From assembly GCA_964247055.1 (NCBI GenBank), contig OZ176054.1:11346001-11410000 (forward strand): a stretch of 64,000 nt of DNA, given 5' to 3'. Below, piece after piece: positions 1 to 64,000 of this stretch. A program made the position numbers and the translations under genes. The notes beneath the pieces were generated by a model, which did no database searches, was not told where the DNA came from, and saw only the letters and a list, made by a program, of their open reading frames with translations. The stretch is from Paragordius varius (taxonomy: Eukaryota > Animalia > Nematomorpha). Position 1 is the first letter of the stretch, and each line of letters begins with the position of its first letter.

Positions 1-272
1 ATGACACTTTTATTATTATGAGCAAATTTGGCCACAAAAGACTTCTCCCAGATATATCCATTTGTATCGCGGTATAAATAAGGCTGATTGTCATAGAGAT
101 ATTTGCTATGGAGTAGGGCTTGATCTTCGTTAATCGTTACTTGCACATAACAGTCCGTAATATTAACGGTTATGTTAAAATGTTTTCTAAAGTCTTTTAG
201 CGATTCCATTATGTTTGTACCGTATTGAAATTGTAATTGGGCGTTATAATTGTGTTCTAATAACATAAGCTT
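1..272 (-). CDS. Exon of unknown gene family (repeat-domain exon type E5, copy 1), runs off the window start
   Basis: Open frame after a ttaatag acceptor reads KLMLLEHNYNAQLQFQYGTNIMESLKDFRKHFNITVNITDCYVQVTINEDQALLHSKYLYDNQPYLYRDTNGYIWEKSFVAKFAHNNKSV. It is closely similar to the ORF at 16183-16455. Confidence 0.6.
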
Positions 273-633
273 CTATTAAAACATGCACGTAAATGATAAT
301 AATATATCATTTGCACCTTCATTTGATATATTACGCCGATTCAAGTTGGTGATTAAACATTTTAAGCTTTGATAAAAAAAACAATGCAAAAATATTATTC
401 CTACTGAAAAATGATATCTATTTTAAGATATTAGATTAATTTTCCACTTATAATTTTTTTAAAGCAACTTAAAAAGTTTAAAGACCTTAATTACTTGCGC
501 AAATGATAAATATCAAAGTCGATTAAAAATAATGGCATAAACGCCTAGAAAATTGAAATTATGGCTGATAAAATATTTTAGAAAAGATAAAGTATAGAAC
601 AATTTAAAAAAATTAAAATTATTACCTGCCAAA

Positions 634-639
<6 letters not shown>

Positions 640-677
<38 letters not shown>
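640..677. repeat. (TA)n microsatellite
   Basis: Uninterrupted TA run seen directly. Confidence 0.95.
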
Positions 678-680
<3 letters not shown>

Positions 681-1839
681 TAACAACTGAAATTATACAT
701 TTTGGTTAAAATTAAATCCAATTTTTTTCTCCTATATCAGACAAAACTTGGGAATTTTTGCATTTTAACTTCTAAATTTCTAAAATGAGATACCTCCAAA
801 ACCAACCTTGATATTAAAATCAATTATATCGTTCTAGTAAATTCTAATTGATTTTTAAAGTTAGTCCAATAAAAATATTTAAAGATATTAAAATTTTAAA
901 TTTCAATACCAGTTCATAGAGAATTACTAAAAAACCTAGTGATGAAAATGTTTGAATCATTAAAAAATAGAAAATGTTTATAATATCTTAAAGTGTTTTT
1001 ATATCGTTTCTACCCTACTTCAACATAAAATGCATTTAAAAATTAAATAAAACGTATGATTTTTTTCAAACTTTTTTCGATTTCATCATCTATCATTTAA
1101 GAATTATTATCGCGCAATCTAAAAATTTTTGCGTTTTTTAAAAATAAATAACCGCTTTTAGAGGGACCAAAAAATTTTAGACTCTAGGAGTAACTAATTA
1201 ATCAAAATTTATAGACAACCTTGCTTTTTGAATGTAAATTATGTTGTATTCAAACAATGTTTTTTGGATTAATGCAGTTAGATATACGAAAAAAAAACTC
1301 TATGAATGTGCGCTGATTTTGCTATTTTTGATATCGATCCACAAGACAAAAGTATTTAATTTATCCTTCGTTAGCCCCAAACTTAGCATGAGAATTACAC
1401 ATTAATTTCTCATTATGAGATAATATATAGTTTATCAGGTTAAATATCCCGATTTTCTGTGCACTGAGATTAATAGGAGAATACATTGCAATATTTTACT
1501 TTAAATTGGGTAAAAATTAAAGTTTCCAATGAATTTGGATGCAAAATATATTTTCGACCTCAAAATATTTTGAGTTAAAAATATTCTCGAGATTATCAAA
1601 ATATACCACATTCGACCCATAATTGATATAAACACGTCAAATAAAACTTACTAGGCGTGAACGGTAGATATTTGTCCACGAAATCAATCTTCTTTTCTAA
1701 AATATTAAAAAAAAATTGTAATATGCATTGTAATTATATATTATATATGGAATTATTTTAATTAATTTGTAATGATCACTCATAATTTTTATTTTTTTAT
1801 TTTATCTGTGATTTGGCTAGGGTTAGATTTTTGGGTCAA

Positions 1840-2440
1840 AAATAAAAACCGGTTTAAAAAAATTTAAATTTTTAGATGTGGGCTCCAAAAGTCCCAAATT
1901 TTTTCCCTAGTAAAATGGGCTAGTTCTCTAAAATTAAGCTCATGCCTGGATTGAGCGATAAAAATATACTTTAAAAATGAGTTTTTTAAAAAATAATTTT
2001 TAATAAAATTTTGTTGAAGCGTACTTCATACTCTTGTTAGTCATATGGTTTAAAACTATTTATGATATTATGAAAACACCTTTTCATTAGATTTCGATAA
2101 TTCTGAACATTTCTATCACCTCAAAATCGTGATATTTGAAATATTAAAATTTTAAGCAAATGAACCTTAAAATTTAAATTCTTAGGTAATAGAAATGTTC
2201 AGCATCATCGAATTATATACGTTATTAAACCGTTTCTATTAAGACGCCAAATAAGTACGCTTCAAATTTTACTATGCATTTTTAAAAACAAAATTTTTGG
2301 TTGATATTAAAATTAAGCATGTATTTAAAAATTTTATCTCGCACGGGCATTTTTGCGTTTATTTCAAGAGGATTAACCCATCTTAGAAAAAAATTAGGAC
2401 TTTCGAACTCACATCTAAAATATTAAATTTTTTAAACCTA
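1840..2440. mobile_element. Long imperfect foldback (palindromic MITE-like) element, approximate ends
   Basis: Inverted arms, e.g. aaatttttagatgtgggctcc versus gaactcacatctaaaatattaaattt, and ctgaacatttctatcacc versus ggtaatagaaatgttcag. Related to 20030-20890 and 22640-23495. Confidence 0.6.
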
Positions 2441-2859
2441 TTGTTTTACTTTTTACATATAGTTATCATATATTTTATTAATATTTTTTAAGTTTTAAAC
2501 TTTCACCCAATAAATTTATTTAAAAATGAACGTAATAGCCATTTTCCGATATGAAAGACTTACCACAAATTGTAAATAAATTTCCCATATTACTCGTAAG
2601 GACCAAAACCTAAAACACCATGATAATGTTATACATTTTCCTATCAATACATATTTATATTTATAGGGCTTTTTGTGGAAACTGTGTATATTTTTTTCAT
2701 TATTTTGTAATTCAACTTAAAATCGCTGGGGCACATTCAATGACAAACAAATCAATAGATTGATTAGGGAAGTTGATACTCAAATATTAAATATTTATAT
2801 CATTGGTTAAAAATGATACAAAATACCCTGTATATTTTGGGAAAGTATAATATAATTAC

Positions 2860-3203
2860 CTTGTATATATCCATGTTCGGCTAAAAATGCTTGGAAATCA
2901 GGCTTGGAATTTTCAGAACTATCTTTGTCCAATGCATCATATCCAAAGATTTTGTTATCCTAAAATATAATCTTAAAAAATAACTCTGGATTCATATTTT
3001 ATAACGAATTTGGAATAACTAATGTCGCAATAAATTTTATAGGTTTGATTCAAATATGCTTTTTTGACAATTGGTTGGTCAAGTATTATGAAGTTTCCGA
3101 TTTGTAAATAACATTTCTCTTTATCCCATATGATTGGAAAGGTTTCCCCATCATTAGCATATACCTCATTTTTACCTAGTAGTGAATACAATTGATTAAA
3201 CAA
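2860..3203 (-). CDS. Two exons (E2, E3) of unknown gene copy B, joined across a 25-nt intron at 2960-2984
   Basis: ORF ...YCDISYSKFVIKYESR continues after GT..AG removal as DNKIFGYDALDKDSSENSKPDFQAFLAEHGYIQG, ending at a gtaatt donor. The paralogue at 21579-21913 has the same structure. Confidence 0.65.
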
Positions 3204-4583
3204 ATTTAACTCATTTTAATTTCTATCACCAATATAATCGGTCAGTAATTTTTTTTTATCTTATTACATTTTACGATCCAAATTATATGAGGATACGTTA
3301 TTATACATGAAAAAATTCCATTGTTACTGAAAACAAAAATTGTAAATTTAATTTTTTTTATTTATAATATGGTTGAATCTTGTTTTTACAGTGAATGGTA
3401 TAAAATAACCCCTTTATTTCAAAAATATCGTCTATAAAGTAATTAACTCATGCTGATGTTATTTTAGTGATGAATAAATCTCTACAAACTCTGGAGTTTG
3501 TAGATATTTTGCATGCACACACAATGACAAAATACATATTGTCTGACACAAACATATATCAGGGTTCTCAAGTACTATTTAAAAATTACAATTTTGTATT
3601 CGAATCGCAAAACTTGCGCTCATTATGTAAATATATTTTTTCAAAGCTCGACACTTCGTTTCAAATATGATTAATATACATCATTCATGCTTAGAAAGCA
3701 AAACAATATTGATCAAATTTTAATTCTTTTACGTGGGATCCGATAGTCTCAAATTTCTGACCGCCTTTAAGACTAAAGCCAAAATTTTAAGATATTCTGA
3801 TAAGAATATTTAATACTGGGAGATTATGAAAAAAGAATATATTTTTGGAAAATGTATTCTTTTATTTAAAAATTTAATTTTTAGTAAAATTTGGATAAAC
3901 CACATTTTATGGTGTTTTGGAGCACGGTAAAGCGGTCTGGACATATTATAAATGCTTTCTTCTTCATATAAATTTAATATAAAGTGAGTTGTACCTAGAT
4001 TCCAAAAAATTTTTTAAAAATGGATCATAGAAATATTAATTGATATGGGAAAGGTGTTTTTATGTTTCCTCGCTGTGAAGATCAATGCGTTACGGGTGGG
4101 TAGGGATTGCCTTGACGGCAGGTGGCCGACGATCTTCCGACGCTACACCCTCTACTTGTGGTTATGTTACCATGCTTTTAAATACCATAAAGTACGGTCA
4201 CTAAAATTTTGCTAAAATTCAAATTTTTAAGCAACGTTTCATTGCATTTTTTTATAGATTTTCATTTTTGATAAGGTCTATATTAAAAATTGTTATACAG
4301 CAATCTTGACATAGTGTATTTTAAAAAAATTAGACCGTTTTAGAGGGGAATTTTCGACTTTCAGAGGCTGCGTCTAAAATCATAATAAATATTATATAAT
4401 TTTTTAATTATAACTATAGTTTGTGATATAACAATGATATATTTAGAATGAATTAGATTTTAACAGAAAACTTTATTTGATAAAATCTGGGCTAATTTTG
4501 TGCTGATATGGTTTACCGAAAAAGTGCAAATATTTTTATTAAACCCCAAGTCGCAAAACCATAAACACTATAATAATATAATA

Positions 4584-4995
4584 TACCATTTACAGTTCAA
4601 ATTCACCTTTGAACAATTCAAATTCACCCTTGAACAATTCAAATTCACCCTCGAACAATTCAAATTCACCTTCAAACAATTCCAATTCACCCTCGAACAA
4701 TTCAAATTCACCTTAAAAATTAATTATGATTTTCGAACTAATATAACTTATTAATATGAAATATATGTTTATGGTATAGTTTATTATTTTTTAAGTATTA
4801 TTTTTATTGAAAACATAATTTTTTATTTTTTAAAAATATATAGAATATAGGTAATTTTTAATCTTAAAAAACTTATATTTTTTTGAGGGTGAAATTGAAT
4901 TGTTCGAGGGTGAATTTTAATTGTTCAAGGGTTAATTTGAATTGTTCAAGGGTGAATTTGAATTGTTTATGGGTGTAATCGAATTGTAAATGGTA
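4584..4995. mobile_element. MITE with TIR TACCATTTACA(G/A)TTCAAATTCACC; arms expanded by 21-bp tandem repeats
   Basis: Left end taccatttacagttcaaattcacc, right end gaattgtaaatggta. About 6 copies of ttcaaattcaccyttgaacaa on the left and about 5 inverted copies on the right. Same termini at 54420-54631 and 63601-63799. Confidence 0.8.
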
Positions 4996-6028
4996 TGTAT
5001 CATCTATCAGATTAAAATATTTTCTATAATTGATTTCATGCATGCGTAATGAGCCAATTAAAATTTAAATTAAATCATTTCTTTATAGTCTAGTCATTTC
5101 CGTGGAATAATATTAAGTATAAATAGGAAATATCTGGATATAAAAGAATAATTAATAATTTCAATTTTAATTTATCTCAAAGAGGAGTCCTGATATGAAA
5201 AGTAAGCAAAGTATTTTTTCATGCACCTAATAAAATACAAAAAAACACAAGACCACAACATACCATTTTGCGATCTAAAAATATGGCTTAACCGCTACAA
5301 CCCTAAAATAAACTTTAAAATTGGCAGAGTTGATTAAATTTTTAAAAAATTATGCTGCATAATTAACTTTTAGACTTAAACTAATCTTTCTTTTAGCTCA
5401 ACAACATGTTAAAAGATTTACTTCAAGTCTTGTTATATATATGTATTGACAAATTTAAATGCATACGGTAAAATGTTTAGTGTCTTTCCCTAATTTTTAA
5501 CATTGTTCGTATATTTTTAACGTTGCTTGTTTTTATCATTTTGAGAAAATTTAATCAGCCCCATTTACTTTTAAACTTATGTTATTTTTTTATCTTTTTT
5601 TGCCCTAAAAATTTTAATTTGTAATTTCAACAGAGTTTTAAAATGTAGAATGCTTAGTATTAGCAAGTTCTTATATTAAAAACATAATTAACCAGTTAAC
5701 CTGAGATGGTAAAACAAAGAATATGAATTTTTAAACTGATGCTTTAAAGATTATTTCCAAACCAATATTATAAAATATTCTTGAATCTGATATTTCATTT
5801 TAGACGCTTTACTACATCATAAAGGCCGAAGCTTCTTGAAACACAAAGTTATCAGTTATGGGGTTTATAATTTATGGATCAAAAATTATAAGCCAATTTG
5901 ATTCATAAATAACCATGTAATAGCGAAAAATGTCTGCTTAAGACAGTTTATTATTTTCCTTGTTAAAGGCAATGAATATGCTTTATTTTGTTTTCAATTT
6001 TGACGATGTCTATTACTTAGAAATTCAC

Positions 6029-6356
6029 CCTTTTCTATTGCTATCAGCCTTTTTATCTGGTTATTTTGCATATGCTTGTGCAGAATAATTAAAGTTACCC
6101 AATCTGATTATTCCTTTAAATTCAACACGTTGGTTTGTTTCATTTTTGTAACATACAAAATGTCTATCCATATGTCTATATTCAACAATTTTAGAGCGCT
6201 CATAGATGGTATAATTATGTTTATAACATTTGTTTTCATTTTGGATGTGTCTGAACAACTTATTAGAACTGCGATTCCTGTAGTCGTCCAGCACATTAAT
6301 GTAGCAATTATAGTTTGAAAGTTTATCTCCCCGCTTTACATAGTGAGATTTATTCT
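6029..6356 (-). CDS. Exons E1 (6099-6356) and putative small E1b (6029-6056) of unknown gene copy B
   Basis: Reads YVKRGDKLSNYNCYINVLDDYRNRSSNKLF...EYRHMDRHFVCYKNETNQRVEFKGIIRL. Homologous to 22092-22352, with acceptor and donor at equivalent positions. Confidence 0.6.
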
Positions 6357-6579
6357 CTAAACATGATATACGATTATAAAAATGTGAATTCAAATAATTT
6401 ACATTACAAATTAAGTTTAAAAAATATATATTTGGTCGCTATTTTTTAATGTTTATATTTATAATAAACGATTTTAATATCGTGGTATACACAAAATATA
6501 CAAATTTTCGGGTTTAAATAATCCGATAAAATAAACTTTGACGCATTTTAATTAAAAATATTTTTTATAATTTTTTTAA

Positions 6580-7170
6580 CACTTCGATTCAAATTGGGGT
6601 ATCTAAATACCCCAAACTAAATTTAAATTGAATTTTTTAAAAAACTACTAAAGGAAACGGTGACAATTTAAATTTATGCTTCTATCCTGATAAATATTAT
6701 ATAAATATGCCAAAATATCTTGATAAAATTTTGTTTTGAAAAAAAAGTTCCACCTCAAACTACTTCGACGCCATTTTTATTTTACAAAAATTTTGCAAAA
6801 TATCGTCTTCAATTAATTTTAAGGTTAAAACTAAAGCTTATTTTTTCTAATTACAACTAACATTAATAGAAATAGAAGAAGCGGTTTATTATGTATTATG
6901 TTTTAATTTAACAATTTGACACATGTCACGTTGACTAAATTTTTGCCTTTAAGTTTTAACTCAAAATAAGTAATATAAAGTATTTTTGAATAAAATTTTT
7001 TATATATTTCGGTTTACTAATGTTATATAAGTGCAAAATTTTGCCATGGTTTCGATTGCTTCCATACTCTTTAAACTATTTAATTTTAAACAGGCCTGGG
7101 GAATCCAACTAACCCAATTTGAATCGAAGGACTAAAATGAGTGTGTTGTATCCAAGTGTTAAAAATGTTT
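6580..7170. mobile_element. Dispersed non-autonomous TIR element (approximate ends)
   Basis: Inverted termini cttcgattcaaattgg / caatttgaatcgaag. The body is the reverse complement of 18985-19560 and similar to 18185-18760. Confidence 0.65.
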
Positions 7171-9872
7171 AATAGATCATGTTACGGGCAAACATAGATT
7201 TGTTTTTTATAAAACATAACCATATTTTTTAATAGCCTTTTGGGTGCATTTTAAAAAATAATTTTTAAACGTATGTAAAAAATCTTTATCATATTTTAAG
7301 CGTTTTTTTTTATTTCGATATTCGGTAGCTCAGGCTTTTAGTTTTGTAATGATTATAATAATATATCATTTTTTTTGTATGCAATGCTTTAACTTGTATT
7401 ACGCTATGTTGGATGCGATTACATTTTGGGGTACTTTTGTACCCCGGAGCTTAAATTTGTAAATAATGAAATTTTTTTTACAAAACATAGTTTAATCATT
7501 GTTTTCCCATTTAAAAAGTTACAGATTTCTATTTTATAGAGTCTAAAATTACGGTTAAAAAGCTAACAGCCTTTATCAAAATGGGAATATCAAAAATTTT
7601 AAAAATATAATTTAAAAGCTTTCCAAAGTATATTTACTTTTTTTCGTATAATATTCATTTCTGTCTTTTGTACAAGCATTTTAAAAATGCAAAAAAATGC
7701 CGGAATCTTACTAATAATAAATCTTTAAATCGCTATGGGAAACTAACCAAAAGGGTATAAAATGTTAAACAAACTTTTTGTTCTGCTAGTAGTGCATTTT
7801 GTATTAATTAAAACGGTAAAAATTGTCAATTTTTTTAAAAATATTTTCATACCTGTCGTGGTAGTTTTGAATACAGAAGGATTTAAGTTTAATCAAATAT
7901 AAAAATATATGCTTTCTTTAGCCTTTTGGGCGTACAAAAAAATAAAATTATAAATAAATCCTAATCCTTTATCGCCCCTATTTTATTTATTTTGGATAAT
8001 TTTTCATTATAAAACTGTCATATATATGTATATTTTCCGTAAAAATGTAAATAAATAACTTTTTAAAGTTTTCGAAATATAGCAGCAAACTTTTTAGAGA
8101 AATTAATTTTATTTTCCTTTTCCAATCCTTTTTTGGACCTATCCCAATCGCCTAAATGATTTTACCAAAAATATATTTTTCAATTATAGGGGAACAATGT
8201 TTGATAAAATTCAAAACCAAACATTCAAAGCAATATATTATATACAAATTATAGCGGGTTAGGTTACAAAACACCCCAAAGTAATAAATAGTCTACAACA
8301 AATGAAAGGGCAATAAAAGTAAAGAATGGATTATAAACACAGAATTTTAATAATTTTTAATTCATTAATAATAATATTAGATTACCACGAATATTGATTG
8401 TAAAGTTTAACATCTCTAGGCTTTCAAAACTTTTGTATGGTGATTTCCCATAATCTAAATAAATAAATAAAAAATTTTGAGGAAAATTAAACTATCATTG
8501 TAACTATTATCGTTGTGAAAAACATTGCTCTTTACGACGTTAACTTATTAGGTGACTCTAAATTAATTTTTTTAAATTTCAAATAAATGATGATTATTTA
8601 TCTTTTAATCTGAATCATAAATAAACCAGGGACGCGAAAAATTTGAACTATAATAGCAATAATATAGTCATGAAATATTAGCAAAAGATATTACTTAAAC
8701 AAATTATTTAAATCTAATTGGCAACTAACCGAAAAGTTGTTATCTTTTATTTAAAATTTACAGATGACCATCTAATAAAATATTCATGAATGCCCATGCA
8801 TATATTTCGAATGAGACCTGCAAGATTTTTTGAGTCAAAAAAGCGGCCCGAAAAACCTTTTGTCTTGAATCTGATTTAGACAATAACATTGAAATCAAAC
8901 ACTTATTAGCAATCATTAACAATCTACTGTCGTTTATAATATTTTTAGATATTATTATTTTGAAAACATTAATTATTAACAAAATATTCGAATATAAACG
9001 CAAATTATTATCATCATAAATAAAATTTATTTATTTAAACACTGTGCGCAAAAACCAACGAATTTATTTGCCGCAAAAAAATTTATTTGTTGACGACCTA
9101 TTGAAAATTTAGAGATAGTCAAAATCGGGCAAAAAAAGGATAACCAAAAAATAACGATAAAACTTGGGATATTAAGATTCACTATTATTTTCTTCAGTAT
9201 ACGATTTACAAATAGTCTCATATAGTCAGGGATTTTATTACTCAGATCAAAAATCATGTTTCATAGTTAATACACAAATTTTTTTTATTAAACATTAAAT
9301 TTTTTTAATTTATTACTATTAAAATCTTAACATTAATATTTTACGCAGTAAATTTTTTAAAATAAATCTAAAAATAATGTTTTCATTTTTTGTCATCTTG
9401 TTGATGAGTTTATAACTTACTGAAGTTTTTTTACATGACGGATTGCAGATTATATAAATTAATGCAAATACAAGTAAGCGAATATCAACCGAAAATTCGC
9501 ACAATCCAATAAAAAATATAAATTTGACTTAAAACAAACTTGTTACTGGGATTTGTACAGATTGTTACTGGATATTTAATCCTATTTTGTTTATATTTAT
9601 AAAATGTAATCTCAAAAATAATGAAAATTTTTAATCACCCAAGTTATATCATTATTTGGTTATCCTTAATTTTCACTTTTTGCCCGATTTTGATTATCAT
9701 CTAAATATTTCAAAAACTAGGTCGTCAACAAATAAAAATTTCGGCAAATGAATTCGCTGGTTTTTGCGCACAGTGTTTTAGGCGCTCTGTGCCAAATCAA
9801 ATTTTTAATATTAATCATTTTATATTCAAATGAAAAAAACGTTCTGTGTCTAGCCAAATACATTTATGTATC

Positions 9873-10080
9873 TGTTAAGTTAGATCCTACTGTCGTAGAC
9901 ACAAACGCACCTATATAATTGTAAACACCTATAACTCTTTGTGATACACCTAGTTAATGTTAATAGATGCTTCAAGCAAAATAGTTAGTATATAATTTCT
10001 GTATTATAACATCACACACACATACTTGATTTCTGGTATTTAATAAATGTTTTCTGTGTAATATAACTTTACTTCTTTCA
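9873..10080 (+). repeat. 5' LTR of Gypsy copy 1
   Basis: Direct repeat of 13977-14184, about 14 mismatches counted by eye. Confidence 0.95.
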
Positions 10081-10243
10081 TTGGCGCGGTAACAAACCTG
10101 GCAAAAATTTCTCTGGAAAGCTTTGATGAAAAGGAATTGACCGATCTTGATTTCTGGTATTTAATAAATGTTTTCTGTGTAATATAACTTTACTTCTTTC
10201 ATTGGTGCGGTAATAAACCTGGCAAAAATTTCTCTGGAAAGCT

Positions 10244-11069
10244 TTGATGAAAAGGAAAATTTTGACCGTTTTATACATTCAGCGAATGCTAGCTGCAAAA
10301 AAGATGACAGCTAACGACGACGGCAAGACGTTATTTCTCGCTTACGCAGGAATGTCGGTCACAAAGAAATTCGACCGATTCCTTTTCCCAAATTCGCTTG
10401 ATAATACCTCCTGGCCGGACATCATTGAAGCCGGCAGGAAAATTTACGTATCAAATAGGACAAATATATTCCAGGCCAGATTATATTTCGTAAAACATCG
10501 TCGGAAAAAAAATAAAACATTTACGGAATTCCTTTTACGAGTCAAAACCGAGCCTCAAAATGCAACTCAAGCTTGACATCTATGAGAAAATGCGCGACGT
10601 GTTCATTGCAGGCCTGGGACTGAAAAAATTAGAACTAGATCCGTTTACTAGATTCCCCGATGCTACGTGGGGAAACGAAGCTGTATCCCTCAAACAAGTG
10701 GTAGACATTGCCCTCAACTATGAAAAAGCACATCAACTAACAACAATAGATGGCCAGATATTGCTGACTAAAGTTCGGAAATACCAAAACAAGTGTCAAT
10801 TCTGCGGGTTAGGTCATGCACCCGGCAGATGCCTAGCTTGGGGCAAACAATGTTATAAGTGCCAAGGCTGGAATCACTTCCAACCGTGCTGTAAGAAGAA
10901 AAAGATTATCAACGTTCAGCATGTCGAATCTGGATCCACCCCCAAAATAACAATAATAATAAATGGCAACATGTTTTTAGACACAGGTTCAAGCGTATCT
11001 ATAATTGATTGTCAAGCGTGGGAAAAATTCGGGAGCCCTAGTTGCAAAAAACAGGCCAGATTCGTATAG
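10244..11069 (+). pseudogene. gag: gag and protease (frameshifted)
   Basis: Two zinc knuckles CQFCGLGHAPGRC and CYKCQGWNHFQPC; aspartic protease motif LDTGSSVSII. Confidence 0.85.
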
Positions 11070-11302
11070 CTATGGTGGCCAAAGAATCAATTCCAAGGGT
11101 AGTTGTATGGTCACGGCAAAATCTTTGGCGTGTATGGTTGTAAGCGGCAAGAAGGCCCCATCAATTCTTGGTTGGATTGGCTACAAGAATTCCCGAATGC
11201 CATAAAACAGTCGATAAATTGTCGTAAATGTTTTAATATTAATACATTTGAGGAAAATTCTCTTGTTAATAAATTTAATTGATATTTTTGTGAAAAGTTA
11301 GG

Positions 11303-13480
11303 TTGTTTCACTGGAACCCCTATCATTTTTTAAAAAACAATACAAAACCAAAAATTTTTAAGTGTCGCCGCATCCCGATACCGTTAAAAGAAAAAGTCGA
11401 CTCTAAAATTAAGAGACTTTTAGAAGCGGACATAATCAAACCATTAGACCCTACGACTGATAAACTAACCTGGGTCACTCCTATTGTTTGTATAACAAAA
11501 GCGAATGGTGCTTTAAGGTTATGTGCAGATTATCGTATTGCCATAAATCCGCATCTAGTAGATGTCATTAATAATATGCAGACATTTGACGAATTAGTAG
11601 TTTCCAAAATAGGATTAGGAAAATCATTTTCGGTAATCGATTTGAAAGACGCATATCTGCAATTGCCAATAGATCAAGAAAGTCAAAAGTTACTAACAAT
11701 TACCACACCCCTAGGGGATTTTACATATAAAAGGCTTCCCTTTGGCCTAACAAGCGCCCCCTGCATTTTTCAAAGATTAATGGATAAGATTTTAGGTGAC
11801 TGCTTAGGAACAGCTGTATATTTAGACGATATTTTAATAAAAGGAAAAAACCGCAACGAACATAAAAGAAGCTTAGAAAAGGTATTTAAGCGTTTAGACG
11901 AATCTGGTTTAAAATTAAGTAAAAGCAAACTAAATCTTTTCAACCGTCGCAAGCTATTTGGGGTATGTTATTTCAAAAAACGGCATATCAGCCGCCGATA
12001 AAGTTAAAGACATACAAGACTTCCCAAGACCCACTGAAACAACACTCAAGTCCTTCTTGGGATTAATAAATTTTCACACACGATTCCTCCCGAAATTGCA
12101 TGGAAGTTTGGCTATACTTCACGACCTAAGCAGTTATAAAAAACCCTGGATATGGACCAAAAACCACGAGGATTGCTTTAACAGAGCCACAAATTCAATA
12201 TGTCATACTGTTAAACTCCGTTCAACCCTGGGTTACCTATAATAATCAAAACAGACGCCTCGAATAAAGGGTACGGAGCTGTATTACTACAGACCACGCA
12301 GTAGGATATAAATAAACCCATTGCCTACGCATCTAGAAAGTGGTCTAAACCCGAAGAAAATTATTCAGTGATAGAAAAGGAATCACAAGCCATACTTTTC
12401 GCTTTTGAAAAATTTAGAACGGTTTAATACGGGGAAGAAATTTGAACTGCGTACTGATCACAAACCACTAATAAAGATGGTTGGAAAAAATCGTAAACTA
12501 GACCAAATTAATAATTCCAATCTACTACGTTGGATATATAAAGCTAGCGAATTTAATTACAATCTACGGTACATTAAAAGCCACGAAAACATTGCAGATC
12601 CATTGTCCCGCATGCCGACAGAACCACAACAACAAGACACAGAAAGCCTTTAAACAGCAGAAAATGTAAGATTTGTCAATAGTTATCTATTCAATATAAA
12701 TCGTGACCATATTAGAAGCCAGACCGAAACCGACCCTGTATTAGAACAGGTAATAAGAGCACTAAGAACAAACAACTCGTCCAATAAAATATTATATCCA
12801 TTCACAGTTTTAGAAATGAAATTGAAAATACATACGGGCTATTATATTGGCATGATAGATTAATAATTCCCGAATCTCAAAAAATAAATACACAATTATT
12901 ACACTTCGGATCCAAAGCAATGTACGAACAAGCAAAACAAATAGTCTTTTGGCACAACATGGAAAGCGACATAAAAAAGTGGGTAGATACGTGTAAAAAG
13001 TGTCAAGAAAACCGTCCGATGCGAAAACTGAATCCTACATACAATTGGAACACGAATACAGCATATGGGAGAGATTACATCTAGATATAGCAGCGAACAA
13101 TTATTATTGGATATAACTTATTAACAGTTATTCTCGGTGGGTCGAAGTTAAACTATCGAACATGATATCGACCAAAAATATCTTAAATATCCTAGACGAA
13201 TGTTTCAGTCGATATGGATTTCCAAGAATGATAGTAACCGACAACGCGTCTTACTTTCCATCTGAGGAGTTAAAAAAATTCATGGAAACGGGAAACATTA
13301 AACATGTAACATCAGTTCCCATCATCCAAAAACGAACGGAATGGTGGAACGAGTAATATATACCCTAAAAACACATTATCGGTCAGCAGAAGACGGTGAC
13401 CCACAATCAAAAATAAATAACAGGCTTTGGGGATACCGCAACTAACATACACAGTGCTACAAATACATGTCCCGCTCTGC
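11303..13480 (+). pseudogene. pol: pol: reverse transcriptase, RNase H, integrase (several frameshifts)
   Basis: LRLCADYR, IDLKDAYLQ, RLPFGL, YLDD, DAS...GAVLLQ, LRTDHKPL, IADPLSR and IVTDNASYF motifs spread over shifted ORFs. Confidence 0.9.
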
Positions 13481-13976
13481 TTTTCCTAAAACGTACCCTA
13501 CCCAATCCAATCACATGACTACAATATCAACAAACAGACTTCTTAGACTATGTACAACCGAATCACGAATACCATGAAAACGAAAAAGTATACATAAAAA
13601 ATGAACTAGCAAATGGTTGGCGAGAAGGAAATGTAAATAAACGACTCGGAATACTCTCATATGAAATACAAGATGATAACAAAATCATCCGAAAACCCGC
13701 CGATCAGCTGAGATCAAGGGAAGGAGGTGAAAGAATAATGGGAAAGACAATTTCGCCCGAAGAAAATACACCATCGCATGACCTATATGTTAGGTACCCT
13801 ACTGCCACGACCGAAGCCCCGACATTACCTCCGCCTCAACCCTCGGAACCCATCATTGAGTTCCCATCCCAACAAACACCCACTATAACACCTACCACTG
13901 ACACTCACACAGAACGGCAATACCCTACACGTATCCGACACCCACCACATAGATATCAGGGACAGAGAAAGAGTGA

Positions 13977-14184
13977 TGTTAGGTTAGATCCTACTGTCGT
14001 AGATACAAACGCACCTATATAATCGTAATCACTTATAACTCTTTGTGATACACCTAGTTAATGTTAATTGATGCTTCAAGCAAAATAGTTATTATATAAT
14101 TGCTGTATTATAATATCATACACACATGTTTGATTTCTGGTATTTAATAAATGTTTTCTGTATAATACAACTTTACTTCTTTCA
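13977..14184 (+). repeat. 3' LTR of Gypsy copy 1
   Basis: Ends ttca and is followed by the TSD gtatc. Confidence 0.95.
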
Positions 14185-16256
14185 GTATCCAAAAAAATAT
14201 GAGTTATGCCGAACCTGATGGCATAAATAAATTTATATTTATGGTGATAATAATTTACGTTTATATTCGAGTATTTGGTTAATTAATGTTTTTTAAATAT
14301 TAATTTCTAAAAATTTTATAAACAACAGCAGATAGTTAATGATTGCTAATAATTGTTTGATTTTAATGTTATTGTCTAAGTCAGAGTATTATATATAAAT
14401 TTATGACAATATTGAAAAAATATATATAGAAATTAATTTTATAAAATTAAAAAATAAGACGTATTATAGCTTAAAACATACTTTTTACCCTTCCACCTTG
14501 AACATATGCATATTTGCTTTTGTCAAGTATTGCAATATTACGCAAATTAAATTTGCAATGTTTTTTTGTAAGATTTTCATGGTGAATGAACGAGTATAGA
14601 CAATAGATCTTGTAGTTTTCTTGTTCAATTTCATGAAAACAAGCTTTTGACCAAATTAATGATTCTGTTTTTTCTGCCACTAAAAAGATCCAAAAATAAG
14701 GTTTAATATTATTCAATGTTAAATGGATTGTTTTACAGCAAAAAATAAAAGTTTTATATTTAATAAGCATTACACTGGACACCAAATTCTTCTGCCACTC
14801 GAGTTTTGCATTTTCTGGTATTTAGTATCATTTTAACAGTAAAATAAAAATTATAACTCCACGTAAGAATTTTGTATAATTTGGGTTTTGATTATACGCC
14901 CTCTTTATCAAAATTTTACTAAAAAATGTTTTTCTTTGAAAATATACAAGTAATGTCCATTTGTTATCATTCGAAAGAGTAATAAAAACTCTATAAAATG
15001 CATACTAATATGTTTTACACCGACAGTTAATATTAGACATAGAGAGCGACAAACGCGCGAAGCGAGAGCATTTTTAATTAATATATTTTAAAACTAATGG
15101 ATGAAAATAGCTTAAACTTTGTCTAGATGGTGGTGAATGTACAAAAAAGAAAACAAAAAAAGTTTTTTTGATTAAAACATTTTTTAATTGTTTATGTCAC
15201 ATTTTTAAGTTTTTTGTTTTTTAAAAATTACCATCTCATCAATATTAGTTTATTTTCTTTGCGAGGCTGATAATTTGGAAATTTTAAAGATAAAAACAAA
15301 GTTTAAGGTATTTTTGATCTTATATTCATTAAGTAATAAATTTACAGTTGTAACTATGCATTTTAGTATCCACTAGGTAAAAGATTTATGATAATATAAT
15401 TTTTATTAATAAAGCACACCAAAAGCTTTTTCATCATTTTTTTAAAATCTAATATATATATTATAATAATTTATATGATTTTCAAATTAGTTTGTTTGTG
15501 AAAATTTTTAAGGGTTGAAAATTTCGATCATATAAACCCAAATAACTTATAGATTGTTATAAATGACTTAATATCATTTGTATGATACAGTTTTTCACAC
15601 TCTTTCGAATAATATAAAATACATGGCTTCATATCTAAAACTTTTAATTTTCAAAATTTCGAGTTTAATGTTAAATTAAGGCCAAAAATTACAGATAAAC
15701 TCTAATATAAAAGATTCTTAGGTGTCAGACCAATTTTTTTTTCAGATATGCTAATTATGTATTTTAATGAAATAAATTTACAAGAATGGCAGTTAAAAAG
15801 AGTCAAAATTTGTTGTCTAGTGTTATTTATCTGGCTTAATAACGCATTATCAATCGTAGTATGGGGGAAAAAACAAAAAAATGTAAAAAAAAATACATAA
15901 AATAAAGTAAGATAGGAAAAAATTGTTTAATCAACATTTAGCTGTTTTCTGCATACTATAAGTGTGTTCAATGTACCAAATCTGAATGAGACAGCATTAA
16001 AATGCATACTGTAATAATTATAAAAAGTATAAGGGTCTCATTGAAACGATAAATCTACCAATCAGTCATACATTTTAATATTTGTATTCGGTTCTTTTAA
16101 GATTTGTAAACCGAATCAAAATTAAATTCCCTAATTAAAAAATTTGATTATCTCCAAAATTAAACATAAACCTTACAAATTTCTAAAGAAAAACACAAAA
16201 AATAATTTTATGCAGTTTAAATATATTTATATATATATATATATATAATATCTTAC

Positions 16257-16570
16257 CAATATTAATAAATCCATCAAAAACCACAGTAGTGTTATCTTTA
16301 GAGGTACACATGACACTTTTATTATTATGAGCAAATTTGGCCACAGATGACTTCTCCCAGATATATCCATTTCTATCGCGGTATAAATAAGGCTGATTGT
16401 CATAGAGATATATGCTAAGGGATAGGGCTTGATTCTCGTTAGTCGTTACTTGCACATAACAGTCCGTAATATCCTTTATTTTATACAGTTTTTTAAAGGC
16501 TTTTAGCGATTCCGTTATCTTTGCACCGTTAGCAATATATAATTGGGCGCTATAAGTGTGTTCTAATCAA
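16257..16570 (-). CDS. Exon of unknown gene family (type E5, copy 2); 5' boundary approximate
   Basis: ITDCYVQVTTNENQALSLSIYLYDNQPYLYRDRNGYIWEKSSVAKFAHNNKSVMCTSKDNTTVVFDGFINIG, ending at a gtaaga donor. Paralogue of 1-272. Confidence 0.6.
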
Positions 16571-18184
16571 ATGAAGTTATATTGCACACATACGTCAATA
16601 CTATATTGTTTACACCTAGAATTGGTTTTTTAATACTTCAAGGTGGTCCTTGAATAAAATATTGTTGGACGGCAAGATGAAAAACTGAGATATGACATTT
16701 AATAAATTATTGTTACATAAACAAACGTGTTAAGCATTTTTAAGTTTACGACCAACTTTAATACCTATGATGTTGTGTCAATCGGGGTAAATACAATTTT
16801 ACATAAGAGTTTGCACAAAACCTGAATATGTTCTGATAAATTGGGTGCCTTTGGTCATGTTGGAAAGAGTAAAATTTTTTAAAACTTACTCTATATAAAA
16901 CCGCAATAGCACACGCTATGATTATTTAAAAAATAACATTTAAATTATACATAAACAATATTAAAAATCAAGATTATGTTATAACATAATTGGAGCTAGT
17001 AAAGTTTTAAATTTTAAAGCTCTCTACTATGGGCTAGTGTTCAAATAATCGCAACGAGATTGCACGATAATATTTTTTAAGATAATCCAAATAATGTCAA
17101 TAAAAATTTTTATTTTAAAAACTCATAATACATTAAAAAATTAATTTTAAGCAAACTTAAAGCGTATTTTATGGTTTAAAAATACGATAACATAAAGTTT
17201 AAGATTTATAAAATTAAAACACTTTTTTTATATCGATTATGCTCAATACATAACCTCAAATATTTTATTAAAAGATGTATGACTTTGAATCTAATCTAAA
17301 TAGATTCGGAAGTAATATTAATTAAATGGACTTAAATGACGACATTTAAAAAATCCAAGTTTGTTCATCATCAAATTATACAGAAAAGTTGTAGTGATTA
17401 TCTTTAAATTTTATGCCGTTCTACCATACTACTTCAACATGCATACCATCGATTATACTTTAACAAAACTTTGTTAATTAAACTTAGTCTCCATGCATTT
17501 TTTGACTTTCGTCATCCTTTATTTAAAATATACTATTGCGCATTCTGGAACTTTTTGTGTTTATTTTTTATAAATTGTCACAAAAAATAGTTTAAGAGCT
17601 ATATCTTGCATTAAAAATTGAGATAAATATAACATTGATTTATGTAGTAAGCTAGCACTTCCCAATTATATAGCATGATGTGCTAAATAATTTTCTCATT
17701 TTTCGATATCTAGTAATAAGTATAGCACTTTGAGATACTTTATACATATATTTATGAGATGGTATATAATTTATCAGGATATAAGTAATGAGAATGTATT
17801 ATTAAAATTCAATTTAAATTATAAAATGTACAAAATATTCCCATGAATTTTAAGGAAAACTACTTTTTTAAGATATTTCTTTGGTCCCAAAACTTGAGTT
17901 AAAAGGGCTTTGCATCTTATTTAACATACCCAAAATATTATACAATAATACAAAAATCAGTTATGCTTACTTGGTTGGAAAGGTAGTGTTTTGCTTCTCA
18001 AAAAATCAATCTTCTTTTCTAAAATAATATATAATGATTAACAATATGCATTTTAATCTAACATAATCTTATAATTTTCGGGCTAAAACTTTATAAGCAT
18101 CTAAAATATAAACAATTACCAAATTCTTTCGTAGTGATAACCAATAATGTTATTTTAATTTGTATAATTTATTTTATATTTTAA

Positions 18185-19560
18185 ACACGGTTGTTAGATT
18201 TGGATACAACACATTCATTTCAGTACTTCGAGTCAAATTGGGGTAGTTGCAGGCCTGGTTAAAAATATTTAATTCAAAAATATGGAATGAATTGTAACCA
18301 TGGCAAAAATTTGCACCCATATAACATTAATGAACCAAAATATATAAAAAAGTTCCATCAAAAATACTGATATTACTTATTTTAATGTAAAACCGCAAGG
18401 TAAATTAGTCATGGGTGTGCATTACCTAAATTTAAATATAATAAAAGAAACCACTTATTATAATTCTATCAATGTTTGTGTTATAAATGATAATTAGCTA
18501 TACTCATGGTGTAAAAATAAATAAAGACGATATTTGAAAATATGTTGCAAAATAAAAATGGCGTCGAACTAATTTAATATGAAACTTTTTCCAAAAATAA
18601 TTTATTTGAATATTTCGGCTTGTTTATATAAATTTATTAAGATAGAAGCATAAATTTAAATTAACACCGGTTCTTTCATTAATTTTTTAAAATATTAACT
18701 TAAATATAGTCTGGGATATTTAGATACCTTAATTTTAATCTAAGTGTTAATAATAATAGGGGGTTCATCAATCATGCATGCAGTCAGTATCCCTACAAAT
18801 GGTTACAACAAAATGGAGTAATTTGTTTCATAATTTAGATTTAAACTTCTTCCCTATTAATATGTTATTGTTCCATCTAACATTATAAACTGTCGTTTTG
18901 TATGTTTAGCTTAAACCGCGAACTGTATCAAAATTTTATTTAAATGATTAAAATAAGGGTATTATGACATTATAACTATACAAATTCTTAAACACTTGGA
19001 TACAACACATTCATTTTAATCCTTCGATTCAAATTGAGGTAGTTAAATACCCCAGGCCTTAAAATTAAATTCTTCAAAAAATATGGAAGGAATCGAAACC
19101 ATGGCAAAATCTTGCACTTATATAACATTAATAAACAGAAATATATAAAAATTTTATTCAAAATTATTTGATATTACTTATTTAAAGTTAAAACCGAAAG
19201 GTAAAAATTTAGTCAACGTGGCATGCGTACACTGGTAAAATTGAAAAATAATACAAATATACATCTTTTTCTATTTCCATAATGTTAGATGTAGTTTAAA
19301 TAAAAAATTAGCTTTTACCCTTAAAATTAAATGAAGACGATATTTTGCAAAAATTTTGTATAATAAAAATGGCGTCGAAGAATTTTGACAAGGAACTTTT
19401 TTTTCAAAATTATTCAAATATTTTGGCATATTAATATAATTCTTATTAGGATAGAAGCACAAATTTAAATTGGGCCCGTTTCCATATTTTTTTAAAAATC
19501 CTAACTCAAATTTAATCTGGGATATTTAGATACACCAATTTGAATCGAAGTTTTAAATTC
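18185..19560. repeat. Two tandem diverged copies (about 18185-18760 and 18985-19560) of the TIR element also at 6580-7170
   Basis: Shared blocks ttggatacaacacattcattt, cttcga(g/t)tcaaattg, ccatggcaaaa, aaaaatggcgtcgaa and gatagaagca in the same order. Confidence 0.7.
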
Positions 19561-20029
19561 TTAAAATGTTGTGGGATTCATCTAATGACCACAGAGTCCA
19601 TCTATGACTTTTTTATCCACTATTTTCCGGATCTATCGCTTTTTCGCTCACCTTCAACGGTATTCAATATGATTTTTAAAATCATAAGCCTACAAATATT
19701 GTTGGAATTGTTTTATTTAAGAATGTACCACGCTGATGCACAATATTTAGCTGGTCACAAGGAAAAGTTTTAGAGATTTTCAAAACTTGGAATATGATTT
19801 TGTGACGCCTCGTTAATTTATACAGAGGCATATGAGCTGAAACATAGAATTCTATGTAAAAAATTGGAATAAAGAATTATAAAATTAATGTAAGCGTTTT
19901 ATGGCAGTTTCCAGGCATCACAAACGGCGCAACGCTCGAGCTGAAAAAATTTAATTAGTAGAAAGAAATATCAATAAAATAATTACAATTTGATTAATTA
20001 ACAGTCTGATAATTTTGTATATATACTCT

Positions 20030-20890
20030 ATGTACACCCTGATAGATAAAAGTATCCGAACTCTCATAATGCTTTTGGGTTTGCTCTTTGCAAAAAATAT
20101 AGGAGAGTTTATAGTACTTTTCTGGTAACTCTATAACAAATTGGCGAATTCAGCGGATATTTTTCTAAATAAAAAATTTTTGGTGAAAGCTAAATTCTTC
20201 ATCCCAAAAAATATCAAGATATATCATGAATAATATAAAAAGTAAATCAATTATAAAATTTATGATATCTGTGGGTTCAGAAAGTTTGAATTTTCAACAC
20301 ATCCAAAATGGGCATATTTTCTTAAACTAAACGCAATAATGCCAATATTGCGCAAAAAGTTAGATATGTGCTAATGACATAAAAAAAATTTTTTCGAAAA
20401 ATTGGGTATTTTGCTTAAAAATTATATTTATAGCTAGCATTGGTGAAGCAAAACCTATTTTGAAGCATTGTGGAAACGGAGTAAAAACACTTTAAGATAT
20501 TATGCTAACATTCATAACATTATGTTAAAATTTCTATCATCGCAGATTTTTGATTAAAGATGCACTAAATTTTTGCGCTATGTCGGCATTTTTGTGTTTA
20601 GTTGAGGAACTGCCAAATTAGACGGGTCCAAAACACATCTAAAAATTTATAATTTAAAATGTGTGTTTTACTTTTAAGTTAGTTGATATACAAAAAATTT
20701 CTTAAGCAAAATATGCGCAAAATTCGCTACTCTCTGATATAAAGTTACCACAAAAGTAGTATTAATCTTTTTTTAAGGCCCGAAACCAAAAGCAGCGTGA
20801 GAATCCAGAGATATTGATATATTATTAGAAAGTCTATATATTTCATCAGGATATATTTTATGCCCCCGGATTTTGTGGGCAGTGTATATA
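20030..20890. mobile_element. Long imperfect foldback element (approximate ends)
   Basis: Inverted arms, e.g. ctcataatgcttttgggtttg versus gaaaccaaaagcagcgtgag, and tttctggtaactcta versus aaagttaccacaaaa. Ends tgtacac...cagtgtata. Confidence 0.65.
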
Positions 20891-21578
20891 GGAGGATGAT
20901 AACTACATAAAGTAGAGTAGTTTGATATGTTGGAAGTTGATATTATGGGAAAAGAATGATCGATAATATAGTTGAATAAATTGCGACAATATTTGAATAT
21001 AGAATATTCATAAAATAAAATATGGGGGCATGTCCAATTGTGTTGTGATGGTATGTTTTATGAATATAATATATATAATAACAATTGGAGTAAATTGGTA
21101 ATCTTCATATGCTTCAACATCAACAATTTACCTACAAACTTTTATAAGCAAAGATCCCGTATTAAAAAATAATGTTGTAATCAATCAGCATATGTTATAA
21201 TTAATCTAACAAATATGAAGCTAAATTAATAAAATTTTTACAAACATTTCGTATTTAAATATAATATAAAATTGTCTAAATGATTTACACACACGTCTTA
21301 AGCTTCTACAATCACCAAGCGCAAATTTGCGTTTTTTCGCTAAAAATAATTATTTACTCATTGCAATTAAAAGAGACACATGCATCCAAAGTACCAGAAC
21401 GTTAACCTAATCGGTACTTAACATATATCGTTTTGGGGAAAAAATGACAAGCAAAACCAGTTTATGACTTTAAGCAAATAATTGAACCAGGTAGATAAAA
21501 ATAATACATATATATTGATATTGAAACGTATAATGTTTTAAATATATATATATGTATATATATATACATAATAATTAC

Positions 21579-22352
21579 CTTTGATATTGCCATGTTCAGC
21601 AATAAAAACTTCTAAATTAGAGGTAAAATTTAGTGTTCTGGAAGTATCTTTGCGTAAAGCATCATATGCAAAAATTATATTATCCTAAAGTAAAATATTA
21701 CAAATTAACTCTGGATTCATATTTTATATCGAATTTGGACATACGAATGTTACAATAAATTTGATAGGTTTGATTGAAATGTTCCTTTTTGAGAATAGGG
21801 TTCTCATCATAAACAACGCTAGAGTTTCCAATTTGTAAAGAACATTTCAATTTTTCCCATGTTATTGGAAAAATTTCCCCCTCTTTCGCATATACATCAT
21901 GTTTTTCTATCATAAATTAAATTGAATTAGTAAAGCCGAAAGCTTATTTAATCGATAAATCTCGATAAATTAATAGCTATATTCAATATTTTAAAAAATC
22001 TCGATTTTATTTAAACCTTAGGCCACCAGTTTCTTTTAATTTCAAATAATTCTGAAAATTTTAACATTCGATTGTAAATATCAGCAGTTACTTAATTTAA
22101 TAATGCTTGCAACAATTTGGGTTTTCTCATTGTAACAAATAACTGGTCTATCCATATGTCTATATTCGGCAATTTCACTTTGTTCATAGATAGAGAAGTT
22201 TTGTTTATAACATTCGTGACATCCAAATTTATTAAAGAAGTTTTTAAACAATCGATTTGAAGTCTGATTCCTAAGATCGTCTAGGACTTTGATATAGCAT
22301 TTATGCTCCGAAAGCCTATCTCCCTTCTTTACATATAAGAGTGAATAAGTAT
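21579..22352 (-). CDS. Unknown gene copy A: exons E1 (22092-22352), E1b (22017-22051), E2 (about 21710-21942), E3 (21579-21684)
   Basis: Colinear homology with 2860-3203 and 6029-6356; GT-AG introns of 40 nt (22052-22091) and 25 nt (21685-21709). One apparent single-base deletion near 21915. Confidence 0.6.
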
Positions 22353-22639
22353 CTAAAAGTTACGATAAATAAAATGTAATGATAACCAAATTTATTATTG
22401 GATCAATTAATTTACAATTCAATACACTGTGAAGGCGAAAATAATAACCAGATATAAAATATATATTCTGAAAAATAGATGTTTTATGAGTTTAATGATA
22501 CTTTCGGTTGAGCCTAACGAGTGATTTAAAATTAAAACCATTTTTGTTGTCACTGCCTTATATCGCAATTTGTGCACATTATGCCGATTAAAATGGTGTA
22601 AGCTAAATGCTTCATTTAAAAAAATATTACTAAAATATA

Positions 22640-23495
22640 TCATAAACTATATAAATAATTTTTTTAAAAAATTTAAAATATAAAATGTCTCAATACTTTT
22701 CGAACTAACCGCAAAAATGCCGTACGCGATTATTTATTTAATATGTGCTAAATTTTGACATCAAAATAGTTTTTCCCGAAAAAATGAATATTTTGCTGAA
22801 AAATTAGCAAAATTTTGGTGAATTCATATTTTAAGAATGGTGGAAACGGTATATAAACACTTAATGATATTGTAAAAAATTCTTTTATACATTATTTGAT
22901 AATGCTGCACATTTTTATAATATCAGAATCTTATTATAGAATGTGTATGACTTTAAATTTTAAATGATTTTTTTGTAACAAAAACTTATTATTCTTACAT
23001 AAACATTTTGAATCAAAATTCTGAGGTAAATTTTCTGCATCATCAAATCATATAAGGGGTTCTCTCACATCGTTTCCACCTTCATAATACCAAAAAAATT
23101 CAGATCATCAAAATTTTGCTTTAATTAAAAAATCCACTTTTTAGGAAGCATTTTTTATGACAAAATTTATTACATGTTTAAAAATTTTATCGTTTTTTTT
23201 TATTTAGATTAAAAAATTCCATTTTAGATAAGTTTAAAATTTAAGGCTTTCGGAGTTCACATCTAACATTTAAAATTTATAATTTTGCATTTTTAGTTTA
23301 TGATATAGCGATGTTTTTGAAATAAAGCATATAGCTTTCTCCAAAAAATTATAAGTATGTGCTTAAAATTTGCCATATGATGCAGTTACTACAAAAGTGG
23401 TAATAACTTTTACATCCACTACCCAAAACCAAAAGGACCTTGAAATTCCTGATACATACATTAATCTAAATAATTTTAGTGTGAACTGTGTATAT
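22640..23495. mobile_element. Diverged member of the foldback family at 20030-20890 (approximate)
   Basis: Shared blocks (tggaaacgg..taaacactt..gatatt; cacatctaa; caaaagt; right end actgtgtatat). Confidence 0.5.
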
Positions 23496-25531
23496 TTGTG
23501 ATGGAATAATTTTATGTAATAATCAATTTTTTTAAAAACTTATATAAATTGAATATACCTTCATGTATTATCTTATATAGACATAAAAATGGCTACTTTC
23601 TATTAGACAATGAGGCATAAACGGCTTAAAAAAAGTTTTTTATTTTAAAAGTTTATTAAAAAAATATATTTTACATATATGCTTCAAACATTCACACCAC
23701 CTCATTTGTATGATAAGGCGCGCTCTTTGCTTTTGATACAAAATCTTTTTCGATGATATATTAACAAAATTACATTTTTAAGATAAATTAATCAAAAATA
23801 TTTAAAAAGAGATTCCTTTAACTGCCATGATATCAATTATTATCTTAAGTCGTTAACACACAATTGTTTGATCAATACATTTTTAACCCATATATATTTC
23901 CTTAGTAAACAATCTACAAAATAATTATTAGCATTTAAAACATATTTCGATTTTGTCGCTTTGTAAAGGAGAGTATAGTTTACTATAATTTATTTAACTA
24001 TATTTGTAAACATTACACAAAAAGTGTCGATTCAAAGATACTCACCTTTATTACATTATAAATAAAATATTTAATGGTATGATAAATAATTACCAAAGGT
24101 TTCGATTTTTAATGTCATGTTGCGAAGATTTCTAAGTTTGGATATTCCATTATCTAACATATGAATAAATTTCAATCATTAAATTTTATTAACACTTCGA
24201 TCAAGGTTTATAATGCTATAAGAATATAAAGCATATGATCTCAATTTAAAGCTTCAATTACAATAAAAATAATTATATATGGCTAATTATCTATGGCTAA
24301 TTATCTATCATGAACTCTCCTCATTTATTTCGAATTATTTGGAAAGGCGTTTTTATGAAAATGGATATTTATTTGAAAATTCAGATTTTGAAAATGTTTA
24401 AATTCAAATTTTTAAACATTTTTTTGGATAAAAGTCGGAAATCAAAAATCTAATTTTATTACATACGCATCAAGCTAATTTAAAAATTATTATATTCAAA
24501 CATTTTTTCCTCATTTGTGCATGGAGCGAAAAAATATTGACTCAAAGCGTGTTTACACAAAACTTATTTTGACCAGAATTCAAAATTTTACCCTAAAATT
24601 ATTAACAAAAATATTAATTATTGGTGTAATTTCATCCTCTATAACATAAATATATATGGATCAGGCTTTACATGTAATCTAAAGACACATTGAGAATAAA
24701 TAGGCTGGATCTATGGATAATTAAACAAAGAACACGGAAAAAGAAATAAATTCTCCCTTAACCATGATTATTATCGTTCAGAGTTCGGTTCAAAACTTTA
24801 ACTTGACAAAATTGGTATATTCAACAGTATAAAACAATTTATATATCGACACTTCAAATTATTTTATTTTAATTAATATATGGTTGTTTTTTTAAAATAT
24901 ATCATATCTGCCGCTAGAATATAAAGCCCCTCAAGCAAAAAGTTGGTAAGATAGTAGAGGAAAAAGCATATTTCTATAAAATCTTTGTTTTTTAAATTTT
25001 ATACAGCCAAAGTAATTAGGTTGAGCGTTGTATATGGAAATCAACGGTCCCTTGACCACACATTTATGCATCCCAATTAATTAAACCAAACATTGAAAAC
25101 GTTAATTATCCATAAATATGGTTGACATTATTTATACTAAAATTCTATTAGAAAATTAATAAAGAGATACGAATTTACTATTAAATTTATATATTGTAAT
25201 TACATGGCAAATGTTTATGAAATATATTTAAAATTATTATTACTTTTTCGTAAGGCATTTTCACATTTATAGGGTCCCAATATACATGCAACAACAATCA
25301 ATAATGTGTTAATCAGATAAATTTTAGCCATTTTAGTAAAAAAAGCAAATAAGGAAAAGAAATTTTTTCGAGTTATATATATAAGTTTTTTTATCGATAC
25401 AAATCTAAAATACGTATGTACAAACTGGATATATCATCGCCCTTCGCGTATTTTTTGGTTAAAAACAATCAATCGAATCTAAAAATAAGTTTAAATTTTT
25501 ACAATATATATAAAACACTTTTGATTGCGCT

Positions 25532-26070
25532 ATCAATTATTTCAAAGTGATATATTAGAAGATATATAATTTTATAGGCAATAAAAATTGATAAATTACT
25601 CATTTCGTATATTCTGAAATATTTTATCTATAAAATATGAAATTGAGCCAGGTATATAAAACCGGATGTTTGTTTAATGTATTTTTTATCGTTTAAATAA
25701 TAATAATAATAACAAAAAACGAATCTTATATCAATGTAATATATTTAAAGTATTAGGCTATAATTAATTCAACAAGTATTGAGCTACTCAATTAAAATAA
25801 TCAATCAATTATTTCAAAGTGATATATTAGAAGATATATAATTTTATAGGCAATAAAAATTGATAATTTACTCATTTCGTATATTCTGAAATATTTTATC
25901 TATAAAATATGAAATTGAGCCAGGTATATAAAACCGGATGTTTGTTTAATGTATTTTTTATCGTTTACATAATAATAATAACAAAAAACGAATCTTATAT
26001 CAATGTAATATATTTAAAGTATTAGGCTATAATTAATTCAACAAGTATTGAGCTACTCAATTAAAATAAT
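25532..26070. repeat. Near-identical tandem duplication, about 272-bp unit x2
   Basis: atcaattatttcaaagtgatatattagaag...gagctactcaattaaaataat occurs at 25532 and again at 25804 with very few differences. Confidence 0.9.
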
Positions 26071-27207
26071 TGAAGATGATATATAGAAAATAACTAATTT
26101 TTTGTTTTTATAATAGCACGTTTAAATGCTTATCAGTCAGTCTTTTAATAGTTATAACTAGATAATTATACTATACAACAATGAAAGATGTAGGAATACA
26201 AAACTTACCAATTAAATAGCCTCCAATAGGGCTCATATCTAAGGTGACCAGATTTTTTGAAGGAAAAAAGGGGACAAATCTGAGAAGGAGGGGGGGTCAT
26301 TGGGGGGTACAACCAAAAATTTTTATACAAAAAATTCATTGTAATATTTATTTATTTTCAACACAAATACATTATAAATATAAAAAAAATTGTACCTTAC
26401 AGGTTTTGTACCTTATTCAATATATTTACATGTGCCCGAACAAAGGGTGAAGTGATTGTAAAATTCTAGAAAAAAATAATAAAGACGAAATCATCGCAAA
26501 GTGCGCTGGGTGATGCAGGAAGCGGCACAAAAAATATTTTTAACAATTTAGCGAATAATCTTAATCAAAACATTATTGGCAGATACACAATGCTATTTAA
26601 ACAGCTACTGATTTGTTACCCCTGGATGTGGATGTAGATGTTAAAATGCTGGGATATTGTAGAACTGTTGGTTAGCTCTTTTGCCAGCGATTGAAATATT
26701 TATAAAAATGTGATCTCCTAGAATTCTATTTTTTATCACAGGACAAAGGTCAAAATTCCAAGTCAAAAAAAGGTTAGAAAATAATTTTATACCATTATCT
26801 AAATATTATAAAGCATCCAGAAAAACAAGTCTCAATGAATAGTCAGAGTATAAAAATGTTTTATACAAACAGAAACGAGTTTGGAAGACAAGACGGTGCA
26901 CAATGACACTTTTTAATGAAGTCCCATTATTAAATAAATATATTGATAATGAAAACTTAAATTATGGACAACAGAAAAAAATACGTAGGATAGAAATGGT
27001 TAAAATAATCATTTTTAAACAAATTATGTTCCATACAATAATATTTTAATTGTAGAATTTGCATTATCTTTACCTGAACCACTGCTATTGAAGGCGTTTT
27101 TCCACAGTAAATTAAGTATGGACACGGAATCAAATTTAAATGTTGAATAAAAGCCATTTTATGTGTTCAAATATAATTAGACAAATTATGAAGACTTATA
27201 CAATATT

Positions 27208-29106
27208 TTAAGTAATTTTGTTTATTTTTAACATAAAAACTTTATAAAAAGAAAATATTTTATTGGTATATTTTTTGTTTGAGTGAATGCGTTTTAGCAG
27301 ATTATCATCATTTTTTAAAATATTGTAGAAGTCTTCACAAGAATTTGTCAAATTATATTTGACAGATAAAACGGCCTTTATTTCAACATTTAAATTTGAT
27401 TTTTCCGATGTCCACACCTGAACTGTGGAAAAAACGCGCTCAGTAGCAGCGTTGGTTCCAGGTAAAGATAGTGCGAATTCCACAATTTTTAAAATATTAT
27501 TGTATGTAATATAGTTGGCTTCAAAATGATGAAATATTTCCAACCATTTCTTTTCTACTGTATATTTTATAATTTAAGTTTTTCATTATTATTATATCTT
27601 TTAACTAATGATACTTCAGAAAAAAGATCATTTTCTGAAAGATTACTTTTTGAGAATTTTTAGTAGCAGATATAATAAAATGATTTTTGAACATCGCACC
27701 AATTAAATTCTGATATTAATGTTATCCAATGAAAATGATCAATTTCATTGAATTCCGTCGTCCGGTCTTCCAAATAATCTTTACAGTTTGTATAAAACAT
27801 TTTTATATGGTACAGGATATCTTGGCGATTTATTAAGCCTTGTTTTTCTAAATTATTTATTATATTGCGGATGGTTAATGGTATAAAATTATTTTCTAAC
27901 CGTTCTTGACATTGGAATTTTAGGTTACTAACTTCATTGGCTACGATTGCCAAAATTTTGTCACCTACTATAAATTTAATAACATAAAGAGAGAAGCTTG
28001 ATTGTGTAAGAATTCTAACCATATTTTTGAAGAATCACCTTCAAAAAACATTTTTAAAGTTGTAGGACATTTGTCTTGTGATAAAAAAAGATTTTAAAGG
28101 ATCATACATTTTTAATTCTTTCGATAGCTGGCATAAAAGCTAACCAACGAGTTTTACAATATCCAAGCATTTTTTGATATTGAACTTTTGCATTTTCACA
28201 GAATTCTTTAAGCGTTTCAACACGCACCGTGTATATATAAAAATAGGAATATATTTTAACAACTACATTTTCCACATCTAGGGGTAACAAATCAGCAGCT
28301 GTTTGAATAGCGTTGTGTATTATATGCGCTGCACACCCAACGCCAATAATGTTTTAATCAAGATTATCTGTTAATTTATGAAAAATATTTTTTGTTCCTC
28401 TCCTTGCTTTTTCACCAAAGTTCGTATTGGTGTTGTTAGCGCAATATGCGATAATTTTGTATTTTAAATTATTTTTTTCTAGAATATGCATTATTGAAGT
28501 AAATATTATTTCGGAATTTTCACCGGGTAGAGAAATTAAATATAAAATTTTAATTTTTACTCCGGTTTCTGAATCAAAATATCTAATTAAAGTGGGAAAT
28601 AATTTTGTTTCATGGTGATTTGATGCATCAAAGTATAGGGATAAGAAATTAATTTTCAGCAAATCTTTTTGTATTTCAGAAAATGCATGTGGCGAAAGGA
28701 CATTGCACACAATGGCTTCAGCCTTTGTACGGGCACATGTAAATTTTTTATGGAATAACGTGCGAATAACCTGTGAGGTACAGTCCATAGATCTAAAGGA
28801 ATGATTGTGATTAGCGGCGTGAAAAGATAACACGCACTCAGCTAGTGCCAAATTCTTTTCTTCCGTTCCAAAAGCGTTTTTTCGAAAAAAATCGCTCATT
28901 TTGTAAGATGATGCCGCCATATCTAAACATTTTTTATGTTTCTGTGTTTCCATATGCTTTGTAATATCATGCTTGCCGCCATGTGCTAGGGTGAATTCCC
29001 CCTCGCATATAAGACATTTAACAGATGATTCATTCTTTGTTTTTTTGATAAAAGGAAAATCTTTCATTAATTCATCGTTGAATTTACAACCTTTTTTTGT
29101 GCTCAT
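27208..29106 (-). pseudogene. hAT transposase, frameshifted
   Basis: N-terminal zinc finger CLICEGEF...HGGKHDITKH, then YFDASNH, CAAH-like motif, KTRWL, and C-terminal dimerisation motif SLPGTNAATERVFS, split over several ORFs. Confidence 0.88.
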
Positions 29107-29124
29107 ATTTATAAACTACTATTA

Positions 29125-29500
29125 GTTTAATAAATATTATATTACCTTAATTTTCTGGAGTAAACGTGTAAGCTACCGATTTGTGGTATTAATTTGACTT
29201 TTTAATAATGTTGGCAATAATAAAACCTAAAATATTAGTATAATAAATATTATATTACCTTAATTTTCTGAAATAAACGTGTAAGGTACCGATTTGTGGT
29301 ATCAATTTGTCTTTTAAGCTACCGATTTTGGGTATTAATTTGGCTTTTTAATAATGTTGGCAAGTAATAAAATTAAAATATTAGTATAATAAATATTATA
29401 ATACCTTAATTTTCTGGAATAAACGTGTAAGGTACCGATTTGTGGTATTAATTTGTCTTTTAATCTAGGGATTTGTGGTATTAACTTGGCTTTTTGATCA
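29125..29500. repeat. Imperfect tandem repeats (about 115-150 bp, three copies) upstream of the transposase start
   Basis: Recurrent taaatattatattaccttaattttctgg..taaacgtgtaag.taccgatttgtggtat block. Confidence 0.75.
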
Positions 29501-30109
29501 TGATGACAGTAGTAGTAGGAAGCAAAGTGTATATATGATATAAATTCGAAAATAATAAATATTTTTAATTTAAAAATAAAAATTTTTAATTTAAAATTGA
29601 ATAGATTTTAAAGATAGTTAATGATAAAAAATTTAAACGGATAAAAAAAATTTATTTTTATTAAAAAAAAATCTTTTTTATATAATCGTGAAAAGCGGGA
29701 CATTTTAAAAACGTAGCGGGACGCGGGACAAAGTGTGAAAACGCGGGACGTCTGGTCAGCTTACTCATATCCGTAGGAGAAACCTTTTTTCAAATAAATT
29801 GTGATAATTACCATGTTTAATTTACATTAAATAAATTAGAAGAACAGAGTTTTATACAAATTAATATATAATTTTTTTTACTTCCTTTAATAAACTGTAA
29901 AATAAAATTGGCATGGGTTTTTTGAAATAAATTACTATTAAAATTATATATAAAAAATTTAATTCTTGAAATTAAATTTACTATGGTCATAATTAAACAT
30001 ATATTTTGCTTATATTAACATTAACTTGTTATTCCTTGTCAACGGAATAATGCATGTTATTAAAAGAAATTGATTTTATGGACAAAAAATTTAGGCACAT
30101 CATATTATC

Positions 30110-31139
30110 GTCTTTGTATAATGGCTAGCCATTGTATCCGTATAGAAGCTGTCTATATTATTTGCGATCCTGCCAGGCGTTATCATCAATATTGGCAACA
30201 CTTAAATCATTTTTTATTGTTTTTCCCGGTTACTTGGTCTATTCCTGCGATTGTTACCTTCGGGATGTAGGGATAAAATTTAATTTGTCCATTGTTCTGG
30301 AGCACGTTTGATGTGTCCGAAATATCTAAACCTATTTTTTCTGAGCATAACAATTAAAGGTTCGATTTGGTACAGTTGATGCAAATTTGAATTTGACTTA
30401 TTGGGATCGAATAAATTTAGCATCCGCTTTTCTATGTTCATTAGTTTTTTCTAGATTGAATTTGTCTTCAGCCATGTCTCGCTTCCATAGAGGAGTATGG
30501 GACGTATGACGGCTTTGTGGATCAAACCTTTGTTTTTTGCTGATATGTGTCTATTTTTGAGCACAAATTTAAGTTGATGATATTTTACCCAAGCCCGTTG
30601 GGATCTATATTGAACTGACTGGTTTATTCCACCTAAATGTGAGACATCGCCCAAGTATTTAAAATTATTTACCAATTCGATTTTGGCGTCTGCCATACAA
30701 AGGTAATTTATTGAAGTGGGTGAGTGATTTATTGTTTTATTTTTGCATGATTCAAATATAAATTTATCATTGTTGATTAATGTCCCTTTTATAAGCGAGC
30801 ACTTTTTGTGTCCACTTATTGCATGATGTACATAGGATTGAATTGATGAGTTTATCTAAATCACATACTCCACATGGAAACTTAGGTCGTTTCTATACAG
30901 TTTTACCGTATCAGCACCTGTGTTTTGCTTATGTTTATCTTCATTCAACCTGTTTTACTTTTGATTTAATTCATCCATTGATGTTGCGGTGAGGACAATG
31001 TCGTCCGCATAGATAATTTCCCATGGTGGGCCTTGTTTTATAACTTTTGTTTAGTAATCCATTATTAAAATGAAAAGTAAAGGGCTTAGGATGGAGCCTT
31101 GTTGAAGACCAGATTCGTTTGGAACAAAAGTTGTGTTGC
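30110..31139 (-). mobile_element. RTE-like LINE, 3' part (RT C-terminal half and tail); 3' end approximate
   Basis: GLQQGSILSPLLF, IIYADDIVL, FKYLG and RPILLYGSETW motifs. Confidence 0.85.
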
Positions 31140-34100
31140 TAATAGAAGTAAAGTTATATTACACAGAAAACATTTATTAAATACCATAATCAAACATGTG
31201 TCTACGACAGTAGGATCTAACTTAACATCACCCTTTCCCTGTCCTTGATACTATGTGGTGGGTGTCGGATTCGTGTAGAGTATCGCCGTTCTGTATGAGT
31301 GTCAGTGGTAGGTGTTATAGTGGGTGTTTGTTGGGATGGCAACTCAATGATGGGTTCCGAGGGTTGAGGCGGAGGTAAGGTCGGGGCTTCGGTCGTGGCA
31401 GTAGGGTACCTAACATATAGGTCATGCGATGGTGTATTTTCTTCGGGCGAAATTGTCTTTCCCATTATTCTTTTACCTCCTTCCCTTGATCTCAGCTGAT
31501 CGGCGTGTTTTCGGATGATTTTTTATCATCTCGTATTTCATATGAGAGTAATCCGAGTCGTTTATTTACAATTCCTTCTCGCCAACCATTCGCTAGTTCA
31601 TTTTTTATATATACTTTTTCGTTTTCATGGATTCGTGATTCGGTTGTACATCGTCTAAGAAGTCTATTTGTTGATATTGTAGCCATGTGATTGGATTGGG
31701 TAGGGTACATTTTAGGAAAAGTTGAGCGGGACATGTATATGTAGCACTGTTTATGTTATTGCGGTATGCCCAAAGCGTGTCATTTATTTTTGATTGTAGG
31801 TCACCGTCTTCTGCTGACTGATAATGTATTTTGAGGGCATATATCACTCGTTCCACCATTCCGTTCGTTGTTGGATGATAGGGAACTGATGTTACCTTAA
31901 TGTTTCCTGTTTCCATGAATTTTATAAGCTCCTCAGATGTAAAGTAAGACGCGTTGTCGGTTACTATCATTCTTGGATATCGACTGAAACATTCGTCTAA
32001 GAAATTTAAGATATTTTTGGTCGATTTTATGTTCGATAGTTTAACTTCGACCCATCGAGAATAACTGTCAATAAGAACTATCCAATAATAATTGTCTATC
32101 AGGCCTGCTATATCTAGGATCTCTCCCATATTGCTGTGTTAGTTCCAATTGTATGTGGGACAGTTTTCGCATCGGACGGTTTTCTTGACACTTTTTCACG
32201 TATCTACACTTTTTTATGTCGCTTTCAATGTTGTGCCAAAAGACTATTTGTTTTGCTTGTTCGTACATTGCTTTGGACCCGGGGTGTCCGACGTGCAATA
32301 GTAAGATATTTATTTTTTGAGATTCGGGAATTACTAATCTATCATGCCAATATAATAACCCGTATGTATTTTCAATTTCAATTCTAAGACTGTGTGGATG
32401 TAAAATTTTATTGGACCAGTTGTTTGTTTTTAGTGTAGTAATACCTGTTTTAATACGGGGTCGGTTTCGGTCTGGGTTCTAATATGGTCACGATTTCTAT
32501 TGAATAGATTACTATTGACAAATCTTACATGTTCTGCTGTTTGAAGGCTTTCTGTGCCTTGTTGTTGTGGTTCTGTCGGCATGCGGGACAATGGATCTGC
32601 AATGTTTTCGTGGCTTCTAATGTACCGTCGATTGTAAAATTAAATTCGCTAGCTTTATATATACAACGTAGTAGCTTGGGATTATTTATTTGGTCTAGTT
32701 TAAGATTATTTCCAAAAAGCTTTATTAGTGGTTTGTGATCAGTAGGCAGTTCAAATTTCTTCCTTGTAATAAACGTTCTAAATTTTTCAAAAGCGAAAGG
32801 TATGGCTTGTGATTCTTCTATTACTGAATAATTTTCTTCAGGTTTGGACCACTTTCTAGATGCGTAGGCAATGGGTTTATTTATGCCCTTCTGAGTGGTC
32901 TGTAGTAACACTGATCCGTACCCTTTATTCGAGGCGTCTATTTCGATTATTATAGGTAACCAAGGGTTGAACGGAGTTAGTTTAACAGTATGGCACATTA
33001 AATTTTAGGCTCTGTTAAAACAGTCCTCGTGGTTTTTGGTCCATATCCAGGGTTTTTACAACTGCTTAGGTCGTGAAGTATAGCCAAACTTCCATGCAAT
33101 TTCGGGAGGAATCGTGTGTGAAAATTTAAGCCTAAGAAGGACTTGAGTGTTGTTTTGTCAACAGGGTCTTGAGAAGTCTTGTATGGCTTTAACTTTATCA
33201 GCGGCTGGTCTACCGTTTTTTGATATAACATATCCCAAATAGCTTACAGAAGGTTGAAAAAGTTTTAGTTTGCTTTTACTTTCCTTGCGGTTTTTTCCTG
33301 TTATTAAATTATCCTCTAAATATACAGCTGTTCCTGGGCAGTCACCTAAAATCTTATCCATTAATCTTTGAAAAATGCAGGGGCGCTTGTTAGGCCAAAG
33401 GGAAGCCTTTTATATGTATACCCCACGGGTGTGGTGAATGTTAGTAACTTTTGACCTTGACCTATTGGCAATTGCTGATATGCGTCTTTCAAATCGATTA
33501 CCGAAAATGATTCTCCTAATCCTATTTTGGAAACTAATTCGTCAAATGTCGGTATATTATGACTGTCATTTACTAATGTGGATTTATTGCAACACGATAA
33601 TTTGCACATAACCATAAAATACCATTCGCTTTTGTTATACAAACAATAGGGGTGGCCCAGGTTAGTTTCTCAGTCGTAGGGTCTAATAGTTTGATTATGT
33701 CCGTTTCTAAAAGTCTCTTAATTTCAGAGTCGACATTTTCTTTTAACGGTATCGGGATGTGACACTTAAAAATTTTTGGTTTTGATTGTTTTTTAAAAAA
33801 AGTTTGATAGGGGTAGGGAACCCTAACTTTTCATAAAAAAATGAATTAAATTTATTAACAAGTGAATTTTCCTTAAATATATTATTATTAAATTTACAAC
33901 AATTTATCAACTATTTTATGGCATTCGGTAATTCTTGTAGCAAATCCCAACTAAGAATTGCCGGGGCTTTCTTGCCGCTTACAACCATACACGCCAAAGA
34001 TTTTGTTTCACCATCGCATTGTACCGTGACCATACAACTACCCTTGGAATTGATTCTTTGTCCATCATAGCTATACGAATCTGGGCCTGTTTGTTGCAAC

Positions 34101-35028
34101 TCGGGCTCCCCAATTTTTTCCCACGCTTGACCATCAATTATAGATACGCTTGAAACTGTGTCTATAATCATGCGTATTGGCTTGCCATTTATTATTTTTG
34201 TTATCTTGGGGGTGGATCCAGATTCGACATGCTGAACGTTGCTAATCCTTTTCTTCTTAGAGCACGATTGGAAGTGATTCGAGCCTTGGCACTTATAACA
34301 TTGTTTGCCCCAAGCTGGGCATCTGCCGGGTGCATGACCTAACCCGCAGAATCGACACTTGTTTTGGTATTTCCGAGCTGTAGTCTGCAATATCTGATCT
34401 ATTGTTGTTAGTTGGTGTGCTTTTTCATAGTTGATGGCAATGTTTACCACTTTTAGGGTTACGGTTTCGTTTCCCCACATGGCATCGGGGAATCTAGTAA
34501 ACAGATCTAGTTCTATTTTTTCCACTCCCATTGCAATGAACTCGCGAATTTTTTCATCGATGTCAAGCTTGAGTTGCATTTTGAGGCTCGGTTTTGACTC
34601 GTAAAAGGAATTCCGTAAATGTTTTATTTTTTTTCCGACGATGTTTTACGAAATATAATCTGGCCTGGAATATATTTGTCCTATTCGATACGTAAATTTT
34701 CCTGCCGGCTTCAATGATGTCCGGCCAGGAAGTATTATCAAGCGAATTTGGGAAAGGAATTGTTCGAATTTCTTTGTGACTTACATTGCTGCATAAGTGA
34801 GAAATAACGTGCAATTGTTGTCGTTTGCCGTCATGTTTTTTGCAGCTAGCATACGCTGAATGTATAAAACGTATCGCTCAAAATTTTCCTTTTCATCAAA
34901 CCTTTCCAGAGAAATTTTTGCCAGGTTAATTGACGCGCCAATATAGAAGTAAAGTTATACTACACAGAAAACATTTATTAAATACCAAAATCAAACATGT
35001 GTCTACAACAGTAGGATCTAACTTAACA
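31140..35028 (-). mobile_element. Ty3/Gypsy copy 2 (same family as copy 1) with short 87-88 bp LTRs, decayed
   Basis: LTRs at 34942-35028 and 31140-31227; TSD GCATC/GCAAC (1 mismatch); gag-PR-RT-RH-IN ORF fragments highly similar to copy 1. Confidence 0.92.
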
Positions 35029-36290
35029 GATGCCTAGTGTTAATCTGACGCATTTTGTTATTTTGTGGTCATTTCTATAGATGATTATCCAGTCATCTAC
35101 GTTGTTGTATCGTAGTGTGGATGTGATTAACTTCCTGGGGATACAATCAAAAACCGTTTGAAAATCAACATTTCGATAAATATTCTCTTGCAATCTTCTC
35201 AAAATGAAGATTGCATCGATTGTGGTACTGTTTGGTTTATAGTCATATTGGGATTCCTGTATGTTGCTGATTGATCTCAGTGATGATTCAATAATGGCTT
35301 CAAAATTTTTTAACAGGTGCTCCAACAACTTTAGTGGTAGGAGGACCAAACGAGTATGTCTCCTTTGTTTTTATAAATGGGTATAATGGTGCTTTTTGTC
35401 CAATCATTAGGGATACGATTTGACAAGATTAGATTAAATATATTAGTTAAATGTGGAATGCATTGGGGTAAATATTTATCATTTCGGATGAGTTCAGATG
35501 GACCAGTTGCTTTGTTATTTCTTATCTTGGCCAAGGCATCTCTTACATAGTCTGTTGTTATCAATGGTCGGGGACCAATTGCTGGTGGTTGGTTTATTGT
35601 TTCCAAATCATGTATTTGTGCGAATTGTTCTTGGTAATCTGTGGTCCAGACATTGCTTATGTCTCTCCAATCAGTTGCTAGATGTTTAAGTTTATTTTTA
35701 AGATAGAAATTTTTTTTAATGTCCTTTTTATTATTGTTAACTGAATTTATTGTCCGGAAAATCTTATGCTTTTTCATGTCTTGTTCTAATTCTTTAGCTA
35801 AATCCAAAGCTTTTTTGTTGGCTGAAATATTGATGGCTTGTTGTAAATTTTTATTTGATTTGTAATATGATTCCAAGTCTCTTTTATCTTTTGTTTGTTT
35901 CCATCTTTTGTAGTTATTGCGTTGAATTTTGATTAAAGGTTTTATGGATTCTGACCACCGAAAATTTGATTGTTGATTTCTCCTGTATATTTTCTTTCTG
36001 CCACAAAAATTAAGCACATTTGGGATAATGCTGTTTTTAAAATTATCCCAAGCTTGTTCAGATGTTCTGTGGTTGAGGCCGAGCGCTGCATCAGTTTTTG
36101 AGAGTTTTGGGTTTCTGGTTACTATGGTGATTTGTTTATTGTTATTATTGCTACAATCAATTTATGTTGTGTATCAGTGAGATATGTTTTGATCTTTGAT
36201 GAATTTTCTATCTAGTATAGGTGTTAAAATGTAGTCTACCATAGAGTTTGATTACCACTTGTGTAAATTATAACATGGTCATATAACTCT
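35029..36290 (-). mobile_element. RTE-like LINE, 5' part (endonuclease C-terminus and RT N-terminal half), 5'-truncated
   Basis: MVDYIL-type endonuclease motif, KATGP, IIPIYKNKGD, KLLEH, STTIDAIFILRRLQE and VDFQTVFDCIP motifs; joins 31139 across the Gypsy insertion. Confidence 0.85.
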
Positions 36291-36368
36291 TAAAACCATT
36301 TATTTAATTTGTTACACATAATAATTATTTATAACAAAACAGCATATCAAATATTAGAGTGGTATATT

Positions 36369-39300
36369 TTAAACGCGCAACCAATACATCCCACCTCTGA
36401 TACGATTATAATCCAACAGATTTTCGATGGGACCTACAATATAAATATATTTACAATTATTTTGGGTATATGAAAGAATAATAAAACATGTAATTTTAGG
36501 TATCAACTTCGAAATAAATGAATAAAAATTAATTAATATTAAATAACAATCGTTAAAATAAACTGTTTTCTCTAATTAGGTGCGCTATTACTAAATATGA
36601 ATGGAACTGGTTTTTAATAATTTGGATAAAATATATATCTAGTCTATTATTCACTCTTAAAATTAAACTTAAATCAACACGTAACAACATTAGATGGTTA
36701 ACATAATTTCGAATGATTTGAAAAATACCAATGGCGGCAACGACTGGACACTTGTCATAAATATAATCCATACATGTATCTTTCACATCTTGTGCGGTAA
36801 CATCCTAAAACATATATGTCAGCCTGAATTTTTTTTGTAACTAAGTAATTGCAATATAAAATAAAATTTTAATGATTGTGCTATTGTATTTCTAGACCTT
36901 ATGTTAAAATGAGCATATATTAAATTCTTCAGGTATAATACGTATATGCATTTCGTAGTAAAGGTTTTTAAAGCAATTTTGTGTCAAAAACTCAGAAACT
37001 CAAAATCTATAGTTTTTTCCAACGTTGATATTGTAAAGGCAACTTGAAATTATGTTAACTCAAATTTAATAGAAAGTCTAATTTCTAATTTTTCCAATAA
37101 TTACTTAGGTATAGTTTAAAGACTTACAATGAAAAACAATCGGGTTTAAAAGCAAAAAAATGTACTAAATTTTACATTTATTCTGGCTTCCATTTCATAA
37201 AAGGGAATACGGCGTCCATAACATAGCATATGTCTAAAAACAATGTAAAAAAGAAGGATTGATATAGTATATCATAGTTGAAATTTAAAATATATATAAA
37301 GGATCATTCTCTAGAGTTTAAATATTTAACTATATTGGATAAAAATTATTTAAGCATTTTACTCAAATGATTTTATGGAATTACATAACATATAAATGTG
37401 CTTTTAAGTTATAATTTTTCACTTTAATACTAAATCGACTTTAAAAATTTAATTAAAAATCTAAAAATAAACATAAATACTTGTTGTATTTAATTAAAAA
37501 AAAGTTTGTATATTAATCAAAGCTAATATATATGTTTTATATTTTATTTGTATAAAAAATAAATAAATTTAAGCGATGTTTTAAAACTAAATGAAAAAAA
37601 TACAAAATCCATGGTATATCTCAAGTAATAAACGAGCATTAAAAAAGATCCTAATACTTTTAACCAATATTTCATGTATTAGAAAAACTAAAATTTTTAA
37701 TTAAAAAAATGTTTAGTAACCTACCTCCCAATATCTTCACATATAGGGGTCGATCCATCCAATTGCAAAAGCATGTTTGTTTTCAACAAATTTTTAGCTC
37801 TTTCAACCTCAAAATCGGTAATTAATGTACAAAGTCGCATCCTAAATAAGTAATAATAGATATGCAAAAAAATATTTTTAAAATTCTTATATTAATTTAA
37901 ATGGCTATGTCTTTATCGAAAATGATGATAATAATAGTTATTTTAAACGAAAAAACGCGCAAAATTAGATTTATTTGAAATACAGTGACATAAATCCGTT
38001 ATAAAAATGTTTGCTTAAAATAGATTTTCAATGCAACTAAATTCATTTCTATGGAGTTGTTGTCTTTAAAAAACAATGTTTTTACTTTTTATTAAGTATA
38101 TTACCCTCCCCCTCGTCCGTTTATATTAATTTTATTCAATACACTCAAAATGTTACCAATTTACTTTATATTTCTTCCTCCGTGCCCAAAACAAAATTCA
38201 AAAAATGGTTAGCTTTAAAAAACATAATTTATAAAAAATCAACTAAAATTCAACTTCTCTGCATCATTTATATTCTTTGAATTCGTAAAAGAAGACATAC
38301 CATTCTCTCTGTACATTGCACACCATATCATCGATAGCCATACGATCGCAAATGAAATAAATTCCCCACAAACCCGTATCCTTGTAGCACGTGTTAAAGC
38401 TTTGAAAACTGTGGACTTTATGGGCGTGTTGGGCACAAAGCGAAGCTAGCCGAGAGCCTGTATTTGGTCCAGCGCCCATTGAACGATCCCACATACCAAT
38501 CATCTGGGAAAATTATTGGCAAAAAAGGTGTTTCTTATATAACTAATTATAATGATAATATAAAAATTATTAACTATTAATTAAAATATAATTAAAGTCA
38601 TATAATTAATTTTTGGCGAAAACTTAAATTTTATTTTTTAACATAAATATGCCACACCTGGCAATTAGATTTGAATTTTGGGAATTTTCCGATGGTTATT
38701 ATACTATTTTTGCTTTAAAATGAAAAAAACTTTCAAACACAGGGAATATTAGGTGCATTCATACAAAATTTTGTTTTTTAACCCCAATACTTACCGTATT
38801 TGCAATCATTAAAGGGATATTATCTGCATTTTCCCAACCAACTCCCTCGACAGCAAGCGCGACATGGGCCAATGGCATAGCGTCATCCCTGACTCTAACC
38901 TATTTGACAAAAAATAAAAAATATAGTTATATAATTACCTATGCATAAAAATAATTTAATATGGTTGGTATGAAAATCATATTTTAGATTCTTATAATTT
39001 AACATATAAATTATGAGAAGCTTTAAACAATAACCATCCTTTTCCGTATGTTTTGCAAAAATAATTAAGGAAAAATGGTTTAGTTTAATTGGCATCTTTT
39101 ACTGTATACTCAAAAAACAGAGAAAATATTAAAAAAATATTATGTTATAAAAATTCTTTATTTGGAAAATAAACGACCCTTAAATTGGGAAACGCTGTTT
39201 TCAAAAATAATAATTGTTACATCAAAAAAAATTTGCGCAAAAAGTTAATTACAAAAATATGTTACTTAATGTTAAAAAATAGGCAAAAAAACCTCGCTCC

Positions 39301-42265
39301 CAGTATACCGACATGGTTTAATAAGTGGGATGGGAGAATCAATGTATTTGTTATCAACATGTCCAAAATATTGATCAGCCAAATCAACTAATTTCCCATG
39401 ATCAATTCCTTAATTAAGCAAATAAAAAAATAGATTTACATTGTTGCTTATTTCGCACTAAAGTTGGGCGATTTGCAACATAGTGTATATGGAAAAAAAC
39501 AACAAAATATTGAATAATATAAACAAAGTAATGTATAGGAAAGAAAATATTGTTCTTTCAACATTTTGTTGTTTTTTTCCATACGCTACTGGGTTCCAAA
39601 TTTCCAAACTATAAAGTGAAAAAAGCAACCATCATAATGCATAATGTATGAATTATGTATTTATTGATTATGTATTCACAATTTTTAATAACGTAGGTGT
39701 CAAATTTTATATCATTAAAATAAAGGTTGGTTATAAATTAGTTTTTATTCTTTTTAAAGTCCCAACCTATATGGAATCTTATCAATAATAAAAATTTTTG
39801 TATAGATCTTTTATAACAAATCTCATTACCCTTGTATAAATTTAAAACGTGAAAATGCTAAAAATATTTTTTCTTTTTAACAGACAGCAACCCATTTTGC
39901 AGTTAAATTTTTTTGACTAATTTTTCCTTAAATTATTCATATTGTGGTGTAAATATATTGTGGTGTAAATTTGAAGAATGAAATAATAAAAGCAATAATA
40001 GATTCAGTATTTTAAGTATATTTATTTAAAATAAAATTTTAAACAGAAAAAAATGTAAAAAATTAATTATAATTTTAACAAAAAAATATTAATGTGCAAT
40101 ACCTCCGGCGGCAGCTATAACCATGCGTGTCGATTTATAATGATCCTTGATATAATTGATTAAATGATTTCGATTGATAGTTCTATATATATATATATAT
40201 ATATTTAAATAAATAAAAATATCTTATAAATATAAATAAGGTCTATCAAAAAAAAGATTAAATAAATTATTTTTAACCAATATTATGCAAAATTGCAAAA
40301 TATAAGATAAAAATTTTCTATGCAAACTTCTTTAAATATAAGTACAATTGATATGATTAAATTTTTTCACATCTATTTATGTTTAAAACTACATTGTTTT
40401 AAATAAAAAAAACCTAAACATTTTATTCACTTAAAAAATATAAACCCAAATATATATCTAAACTCATCATTTTCAAAATAATAAATAAAAATTCCCAGAT
40501 TATACAATATAATTGAACTCAAAAAATTTTTAATAGAAAACAAATCAAACTTAATATTTTCAGTGGGTCCCAAAATAGTACGGCCCAGCGGAGTTCCTTG
40601 ATACGCACATGAATGCAAATGATCGAAAATGACTTCTTGTAAATTTGTTTCTACTTCCTATTTTAAAGTTAAAGTAAAAATTGAAATTATAAAGACTAAA
40701 CTACAAACTAAAAGGAAAATTTTTTTATTACAAGAACAGGCCTACTTTTAAAACGACGATTTATATAACCTTTCTTTATGGGGCTTAAAAGGACCGAAAT
40801 ATAATTTGCTAAAATAAAACTATATTATTAAAAAATATTATTACAGGTTAAAAATAGATGTATATATGATAGTTTTTATTTTTAGTTTTTGTGTGTATAA
40901 TTTCGTTTTTACCTGTAATTTTTATTTTTACTGTACATGCTAAAAAATATTTGTTTCCGACTTTTTTGAGATGTCCCATTTTTTATCTTTTTAAAACAAT
41001 CACGCGAAAAAAGGCTAAATTTATTATTTTAAATTATATAAAAAATTTTAAACTCACAAATTTATATATTTTACTTGCATTTCCCTCAAAATAACTCCGC
41101 GTTCTCTTTCTATTTCGGCTAACCCAAATTTGCTGTTTAGCAATATATCCGACAGAATATCCATTGCTATAAATAAATTAAATATCGTACATTTAGGTGA
41201 AAAGCCCTATCTTAACAAATTTAACAAAATACGGTAAATTTGAGATATGAAATGGTAAAATTAGTAAATTCTTGAGTTTTTAGAGATTTTAAAGTAAAAA
41301 TTATCAATCGTTTATCAACAACCATATATTTTAATACTATATTTATAAAGATAATAAGTTCAAAATTAATTATTCCCTTATCTAAACCGTCTGCCTAATC
41401 AAAAAAACTATTTAAAGAATAAATTATTTTAAAATATAATTAACTTTATTTCTATAATTTTTTTAACTTGTAAATCCCTATTCAACCAAACAGGCTCTTT
41501 CAGAATTTACTGTATAGTATATGCATACCTTTGGGTAAATCTTTAGTTAGACATTTGGCATAATACACTGTTTGTTCTCGTGAAGTATAAGCATTCAAAT
41601 GAGCTCCCATATTTTCGATTTCGAGTTCAAGGTCAAGTTGAGACCTTTTACTGGTTCCCTATATTTAAATTTAAAATAACATTCTTACATGAGTATATTT
41701 TAGTAAAAATAAATAAAACAGGTGGATTTATTAATTGTTTAAATATAAAAATTTAATTTAAGGTAATAAAAACGAAACGGCTTTTACAAATCAAATTTTT
41801 TAAGCATGGTTTTATATATATTTATTTATAAACAAATCACAAATCTTTTCCTAAATTTATCAAATTTAAAAAAAAACTAATAAGTTCAAATATAAAAATT
41901 AAGAGACAATATTAAAATATAAAAGTTATTATCCCATATAAAAACTAACTTTAAACGCCATGTGTTCTAGGAAATGCGCAGTACCGTTATTTTCTTCGGT
42001 TTCATATCGACTTCCAGCATCTATCCATACACCAACCTAAAATATATATAATTAAATATACTGTGCAAGTTTGTAGTCCAGAATCTTCTGAAGCGATTTG
42101 CATACCATTTTTTAGCGTAGATATTCGTGTTTCTGGCAAATTATATATCGTTTGTTCATATTTGACCGGTTGTGTTACCAGCGATCTTTTAAGCTATAAT
42201 AAAATAAAATAGGAATAAACCAAAAATTGAGTAGGTTTAGTTAGGATCTTTAACATTTTTTCCAT
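36369..42265 (-). CDS. PMPCB: Mitochondrial processing peptidase beta subunit, 14 exons, 470 aa
   Basis: Exons 42221-42265, 42062-42193, 41950-42036, 41529-41658, 41075-41166, 40551-40657, 40103-40182, 39293-39408, 38795-38899, 38301-38503, 37725-37841, 37176-37233, 36729-36804 and 36369-36433 splice in frame (1413 nt). M16 motif HFLEH intact, plus [12 protein letters not shown] and [13 protein letters not shown]; basic N-terminal presequence. Confidence 0.95.
39480..39590. repeat. Short hairpin / mini-MITE in a PMPCB intron
   Basis: atggaaaaaaacaacaaaatattgaa pairs with ttcaacattttgttgtttttttccat. Confidence 0.7.
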
Positions 42266-42353
42266 TTATTGGGATTTTAAAATGTTTCAATACTCAACAA
42301 AAATATAGGACATGTAAAAACATTTTTGAGTTGGCCCTCACATCACAAAAGGC
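42266..42353. promoter_or_regulatory. 88-bp divergent intergenic region between PMPCB and eIF2-alpha start codons
   Basis: ATG on minus at 42265 (alternative 42256) and ATG on plus at 42354. Promoter function is inferred from geometry only. Confidence 0.6.
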
Positions 42354-46212
<3,859 letters not shown>

Positions 46213-46971
46213 AGGATATTATTGAATAAATTAATCCCATAAAAATTACTGTTGCGCTTGTGTTGTGTTGTTTTTAGAGAAATTTGAACTTCTAATTCAT
46301 GAATAAGCCCAAATTAACAACGAGAATACCGTCGAAAAAAAATTAAATGCCTAATAATATAATTTTTCTTTATATTATTCTTTTATGAACTTTGTTTTAA
46401 ACGGGTTGTTAAGGTCAAAGAATCAACTCGCATATTAAATAGGATTCTGATGAACCACAGGAAAATAATAGTGAAGAATGAATGATTAAATAAATTTGTT
46501 TTATACATGGATTTAATTAATTTAAAATGATAAAAAATTTTAGTTTTAAAAATAAAATAATTACATAATTTAAAATCAAAAGATTATGTGGAAGACAACA
46601 ATGATGAGGAGGGAAATCAGATTTTGCAATCAGCATGAAAATAATTAAGATGAATGAATTTGTTTTAAATATAAATATATTTCCAATTCCATATAGTGGC
46701 TATTCAATAATAATGCTCTTTACTGTGTATGCTATCCGGCAATATTTAATAAAAAAAACTAGCAATGTATATTTACTCATACTGTAAAAATGAAAAATAA
46801 GAGTAATAAAAATGAGGTATGTGTAACGCCAATTTAAGAAGTAGTAGGATATTAACAGATAGGATTTGGATTCACATATTAAATCGCATAGTTTTCCATT
46901 TAAGAAGAGATCCTTTAACGACAGAAATAGACATCTTTTAAATATGTAAAATTTGAACTTTAATTTTAAAT

Positions 46972-49220
46972 CAGGTGTGTCCAAAACGCGGTTCGCGGGC
47001 CTTCGAGTACGGTTCGTGAAAATTTTGAAAATTCATAATTTAAAAAAATATGCTCACCAAATCTCACTGTAATTGGTAAAATTGCTTAATAAGCTTGTTC
47101 AATGGGGAACGATCCAGAAAATTTTAATATTGTGTTTGCATTATACAGTCTTATGTTTTTCTAATAAATTAGGCCAGTGATACTCAAACCGCGGGCCGCA
47201 TGCGGCCCTAAGAGTGCTTTGAAATTGCCCTATGATCATATTATTAAAATTATCTTTTTTTATTGATGAAATTTTAAAATACACATAATCGGATTTTCGC
47301 TATTTCAATATTAATTTATTTAATTAGATTTAATTTTAGTTTTACCCAAATTAAAATGTAGAAAAATTTTCCTACATTAAAATGATTTCAAAATTTTGGA
47401 ACACGTTCTTTTTGTTTCTGCGTTATATTTTCTTTTCTATTTGGAAATTATTGCATTCTTTTTTGTGTTTAAGCAATCCTTTCACCCAAACTTGCATATA
47501 GATATTCTTTTCATTGCTATACTGCATCATTTTTTATAACTCATTCCCATTAATATTTTTCAAATCAACATCATTAAATTTCGACCTATTTTTTAATAGC
47601 ATTCAAATTATTTTCCTCTTTTTGAAAATATTTACATAATATTTAAACATAAATTCAGAGGATGACATCTAATGCTGAAAAACGTAAATTATCCGATTAA
47701 AATCACTCCTTTTAAAAAGAGAATGAGAAAAATTCTTTGTCGTTTAAATAAAAATGTCACCTGCCTTATATGTAAGGACAACATAATTAAAATACAATAT
47801 TGAAAGACATTTTACAATACATCCTTCTCACAAACCAGAAAATCATGAGAAAAGAAACGAAAATTATTAAAAGATTAAGGAATTATACCAGGAAGAAAAA
47901 TCTATTATGTCCATACCTTTCTCCCAGGAAAAAGCTGTAACATTAGCTTCGTATGAAATTTTCTGTATTTTAGGAAAAAATATGAAACCGTTTACTGATT
48001 GCCAACTAATAAAAGAATGTCTAATAAATGGTTGCACTTTTCTATTTGATAAACATAGTAAAGATCAAATCATGACGCAAATTAAAAAACTTCAACTTTC
48101 TGATTTGACATGTGCTTGACGCATTATTTAAATATATTTATTGGCTCTGAAAAATTACAAATATTTTATTATTGCCATTGATTTAGCACTGATATTAGTT
48201 CAACTCCTCAGTGTGCACTCTTGTGAGATTTTGCAACGACAACATAATCAACGAGGAATATTTAAAAATTTTACTAATATATAATACCACGAAAGAGAGT
48301 GATTTTCTTGAATAATTAGCACTTTTTTCGATAATAATGGTATATTTCCATACAAATGGCTGTCCCTCTATAATTGGAAAAGGATTTATTCCTCTTTTGA
48401 AAAACAAATATAATTTGCAAAATATTTGATCATTTTACTGCTTTATTTATCAGCAAAACCTGGTTTCGCGTGTAAAAGATGAATCCTCAGTTCAGTCATT
48501 TAAAACGGTTGATAGTAAACCACAGGGGCAGTGAAATATACCGCCGTAAATTCAAAAACCCGCTGAAAGATATCCACAATGAGTTTGATGATATTCTTTT
48601 GTATACCACTGTGAGGGTTAAGCCTTAGCAAAGTATTAAATAGATTTTTTGATTTAAGACAGAATATTTATTCAAAGAGAATCGTAAAGTAATGTAGAGT
48701 TTTTGCAAGATGTGCCAAATAATAGAAAATATAAAAAAATGTGCTCAATTTATCCTAACTATTTTCCCCTCAACTTACACGTGTGAAACGGCATATTCAA
48801 AAATGAAGTATGTCAATAATACATACAAAAATCGCTTAATAGATAATCATATGGACGACATATTAAGATTGCCCTGTCATGAGCCGAAACCAAATTTGTC
48901 ACTTATTGGTTAATATCAAAATAATGTTATCAAAATATTTTAATTTAAACTAAATGGTGCAAAAGGATTTGTTAGCCGGATTTACATGCGATCCTCAAAA
49001 ATTTCTGTGCTGATGTAGAATTTAAATATGTGCATATGTGTCTAATAGCTATAGGATATTTGCCATTATAAAGTTCATGGCTCTCGAAAAAAATATATAT
49101 TTAATTTGGCCCGTCAAATTTTTTTGGTGAGTACCACTGAATTAGGCTATTTTTTATTAATAACCCGTCGGATTTGTGAGTTTAGGCGGCCGACGGAGCC
49201 ATTTGTGTTGGATACCCCTG
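46972..49220. mobile_element. Short non-autonomous hAT element (host of a nested hAT)
   Basis: TIRs caggtgtgtccaa / caggggtatccaa; 8-bp TSD TTTTAAAT / TTCTAAAT. Confidence 0.75.
47175..49139 (+). mobile_element. hAT (Buster/SPIN-like) element with decayed transposase, nested
   Basis: TIRs cagtgatactc / cagtggtactc; perfect 8-bp TSD AATTAGGC; remnants AVTLASYEI...KPFTDCQLIKECL and FPSTYTCETAYSKMKY. Confidence 0.88.
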
Positions 49221-51530
49221 TTCTAAATGATTTGGCTAATAATTGTGAAAAGATTTTTCGAATAAAATAAAATATAATCGCAGATTTTATTCCATATTGT
49301 GTAAAGTTAATTTCGTATGTAATATAGATGGCAGATTCCTTTTTTTTATTAGATTTAAAAATAATTTTTATGGAGCTTTTAGTTTGGAGATAAAATCAGT
49401 ATTAACCGTCCATAACATTTAACTAAATGACAAAATAAATCTTCAGTATTTTCATTTACCTTAAGATAATTCAACATTATACCGTTACTTTTTAAAAAAG
49501 GGCTTTTGTCTCCTTTTCCCCTTCTTTTGGGAAAATACTATGAGGCAAGTCAAATTCATTATAAACAATCATTCAGTGATGTAGTCAATGCCTTCTCTGA
49601 ACGCTTTAACTGCACACCCTGGTTGAATGGTTGGAATTTGACTTCGGAATCGATATCAAGAGATTTCGGAAGCGTAATTTTTGTGCTATCCGGGGCTGGT
49701 CGGAGTTTATAGCTTCTTAGCGAGCGAATCTCTACGGCCCCTCATATTTTCTCTTAATACTGCCATTGGTAAAATAATGCACAATTATTTAACCATACGG
49801 TTGGATCTTGCCAGTCCCAAAAGATAATCCAAATTATATAAATATTTTATATCGTAATAAAAGATAATTATTAAATAAAGTAAAAATTTGAGTCTGACAA
49901 GTTCCAAAAAAAACTTTTTTCATATTTTACGGTGATTGAAATTACAAAATGATAAAGTACAAATGTTATAAAAAATCTGAAATTTTTAATTTATATCATA
50001 TTTGAACAGTACGTTTGCGTTAATGATGAATACTTTTACAATGAATGACTGAAGGTCAACGGTTCTTATTTTTATTGGTGGAAAAGCCAGAATTATTTGT
50101 AGACAAAAAGAGACTCGTTTAAAGTGGTTTGGTTAACAGCAACAAATCCTGAATACAACTGGGGAAACAAATATTTGCCCAGGAAAACATAACTTATCTT
50201 AGAGCAAATATCTCCATAAATGGGTATCTATAATAGCAAGCGAAAAGGCAAATAATTCAACAATCAAACTCAAATCCATTCAGCCTGCTTCGAAAAATTC
50301 ATACCCTGTAACTCAAATTTTTCGGCGATGTGATGATAGTCGACAACATAGAAAAAGCGACCATGTTAGCAAAGGGGTTAGAAAACGTGAAGACCTAAGT
50401 TACTATATTTAGACTAGATTCAATATAGCACATTGTATCCATCAACTAGATATTTAGTAACAGAACGCTATGGTCCAAGCTGTCTCAACTGCCCCAGAGT
50501 TTGTATCCAAACTAAGGGATATTCATCATCATCAAAAAAATTCTCAGGTGACATATGCTTGAACCTCTTTGTTGGCTTATTTTATAAGCCTTCTCTCAAT
50601 GCATTAAAATTAACCAATAATACACAACCTTATGAACAAATGGACCAAAAATATATTTGACCTAGTCACATTAAGAAAATGCTGTTAATTGGTAATAGAT
50701 TGTTTTTTAATGTATACTTACTTAACGCTATATATCTGTATATTGTACTCAACGTTTACCAATATGTTTTGGCCTCATCATATGGGGATTAATAATATTT
50801 AGTATATGATATAAATAGTGTAAATAATACGATTCATATCATGTTTAATTCTTCTTCTTTGATTTAATGTAGGTATTATGTAAGCATCTCATGAAATCTT
50901 AAAAAATGCCTGTCCAGAGCTGAGAGTTATATAAAAAAGTTTTCATGAGTCTTTTACTATTGTCGTCAAAAGATAAGTGACTAAGCACTTTTGCAAAAAG
51001 TGTTTTAAAAGCGAATTATTGAAGGTTTCATATTTTTTATAATAAAAATATGATTATATATTTATGAGTGTATGTGATGTAGCCTTTTTAATTCGAGAGT
51101 CGAAATTAAAAAAGCATTTTAGGTCCCATATTTTGCCAGAATCTGCATAGCTAAAATTTTAAAAAATATTTTATAATACATTTTTGAATCTATTCGTACA
51201 ATAATAATTGAAGTTGTAGTAATATTTTTGTTGGAAGTTAAATATTATATTATAAATTTTATTTTCACTTTAATCTCTCTCTCATTAATCAAAAAGTTTG
51301 GCGGTAACAACTCCAACACCATCCGTATCGATTTTTGTGTAAAACATTAACATAAAAATTAAATAATGATTAATTTTATGTTAATATCGTTAGCATAAAT
51401 ATCTATTGTTTTTGTCATAAAGAAAATAATTAGAAGCCGCATAATACGAAGTTTAAATAAAAACTATTCAATAAAATTAAAAATTTTGCTTAAATACCTT
51501 TATAATTTAAAAAATTTTACAACACACTTC

Positions 51531-54389
51531 ATGGACGATGATATTCCATTATCCGAATTCCGAACAAAATGGGATCGACTTTTTAATCTTTACATATACC
51601 CAATTTTGGCTGTTAAAGGCTTATTTGTAAATGCTTTTGCCATATACGTTCTTTGGCACGTAACATCACCAACCACACCACAGAACAATAATTATAAAAA
51701 AGAACCGATGGAAGCGGCTAAATCAAAAAAATTCCGTATTGATCAAAAATATAACTTGGCATATTATGCTAACAAGGGACGTTATGCTCACTCCCCATTG
51801 TTGAAAGAATCAAAATTATCTAATTGTGATTCTTTGCGGAAAAACAGCAAAAAAATTACGAAATCAACATCGGCAATTAGTAATGCATTTACAAACAAAG
51901 TTTCAAACTCCTCTAATATTCCAACATACACTATCCTTAAGCAAATAGCCGTAACTGATTTTTGTGTCTGCTTCTTTATGTTGCTAAATTCCATTTATCA
52001 ATTTCACAAATATTTGTCACCAAAACGGACAACGGGATTCATTCCTACTTGCACACCCAGGGAAAGTCAATTATCTTACGTGGCTAATTGGTTCATTTCT
52101 AAGATAGTATTTTTTGCCATAAATTATTTTTTGAAAGTTAATGTTTGGTTAGTGGTAATTCTTGCCTTAGATCGATATGCTATGTTAAAACACACAATGT
52201 GGTATTATGCCAATACGAAGATGGGCCGACAAAAACATTGTTCCCTCCATCACAAAAGTATACTTGTGGTTTATGCCACGATTTTTATTTACATGTCACC
52301 CTTGATGAAGAAATATCAAATTGTACCGATAAATTCTCATTTATTAAAGAATGCAAATGATGGAAACAGTGCTCACATCAAAATAATCACATTGATTATC
52401 CTGCACCTTACATTACATTATCAAATCATAGTAGCGCTAACTTAAATCATGCTAGTCTCAACCTTAAAAATGCCCGATTAACTGGACAATGCATGGCATT
52501 TTGCTTGAAACCAACATCGGTTCATTTTCATAACTATGAAATTAGCAAAGCTGTACTGATGACATTTGTCCCCCTAATAATTTTGATTTATTTAAAATTT
52601 TGTATTATTCGCAGTTACAAGGGTGCTCAAGAGTTTTCGGCCACCACCAGGTATTATGTTATAAAAAAACGATTTTCTGTTGTTTAAATTAAAAAGCGTA
52701 AAAATAATATCATTAGACCATAAGTCGCCAACACAAATGGCTTTGCGGGTCGTTTCGGTTTGAAAAACCGACGGACCCCATTCGAAAAATATGTATAATT
52801 ATTTTATTCGATTTTCAACATAAATTGTACTTTTTGTTTAATTAATTTTTGCTGGTTTCGCCAAAATTTGAAAAAATGTATTCAGTTTAACATTGCTTAA
52901 GGGTACCAATTTTATCCAGGTATAAATCGCATATTTTTGCAAATTATGAAATTTCGTAATATTTGGTATTTTTTCAAATTTTTTGTGGACCACACAAAAT
53001 ATTGGGGCACCGCGTGAACAACCCTTGTACTGGTACTTTATGGAATATTGGAACTATATTTCATAATAATTAATGCATTTGTTTTTCCGGAGAAATTTAG
53101 CGCCAAAACAGTTTTGATAAAAACATTCATGAAATCTAAATAAAATTAATTGTATTAAAGTAAAGAGCTTTTAAATGTATCATTTGATTAATACCTTATT
53201 AATTAAAAATTTTATATTTTAGATATGCCCAAAGTGTAATTTTATAAAACAAATTATACAGTCAAATCTTTTTTACGTCTTTTTGTGTAAATCTTTTTGA
53301 CTTTTTGGCGATAAAAATCACACTAACTAAGTTTAAAACTCATATTTTTTTATTATTTATGCTCAAATTGTTATATATATTGACCTTAAAAAATAACTGT
53401 AGAAATTGGTTAATAGAACCAAAATCCTTTTCGATTGTATATAATAAATTCGATGTTCAGCCTCCACTTATATGAAAATTATATATAACTTAAATAATAC
53501 TGATGAAAAAATAAAAATATCATATATATACCAATAGAGAAAACCATTAAGCGAATTTTTTGAACACAAAAAGTTTTTATTCTAACAAATAGAAAACATA
53601 TGTTGTAAAACTTTTTTTCTTGCGATCCCACGTCAAAAAGGTTTGACTGTATATTTTCATAAATAAAATCTACAAACCCTAAAATGTATAGTAGAAAATC
53701 ACACATATTTCCATGAGTTAAATGCAAAAAAATTAATATTTTATTTTGGATATAATATCATCTCATTACCGATGAATCAATATAAGGATATATAAAAAAT
53801 GAAACCTATCTATACCTTATGTTGTTTTAAGAGTGACATCACGCTGAATACTAGGAAAATTTGAGGAATGTAATTCAATTAAAATTGTTTTGAAATTCAT
53901 CTGAATTATTTTTCATTAATGCACTGCTAAAGTAACTGACATTTGGCTATTTCTAAATATTAAAATGGGTTTACCTTAAGAAAATTTATAATTACCATTA
54001 TTGCCTATTACTTTACTTTAAGTTTTTTTTTATAAAATAGAATATCTGGAGATAAAAATCTATGCAAGCACAATAGTTTAACATCAATCACAAGTCTGTC
54101 CAGTGCAAATTTCGGCAAAAGTACCAATATTAAGAAATCGAATAGTAAAATTGAAAAATCCTTAACTCTCATAACTTTGGGCTTTTTAGTTATGCTCATG
54201 ATAACCCTGATTCCAGCCGCTATTTCTATTATTCTCAATGCGATTGGGGGGAAACAATGGCGAATGACTTACTATAAATACAATCTCATCAGTAATGCCC
54301 TAGAGCTTTCAAACTGTGTTTTTAATTTTTACATTTACATTGGACGGAGTAGTGCATTAATGAAACGATTTCGAAGTCAAATAAATTGA
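51531..54389 (+). CDS. Class A (rhodopsin-like) GPCR, FMRFamide/peptide-receptor-like; reading frame break near 52320-52385
   Basis: TM1 YIYPILAVKGLFVN, TM2 LKQIAVTDF, TM3 LALDRY, TM5 FVPLIILIYL, TM6 ITLGFLVMLMITLIP, TM7 SNCVFNFYIY. Phase-2 intron at 52651-54040. Start codon uncertain. Confidence 0.8.
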
Positions 54390-54419
54390 TATGTTACCAA
54401 TGATATTTATTTTTATATA

Positions 54420-54631
54420 TACCATTTACAATTCAAATTCACCAAAATAAATTATGAATTTTCGGGCTAATATAACTCATTATTAATATGAAATATATCT
54501 TTATGGCATAGATTATTATTATTTCAGTATTATTATAATATTAGTTCAAATTTCATTTTTTTAAAAATATAGGTAATTTTTACTCTTAAAAAACACATTA
54601 TTTTTTAGGTGAATTTGAATTGTAAATGGTA
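54420..54631. mobile_element. MITE (TACCATTTACA family)
   Basis: taccatttacaattcaaattcacc ... ggtgaatttgaattgtaaatggta. Confidence 0.8.
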
Positions 54632-54964
54632 TTTTTGATCATATTAATGGAAATGAATTTATGAAGGATAAAAAATACAAAAGATGTACATATATTTAAG
54701 AGTTTTGGTATTCGAAAATAATGCAATGATTACGTTTTAATGTAATATGAGGCGTTTGGAAGTGTGCACAATACGGTATAGTTATTCTTTAAATATTTTT
54801 AACACCTTTTTTCACAAAATTTTACCGAATCAACAACCTTCATTTTTAATATCACTAACCTGCTTCCGGCTCTACATATTTTCTGCTTGGTGTCAAGCCC
54901 TAAAAAGTCAATGTATTAAATTGTTTATCAATTACCCATTCTAACATGCTTTGACATATAATAT

Positions 54965-55885
54965 CAGGGCTTCGAAACGGAACCCGCCTCCATAGATTTT
55001 CGGTTCCACTTCCTCAGGAACAATCGCTGTATCGCTTTCATAATTTTAGTAACCACCCCGATTCCATTTTCATATTCTTAGGATCCAAAGCAGTTCCGGT
55101 TTCAAGCGTCCAACTCCAAAATTAGTGGTTTCCATATGGTTTCATTTTTAAAAAATAAAATTGTTTACAAATTATTATTCAATCAATAATAGTAAAATAA
55201 CCAATTTACCATTAAAATGGAATGACCATCATAATTTTAAAATTTGTTTTTTATATATTACTTTTAAAAAAATGATCATATATAACGTTTTTTTCTCGTA
55301 TTCAATTGAAATAGAATAACCCTGTTGACAATTATCTCACATTTTCTCCTAGTTAATTAATGAATCTGGTAAAAAACTAAACTATAGCGTCCCATAGTCA
55401 CGTATTTATAAGGAAAAATGAACCACACTATATATCAGTGATACTCTAACCGCGGCCCACGGGCCGCATGAGGTTTTTTGGCCACAGAATTAAATTAAAA
55501 AAACTTATGTATGGTTACATTAGCTGTCATTTTTACGGATCATAATATAGAAAGAAACTTTTCCACGCCAAATTTAATATTTTCAGATCTAAGCAGTAGT
55601 ATGACAGAATTGCTTGGAACAATATTTTTTAAGTTAAAAGATTTCCCCCATAGATGCGATGGGTAAAACAAATAGACTTATTACCAACCTTTGCACTTAT
55701 AGATTGGCTATTTAATTTTTCGAATTATTTATGTTTTAATTTACATTGATTGATATGGTGAATATTTTGATAAAAATTTTGTAAGAACCAACTCCCAATG
55801 CAAAAAAAACCTGTTCTGAAACTATTAAATTTTTAAGTGAGCGACCCGGGTTCGGTTCAACCTTTCTAACCGGTTTGAAGCCCTG
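54965..55885. mobile_element. Probable non-autonomous TIR (hAT-like) element
   Basis: Inverted ends cagggcttcgaaacgg / ccggtttgaagccctg; no convincing TSD. Confidence 0.45.
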
Positions 55886-56587
55886 CTTTATATACGCGTT
55901 AACAAAATTTACTAAAATTTTAGCTATTAAGCAGGGTGTTTTTGACAAAAAGCATTCATTATATGGTGATAATGTAGCATACATTATTCATATGGTTCAA
56001 TTTAGGTTCCATTTAATGTAACAAAATCCATATTAACAGGTTTTTTCACTTTAAGTTACGATAAAATTGGATATTGCATTTATACATAATTCAAAGTCAA
56101 AAGCACTCTATGTAAATATAATTTTATGATCCAATTTTCGCTCAATATATATATTTAAATTAAAAACAATATAAAATCGTCGATTGATTATTTTTAGTAA
56201 GTTTGATTAATATAAATTTTACAAAGGTGCTATTTATGTCAAAAATTTACACCATTAAAAATTATGTTTCTTTCAGGGCGGTTTGTACATTAAAATATAT
56301 ATAGCGATAATACATGCTTAATAATTACACATTTGCAACACATAAATACAAATTTGATTAAAAATAAATAACGCCTAAAGCAAAAATATAAAAATATTTA
56401 CAAAAAGACAACATTATAAATATTCGTTATAGTACGTCATTATATTTACATATTGCTTGTATAATAATAATAATTTTCGACTTTTGTTAAACTCATGCTT
56501 TATTTATTATGCGGTATTAATTACATCATATAAAATTAATTTTTATAAAAAATAAATTTATTCTTTTGGAAAATATTATTTATCATC

Positions 56588-59284
56588 ATGCACATAAAAA
56601 TTGCAAAGAAGCACTTGAACTTTAAGAAATGTCGATTAACTCGGTTTTTTCCAATATTACGATGGAGTCGAGCCTACAATCTCGAATATTTGCTATATGA
56701 CGCAGTGGCGGGTCTAACTGTGGGCATGACAGTCATTCCTCAAGGAATTGCATATGCTAAAGTCGCTGGTTTGCCCATTGAGGTATATGTTTACTTTTTT
56801 CAAAATACAGTGTGAGTAAATATACCTTGCTAGTTTTTCATTAATTTATTGAGAGATAGCATATACAACAAAAAGCTTTATTGAATAAAATAACAAAAAA
56901 AGCCAATAATATTTCATGATGCTGCATTTGCTATCTGGCGATTTATGGAAAGCTAAGAATATATATACTCATACTGTATATATTTATACATTGCTGTTTA
57001 CTTTTTTTGAGATACAGTATGAACTCATAGAAAGTTATTAATTATTGTCTACTAGTAAATACAACAAAGGGCAGTATTATAGGCTAATAATAGTAAAAAG
57101 TGAAAACAACAACTATAAGCCAATAATACTGCCCTTTATTGTATTTACTATTTGGCAATAATTAATAACTTTCTAGCAAAGTATACTTACACATACTGTA
57201 AAAGATAGTAAGAGTGTATAAACCTGTTTATAATTGTAAAATATACAATTCTTATTATTAGTCCATATATTTTTCCACTTCTTTTTTCGTTCTTATTTCA
57301 TTCTTTTTTATTACACTATATTTATATAAAGTAACGATATTTTAATTGGTTTTACGGGTCTATTAAATTGTAAATAGGAAAAAAACGTTAAGTGAGGATC
57401 CATATAGCATTATATAGGGCTCTTTACTGTAGCACCAAAAAATAAGCAGCTATTTGGTATACTAGGGCTTTAATGAGCATTGAATTAGTAATTTCGAAAA
57501 ATATGAGTCGGATGAAGTGCCTTAAATGGGCAATATGAATTAGCCGAGTATCGCTAAATTGCCCATGGAAAACAAAATATGGTTTATATAAGATTTAATC
57601 CTAGTTTATAAGTCATAAGATTATGAAAAGCCATAAAACATTTGGGCCACTTAAGTTAACTTATTTACTGAAATGCCCAGATCAAGGCTCGTTCAGATGG
57701 CTTCAAATGCATTATGGCTCAAGGTTGAGAAGACGAAATATTAAGCCTTCTTTTTAGACGCTTTTAAATTTAACCATATAAATTTAAAAAGAGGGGCGTT
57801 TTTTCGGCTTATTCACATGGCTCATTGGGCTAATTGAGTTTGCTCAACGGCATACTAACTCTTGTTTTTTTAGACTAGTATCGGTTTATTTATTAAAGGG
57901 AAGAATGTTACGTCTGTAAGGATAAATAAGTTATTATTGCAGCCTAAATTAAACTTTTAATCAATGTATATTTTTTCATTCTTATCCCTATGATCTAATC
58001 TGAATATTTTTAGATAAAATGCACAATATTTCCTTTTATGTATAATCTAATTTTATTATATTATATTTGAACATCCCCATGAAGTAGCAACTAATTTTCC
58101 ACAACTATATTCAAAGGATCTGTACATACTTTATGTCTAAAATAGAGAATATATTTAGGCACACTTAATATTTTTCTCTCTTTTCAATTAGTACGGATTG
58201 TATTCGTCATTTATGGGAGCTTTTATCTATACGTTTCTCGGGACTTCGAAAGATGTCACGTATGGTCCGACAGCAGTCATGTCACTCATGACTTATCGCT
58301 TTGTGAGCGTAGCCGTGGCTAAAACCATGAATACCGTTTTTGCTTCCAATGAACTCAAAAATGAAATAGTATTTTTTATGATATAGAGGTTAAAATTGGG
58401 CTAATAATACTTAAATATCAAAAACATATAATATATATATATTAAGAGCGATATTTTGAATTTATAGCTTATATTTAAAAAAACCATAATTTTCATAAAA
58501 AATAAAGTTTATGATTTTATTCGCGTAACTATATACCCTCTAAATTTTTTCCAAAAAATAAAATCCCTCATCTATAATTTACCCATCATCGTAGACGTTA
58601 AAGGAAGATGTGGAAAAGTCTATGTGGATACATTATAGTTTAATTTTAACCTTGATTGCTGGAATCATACAAGCTTTAATGGGGTTTCTCCGTTTAGGTT
58701 GTAAAAGCTTTAAATTTATACCTATATATTTTTATTTTACAGTAAAAATTGAAATTATGCGGACTAAATAAAAATCAAGAGACAATTTTTTACCAAAAAA
58801 CAACCATCCTAATTTATAATTCATTGTTCAAACTGCTAAGTATGAATGAAATAGAAATGTTAATTAGTATACAATCTATTACATATTTTACAATTGTAAT
58901 AAAATAGTTTATTAACAAAAAAATTCAGGTTTAAAAAAGAATTCCATGTCTTTTTTAAAAAGATATTTGACTTAATCTTTTAAAATTTGTCTGTATGAAT
59001 TGCATTTTTAATATTATTTTGTTTTTGTATAAAAAAAATTTGGATGTTTCAATAGGTTTCCTAACCAGTTTCATATCTCATCCAGTTCTACATGGATTTA
59101 CTAATGGAGCAGCTATAATCATTGGTGTCAGCCAAATAAAAGTAATCATGAGTGTAAAATTAAAATATTAGGACTTATTAGGGATAAAAGTTCCGAAATC
59201 AAATTTTATCCAACAAACTTACTATGTCTTCCGACATATAAAACAAGCCAAGTAATTATATTTATTGATAAAAAAATTTCAAAT

Positions 59285-59327
<43 letters not shown>

Positions 59328-62300
59328 TTTTTATGGGCAGAAAATGGGATTGTATCATTGGAATATCTAGTCTTGTACTGTTGTTAATATTAAAGGTATG
59401 CATATTTTTTATTGTCATAAATTCAAATAATAATATATATTTTAAAAATTTGTGATTTAATAAAAATTATTGAATTGCCTTAAACCATATCTAAGATAAG
59501 AGTGTTTAAGATACATATGGCTAAATTATACTGTTGGAGATGTTTTTGTTTGTATATAATTGTGATTGGTTCGAAGTTCTGGTAAAAGATAAAATACTAT
59601 AAATAAGTTCGAATAAAGTTTGTAAAGTAACAAATTATCCAGTACAAAATTGAAAATTATTAATTGTAAAAAAGCACTAAAAATGCGTTTTTTATATAAT
59701 ACAGTATAGTACAGTAAAATAGATAAAAAACGAATCTATTTTTTCTTTAAACCTCATAAATGGATTAATACCCTATTATTTGCTATTTTATTATATAGCG
59801 ATGCATTACTTTGCCATGTGTGACTAAAAAAATTGTTAACAATCCTATAAGAAAGTCCTTAAAAAGAACAGCGGCTCTAGAAAACGGAATACAAACGAAA
59901 TCTGAAACAACTCAGATTCTGGATCCCCTTGTTAAAAATGTGGCAGAATACGAAACTAATCAATCTCAGGATATGAATAGAAATAAATGGTGGTCGATAA
60001 TTTTAATATTTATGACCGCTTTTCAAAAAATTGTCTGGCTTGCCTTAACAAGTATTTAGTTGTGGTGTTATTATAAAATAACTCGAAATAGAGTTTTTTC
60101 AAACTGGAAACGGTTTTGATTTTCTGAAGACGCAAATTTATTATTTATATAGAGAAAACCGGTTATGGTCCCTAATAATATTGTGGATTTTAAGCTCGAA
60201 AAAGGAAATTTTAACACTTTTTAGAAAATCAAATAGTTTTTACAATAACCAGTCTTGGTATGGACCCTAAGGCTCTTTAACAGTTGTCATTCTTAAGCCA
60301 AATATTTTGTTTTTATAATATAATTAATATGATTATGTTTTGTATCATATTTTGTTTCATCATCACTGTCAGCCCTGGAAAGGCTAGGTTTAAGCTTCAA
60401 GAGTCCAGTTTCCTATCCTTTGAAAAAAATAAACAATATACCCTTATAATTAATCATCATAAATCTATAAATATTATCTATGTGTATATAGGCCGAAACG
60501 CTCTTATAATTGCAATATCTGGCTTATCGGCATATTTGTTAAGTTCACATTTATCCTTACCACCTAATGCTATAACACTGACTTCTGCAGTCACAAATCC
60601 CAACCCAATTTTTGCTATACCAAACTTCCATTTTCAATATAAATTAACAAATGTTGGTAGCAATAATAATAATTTATCAAACAGTCAACCAAAGGACAAA
60701 GATATATATTTATCATTTATGGATGTTTTTAAGGTAAAACTTGACTATAATTGTATTATAGGACATTGGTTTTGGTTTCGTTTCGATTGCCATCATAAGT
60801 ATCCTTGAAACATTGGCCATTGCTAAAGCTTTTGGTAAATAATGTTAATTTTTTCTAATTAGCCACACCTCTACTCACTTTTACAACGAAATAGCCAGGA
60901 AATATAAGTATACGATTGATTCAACACAAGAATTCATTGCCTTAGGTTAGATACTTTTTCAATAATTTGTTTGTGTGTTTTATTTTCATTTTGGCTCGCA
61001 TATTCAAATGGTCGTAATTGACAAATTATAAACTAAACTATTCAACGAATGTCTCATCGTTTATTGACCAGTTATATATTAAAATCAAGGTATTTATAAA
61101 AAAAATTAATTAATCATTATCAAATATATTATTACAATAAAATCTTAACATTCATATCTTATTCCGTAAAAAAAACTTATATATCAAAATAAAACCAAAA
61201 ATATCTTTTTTATTTTTTCATTTTTTTGTCATCTGGTTTATGAGTATATAAAAAATTTACTGTTTTATTTTGATATCTTACATGAGTGGTAATTATATAC
61301 TATATAATTTATGCAAAATAGGATTTAAAGGTAGTGGAATATCAACTAATCTTACAAATCGCTGTATTTAACACAAATTAATGTTTTTACTCAAATATAT
61401 ACGGATTTTTGGTTGATTTTCCACTACTTGTCAATTTTATTTTGTATTAATTTATATACTTTATGATTCCCGCCCATGTGAAATTCCAAAATAAAAGAGT
61501 AAATTTTATATACCTTCATAAACCAGATCAATAAAATAAAAAACAATAATTTTTAGTTTTAATCTGATATATGAGTTTTTTTTACTGAATAATATATAAA
61601 TATTAAGATTTTAATAAAGAGTTTAGCTAATAAATAATTAAAAAAAATTATTTAAATATAGTTTCATAAAAATTTTTTTGTCTTTTAAGTGTGTTAAAGG
61701 AAAAAAGCCATCTTTTAACTGAGATTTTATAGAAACCCTAATTATATAATTTTAGGCTATTTATATATTGGAAATATCTCCAAAAATGATTATACCATAA
61801 TATCTCAACTTTATCATTATTTTTTAATTATCCATAATTATCCTTAATTTTCACTTTTTGCCCGATTTCGATTTTCTATCAATATTTCAAAAACGAGGTC
61901 TAAACAAATAAAATTTTTACGACAAATGAATACGCTGATCTTAAGCTATCTCACGAAAAAAATTATTTTGTTAATTTTTTTTGCCATTCATCAATAATTT
62001 ATTAAATTCAAACATAAGACTGTAAAATGCAAGCACAATATATAAATGTGGTAAAAATTAAAATTATACGGACAAAAAAAATGAAAAGAATATTTTTTTA
62101 TTATAGATAACTTTACTTTTGATTTTTCAAATATAACTTCTTTTCTCAGTTTCAAAATAGGGCATAGAAATGTAAATTGTTAATGCACTTAATTATGTCA
62201 TTTAAAATTGTGATCAAATAGTTAAATGTAAAAAAAATTAAGATTTAAAAAAGTATGGGTTGTCTTTTAAAAAATATATTTGTCTTTATATTTTCACGTA

Positions 62301-63953
62301 TTAATTTTTTACTGTAATTGGTAATCATAATATAATATAATATAATACAAATTTTAACTATCATTTGTTAAAAACTTTATTATGGATATATAACAATTAT
62401 ACGAACAAAACTTGGAAATATAAAGACAAATATTTTTTTCTTAAAGACAACCAAACTTTTTTAATCTTGATTTTTTTAATATTACTCATTGTTTTAAAAT
62501 ACAAAGTATAATATAGAAATGTAAATTGGTAACACATCAATTATGTATTTTAGAATTGTAATTAAATGTTTTTTATAGGATAAATTAAGGTTTAAAAGTA
62601 TGGTTGTCTTTAGAAAAAAAATTTGTCTTATATTTTTACGTTTTGTCCGTATAATTTCAATTTTTACTGTATAATGGAAAAATAATATCTTAAAATATTA
62701 ATAAAATCTTTTTGTAATTATTTTAGGGGTGGCGAATATTGCGAGCTCTTTTGTTGGTTCTTACCCAATGGCGGGAAGTTTTTCTCGGTAACATTTATTA
62801 TTACTTTCGTAATTTAATTTTTTATGAAAAAAATTTTTTGTATTTAAAGATCCGCATTGAATGCCCAAACTGGCGTTAAAACTCCCGCTGGCGGAATATT
62901 TACAGGTAAATTTATATATCTTTTCCTAATTGTAATTTAAATTTCTAAAAATCATTTATAAAAATATAGGGTTGTTAGTCATATTAGCCATGCGTTTTCT
63001 TACAGCCTATTTCAGGTTACCAACTTATGATAATACTTTATTCTATAGTTTTATTTTAATTATAAAATTAAGCTTTGGTAATTTTTTTGGAAGTATATTT
63101 AAGTATATTTTCAATTTTCCGGTAAAATATTTTCCTAAAATTAATAAATATATAAGGATATAGATGATAATTTTTTTTGAAACCAAAAATTTCATATAAT
63201 ATAATTTAGGGTATTTTATGAATGAAGTCGCTTAAGGATATTAGCAACTATATTTTGGAAGGAACCTTTTTTTATTATTTAACCAAAAATATAATATATA
63301 AAATAAATTTAAAATGGTGGTGTCTTTAGTTAATTTTTACAAGAATTTTCGTAGCAAGTTTTATATGGTATATATAAAGGATTTATACATATTCAATTTT
63401 TCTTTTTAATTTATCCATTCCATAGATTTATTCCGATTCCTAGTTTAGCGGCTCTCATCATTACCGCTATAATTAACCTGATTGACTTTAAAACATTTTA
63501 TCATATCTACCTCATCAAAAGTATGTCGAAAATAACTCTTATTTTTCGGTTACTTGAATTATATATGGTTAAAATTAAACGATTTATTAATTGCTTGCTA
63601 TACCATTTACAGTTCAAATTCACCCTTGTAAATAAATATTTTTACGAAGTTTATTTTTTTAGCAATATTTCAATTTTAAACAAATTTTTTTAAAAAAATC
63701 TATTAATATATAGGTAATTTTTAAATTTATAAAAAACACATAATTTATTTAAGGGTTAATTTGAAAAGTTCCAAGGGTGAATTTGAATTGTAAATGGTAT
63801 AATATAATATGTATAGAAACTGATTTCACGGTTGCTTTTATAACATTCATCACATGCTTTATTTGGGGGATTGAAATGGCTTTGGTGCTTGGCATAGCTC
63901 TTTCTTTAGCCTTCCTAATCTACCCAATATCTAAACCAAGGTTAAATATGGAG
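56588..63953 (+). CDS. SLC26A11: SLC26/SulP anion transporter, SLC26A11-like; at least 15 exons, continues beyond the window
   Basis: Exons 56588-56782, 58192-58302, 58595-58697, 59056-59141, 59172-59251, 59341-59395, 59799-60051, 60492-60733, 60762-60834, 60895-60945, 62727-62787, 62850-62905, 62970-63015, 63426-63520 and 63817-63953 stay in frame. Motifs DAVAGLTVGMTVIPQGIAYA, GPTAVMSL, DSTQEFIALG, GSFSRSALN. Exact orthology is inferred. Confidence 0.88.
57027..57176. repeat. About 150-bp near-perfect hairpin (MITE-like) in SLC26 intron 1
   Basis: gaaagttattaattattgtc..tagtaaatacaacaaagggcagtatta pairs with taatactgccctttattgtatttacta..ggcaataattaataactttc. Confidence 0.8.
59286..59324. repeat. 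(TA)n microsatellite
   Basis: Slightly interrupted TA run. Confidence 0.9.
63601..63799. mobile_element. MITE (TACCATTTACA family) flanked by TA
   Basis: ta|taccatttacagttcaaattcacccttg ... caagggtgaatttgaattgtaaatggta|ta. Confidence 0.85.
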
Positions 63954-64000
63954 GTAATATGTTATATAGATATTTATTAGAATAACCTTATAAAAATAGA

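Follow-up and report, generated by a model that had tools for sequence, protein, structure and literature searches.

Introns of 25 and 27 nt predicted in the MPP-beta gene of a hairworm, within the same transcript as introns of 291 to 694 nt

The window, i.e. the whole stretch of 64,000 nucleotides of Paragordius varius DNA that was analysed, has a G+C content of about 26% and carries transposon remains; the 26.93% of Gordionus is compatible with this value, and is not diagnostic of kinship. The minus strand of the window encodes, between 42265 and 36369, an MPP-beta protein (PMPCB), with a gene model of 14 exons and 470 codons that contains no internal stops. The features of this gene are the following:

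42266..42353, no strand assigned: gap of 88 nt between the head-to-head ATGs of MPP-beta (minus) and eIF2-alpha (plus)
42221..42265, minus: coding exon 1, with ATG at 42265 and a second in-frame ATG at 42256; start of a basic presequence
42194..42220, minus: intron 1, 27 nt, phase 0, GT..AG, with an in-frame TAG at its 3' end
42062..42193, minus: exon 2, ending in QTCT, aligned to UQCRC1 residue 70
42037..42061, minus: intron 2, 25 nt, phase 0, GT..AG, at the ancestral site between TCT and VG
41950..42036, minus: exon 3, beginning at UQCRC1 residue 71, with the zinc-binding motif HFLEH
36369..41949, minus: exons 4-14 and introns 3-13, GT-AG throughout, at sites common to at least two other animals

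The predicted protein possesses the M16 and M16_C domains, and its HXXEH motif is intact as HFLEH. Exon-by-exon database searches gave peptidase M16 and MPP-beta relatives as matches to single exons, all conserved exons were recovered by aligning full-length homologues to the window, and the closest relative of the exons in protein and contig searches was about 67% identical. The joined model was obtained with scripts only, through frame checks and the mapping of intron sites against fetched homologues. All thirteen introns have GT-AG ends, with lengths of 27, 25, 291, 362, 417, 368, 694, 393, 291, 459, 491, 371 and 295 nt. An earlier reading of this DNA, made from the sequence alone, had given 290-700 nt for the introns other than the two smallest, and the measured range is 291-694 nt (n=11). 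This sequence-only reading was mistaken in placing a kilobase intron in the same pre-mRNA as the 25-nt one, the longest MPP-beta intron being that of 694 nt; the mixture of tiny and kilobase introns is found instead in an SLC26 gene of the window, where introns of 28 and 30 nt stand beside others of 1409 and 1781 nt. The start codon that it had chosen, at 42256, is in frame, and another in-frame ATG lies 9 nt upstream, at 42265. The 88-nt gap towards eIF2-alpha (42266-42353) may represent a very compact bidirectional promoter, or the 5' UTRs of the two genes may overlap.

Several other features were observed in the window. A U11 snRNA gene (49495-49742, plus strand) shows a full-length Rfam match of 62.7 bits (gathering value 39). 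It measures 248 nt against 134 nt for the model, and stems I, II and IV carry insertions that fold as hairpins (z -4.2). The 5' end, the loop of stem III and the Sm site are all preserved. A retained minor spliceosome with an enlarged U11 is suggested by this gene; the long U11 of Drosophila is a precedent. A receptor-like, possibly 7TM, coding stretch (51486-54389, plus) displays an apparent frame shift near 52330-52600 and gave no Pfam or homologue match; it may be a pseudogene, be affected by an assembly error or contain hidden small introns. Among the transposon remains is an LTR-type retroelement present as two decayed copies in opposite orientation (10147-14007, plus, and 31197-34994, minus), which are approximately 89-91% identical; the second copy is flanked by remains of non-LTR reverse transcriptases. 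Also present are DNA-transposon-like ORFs (26391-29106, minus), accompanied at 26391-26900 by an inverted copy of reduced length, and, elsewhere, numerous MITE-like palindromes (4583-4996, 26909-27626, 39440-39632 and 61138-61613).

The 25-nt intron 2 of MPP-beta is flanked by exon ends that correspond to UQCRC1 residues 70 and 71. Its retention would shift the frame, the length not being a multiple of three, and retention of the 27-nt intron would bring in a stop through its in-frame TAG; on both points, as well as on the letters, lengths and GT..AG ends of the segments 42037-42061 and 42194-42220 (minus strand), the sequence-only reading matches the DNA. In the spliced gene, the motif spacing across the exon 2/3 junction is nine residues, which is also the spacing in 116 of 119 full-length homologues and in 63 of 67 metagenome or metatranscriptome contigs, and each of the eight other in-frame donor/acceptor pairs nearby would remove 7-38 conserved residues. 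Each of seven animal orthologues was mapped in exact spliced form to the gene that encodes it, and this placed a phase-0 intron at precisely this site in five of them (millipede, 242 nt; Owenia, 303 nt; sturgeon, 545 nt; Saccoglossus, 291 nt; and tardigrade, 561 nt), and no intron in amphioxus and scorpion. A new gain of intron 2 is ruled out by this exact match, and since the ancestral exon-intron structure has been kept in MPP-beta, intron 2 must have shrunk. The 25-nt segment is almost certainly a real intron, with its removal predicted from DNA.

For intron 1, the comparison is one of phase and region: the first intron of all seven orthologues has phase 0 and lies in the presequence, after codon 20-29, and the site match is approximate because the presequence is unalignable. 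The distance between the first and second introns is 135-153 nt in the five orthologues that possess both, and 132 nt in the window. The protein predicted with the 27-nt intron removed carries five K/R residues versus one acidic residue among its first 22. Taken together, the 27-nt segment is very probably a real intron as well, although here too excision is a prediction. GT..AG ends would be expected on a random insert at this place with a p of about 0.002, or about 0.007 when sliding of the junction is allowed.

Contigs from short reads cover both introns. An 863-nt contig (X1, 41913-42770) spans introns 1 and 2 with six other letters and five gap letters, and a contig from another study (X5, 42082-42376) spans the 27-nt intron with no differences. 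X1 may derive from the source study of the assembly; its many differences from the window make it at least another haplotype. The sequence-only reading had named beforehand, as a finding that would overturn it, that longer introns had been collapsed during assembly; judging from these independent short-read contigs, in which the length is unchanged at either intron, we consider such a collapse of introns 1 and 2 excluded. The five gap letters of X1 match a 5-nt insertion listed at 42492, in intron 1 of eIF2-alpha. This intron (42484-42539, plus) is 56 nt long in the window and 5 nt longer behind 42492 in X1 and X5, and is thus length-polymorphic.

The long-intron part of the model is supported by contig junctions in a relative. 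Contig sequence from two further sources (X6 and X8, window positions 38300-40657), which are possible RNA runs, no run with this locus being on record as RNA, is about 82-84% identical to MPP-beta exons 6, 7 and 10, with exons 1-3, and hence the junctions of both tiny introns, outside its coverage. Junctions 5/6, 6/7 and 10/11 are joined in this mRNA-like contig. The spacing of the X8 pieces (13 and 307 letters) is exactly that of the spliced model, and the loose ends of X8, once translated, read as the last part of exon 5 and the first part of exon 11. X6 and X8 share the species label of X1, and given a transcript that is only about 82-84% identical, more than one species is probably included under this label.

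Tiny introns are also predicted in other genes of the window:

59142..59171, plus: SLC26 intron 4, 30 nt, mid-gene, from a frame-consistent model
60734..60761, plus: SLC26 intron 8, 28 nt, mid-gene, from a frame-consistent model
2960..2984, minus: 25-nt intron in paralogue A of an unnamed gene, from a frame model
21685..21709, minus: 25-nt intron in paralogue B of the same gene, at the same site as in A, from a frame model

The SLC26 gene runs on the plus strand from 56588 to beyond 63954, with a Pfam Sulfate_transp match on exons 1-2. Long introns precede its two tiny ones (the fourth and the eighth), which indicates that the tiny class is not confined to the starts of genes. The unnamed multi-exon paralogues (1-6400 and 14200-22400, both minus) gave no Pfam or Atlas match; between their 25-nt introns, 5 of the 25 positions are different, a divergence similar to that of the flanking exons. 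Among the 36 introns of the window, six (17%) are at most 30 nt long; by size class, 6 measure 25-30 nt, 5 measure 56-89 nt and 25 measure 196-1781 nt, while the ranges 31-55 and 90-195 nt are empty; the median of this window sample is 326.5 nt. Apart from the tiny pair of MPP-beta, the neighbours of tiny introns in this sample measure 89-440 nt. A codon-score scan returned the known 25-nt site as its sole credible match and missed other known tiny introns, and is therefore not a census.

We favour, with a probability of roughly 75%, the reading that introns 1 and 2 of MPP-beta are ancient introns, not newly gained ones, which deletions would have shrunk to 27 and 25 nt, and that they are removed by the major spliceosome working with a relaxed donor-to-branch limit, splicing being read here from DNA. 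Tiny and long introns alike would be handled by one U2-type spliceosome, which would excise the tiny ones by intron definition and from minimal signals: a GTW donor and a T-rich end in TAG. The tolerated distance between donor and branch point would then be approximately 10-21 nt, versus a human minimum of roughly 46 nt, the smallest productive donor-to-branch distance reported in human cells (PMC11291888). It is because of this human minimum that the "modified or flexible spliceosome" proposed in the sequence-only reading was a reasonable inference; tiny introns spliced in myxobolids with canonical U2 pairing, U2AF1 and U2AF2 imply that small size alone does not call for a rebuilt machine. 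The branch point could lie in either of two places. An A at -7 from the acceptor would leave a tail of 6 nt and no space for a normal U2AF65 tract, and an A at +10 to +12 from the donor, found in a T-R-A context in five of the six tiny introns, would give a small loop like that of Stentor and a longer T-rich tail. No U1, U2 or U2AF gene was found within the 64-kb window. Splicing of the U12 type was rejected, the RTATCCTT donor and the TCCTTAAC branch site being absent and the donors reading GTTTAT and GTATAT. Excision guided by a hairpin is unlikely, with folding energies of 0 and -1.9 kcal/mol for the two introns.

A single relaxed major spliceosome is favoured over a dedicated mode for short introns that would operate beside an ordinary mode for long ones, for example through a U2AF65-independent ruler that fixes the branch A at a distance of 7-8 nt from the AG. 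Such a separate class would be consistent with the size gaps, there being no window introns of 31-55 or 90-195 nt, and with the A at -7, which all six tiny introns carry but only 10 of the 30 longer introns do (uncorrected Fisher p 0.004). The sample, however, comprises 36 introns; after correction for position, each of the two branch signals reaches a p of about 0.03 with six introns and about 0.1 (0.11 at most) with the paralogues counted once; and the A at -7 stands in a TNAY context in only two of the six. Canonical U2 and U2AF, moreover, splice introns of this kind in myxobolids. Two splice-site geometries in one transcript, with a discrete class of 21-30 nt in which the branch A keeps a fixed distance of about 7 nt to the AG, seem to us an unlikely arrangement; if it were true, it would point to lineage-specific changes in U2AF, SF1, SF3B or branching factors that are undescribed in animals.

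Less probable still is that the 25-nt intron is real and the first intron longer, of 69, 105, 108 or 118 nt. The approximate site match of the 27-nt intron leaves room for this, and four other combinations of ATG, donor and acceptor, which use donors lying upstream or an AAG acceptor lying downstream, stay in frame. All four, however, leave 4-6 residues N-terminal of the exon 2 sequence, where exon 1 of the orthologues encodes 20-29, and most of the basic presequence would be lost. Three of them need either ATGs situated 12-41 nt from that of eIF2-alpha or the weaker AAG acceptor, and the 69-nt version passes over the AG that comes first downstream of the T-tract. As the ATGs of MPP-beta and eIF2-alpha stand only 88 nt apart, there is little room for an alternative exon 1. 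Finally, that the segments are not spliced at all, being either longer introns that collapsed in assembly or short insertions within a dead copy of the gene, is very improbable: it could draw on the fact that splicing was deduced from DNA and on the many decayed elements and the frameshifted receptor-like gene of the window, but it is opposed by the unchanged lengths in independent short-read contigs, by a gene that is otherwise intact over 14 exons and its HXXEH motif, and by the GT..AG ends of both inserts, one of which sits on an ancestral intron site. The earlier claim that these are real spliceosomal introns beside long ones is well supported at the level of frame, homology, ancestral position and independent DNA contigs.

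Introns of 25 nt in essential genes, together with introns of 300-1800 nt and transposons, would mean that introns can fall below the lower size limit in a genome that has not been compacted. MPP-beta is a clean example, with one tiny intron at an exactly conserved site in the core of an essential enzyme. The presence of tiny and long introns within one transcript and one nucleus provides an internal control, and makes it possible to test what determines the minimum distance from donor to branch point. Gene finders with a minimum intron above 30 nt would presumably mis-model such genes, and counts of gene loss in this lineage could be inflated.

The MPP-beta gene resembles the PMPCB genes of other animals in its protein family, its HXXEH motif and its intron sites, 12 of 13 being exactly common, and departs from them in the size of introns 1 and 2 (27 and 25 nt, versus 279-5730 and 242-561 nt). 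In a 2026 study of 51 genomes, in which a hairworm was not necessarily included, animal introns below 30 nt occurred only in myxobolids and Dicyema (PMC13644364), and our literature search found no published report on hairworm intron sizes. The sequence-only reading had rightly listed dicyemids among the taxa with such introns; its list was out of date, as the myxobolid myxozoans have now been published too (PMC13644364). Myxobolids have a median intron of 22-27 nt, with short introns flanked by short ones, canonical U2 pairing and both U2AF1 and U2AF2 retained (PMC13644364). Like the hairworm introns, those of Henneguya salminicola, Thelohanellus kitauei and Myxobolus rasmusseni are GT-AG introns of less than 30 nt at conserved positions, with a reduced donor signal and a weak A upstream of the AG (PMC13644364). 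Unlike in myxobolids, the median in the window is about 326 nt, the 25-nt intron is followed by one of 291 nt, and transposon remains are many. In Dicyema sp., the median intron is 27 nt and two thirds are below 30 nt (PMC6543705), in contrast to 6 of 36 (17%) at 30 nt or less here; dicyemids (Dicyema sp. and D. japonicum) likewise show an ancestral exon-intron structure with introns shrunk below 30 nt (PMC6543705). In the ciliate Stentor coeruleus, introns of 15-16 nt have a predicted 10-11-nt loop and a 5-nt tail and are spliced by a largely conserved spliceosome (PMC9505925). AU-rich introns and a similar candidate branch geometry (10-11-nt loop or short tail) are common to Stentor and the window, but where Stentor has a uniform length and a fixed branch A, the introns here range from 25 to 1781 nt, with branch candidates only. 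The genome-level trait of myxobolids and dicyemids, a median below 30 nt with short introns beside short ones, is not seen in the window sample. The tiny introns thus match those of myxobolids and dicyemids singly, yet not in this genome-level feature, and the "undescribed system" of the sequence-only reading was an overstatement for what is a known phenomenon in an unreported setting.

What the first reader, a model, noticed from the sequence alone, without database searches (positions are those of the whole stretch)
59142..60761. 30- and 28-nt introns in the SLC26 gene confirm the tiny-intron class in a third locus
Seen: gtaatcatgagtgtaaaattaaaatattag (30 nt, 59142-59171, in-frame TAG) splits SQIK|DLLG, and gtaaaacttgactataattgtattatag (28 nt, 60734-60761, frameshifting) splits MDVFK|DIGFGF. 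Both joins restore continuous SLC26A11-like sequence (compare QIKNLLG and MVQDMGAG in the human protein, from memory). The same gene has 1409- and 1781-nt introns.
Basis: partly seen in the sequence, partly recalled or inferred. Interest (0 to 1): 0.75.

Follow-up and report, generated by a model that had tools for sequence, protein, structure and literature searches.

The report
Two tiny introns in SLC26A11-like gene
A sulfate-transporter gene of a very AT-rich, horsehair-worm-like animal can only be read if segments of 30 and 28 bases are cut out as introns, adding to evidence that this animal has a class of introns about as short as any known in animals, next to kilobase-long ones.

Summary
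Observation confirmed; interpretation supported by sequence evidence, but no RNA data were available.

- **The two segments.** 59142-59171 (30 nt, GTAATC..TATTAG, in-frame TAG) and 60734-60761 (28 nt, GTAAAA..TTATAG, frameshifting) sit in an SLC26A11-like gene. The gene has at least 15 exons and starts at 56588.
- **Junction 1.** 100 of 116 homologue alignments place a 10-codon gap exactly on 59142-59171.
- **Junction 2.** The closest relative is Gordionus XP_065321453.1. Its residue 353 ends at 60733 and residue 354 starts at 60762. In 58 orthologues from other phyla, only offset 0 aligns.
- **Paralogues.** An old paralogue (C8) has a 244-nt GT..AG intron at junction 1 and an acceptor at the same place as junction 2. 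A third paralogue (C6) reads straight through junction 1.
- **Gene state.** The gene is under purifying selection. Both segments are unique in the genome.
- **The class is general.** I found 26-, 27- and 28-nt introns in the CCT4 and CCT3 genes, with exact residue contiguity to solved structures.

The mechanism is most likely ordinary U2-type splicing. Introns under 30 bp are published for myxobolids and Dicyema only, so this is a new member of a known kind. The scan has already flagged this class many times on other DNA of this genome.

The parts
56588..64000 (+). SLC26A11-like (SulP family) gene, 15 exons inside the window. It continues about 2.6 kb past the window end, where the STAS region lies.
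   Evidence: PF00916 matches exon by exon at profile positions 2-30, 32-66, 78-103 and 105-132. Colinear tblastn of Gordionus P0001 residues 10-702. Exon and intron table.
59056..59141 (+). Exon 4, (G)FLTSFISHPVLHGFTNGAAIIIGVSQIK
   Evidence: PF00916 positions 105-132, E 7e-7. PDB 9iar_B (SLC26A11) residues 144-171.
59142..59171 (+). Tiny intron, 30 nt, GTAATC..TATTAG, phase 0. Its terminal TAG is an in-frame stop.
   Evidence: 100 of 116 homologue HSPs put a 10-codon gap exactly here (alignments). A Pfam read-through match covers profile positions 103-167 across it. Unique in the genome.
59172..59251 (+). Exon 5, DLLGIKVPKSNFIQQTYYVFRHIKQA(K)
   Evidence: Aligns to P0001 NILGIKVAKSHFLLETIHTFRDI directly after ..GQIK and to paralogue C8 NILGIKTKKSTF.
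60492..60733 (+). Exon 8, (S)RNALIIAISGLSAY...KDIYLSFMDVFK
   Evidence: P0001 residues 272-353 end exactly at 60733. The last 12 residues align at offset 0 in 58 orthologues.
60734..60761 (+). Tiny intron, 28 nt, GTAAAA..TTATAG, phase 0, frameshifting if retained. It contains TATAAT, a candidate branch site with its A at -12.
   Evidence: P0001 residue 353 at 60733 and residue 354 at 60762. The downstream frame is closed by the TAG at 60759-60761. Unique in the genome.
60762..60834 (+). Exon 9, DIGFGFVSIAIISILETLAIAKAF(G)
   Evidence: PDB 9iar_B residues 305-328, the only hit. 83% identical to paralogue C8.
56783..58191 (+). Intron 1, 1409 nt. It holds a 67-nt-arm hairpin element at 57028-57175.
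   Evidence: Pfam profile 30 then 32 across it. Inverted repeat I3.
60946..62726 (+). Intron 10, 1781 nt, filled with nested palindromic elements at 61138-61613 and 62232-62477.
   Evidence: P0001 residue 395 ends at 60947 and the next HSP starts at 62717. Inverted repeats I1, I2 and I4.
60835..60894 (+). Ordinary short intron, 60 nt. The gene's other short introns are 62, 64 and 89 nt.
   Evidence: 20-codon gap in homologue alignments. Table.

Best explanation
Both segments are genuine U2-type (GT-AG) spliceosomal introns of an expressed, selected SLC26A11-like anion-transporter gene in a nematomorph-like animal. They are removed from the pre-mRNA by the ordinary spliceosome working across the intron. 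They use the same GTAA/GTAT donor and TAG acceptor as the gene's 60-1781-nt introns. A branch adenosine is probably squeezed about 9-12 nt upstream of the acceptor (TATAAT in the 28-mer, TTAAAA in the 30-mer), with essentially no polypyrimidine tract. Both sit at old intron positions shared with a paralogue, so they are most likely ancestral introns that shrank. If either were retained, a premature stop would follow. Shown here: sequence, frame, colinearity, shared positions, selection, and generality of the class. Inferred: actual excision in RNA, the branch site, and the direction of size change.
For: - **Frame.** The 30-mer ends in an in-frame TAG. The 28-mer shifts the frame into a stop.
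- **Junction 1 colinearity.** 100 of 116 SLC26A11-type HSPs gap exactly at 59142-59171. The other 16 place a gap of 9-10 codons within one to six codons of it. Pfam reads profile positions 103-167 across it.
- **Junction 2 colinearity.** Gordionus P0001 residues 353|354 map to 60733|60762. In the offset test on 58 orthologues from other phyla, the mean BLOSUM62 score is +2.9 at offset 0 and -7 to -22 at all other offsets.
- **Paralogues.** C8 has a 244-nt GT..AG intron at GQIG|NILG and a cag|DIGFGF acceptor at the same phase-0 sites. C6 reads SSQLQPLFGL without interruption.
- **Selection.** Against C8, pN/pS is 0.27 with pS 0.78. One exon is 17/17 identical in amino acids with 10 synonymous differences.
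- **Splice signals.** They match the gene's other introns.
- **Generality.** The CCT4 gene has a 26-nt intron (PDB 4v81_D residues 47|48). The CCT3 gene has 27- and 28-nt introns (4b2t_G residues 31|32 and 48|49).
Against: - No RNA evidence of any kind was available.
- No annotated protein of this genome was found in the protein library.
- The 30-mer lacks the T(T/A)TAAT motif reported for other tiny introns of this genome.
- An 18-nt (59154-59171) or a 37-nt (60725-60761) alternative would also keep the frame. Both fit homology worse.
- In paralogue C8 I could not find the exon piece that matches the last ~20 residues before junction 2, so only its acceptor side is shown to be shared.
Confidence: 0.87

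Rival explanations
1. The introns are real but the sites differ or use is partial. For example, an 18-nt intron (59154-59171) or a 37-nt intron (60725-60761) is used, or the segments are frequently retained so that they act as a stop-introducing switch.
For: Both alternatives keep the reading frame (sequence). Very short introns splice poorly in microsporidia (cited in PMC13644364). RefSeq models of the Gordionus orthologue include an isoform that keeps an in-frame 25-codon insert at another intron position of this gene.
Against: The 18-nt version leaves four extra residues (VIMS) that no homologue has. 100 of 116 HSPs gap the full 10 codons. The 37-nt version deletes VFK, which equals a 3-residue offset and scores far worse than offset 0. 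Its donor GTTTTT is also weaker than GTAAAA.
Confidence: 0.07
2. The gene copy on C5 is a decaying duplicate, and the two segments are small insertions rather than introns.
For: A closer match to the Gordionus protein exists on C8, so C5 could be the redundant copy.
Against: All 15 exons in the window and the STAS exons beyond it are open, with GT-AG borders. pN/pS is 0.27 at saturated synonymous sites. Both 'insertions' begin with GTAA, end with TAG and sit at positions where the paralogue has introns. Chance for this is about 0.002 per segment.
Confidence: 0.04
3. The segments are artefacts, or are removed at the DNA level. That would mean an assembly error or programmed elimination like ciliate internal eliminated sequences.
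For: The size resembles ciliate eliminated sequences. Some nematodes eliminate DNA (general knowledge).
Against: The segments are not bounded by TA repeats. They are unique sequences, not duplications of their flanks. The same pattern recurs in unrelated genes on other contigs. Known nematode elimination removes large blocks.
Confidence: 0.02

Closest known systems
Ultra-short introns of myxobolid myxozoans and Dicyema japonicum (Hadjez et al. 2026, PMC13644364)
   Same: They are animal GT-AG introns of 30 nt or less. The donor is reduced to a GTA-type motif. There is little or no polypyrimidine tract, with A residues shortly upstream of the AG. They sit at conserved intron positions between conserved exons.
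   Different: In those groups tiny introns are the norm (median 22-27 bp) in compact parasite genomes. Here only 2 of 14 introns in the gene are tiny, and they sit beside introns of 60-1781 nt loaded with palindromic elements. The lineage also differs, since the nearest relative is the nematomorph Gordionus. That paper does not mention nematomorphs.
Flatworm microintrons (Opisthorchis felineus and other Platyhelminthes, PMC6530080)
   Same: They form a discrete very short intron class that coexists with kilobase introns in the same genes, with canonical sites and loss of the polypyrimidine tract. In CCT3 the tiny introns are adjacent and at the 5' end (27, 28 and 36 nt), as described for flatworms.
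   Different: The flatworm peak is about 37 bp, whereas here it is 26-30 nt (21-30 nt according to earlier scan notes). In the SLC26 gene the two tiny introns are neither adjacent nor 5'-proximal. The phylum is different.
Ciliate tiny introns (Paramecium ~25 nt, Stentor 15-16 nt)
   Same: The length range is similar, the sequence is AT-rich, the ends are canonical GT-AG, and the branch A lies close to the 3' end.
   Different: In ciliates all introns are tiny. The genetic code and genome organisation differ, and TAG is a stop codon here.
SLC26A11 / sodium-independent sulfate anion transporter (Pfam PF00916 + STAS; PDB 9iar)
   Same: The host gene matches PF00916 and 9iar_B. Its best named relatives are annotated SLC26A11-like.
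   Different: Identity is only about 35% to orthologues from other phyla. A long low-complexity loop lies before junction 2. There are three SLC26 genes in this genome.

Membership tests
U2-type GT-AG spliceosomal intron | GT at the 5' end and AG at the 3' end | tested here: met
   GTAATC..TATTAG and GTAAAA..TTATAG. The other introns of the gene use the same GTAA/GTAT donor and TAG acceptor.
U2-type GT-AG spliceosomal intron | Removal restores the reading frame and colinearity with homologues | tested here: met
   Junction 1 has an exact 10-codon gap in 100 of 116 HSPs. Junction 2 maps to P0001 residues 353|354 and aligns at offset 0 in 58 orthologues.
U2-type GT-AG spliceosomal intron | Position shared with an intron in a homologous gene | tested here: met
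   Paralogue C8 has a 244-nt intron at junction 1 and an acceptor at the same site as junction 2.
U2-type GT-AG spliceosomal intron | Branch-point adenosine in a yUnAy-like context upstream of the AG | tested here: inconclusive
   Candidates are TATAAT (A at -12) or TTGAC in the 28-mer, and TTAAAA (A at -9/-10) in the 30-mer. In DNA that is 75% A+T such motifs are frequent by chance.
U2-type GT-AG spliceosomal intron | Excised from RNA | not testable with these tools
   No transcript data were available and no own-genome protein model is in the library.
Animal ultra-short intron class (Myxobolidae / Dicyemida type) | Length about 30 nt or less | tested here: met
   28 and 30 nt here. Also 26, 27 and 28 nt in CCT4 and CCT3.
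Animal ultra-short intron class (Myxobolidae / Dicyemida type) | Tiny introns are the dominant intron type (median 22-27 bp) | tested here: not met
   2 of 14 introns in this gene are tiny, and none were seen in paralogue C8. One CCT gene has introns of roughly 400-700 nt only. A genome-wide distribution was not computed.
Flatworm-type microintrons | A discrete short class coexisting with long introns, clustered together at the 5' end of genes | tested here: inconclusive
   Coexistence is met. Clustering at the 5' end is met in CCT3 but not in the SLC26 gene, where the tiny introns are numbers 4 and 8.
U12-type (minor) intron | AT-AC ends, or a GTATCCTT donor with a TCCTTAAC branch site | tested here: not met
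   The donors are GTAATC and GTAAAA, and no TCCTTAAC is present.
Ciliate-type internal eliminated sequence | Bounded by TA dinucleotides, in a genome where TAA and TAG encode an amino acid | tested here: not met
   The flanks are AAA|GT..AG|GAC and AAG|GT..AG|GAC. Exons contain no in-frame TAA or TAG.
SLC26/SulP transporter, SLC26A11 subfamily (host gene) | PF00916 transmembrane domain followed by a STAS domain, with best relatives named SLC26A11 | tested here: met
   PF00916 matches. P0001 residues 558-702, the STAS part, align 0.9-2.6 kb past the window end.

The most novel reading that the evidence does not exclude
Horsehair worms (Nematomorpha) would be a third, independent animal lineage with a discrete class of spliceosomal introns of about 21-30 nt. 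Unlike myxozoans and dicyemids, the class is not part of general genome compaction. It coexists, inside single genes, with kilobase introns swollen by palindromic elements. It arose by shrinkage of ancestral introns at conserved positions. That would make this animal a natural system for asking how one spliceosome handles both extremes.
Probability: 0.55. Interest if true: 0.6.

Novelty: new member of a known kind. Interest (0 to 1): 0.45.

Why it matters
**Lower size limit.** Introns of 30 nt or less were long thought absent from animals. They are published for only two parasitic lineages (PMC13644364). A further lineage that mixes 26-30-nt introns with 1.4-1.8-kb introns in one gene bears on the minimum size the animal spliceosome can handle. 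It also bears on whether extreme shortening needs genome-wide compaction.

**Annotation risk.** Gene finders with a minimum intron length of about 40 nt would truncate this transporter, and also CCT3, CCT4 and other genes.

**Limits of this finding.** It is a supporting instance of a class the scan has already flagged in this genome. At 28 and 30 nt it sits at the mild end of that class.

Tried and rejected
- **Short exons searched alone.** Pfam and PDB searches of exon 5 (26 aa) and exon 8 (80 aa) alone gave nothing. I solved this by aligning tool-returned full-length homologues to the genomic DNA.
- **Own-genome protein or transcript.** I looked for one with the Gordionus orthologue as query and found none.
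- **Repeat origin.** An introner or MITE origin of the tiny introns is rejected, because each occurs once in 110 Mb at up to 3 mismatches.
- **Ciliate-type eliminated sequence and U12-type intron.** Both are rejected on end sequences.
- **Earlier scan rule 'A at -8'.** It holds in only 3 of my 5 introns of 26-30 nt. The T(T/A)TAAT motif is also present in 3 of 5, and TAAT in 4 of 5.
- **In-frame stops as a signal.** Stops in the 3n-length short introns (30, 27, 36 and 60 nt) fit surveillance by nonsense-mediated decay. They are not significant at this base composition.
- **Paralogue C8 upstream exon.** The exon piece just upstream of junction 2 in C8 was not found.
- **Joined model.** I never built or searched a joined (spliced) protein model.
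Full report
**Observation**

The window is very AT-rich (about 25% GC). It is G000:C5:11346001-11410000 of a 110.5-Mb, 44-contig assembly.

- 59142-59171 is GTAATCATGAGTGTAAAATTAAAATATTAG (30 nt). Its terminal TAG is in frame with the upstream exon.
- 60734-60761 is GTAAAACTTGACTATAATTGTATTATAG (28 nt). It moves the reading frame by one, and read-through ends in a stop after 24 codons.
- The frame of the downstream exon is closed by the TAG at 60759-60761. It therefore cannot start further upstream.

**Host gene**

I worked exon by exon, by reference.

- Pfam PF00916 (Sulfate_transp) matches consecutive exons at consecutive profile positions: 2-30, 32-66, 78-103 and 105-132.
- The exon ending at 59141 matches PDB 9iar_B (sodium-independent sulfate anion transporter, SLC26A11) residues 144-171.
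- The exon starting at 60762 matches 9iar_B residues 305-328, its only hit.
- My model has 15 exons in the window. Its introns are 1409, 292, 358, 30, 89, 403, 440, 28, 60, 1781, 62, 64, 410 and 296 nt. All are GT..AG (with intron 13 corrected by one base to 63016-63425).
- The gene continues into STAS-coding exons 0.9-2.6 kb beyond the window end.
- The borders of intron 2 (58303-58594) are the least certain. Relatives have a coding loop there.

**Homologues**

A search with exon 1 against 1.84 billion representative proteins returned a 720-aa best hit, P0001. This is XP_065321453.1, 'sodium-independent sulfate anion transporter-like isoform X2 [Gordionus sp. m RMFG-2023]'. Gordionus is a horsehair worm whose genome is 26.9% GC (bioRxiv 10.1101/2023.06.26.546503).

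A word search with P0001 found nothing else closer than 34-38% identity; those hits are brachiopod, hemichordate and mollusc proteins. It found no protein model of this genome. This agrees with an earlier scan note that the genome is 'almost certainly a horsehair worm'. Published nematomorph genomes are 200-300 Mb, so the species remains open.

**Junction 1 (30 nt)**

I aligned 128 tool-returned SLC26A11-type proteins to the genomic DNA with tblastn. Of these, 116 gave an alignment that reads through the in-frame segment.

- 100 of the 116 place a 10-codon gap exactly on 59142-59171.
- The other 16 place a gap of 9-10 codons within one to six codons of it.
- An example is GQIK----------NILGIKV against SQIKVIMSVKLKY*DLLGIKV.
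- The genome-wide Pfam scan likewise runs profile positions 103-167 across the segment, with one TAG inside.

**Junction 2 (28 nt)**

- Gordionus residues 272-353 end at 60733 (..KEVFQ against ..MDVFK). Residue 354 (DISFGF) starts at 60762, with no residue skipped.
- The loop before this junction is too divergent for other orthologues to align. I therefore scored the last 12 residues of the exon against the 12 residues preceding the D[ILM]G.G motif in 58 orthologues from other phyla, at offsets -8 to +8.
- Only offset 0 scores positive: mean BLOSUM62 is +2.9, against -7 to -22 elsewhere. An example is ISFTKMVQ|DMGAGL.
- This also rejects a frame-compatible 37-nt alternative (donor at 60725). 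The same logic rejects an 18-nt alternative at junction 1.

**Paralogues in the same genome**

PF00916 finds three SLC26 genes.

- The close paralogue lies on C8, minus strand. At the same codon boundary (GQIG|NILG) it has a 244-nt GT..AG intron, C8:2735191-2735434.
- The C8 gene also has a ...ttttcag|GAT ATT GGT acceptor directly before DIGFGF, at C8:2730877.
- The distant paralogue on C6 reads ...FSSQLQPLFGLSNL... through junction 1 in a single exon, C6:4392231-4392371.
- Both intron positions therefore predate an old duplication. Over 11 ungapped exon pieces, pS is 0.78 (saturated), pN is 0.21 and pN/pS is 0.27. One exon is 17/17 identical in protein with 10 of 51 synonymous nucleotide differences.
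- The C5 gene is thus a selected gene, not a fresh pseudogene.
- C8 shows no tiny introns, and its introns at shared positions are longer: roughly 395 against 60, 116 against 62 and 165 against 64 nt.
- I could not find the C8 exon piece for the last ~20 residues before junction 2. Only the acceptor side is shown to be shared there.

**Not a repeat, and not special signals**

Each tiny intron occurs once in the 110-Mb genome at up to 3 mismatches. Their donors (GTAATC, GTAAAA) and acceptors (TTAG, ATAG) are those of the gene's other introns. Nothing suggests U12-type splicing or TA-bounded DNA elimination.

**Is the class general?**

I scanned the CCT chaperonin family in the genome and inspected three places.

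- **CCT4-like gene.** It has a 26-nt intron, GTTATTTTATCATTTAATATTTTTAG, at C1:9887362-9887387. The flanking pieces map to yeast CCT4 4v81_D residues 30-47 and 48-77, and to bovine 4b2t_D residue 63 and then 64.
- **CCT3-like gene.** It starts with introns of 27 nt (C2:9804551-9804577), 28 nt (C2:9804629-9804656) and 36 nt (C2:9804720-9804755). The pieces map to 4b2t_G residues 1-31, 32-48 and 49-69.
- **Other CCT genes.** One has a ~70-nt intron, and another has only introns of roughly 400-700 nt.

Tiny introns are thus a recurrent minority class in essential genes. The scan had already noted the same class on other DNA of this genome, and in this window at 42037-42220.

**Mechanism**

The most likely mechanism is ordinary U2-dependent splicing by intron definition.

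- Candidate branch sites are TATAAT (A at -12) in the 28-mer and TTAAAA (A at -9/-10) in the 30-mer.
- Among my five introns of 26-30 nt, TAAT lies in the 3' half of four. The earlier-noted T(T/A)TAAT motif is in three, and an A at -8 is in three.
- At 75% A+T, none of this is strong evidence.
- Retention of either intron gives a premature stop, so errors would probably be removed by nonsense-mediated decay. This is an inference.
- The long introns of the gene carry palindromic or MITE-like elements. This suggests that length here is set largely by insertions into otherwise short introns.

**Comparison with what is known**

- Hadjez et al. 2026 (PMC13644364) show introns under 30 bp as the norm in myxobolid myxozoans and in Dicyema, and in none of the other genomes among the 51 animal genomes they surveyed. 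The paper does not mention nematomorphs.
- Flatworms have a microintron class peaking at about 37 bp beside long introns (PMC6530080). That is the closest architectural analogue.
- I found no paper on nematomorph intron sizes. The main nematomorph genome paper (Cunha et al. 2023) is not in the searchable library.

**Verdict**

It is a new member of a known kind: ultra-short animal introns, in a further lineage and in a mixed architecture. As a single finding it is corroborative rather than new for this scan, and 28 and 30 nt are at the mild end of the class.

Noticed in passing
G000:C2:9804551-9804755 (L027 252-456) and G000:C1:9887362-9887387 (L024 163-188): The CCT3-like gene begins with three consecutive very short introns (27, 28 and 36 nt). 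The CCT4-like gene has a 26-nt intron. All four are GT..AG. The three under 30 nt show exact residue contiguity to solved CCT structures; the 36-nt one rests on Pfam read-through and visual colinearity only.
   Followed up: yes
Paralogue on G000:C8, minus strand: C8:2732530-2732616 and C8:2732225-2732404, downstream of the exon at C8:2732811-2732981: The long intron after the RNAFVIAIS... exon of the C8 SLC26 paralogue contains at least two further diverged copies of that exon's 3' end (SINDRIPEWKMPGLDFNFKSFNGQE...). This is the same 'introns built from copies of exon ends' pattern that earlier scan notes describe for SPT16.
   Followed up: partly
window 54408-54643 and 63585-63800: A MITE-like element with terminal inverted repeats (..CCATTTACAATTCAAATTCACC..) occurs after the upstream gene and again inside intron 14 of the SLC26 gene.
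   Followed up: partly
window 57028-57175, 61138-61613, 62232-62477: The 1409-nt and 1781-nt introns contain long, near-perfect palindromes with arms of 67-102 nt and 75-88% complementarity. Much of their length is therefore inserted hairpin-type elements.
   Followed up: no
Proteins P0001/P0153 versus P0152/P0151 (Gordionus SLC26A11-like isoforms): Two of the four Gordionus models keep a 25-residue insert between ..ASFSR and TAINSQTG... That is exactly the position of the 62-nt intron 62788-62849 in this gene, so it looks like a retained in-frame 75-nt intron in those models. The isoforms also differ by a 3-residue FIS variant.
   Followed up: partly
window 54100-54390 (+): This is the end of an upstream gene whose last exon encodes a seven-transmembrane-receptor-like tail (..NALELSNCVFNFYIYIGRSSALMKRFRSQIN*). 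The window also holds retroelement fragments: RVT_1 at 11303-11998, and protease and integrase pieces at 31608-34579 on the minus strand.
   Followed up: partly
G000:C8:2736143-2736535 (-) versus window 58303-58594: In paralogue C8 and in Gordionus, the stretch between the YGLYSSFMG... exon and the ...GFLRLG exon is a continuous coding low-complexity loop. The C5 gene appears to have a 292-nt intron there instead. This is either intron gain or loss, or a mis-set border in my model.
   Followed up: no
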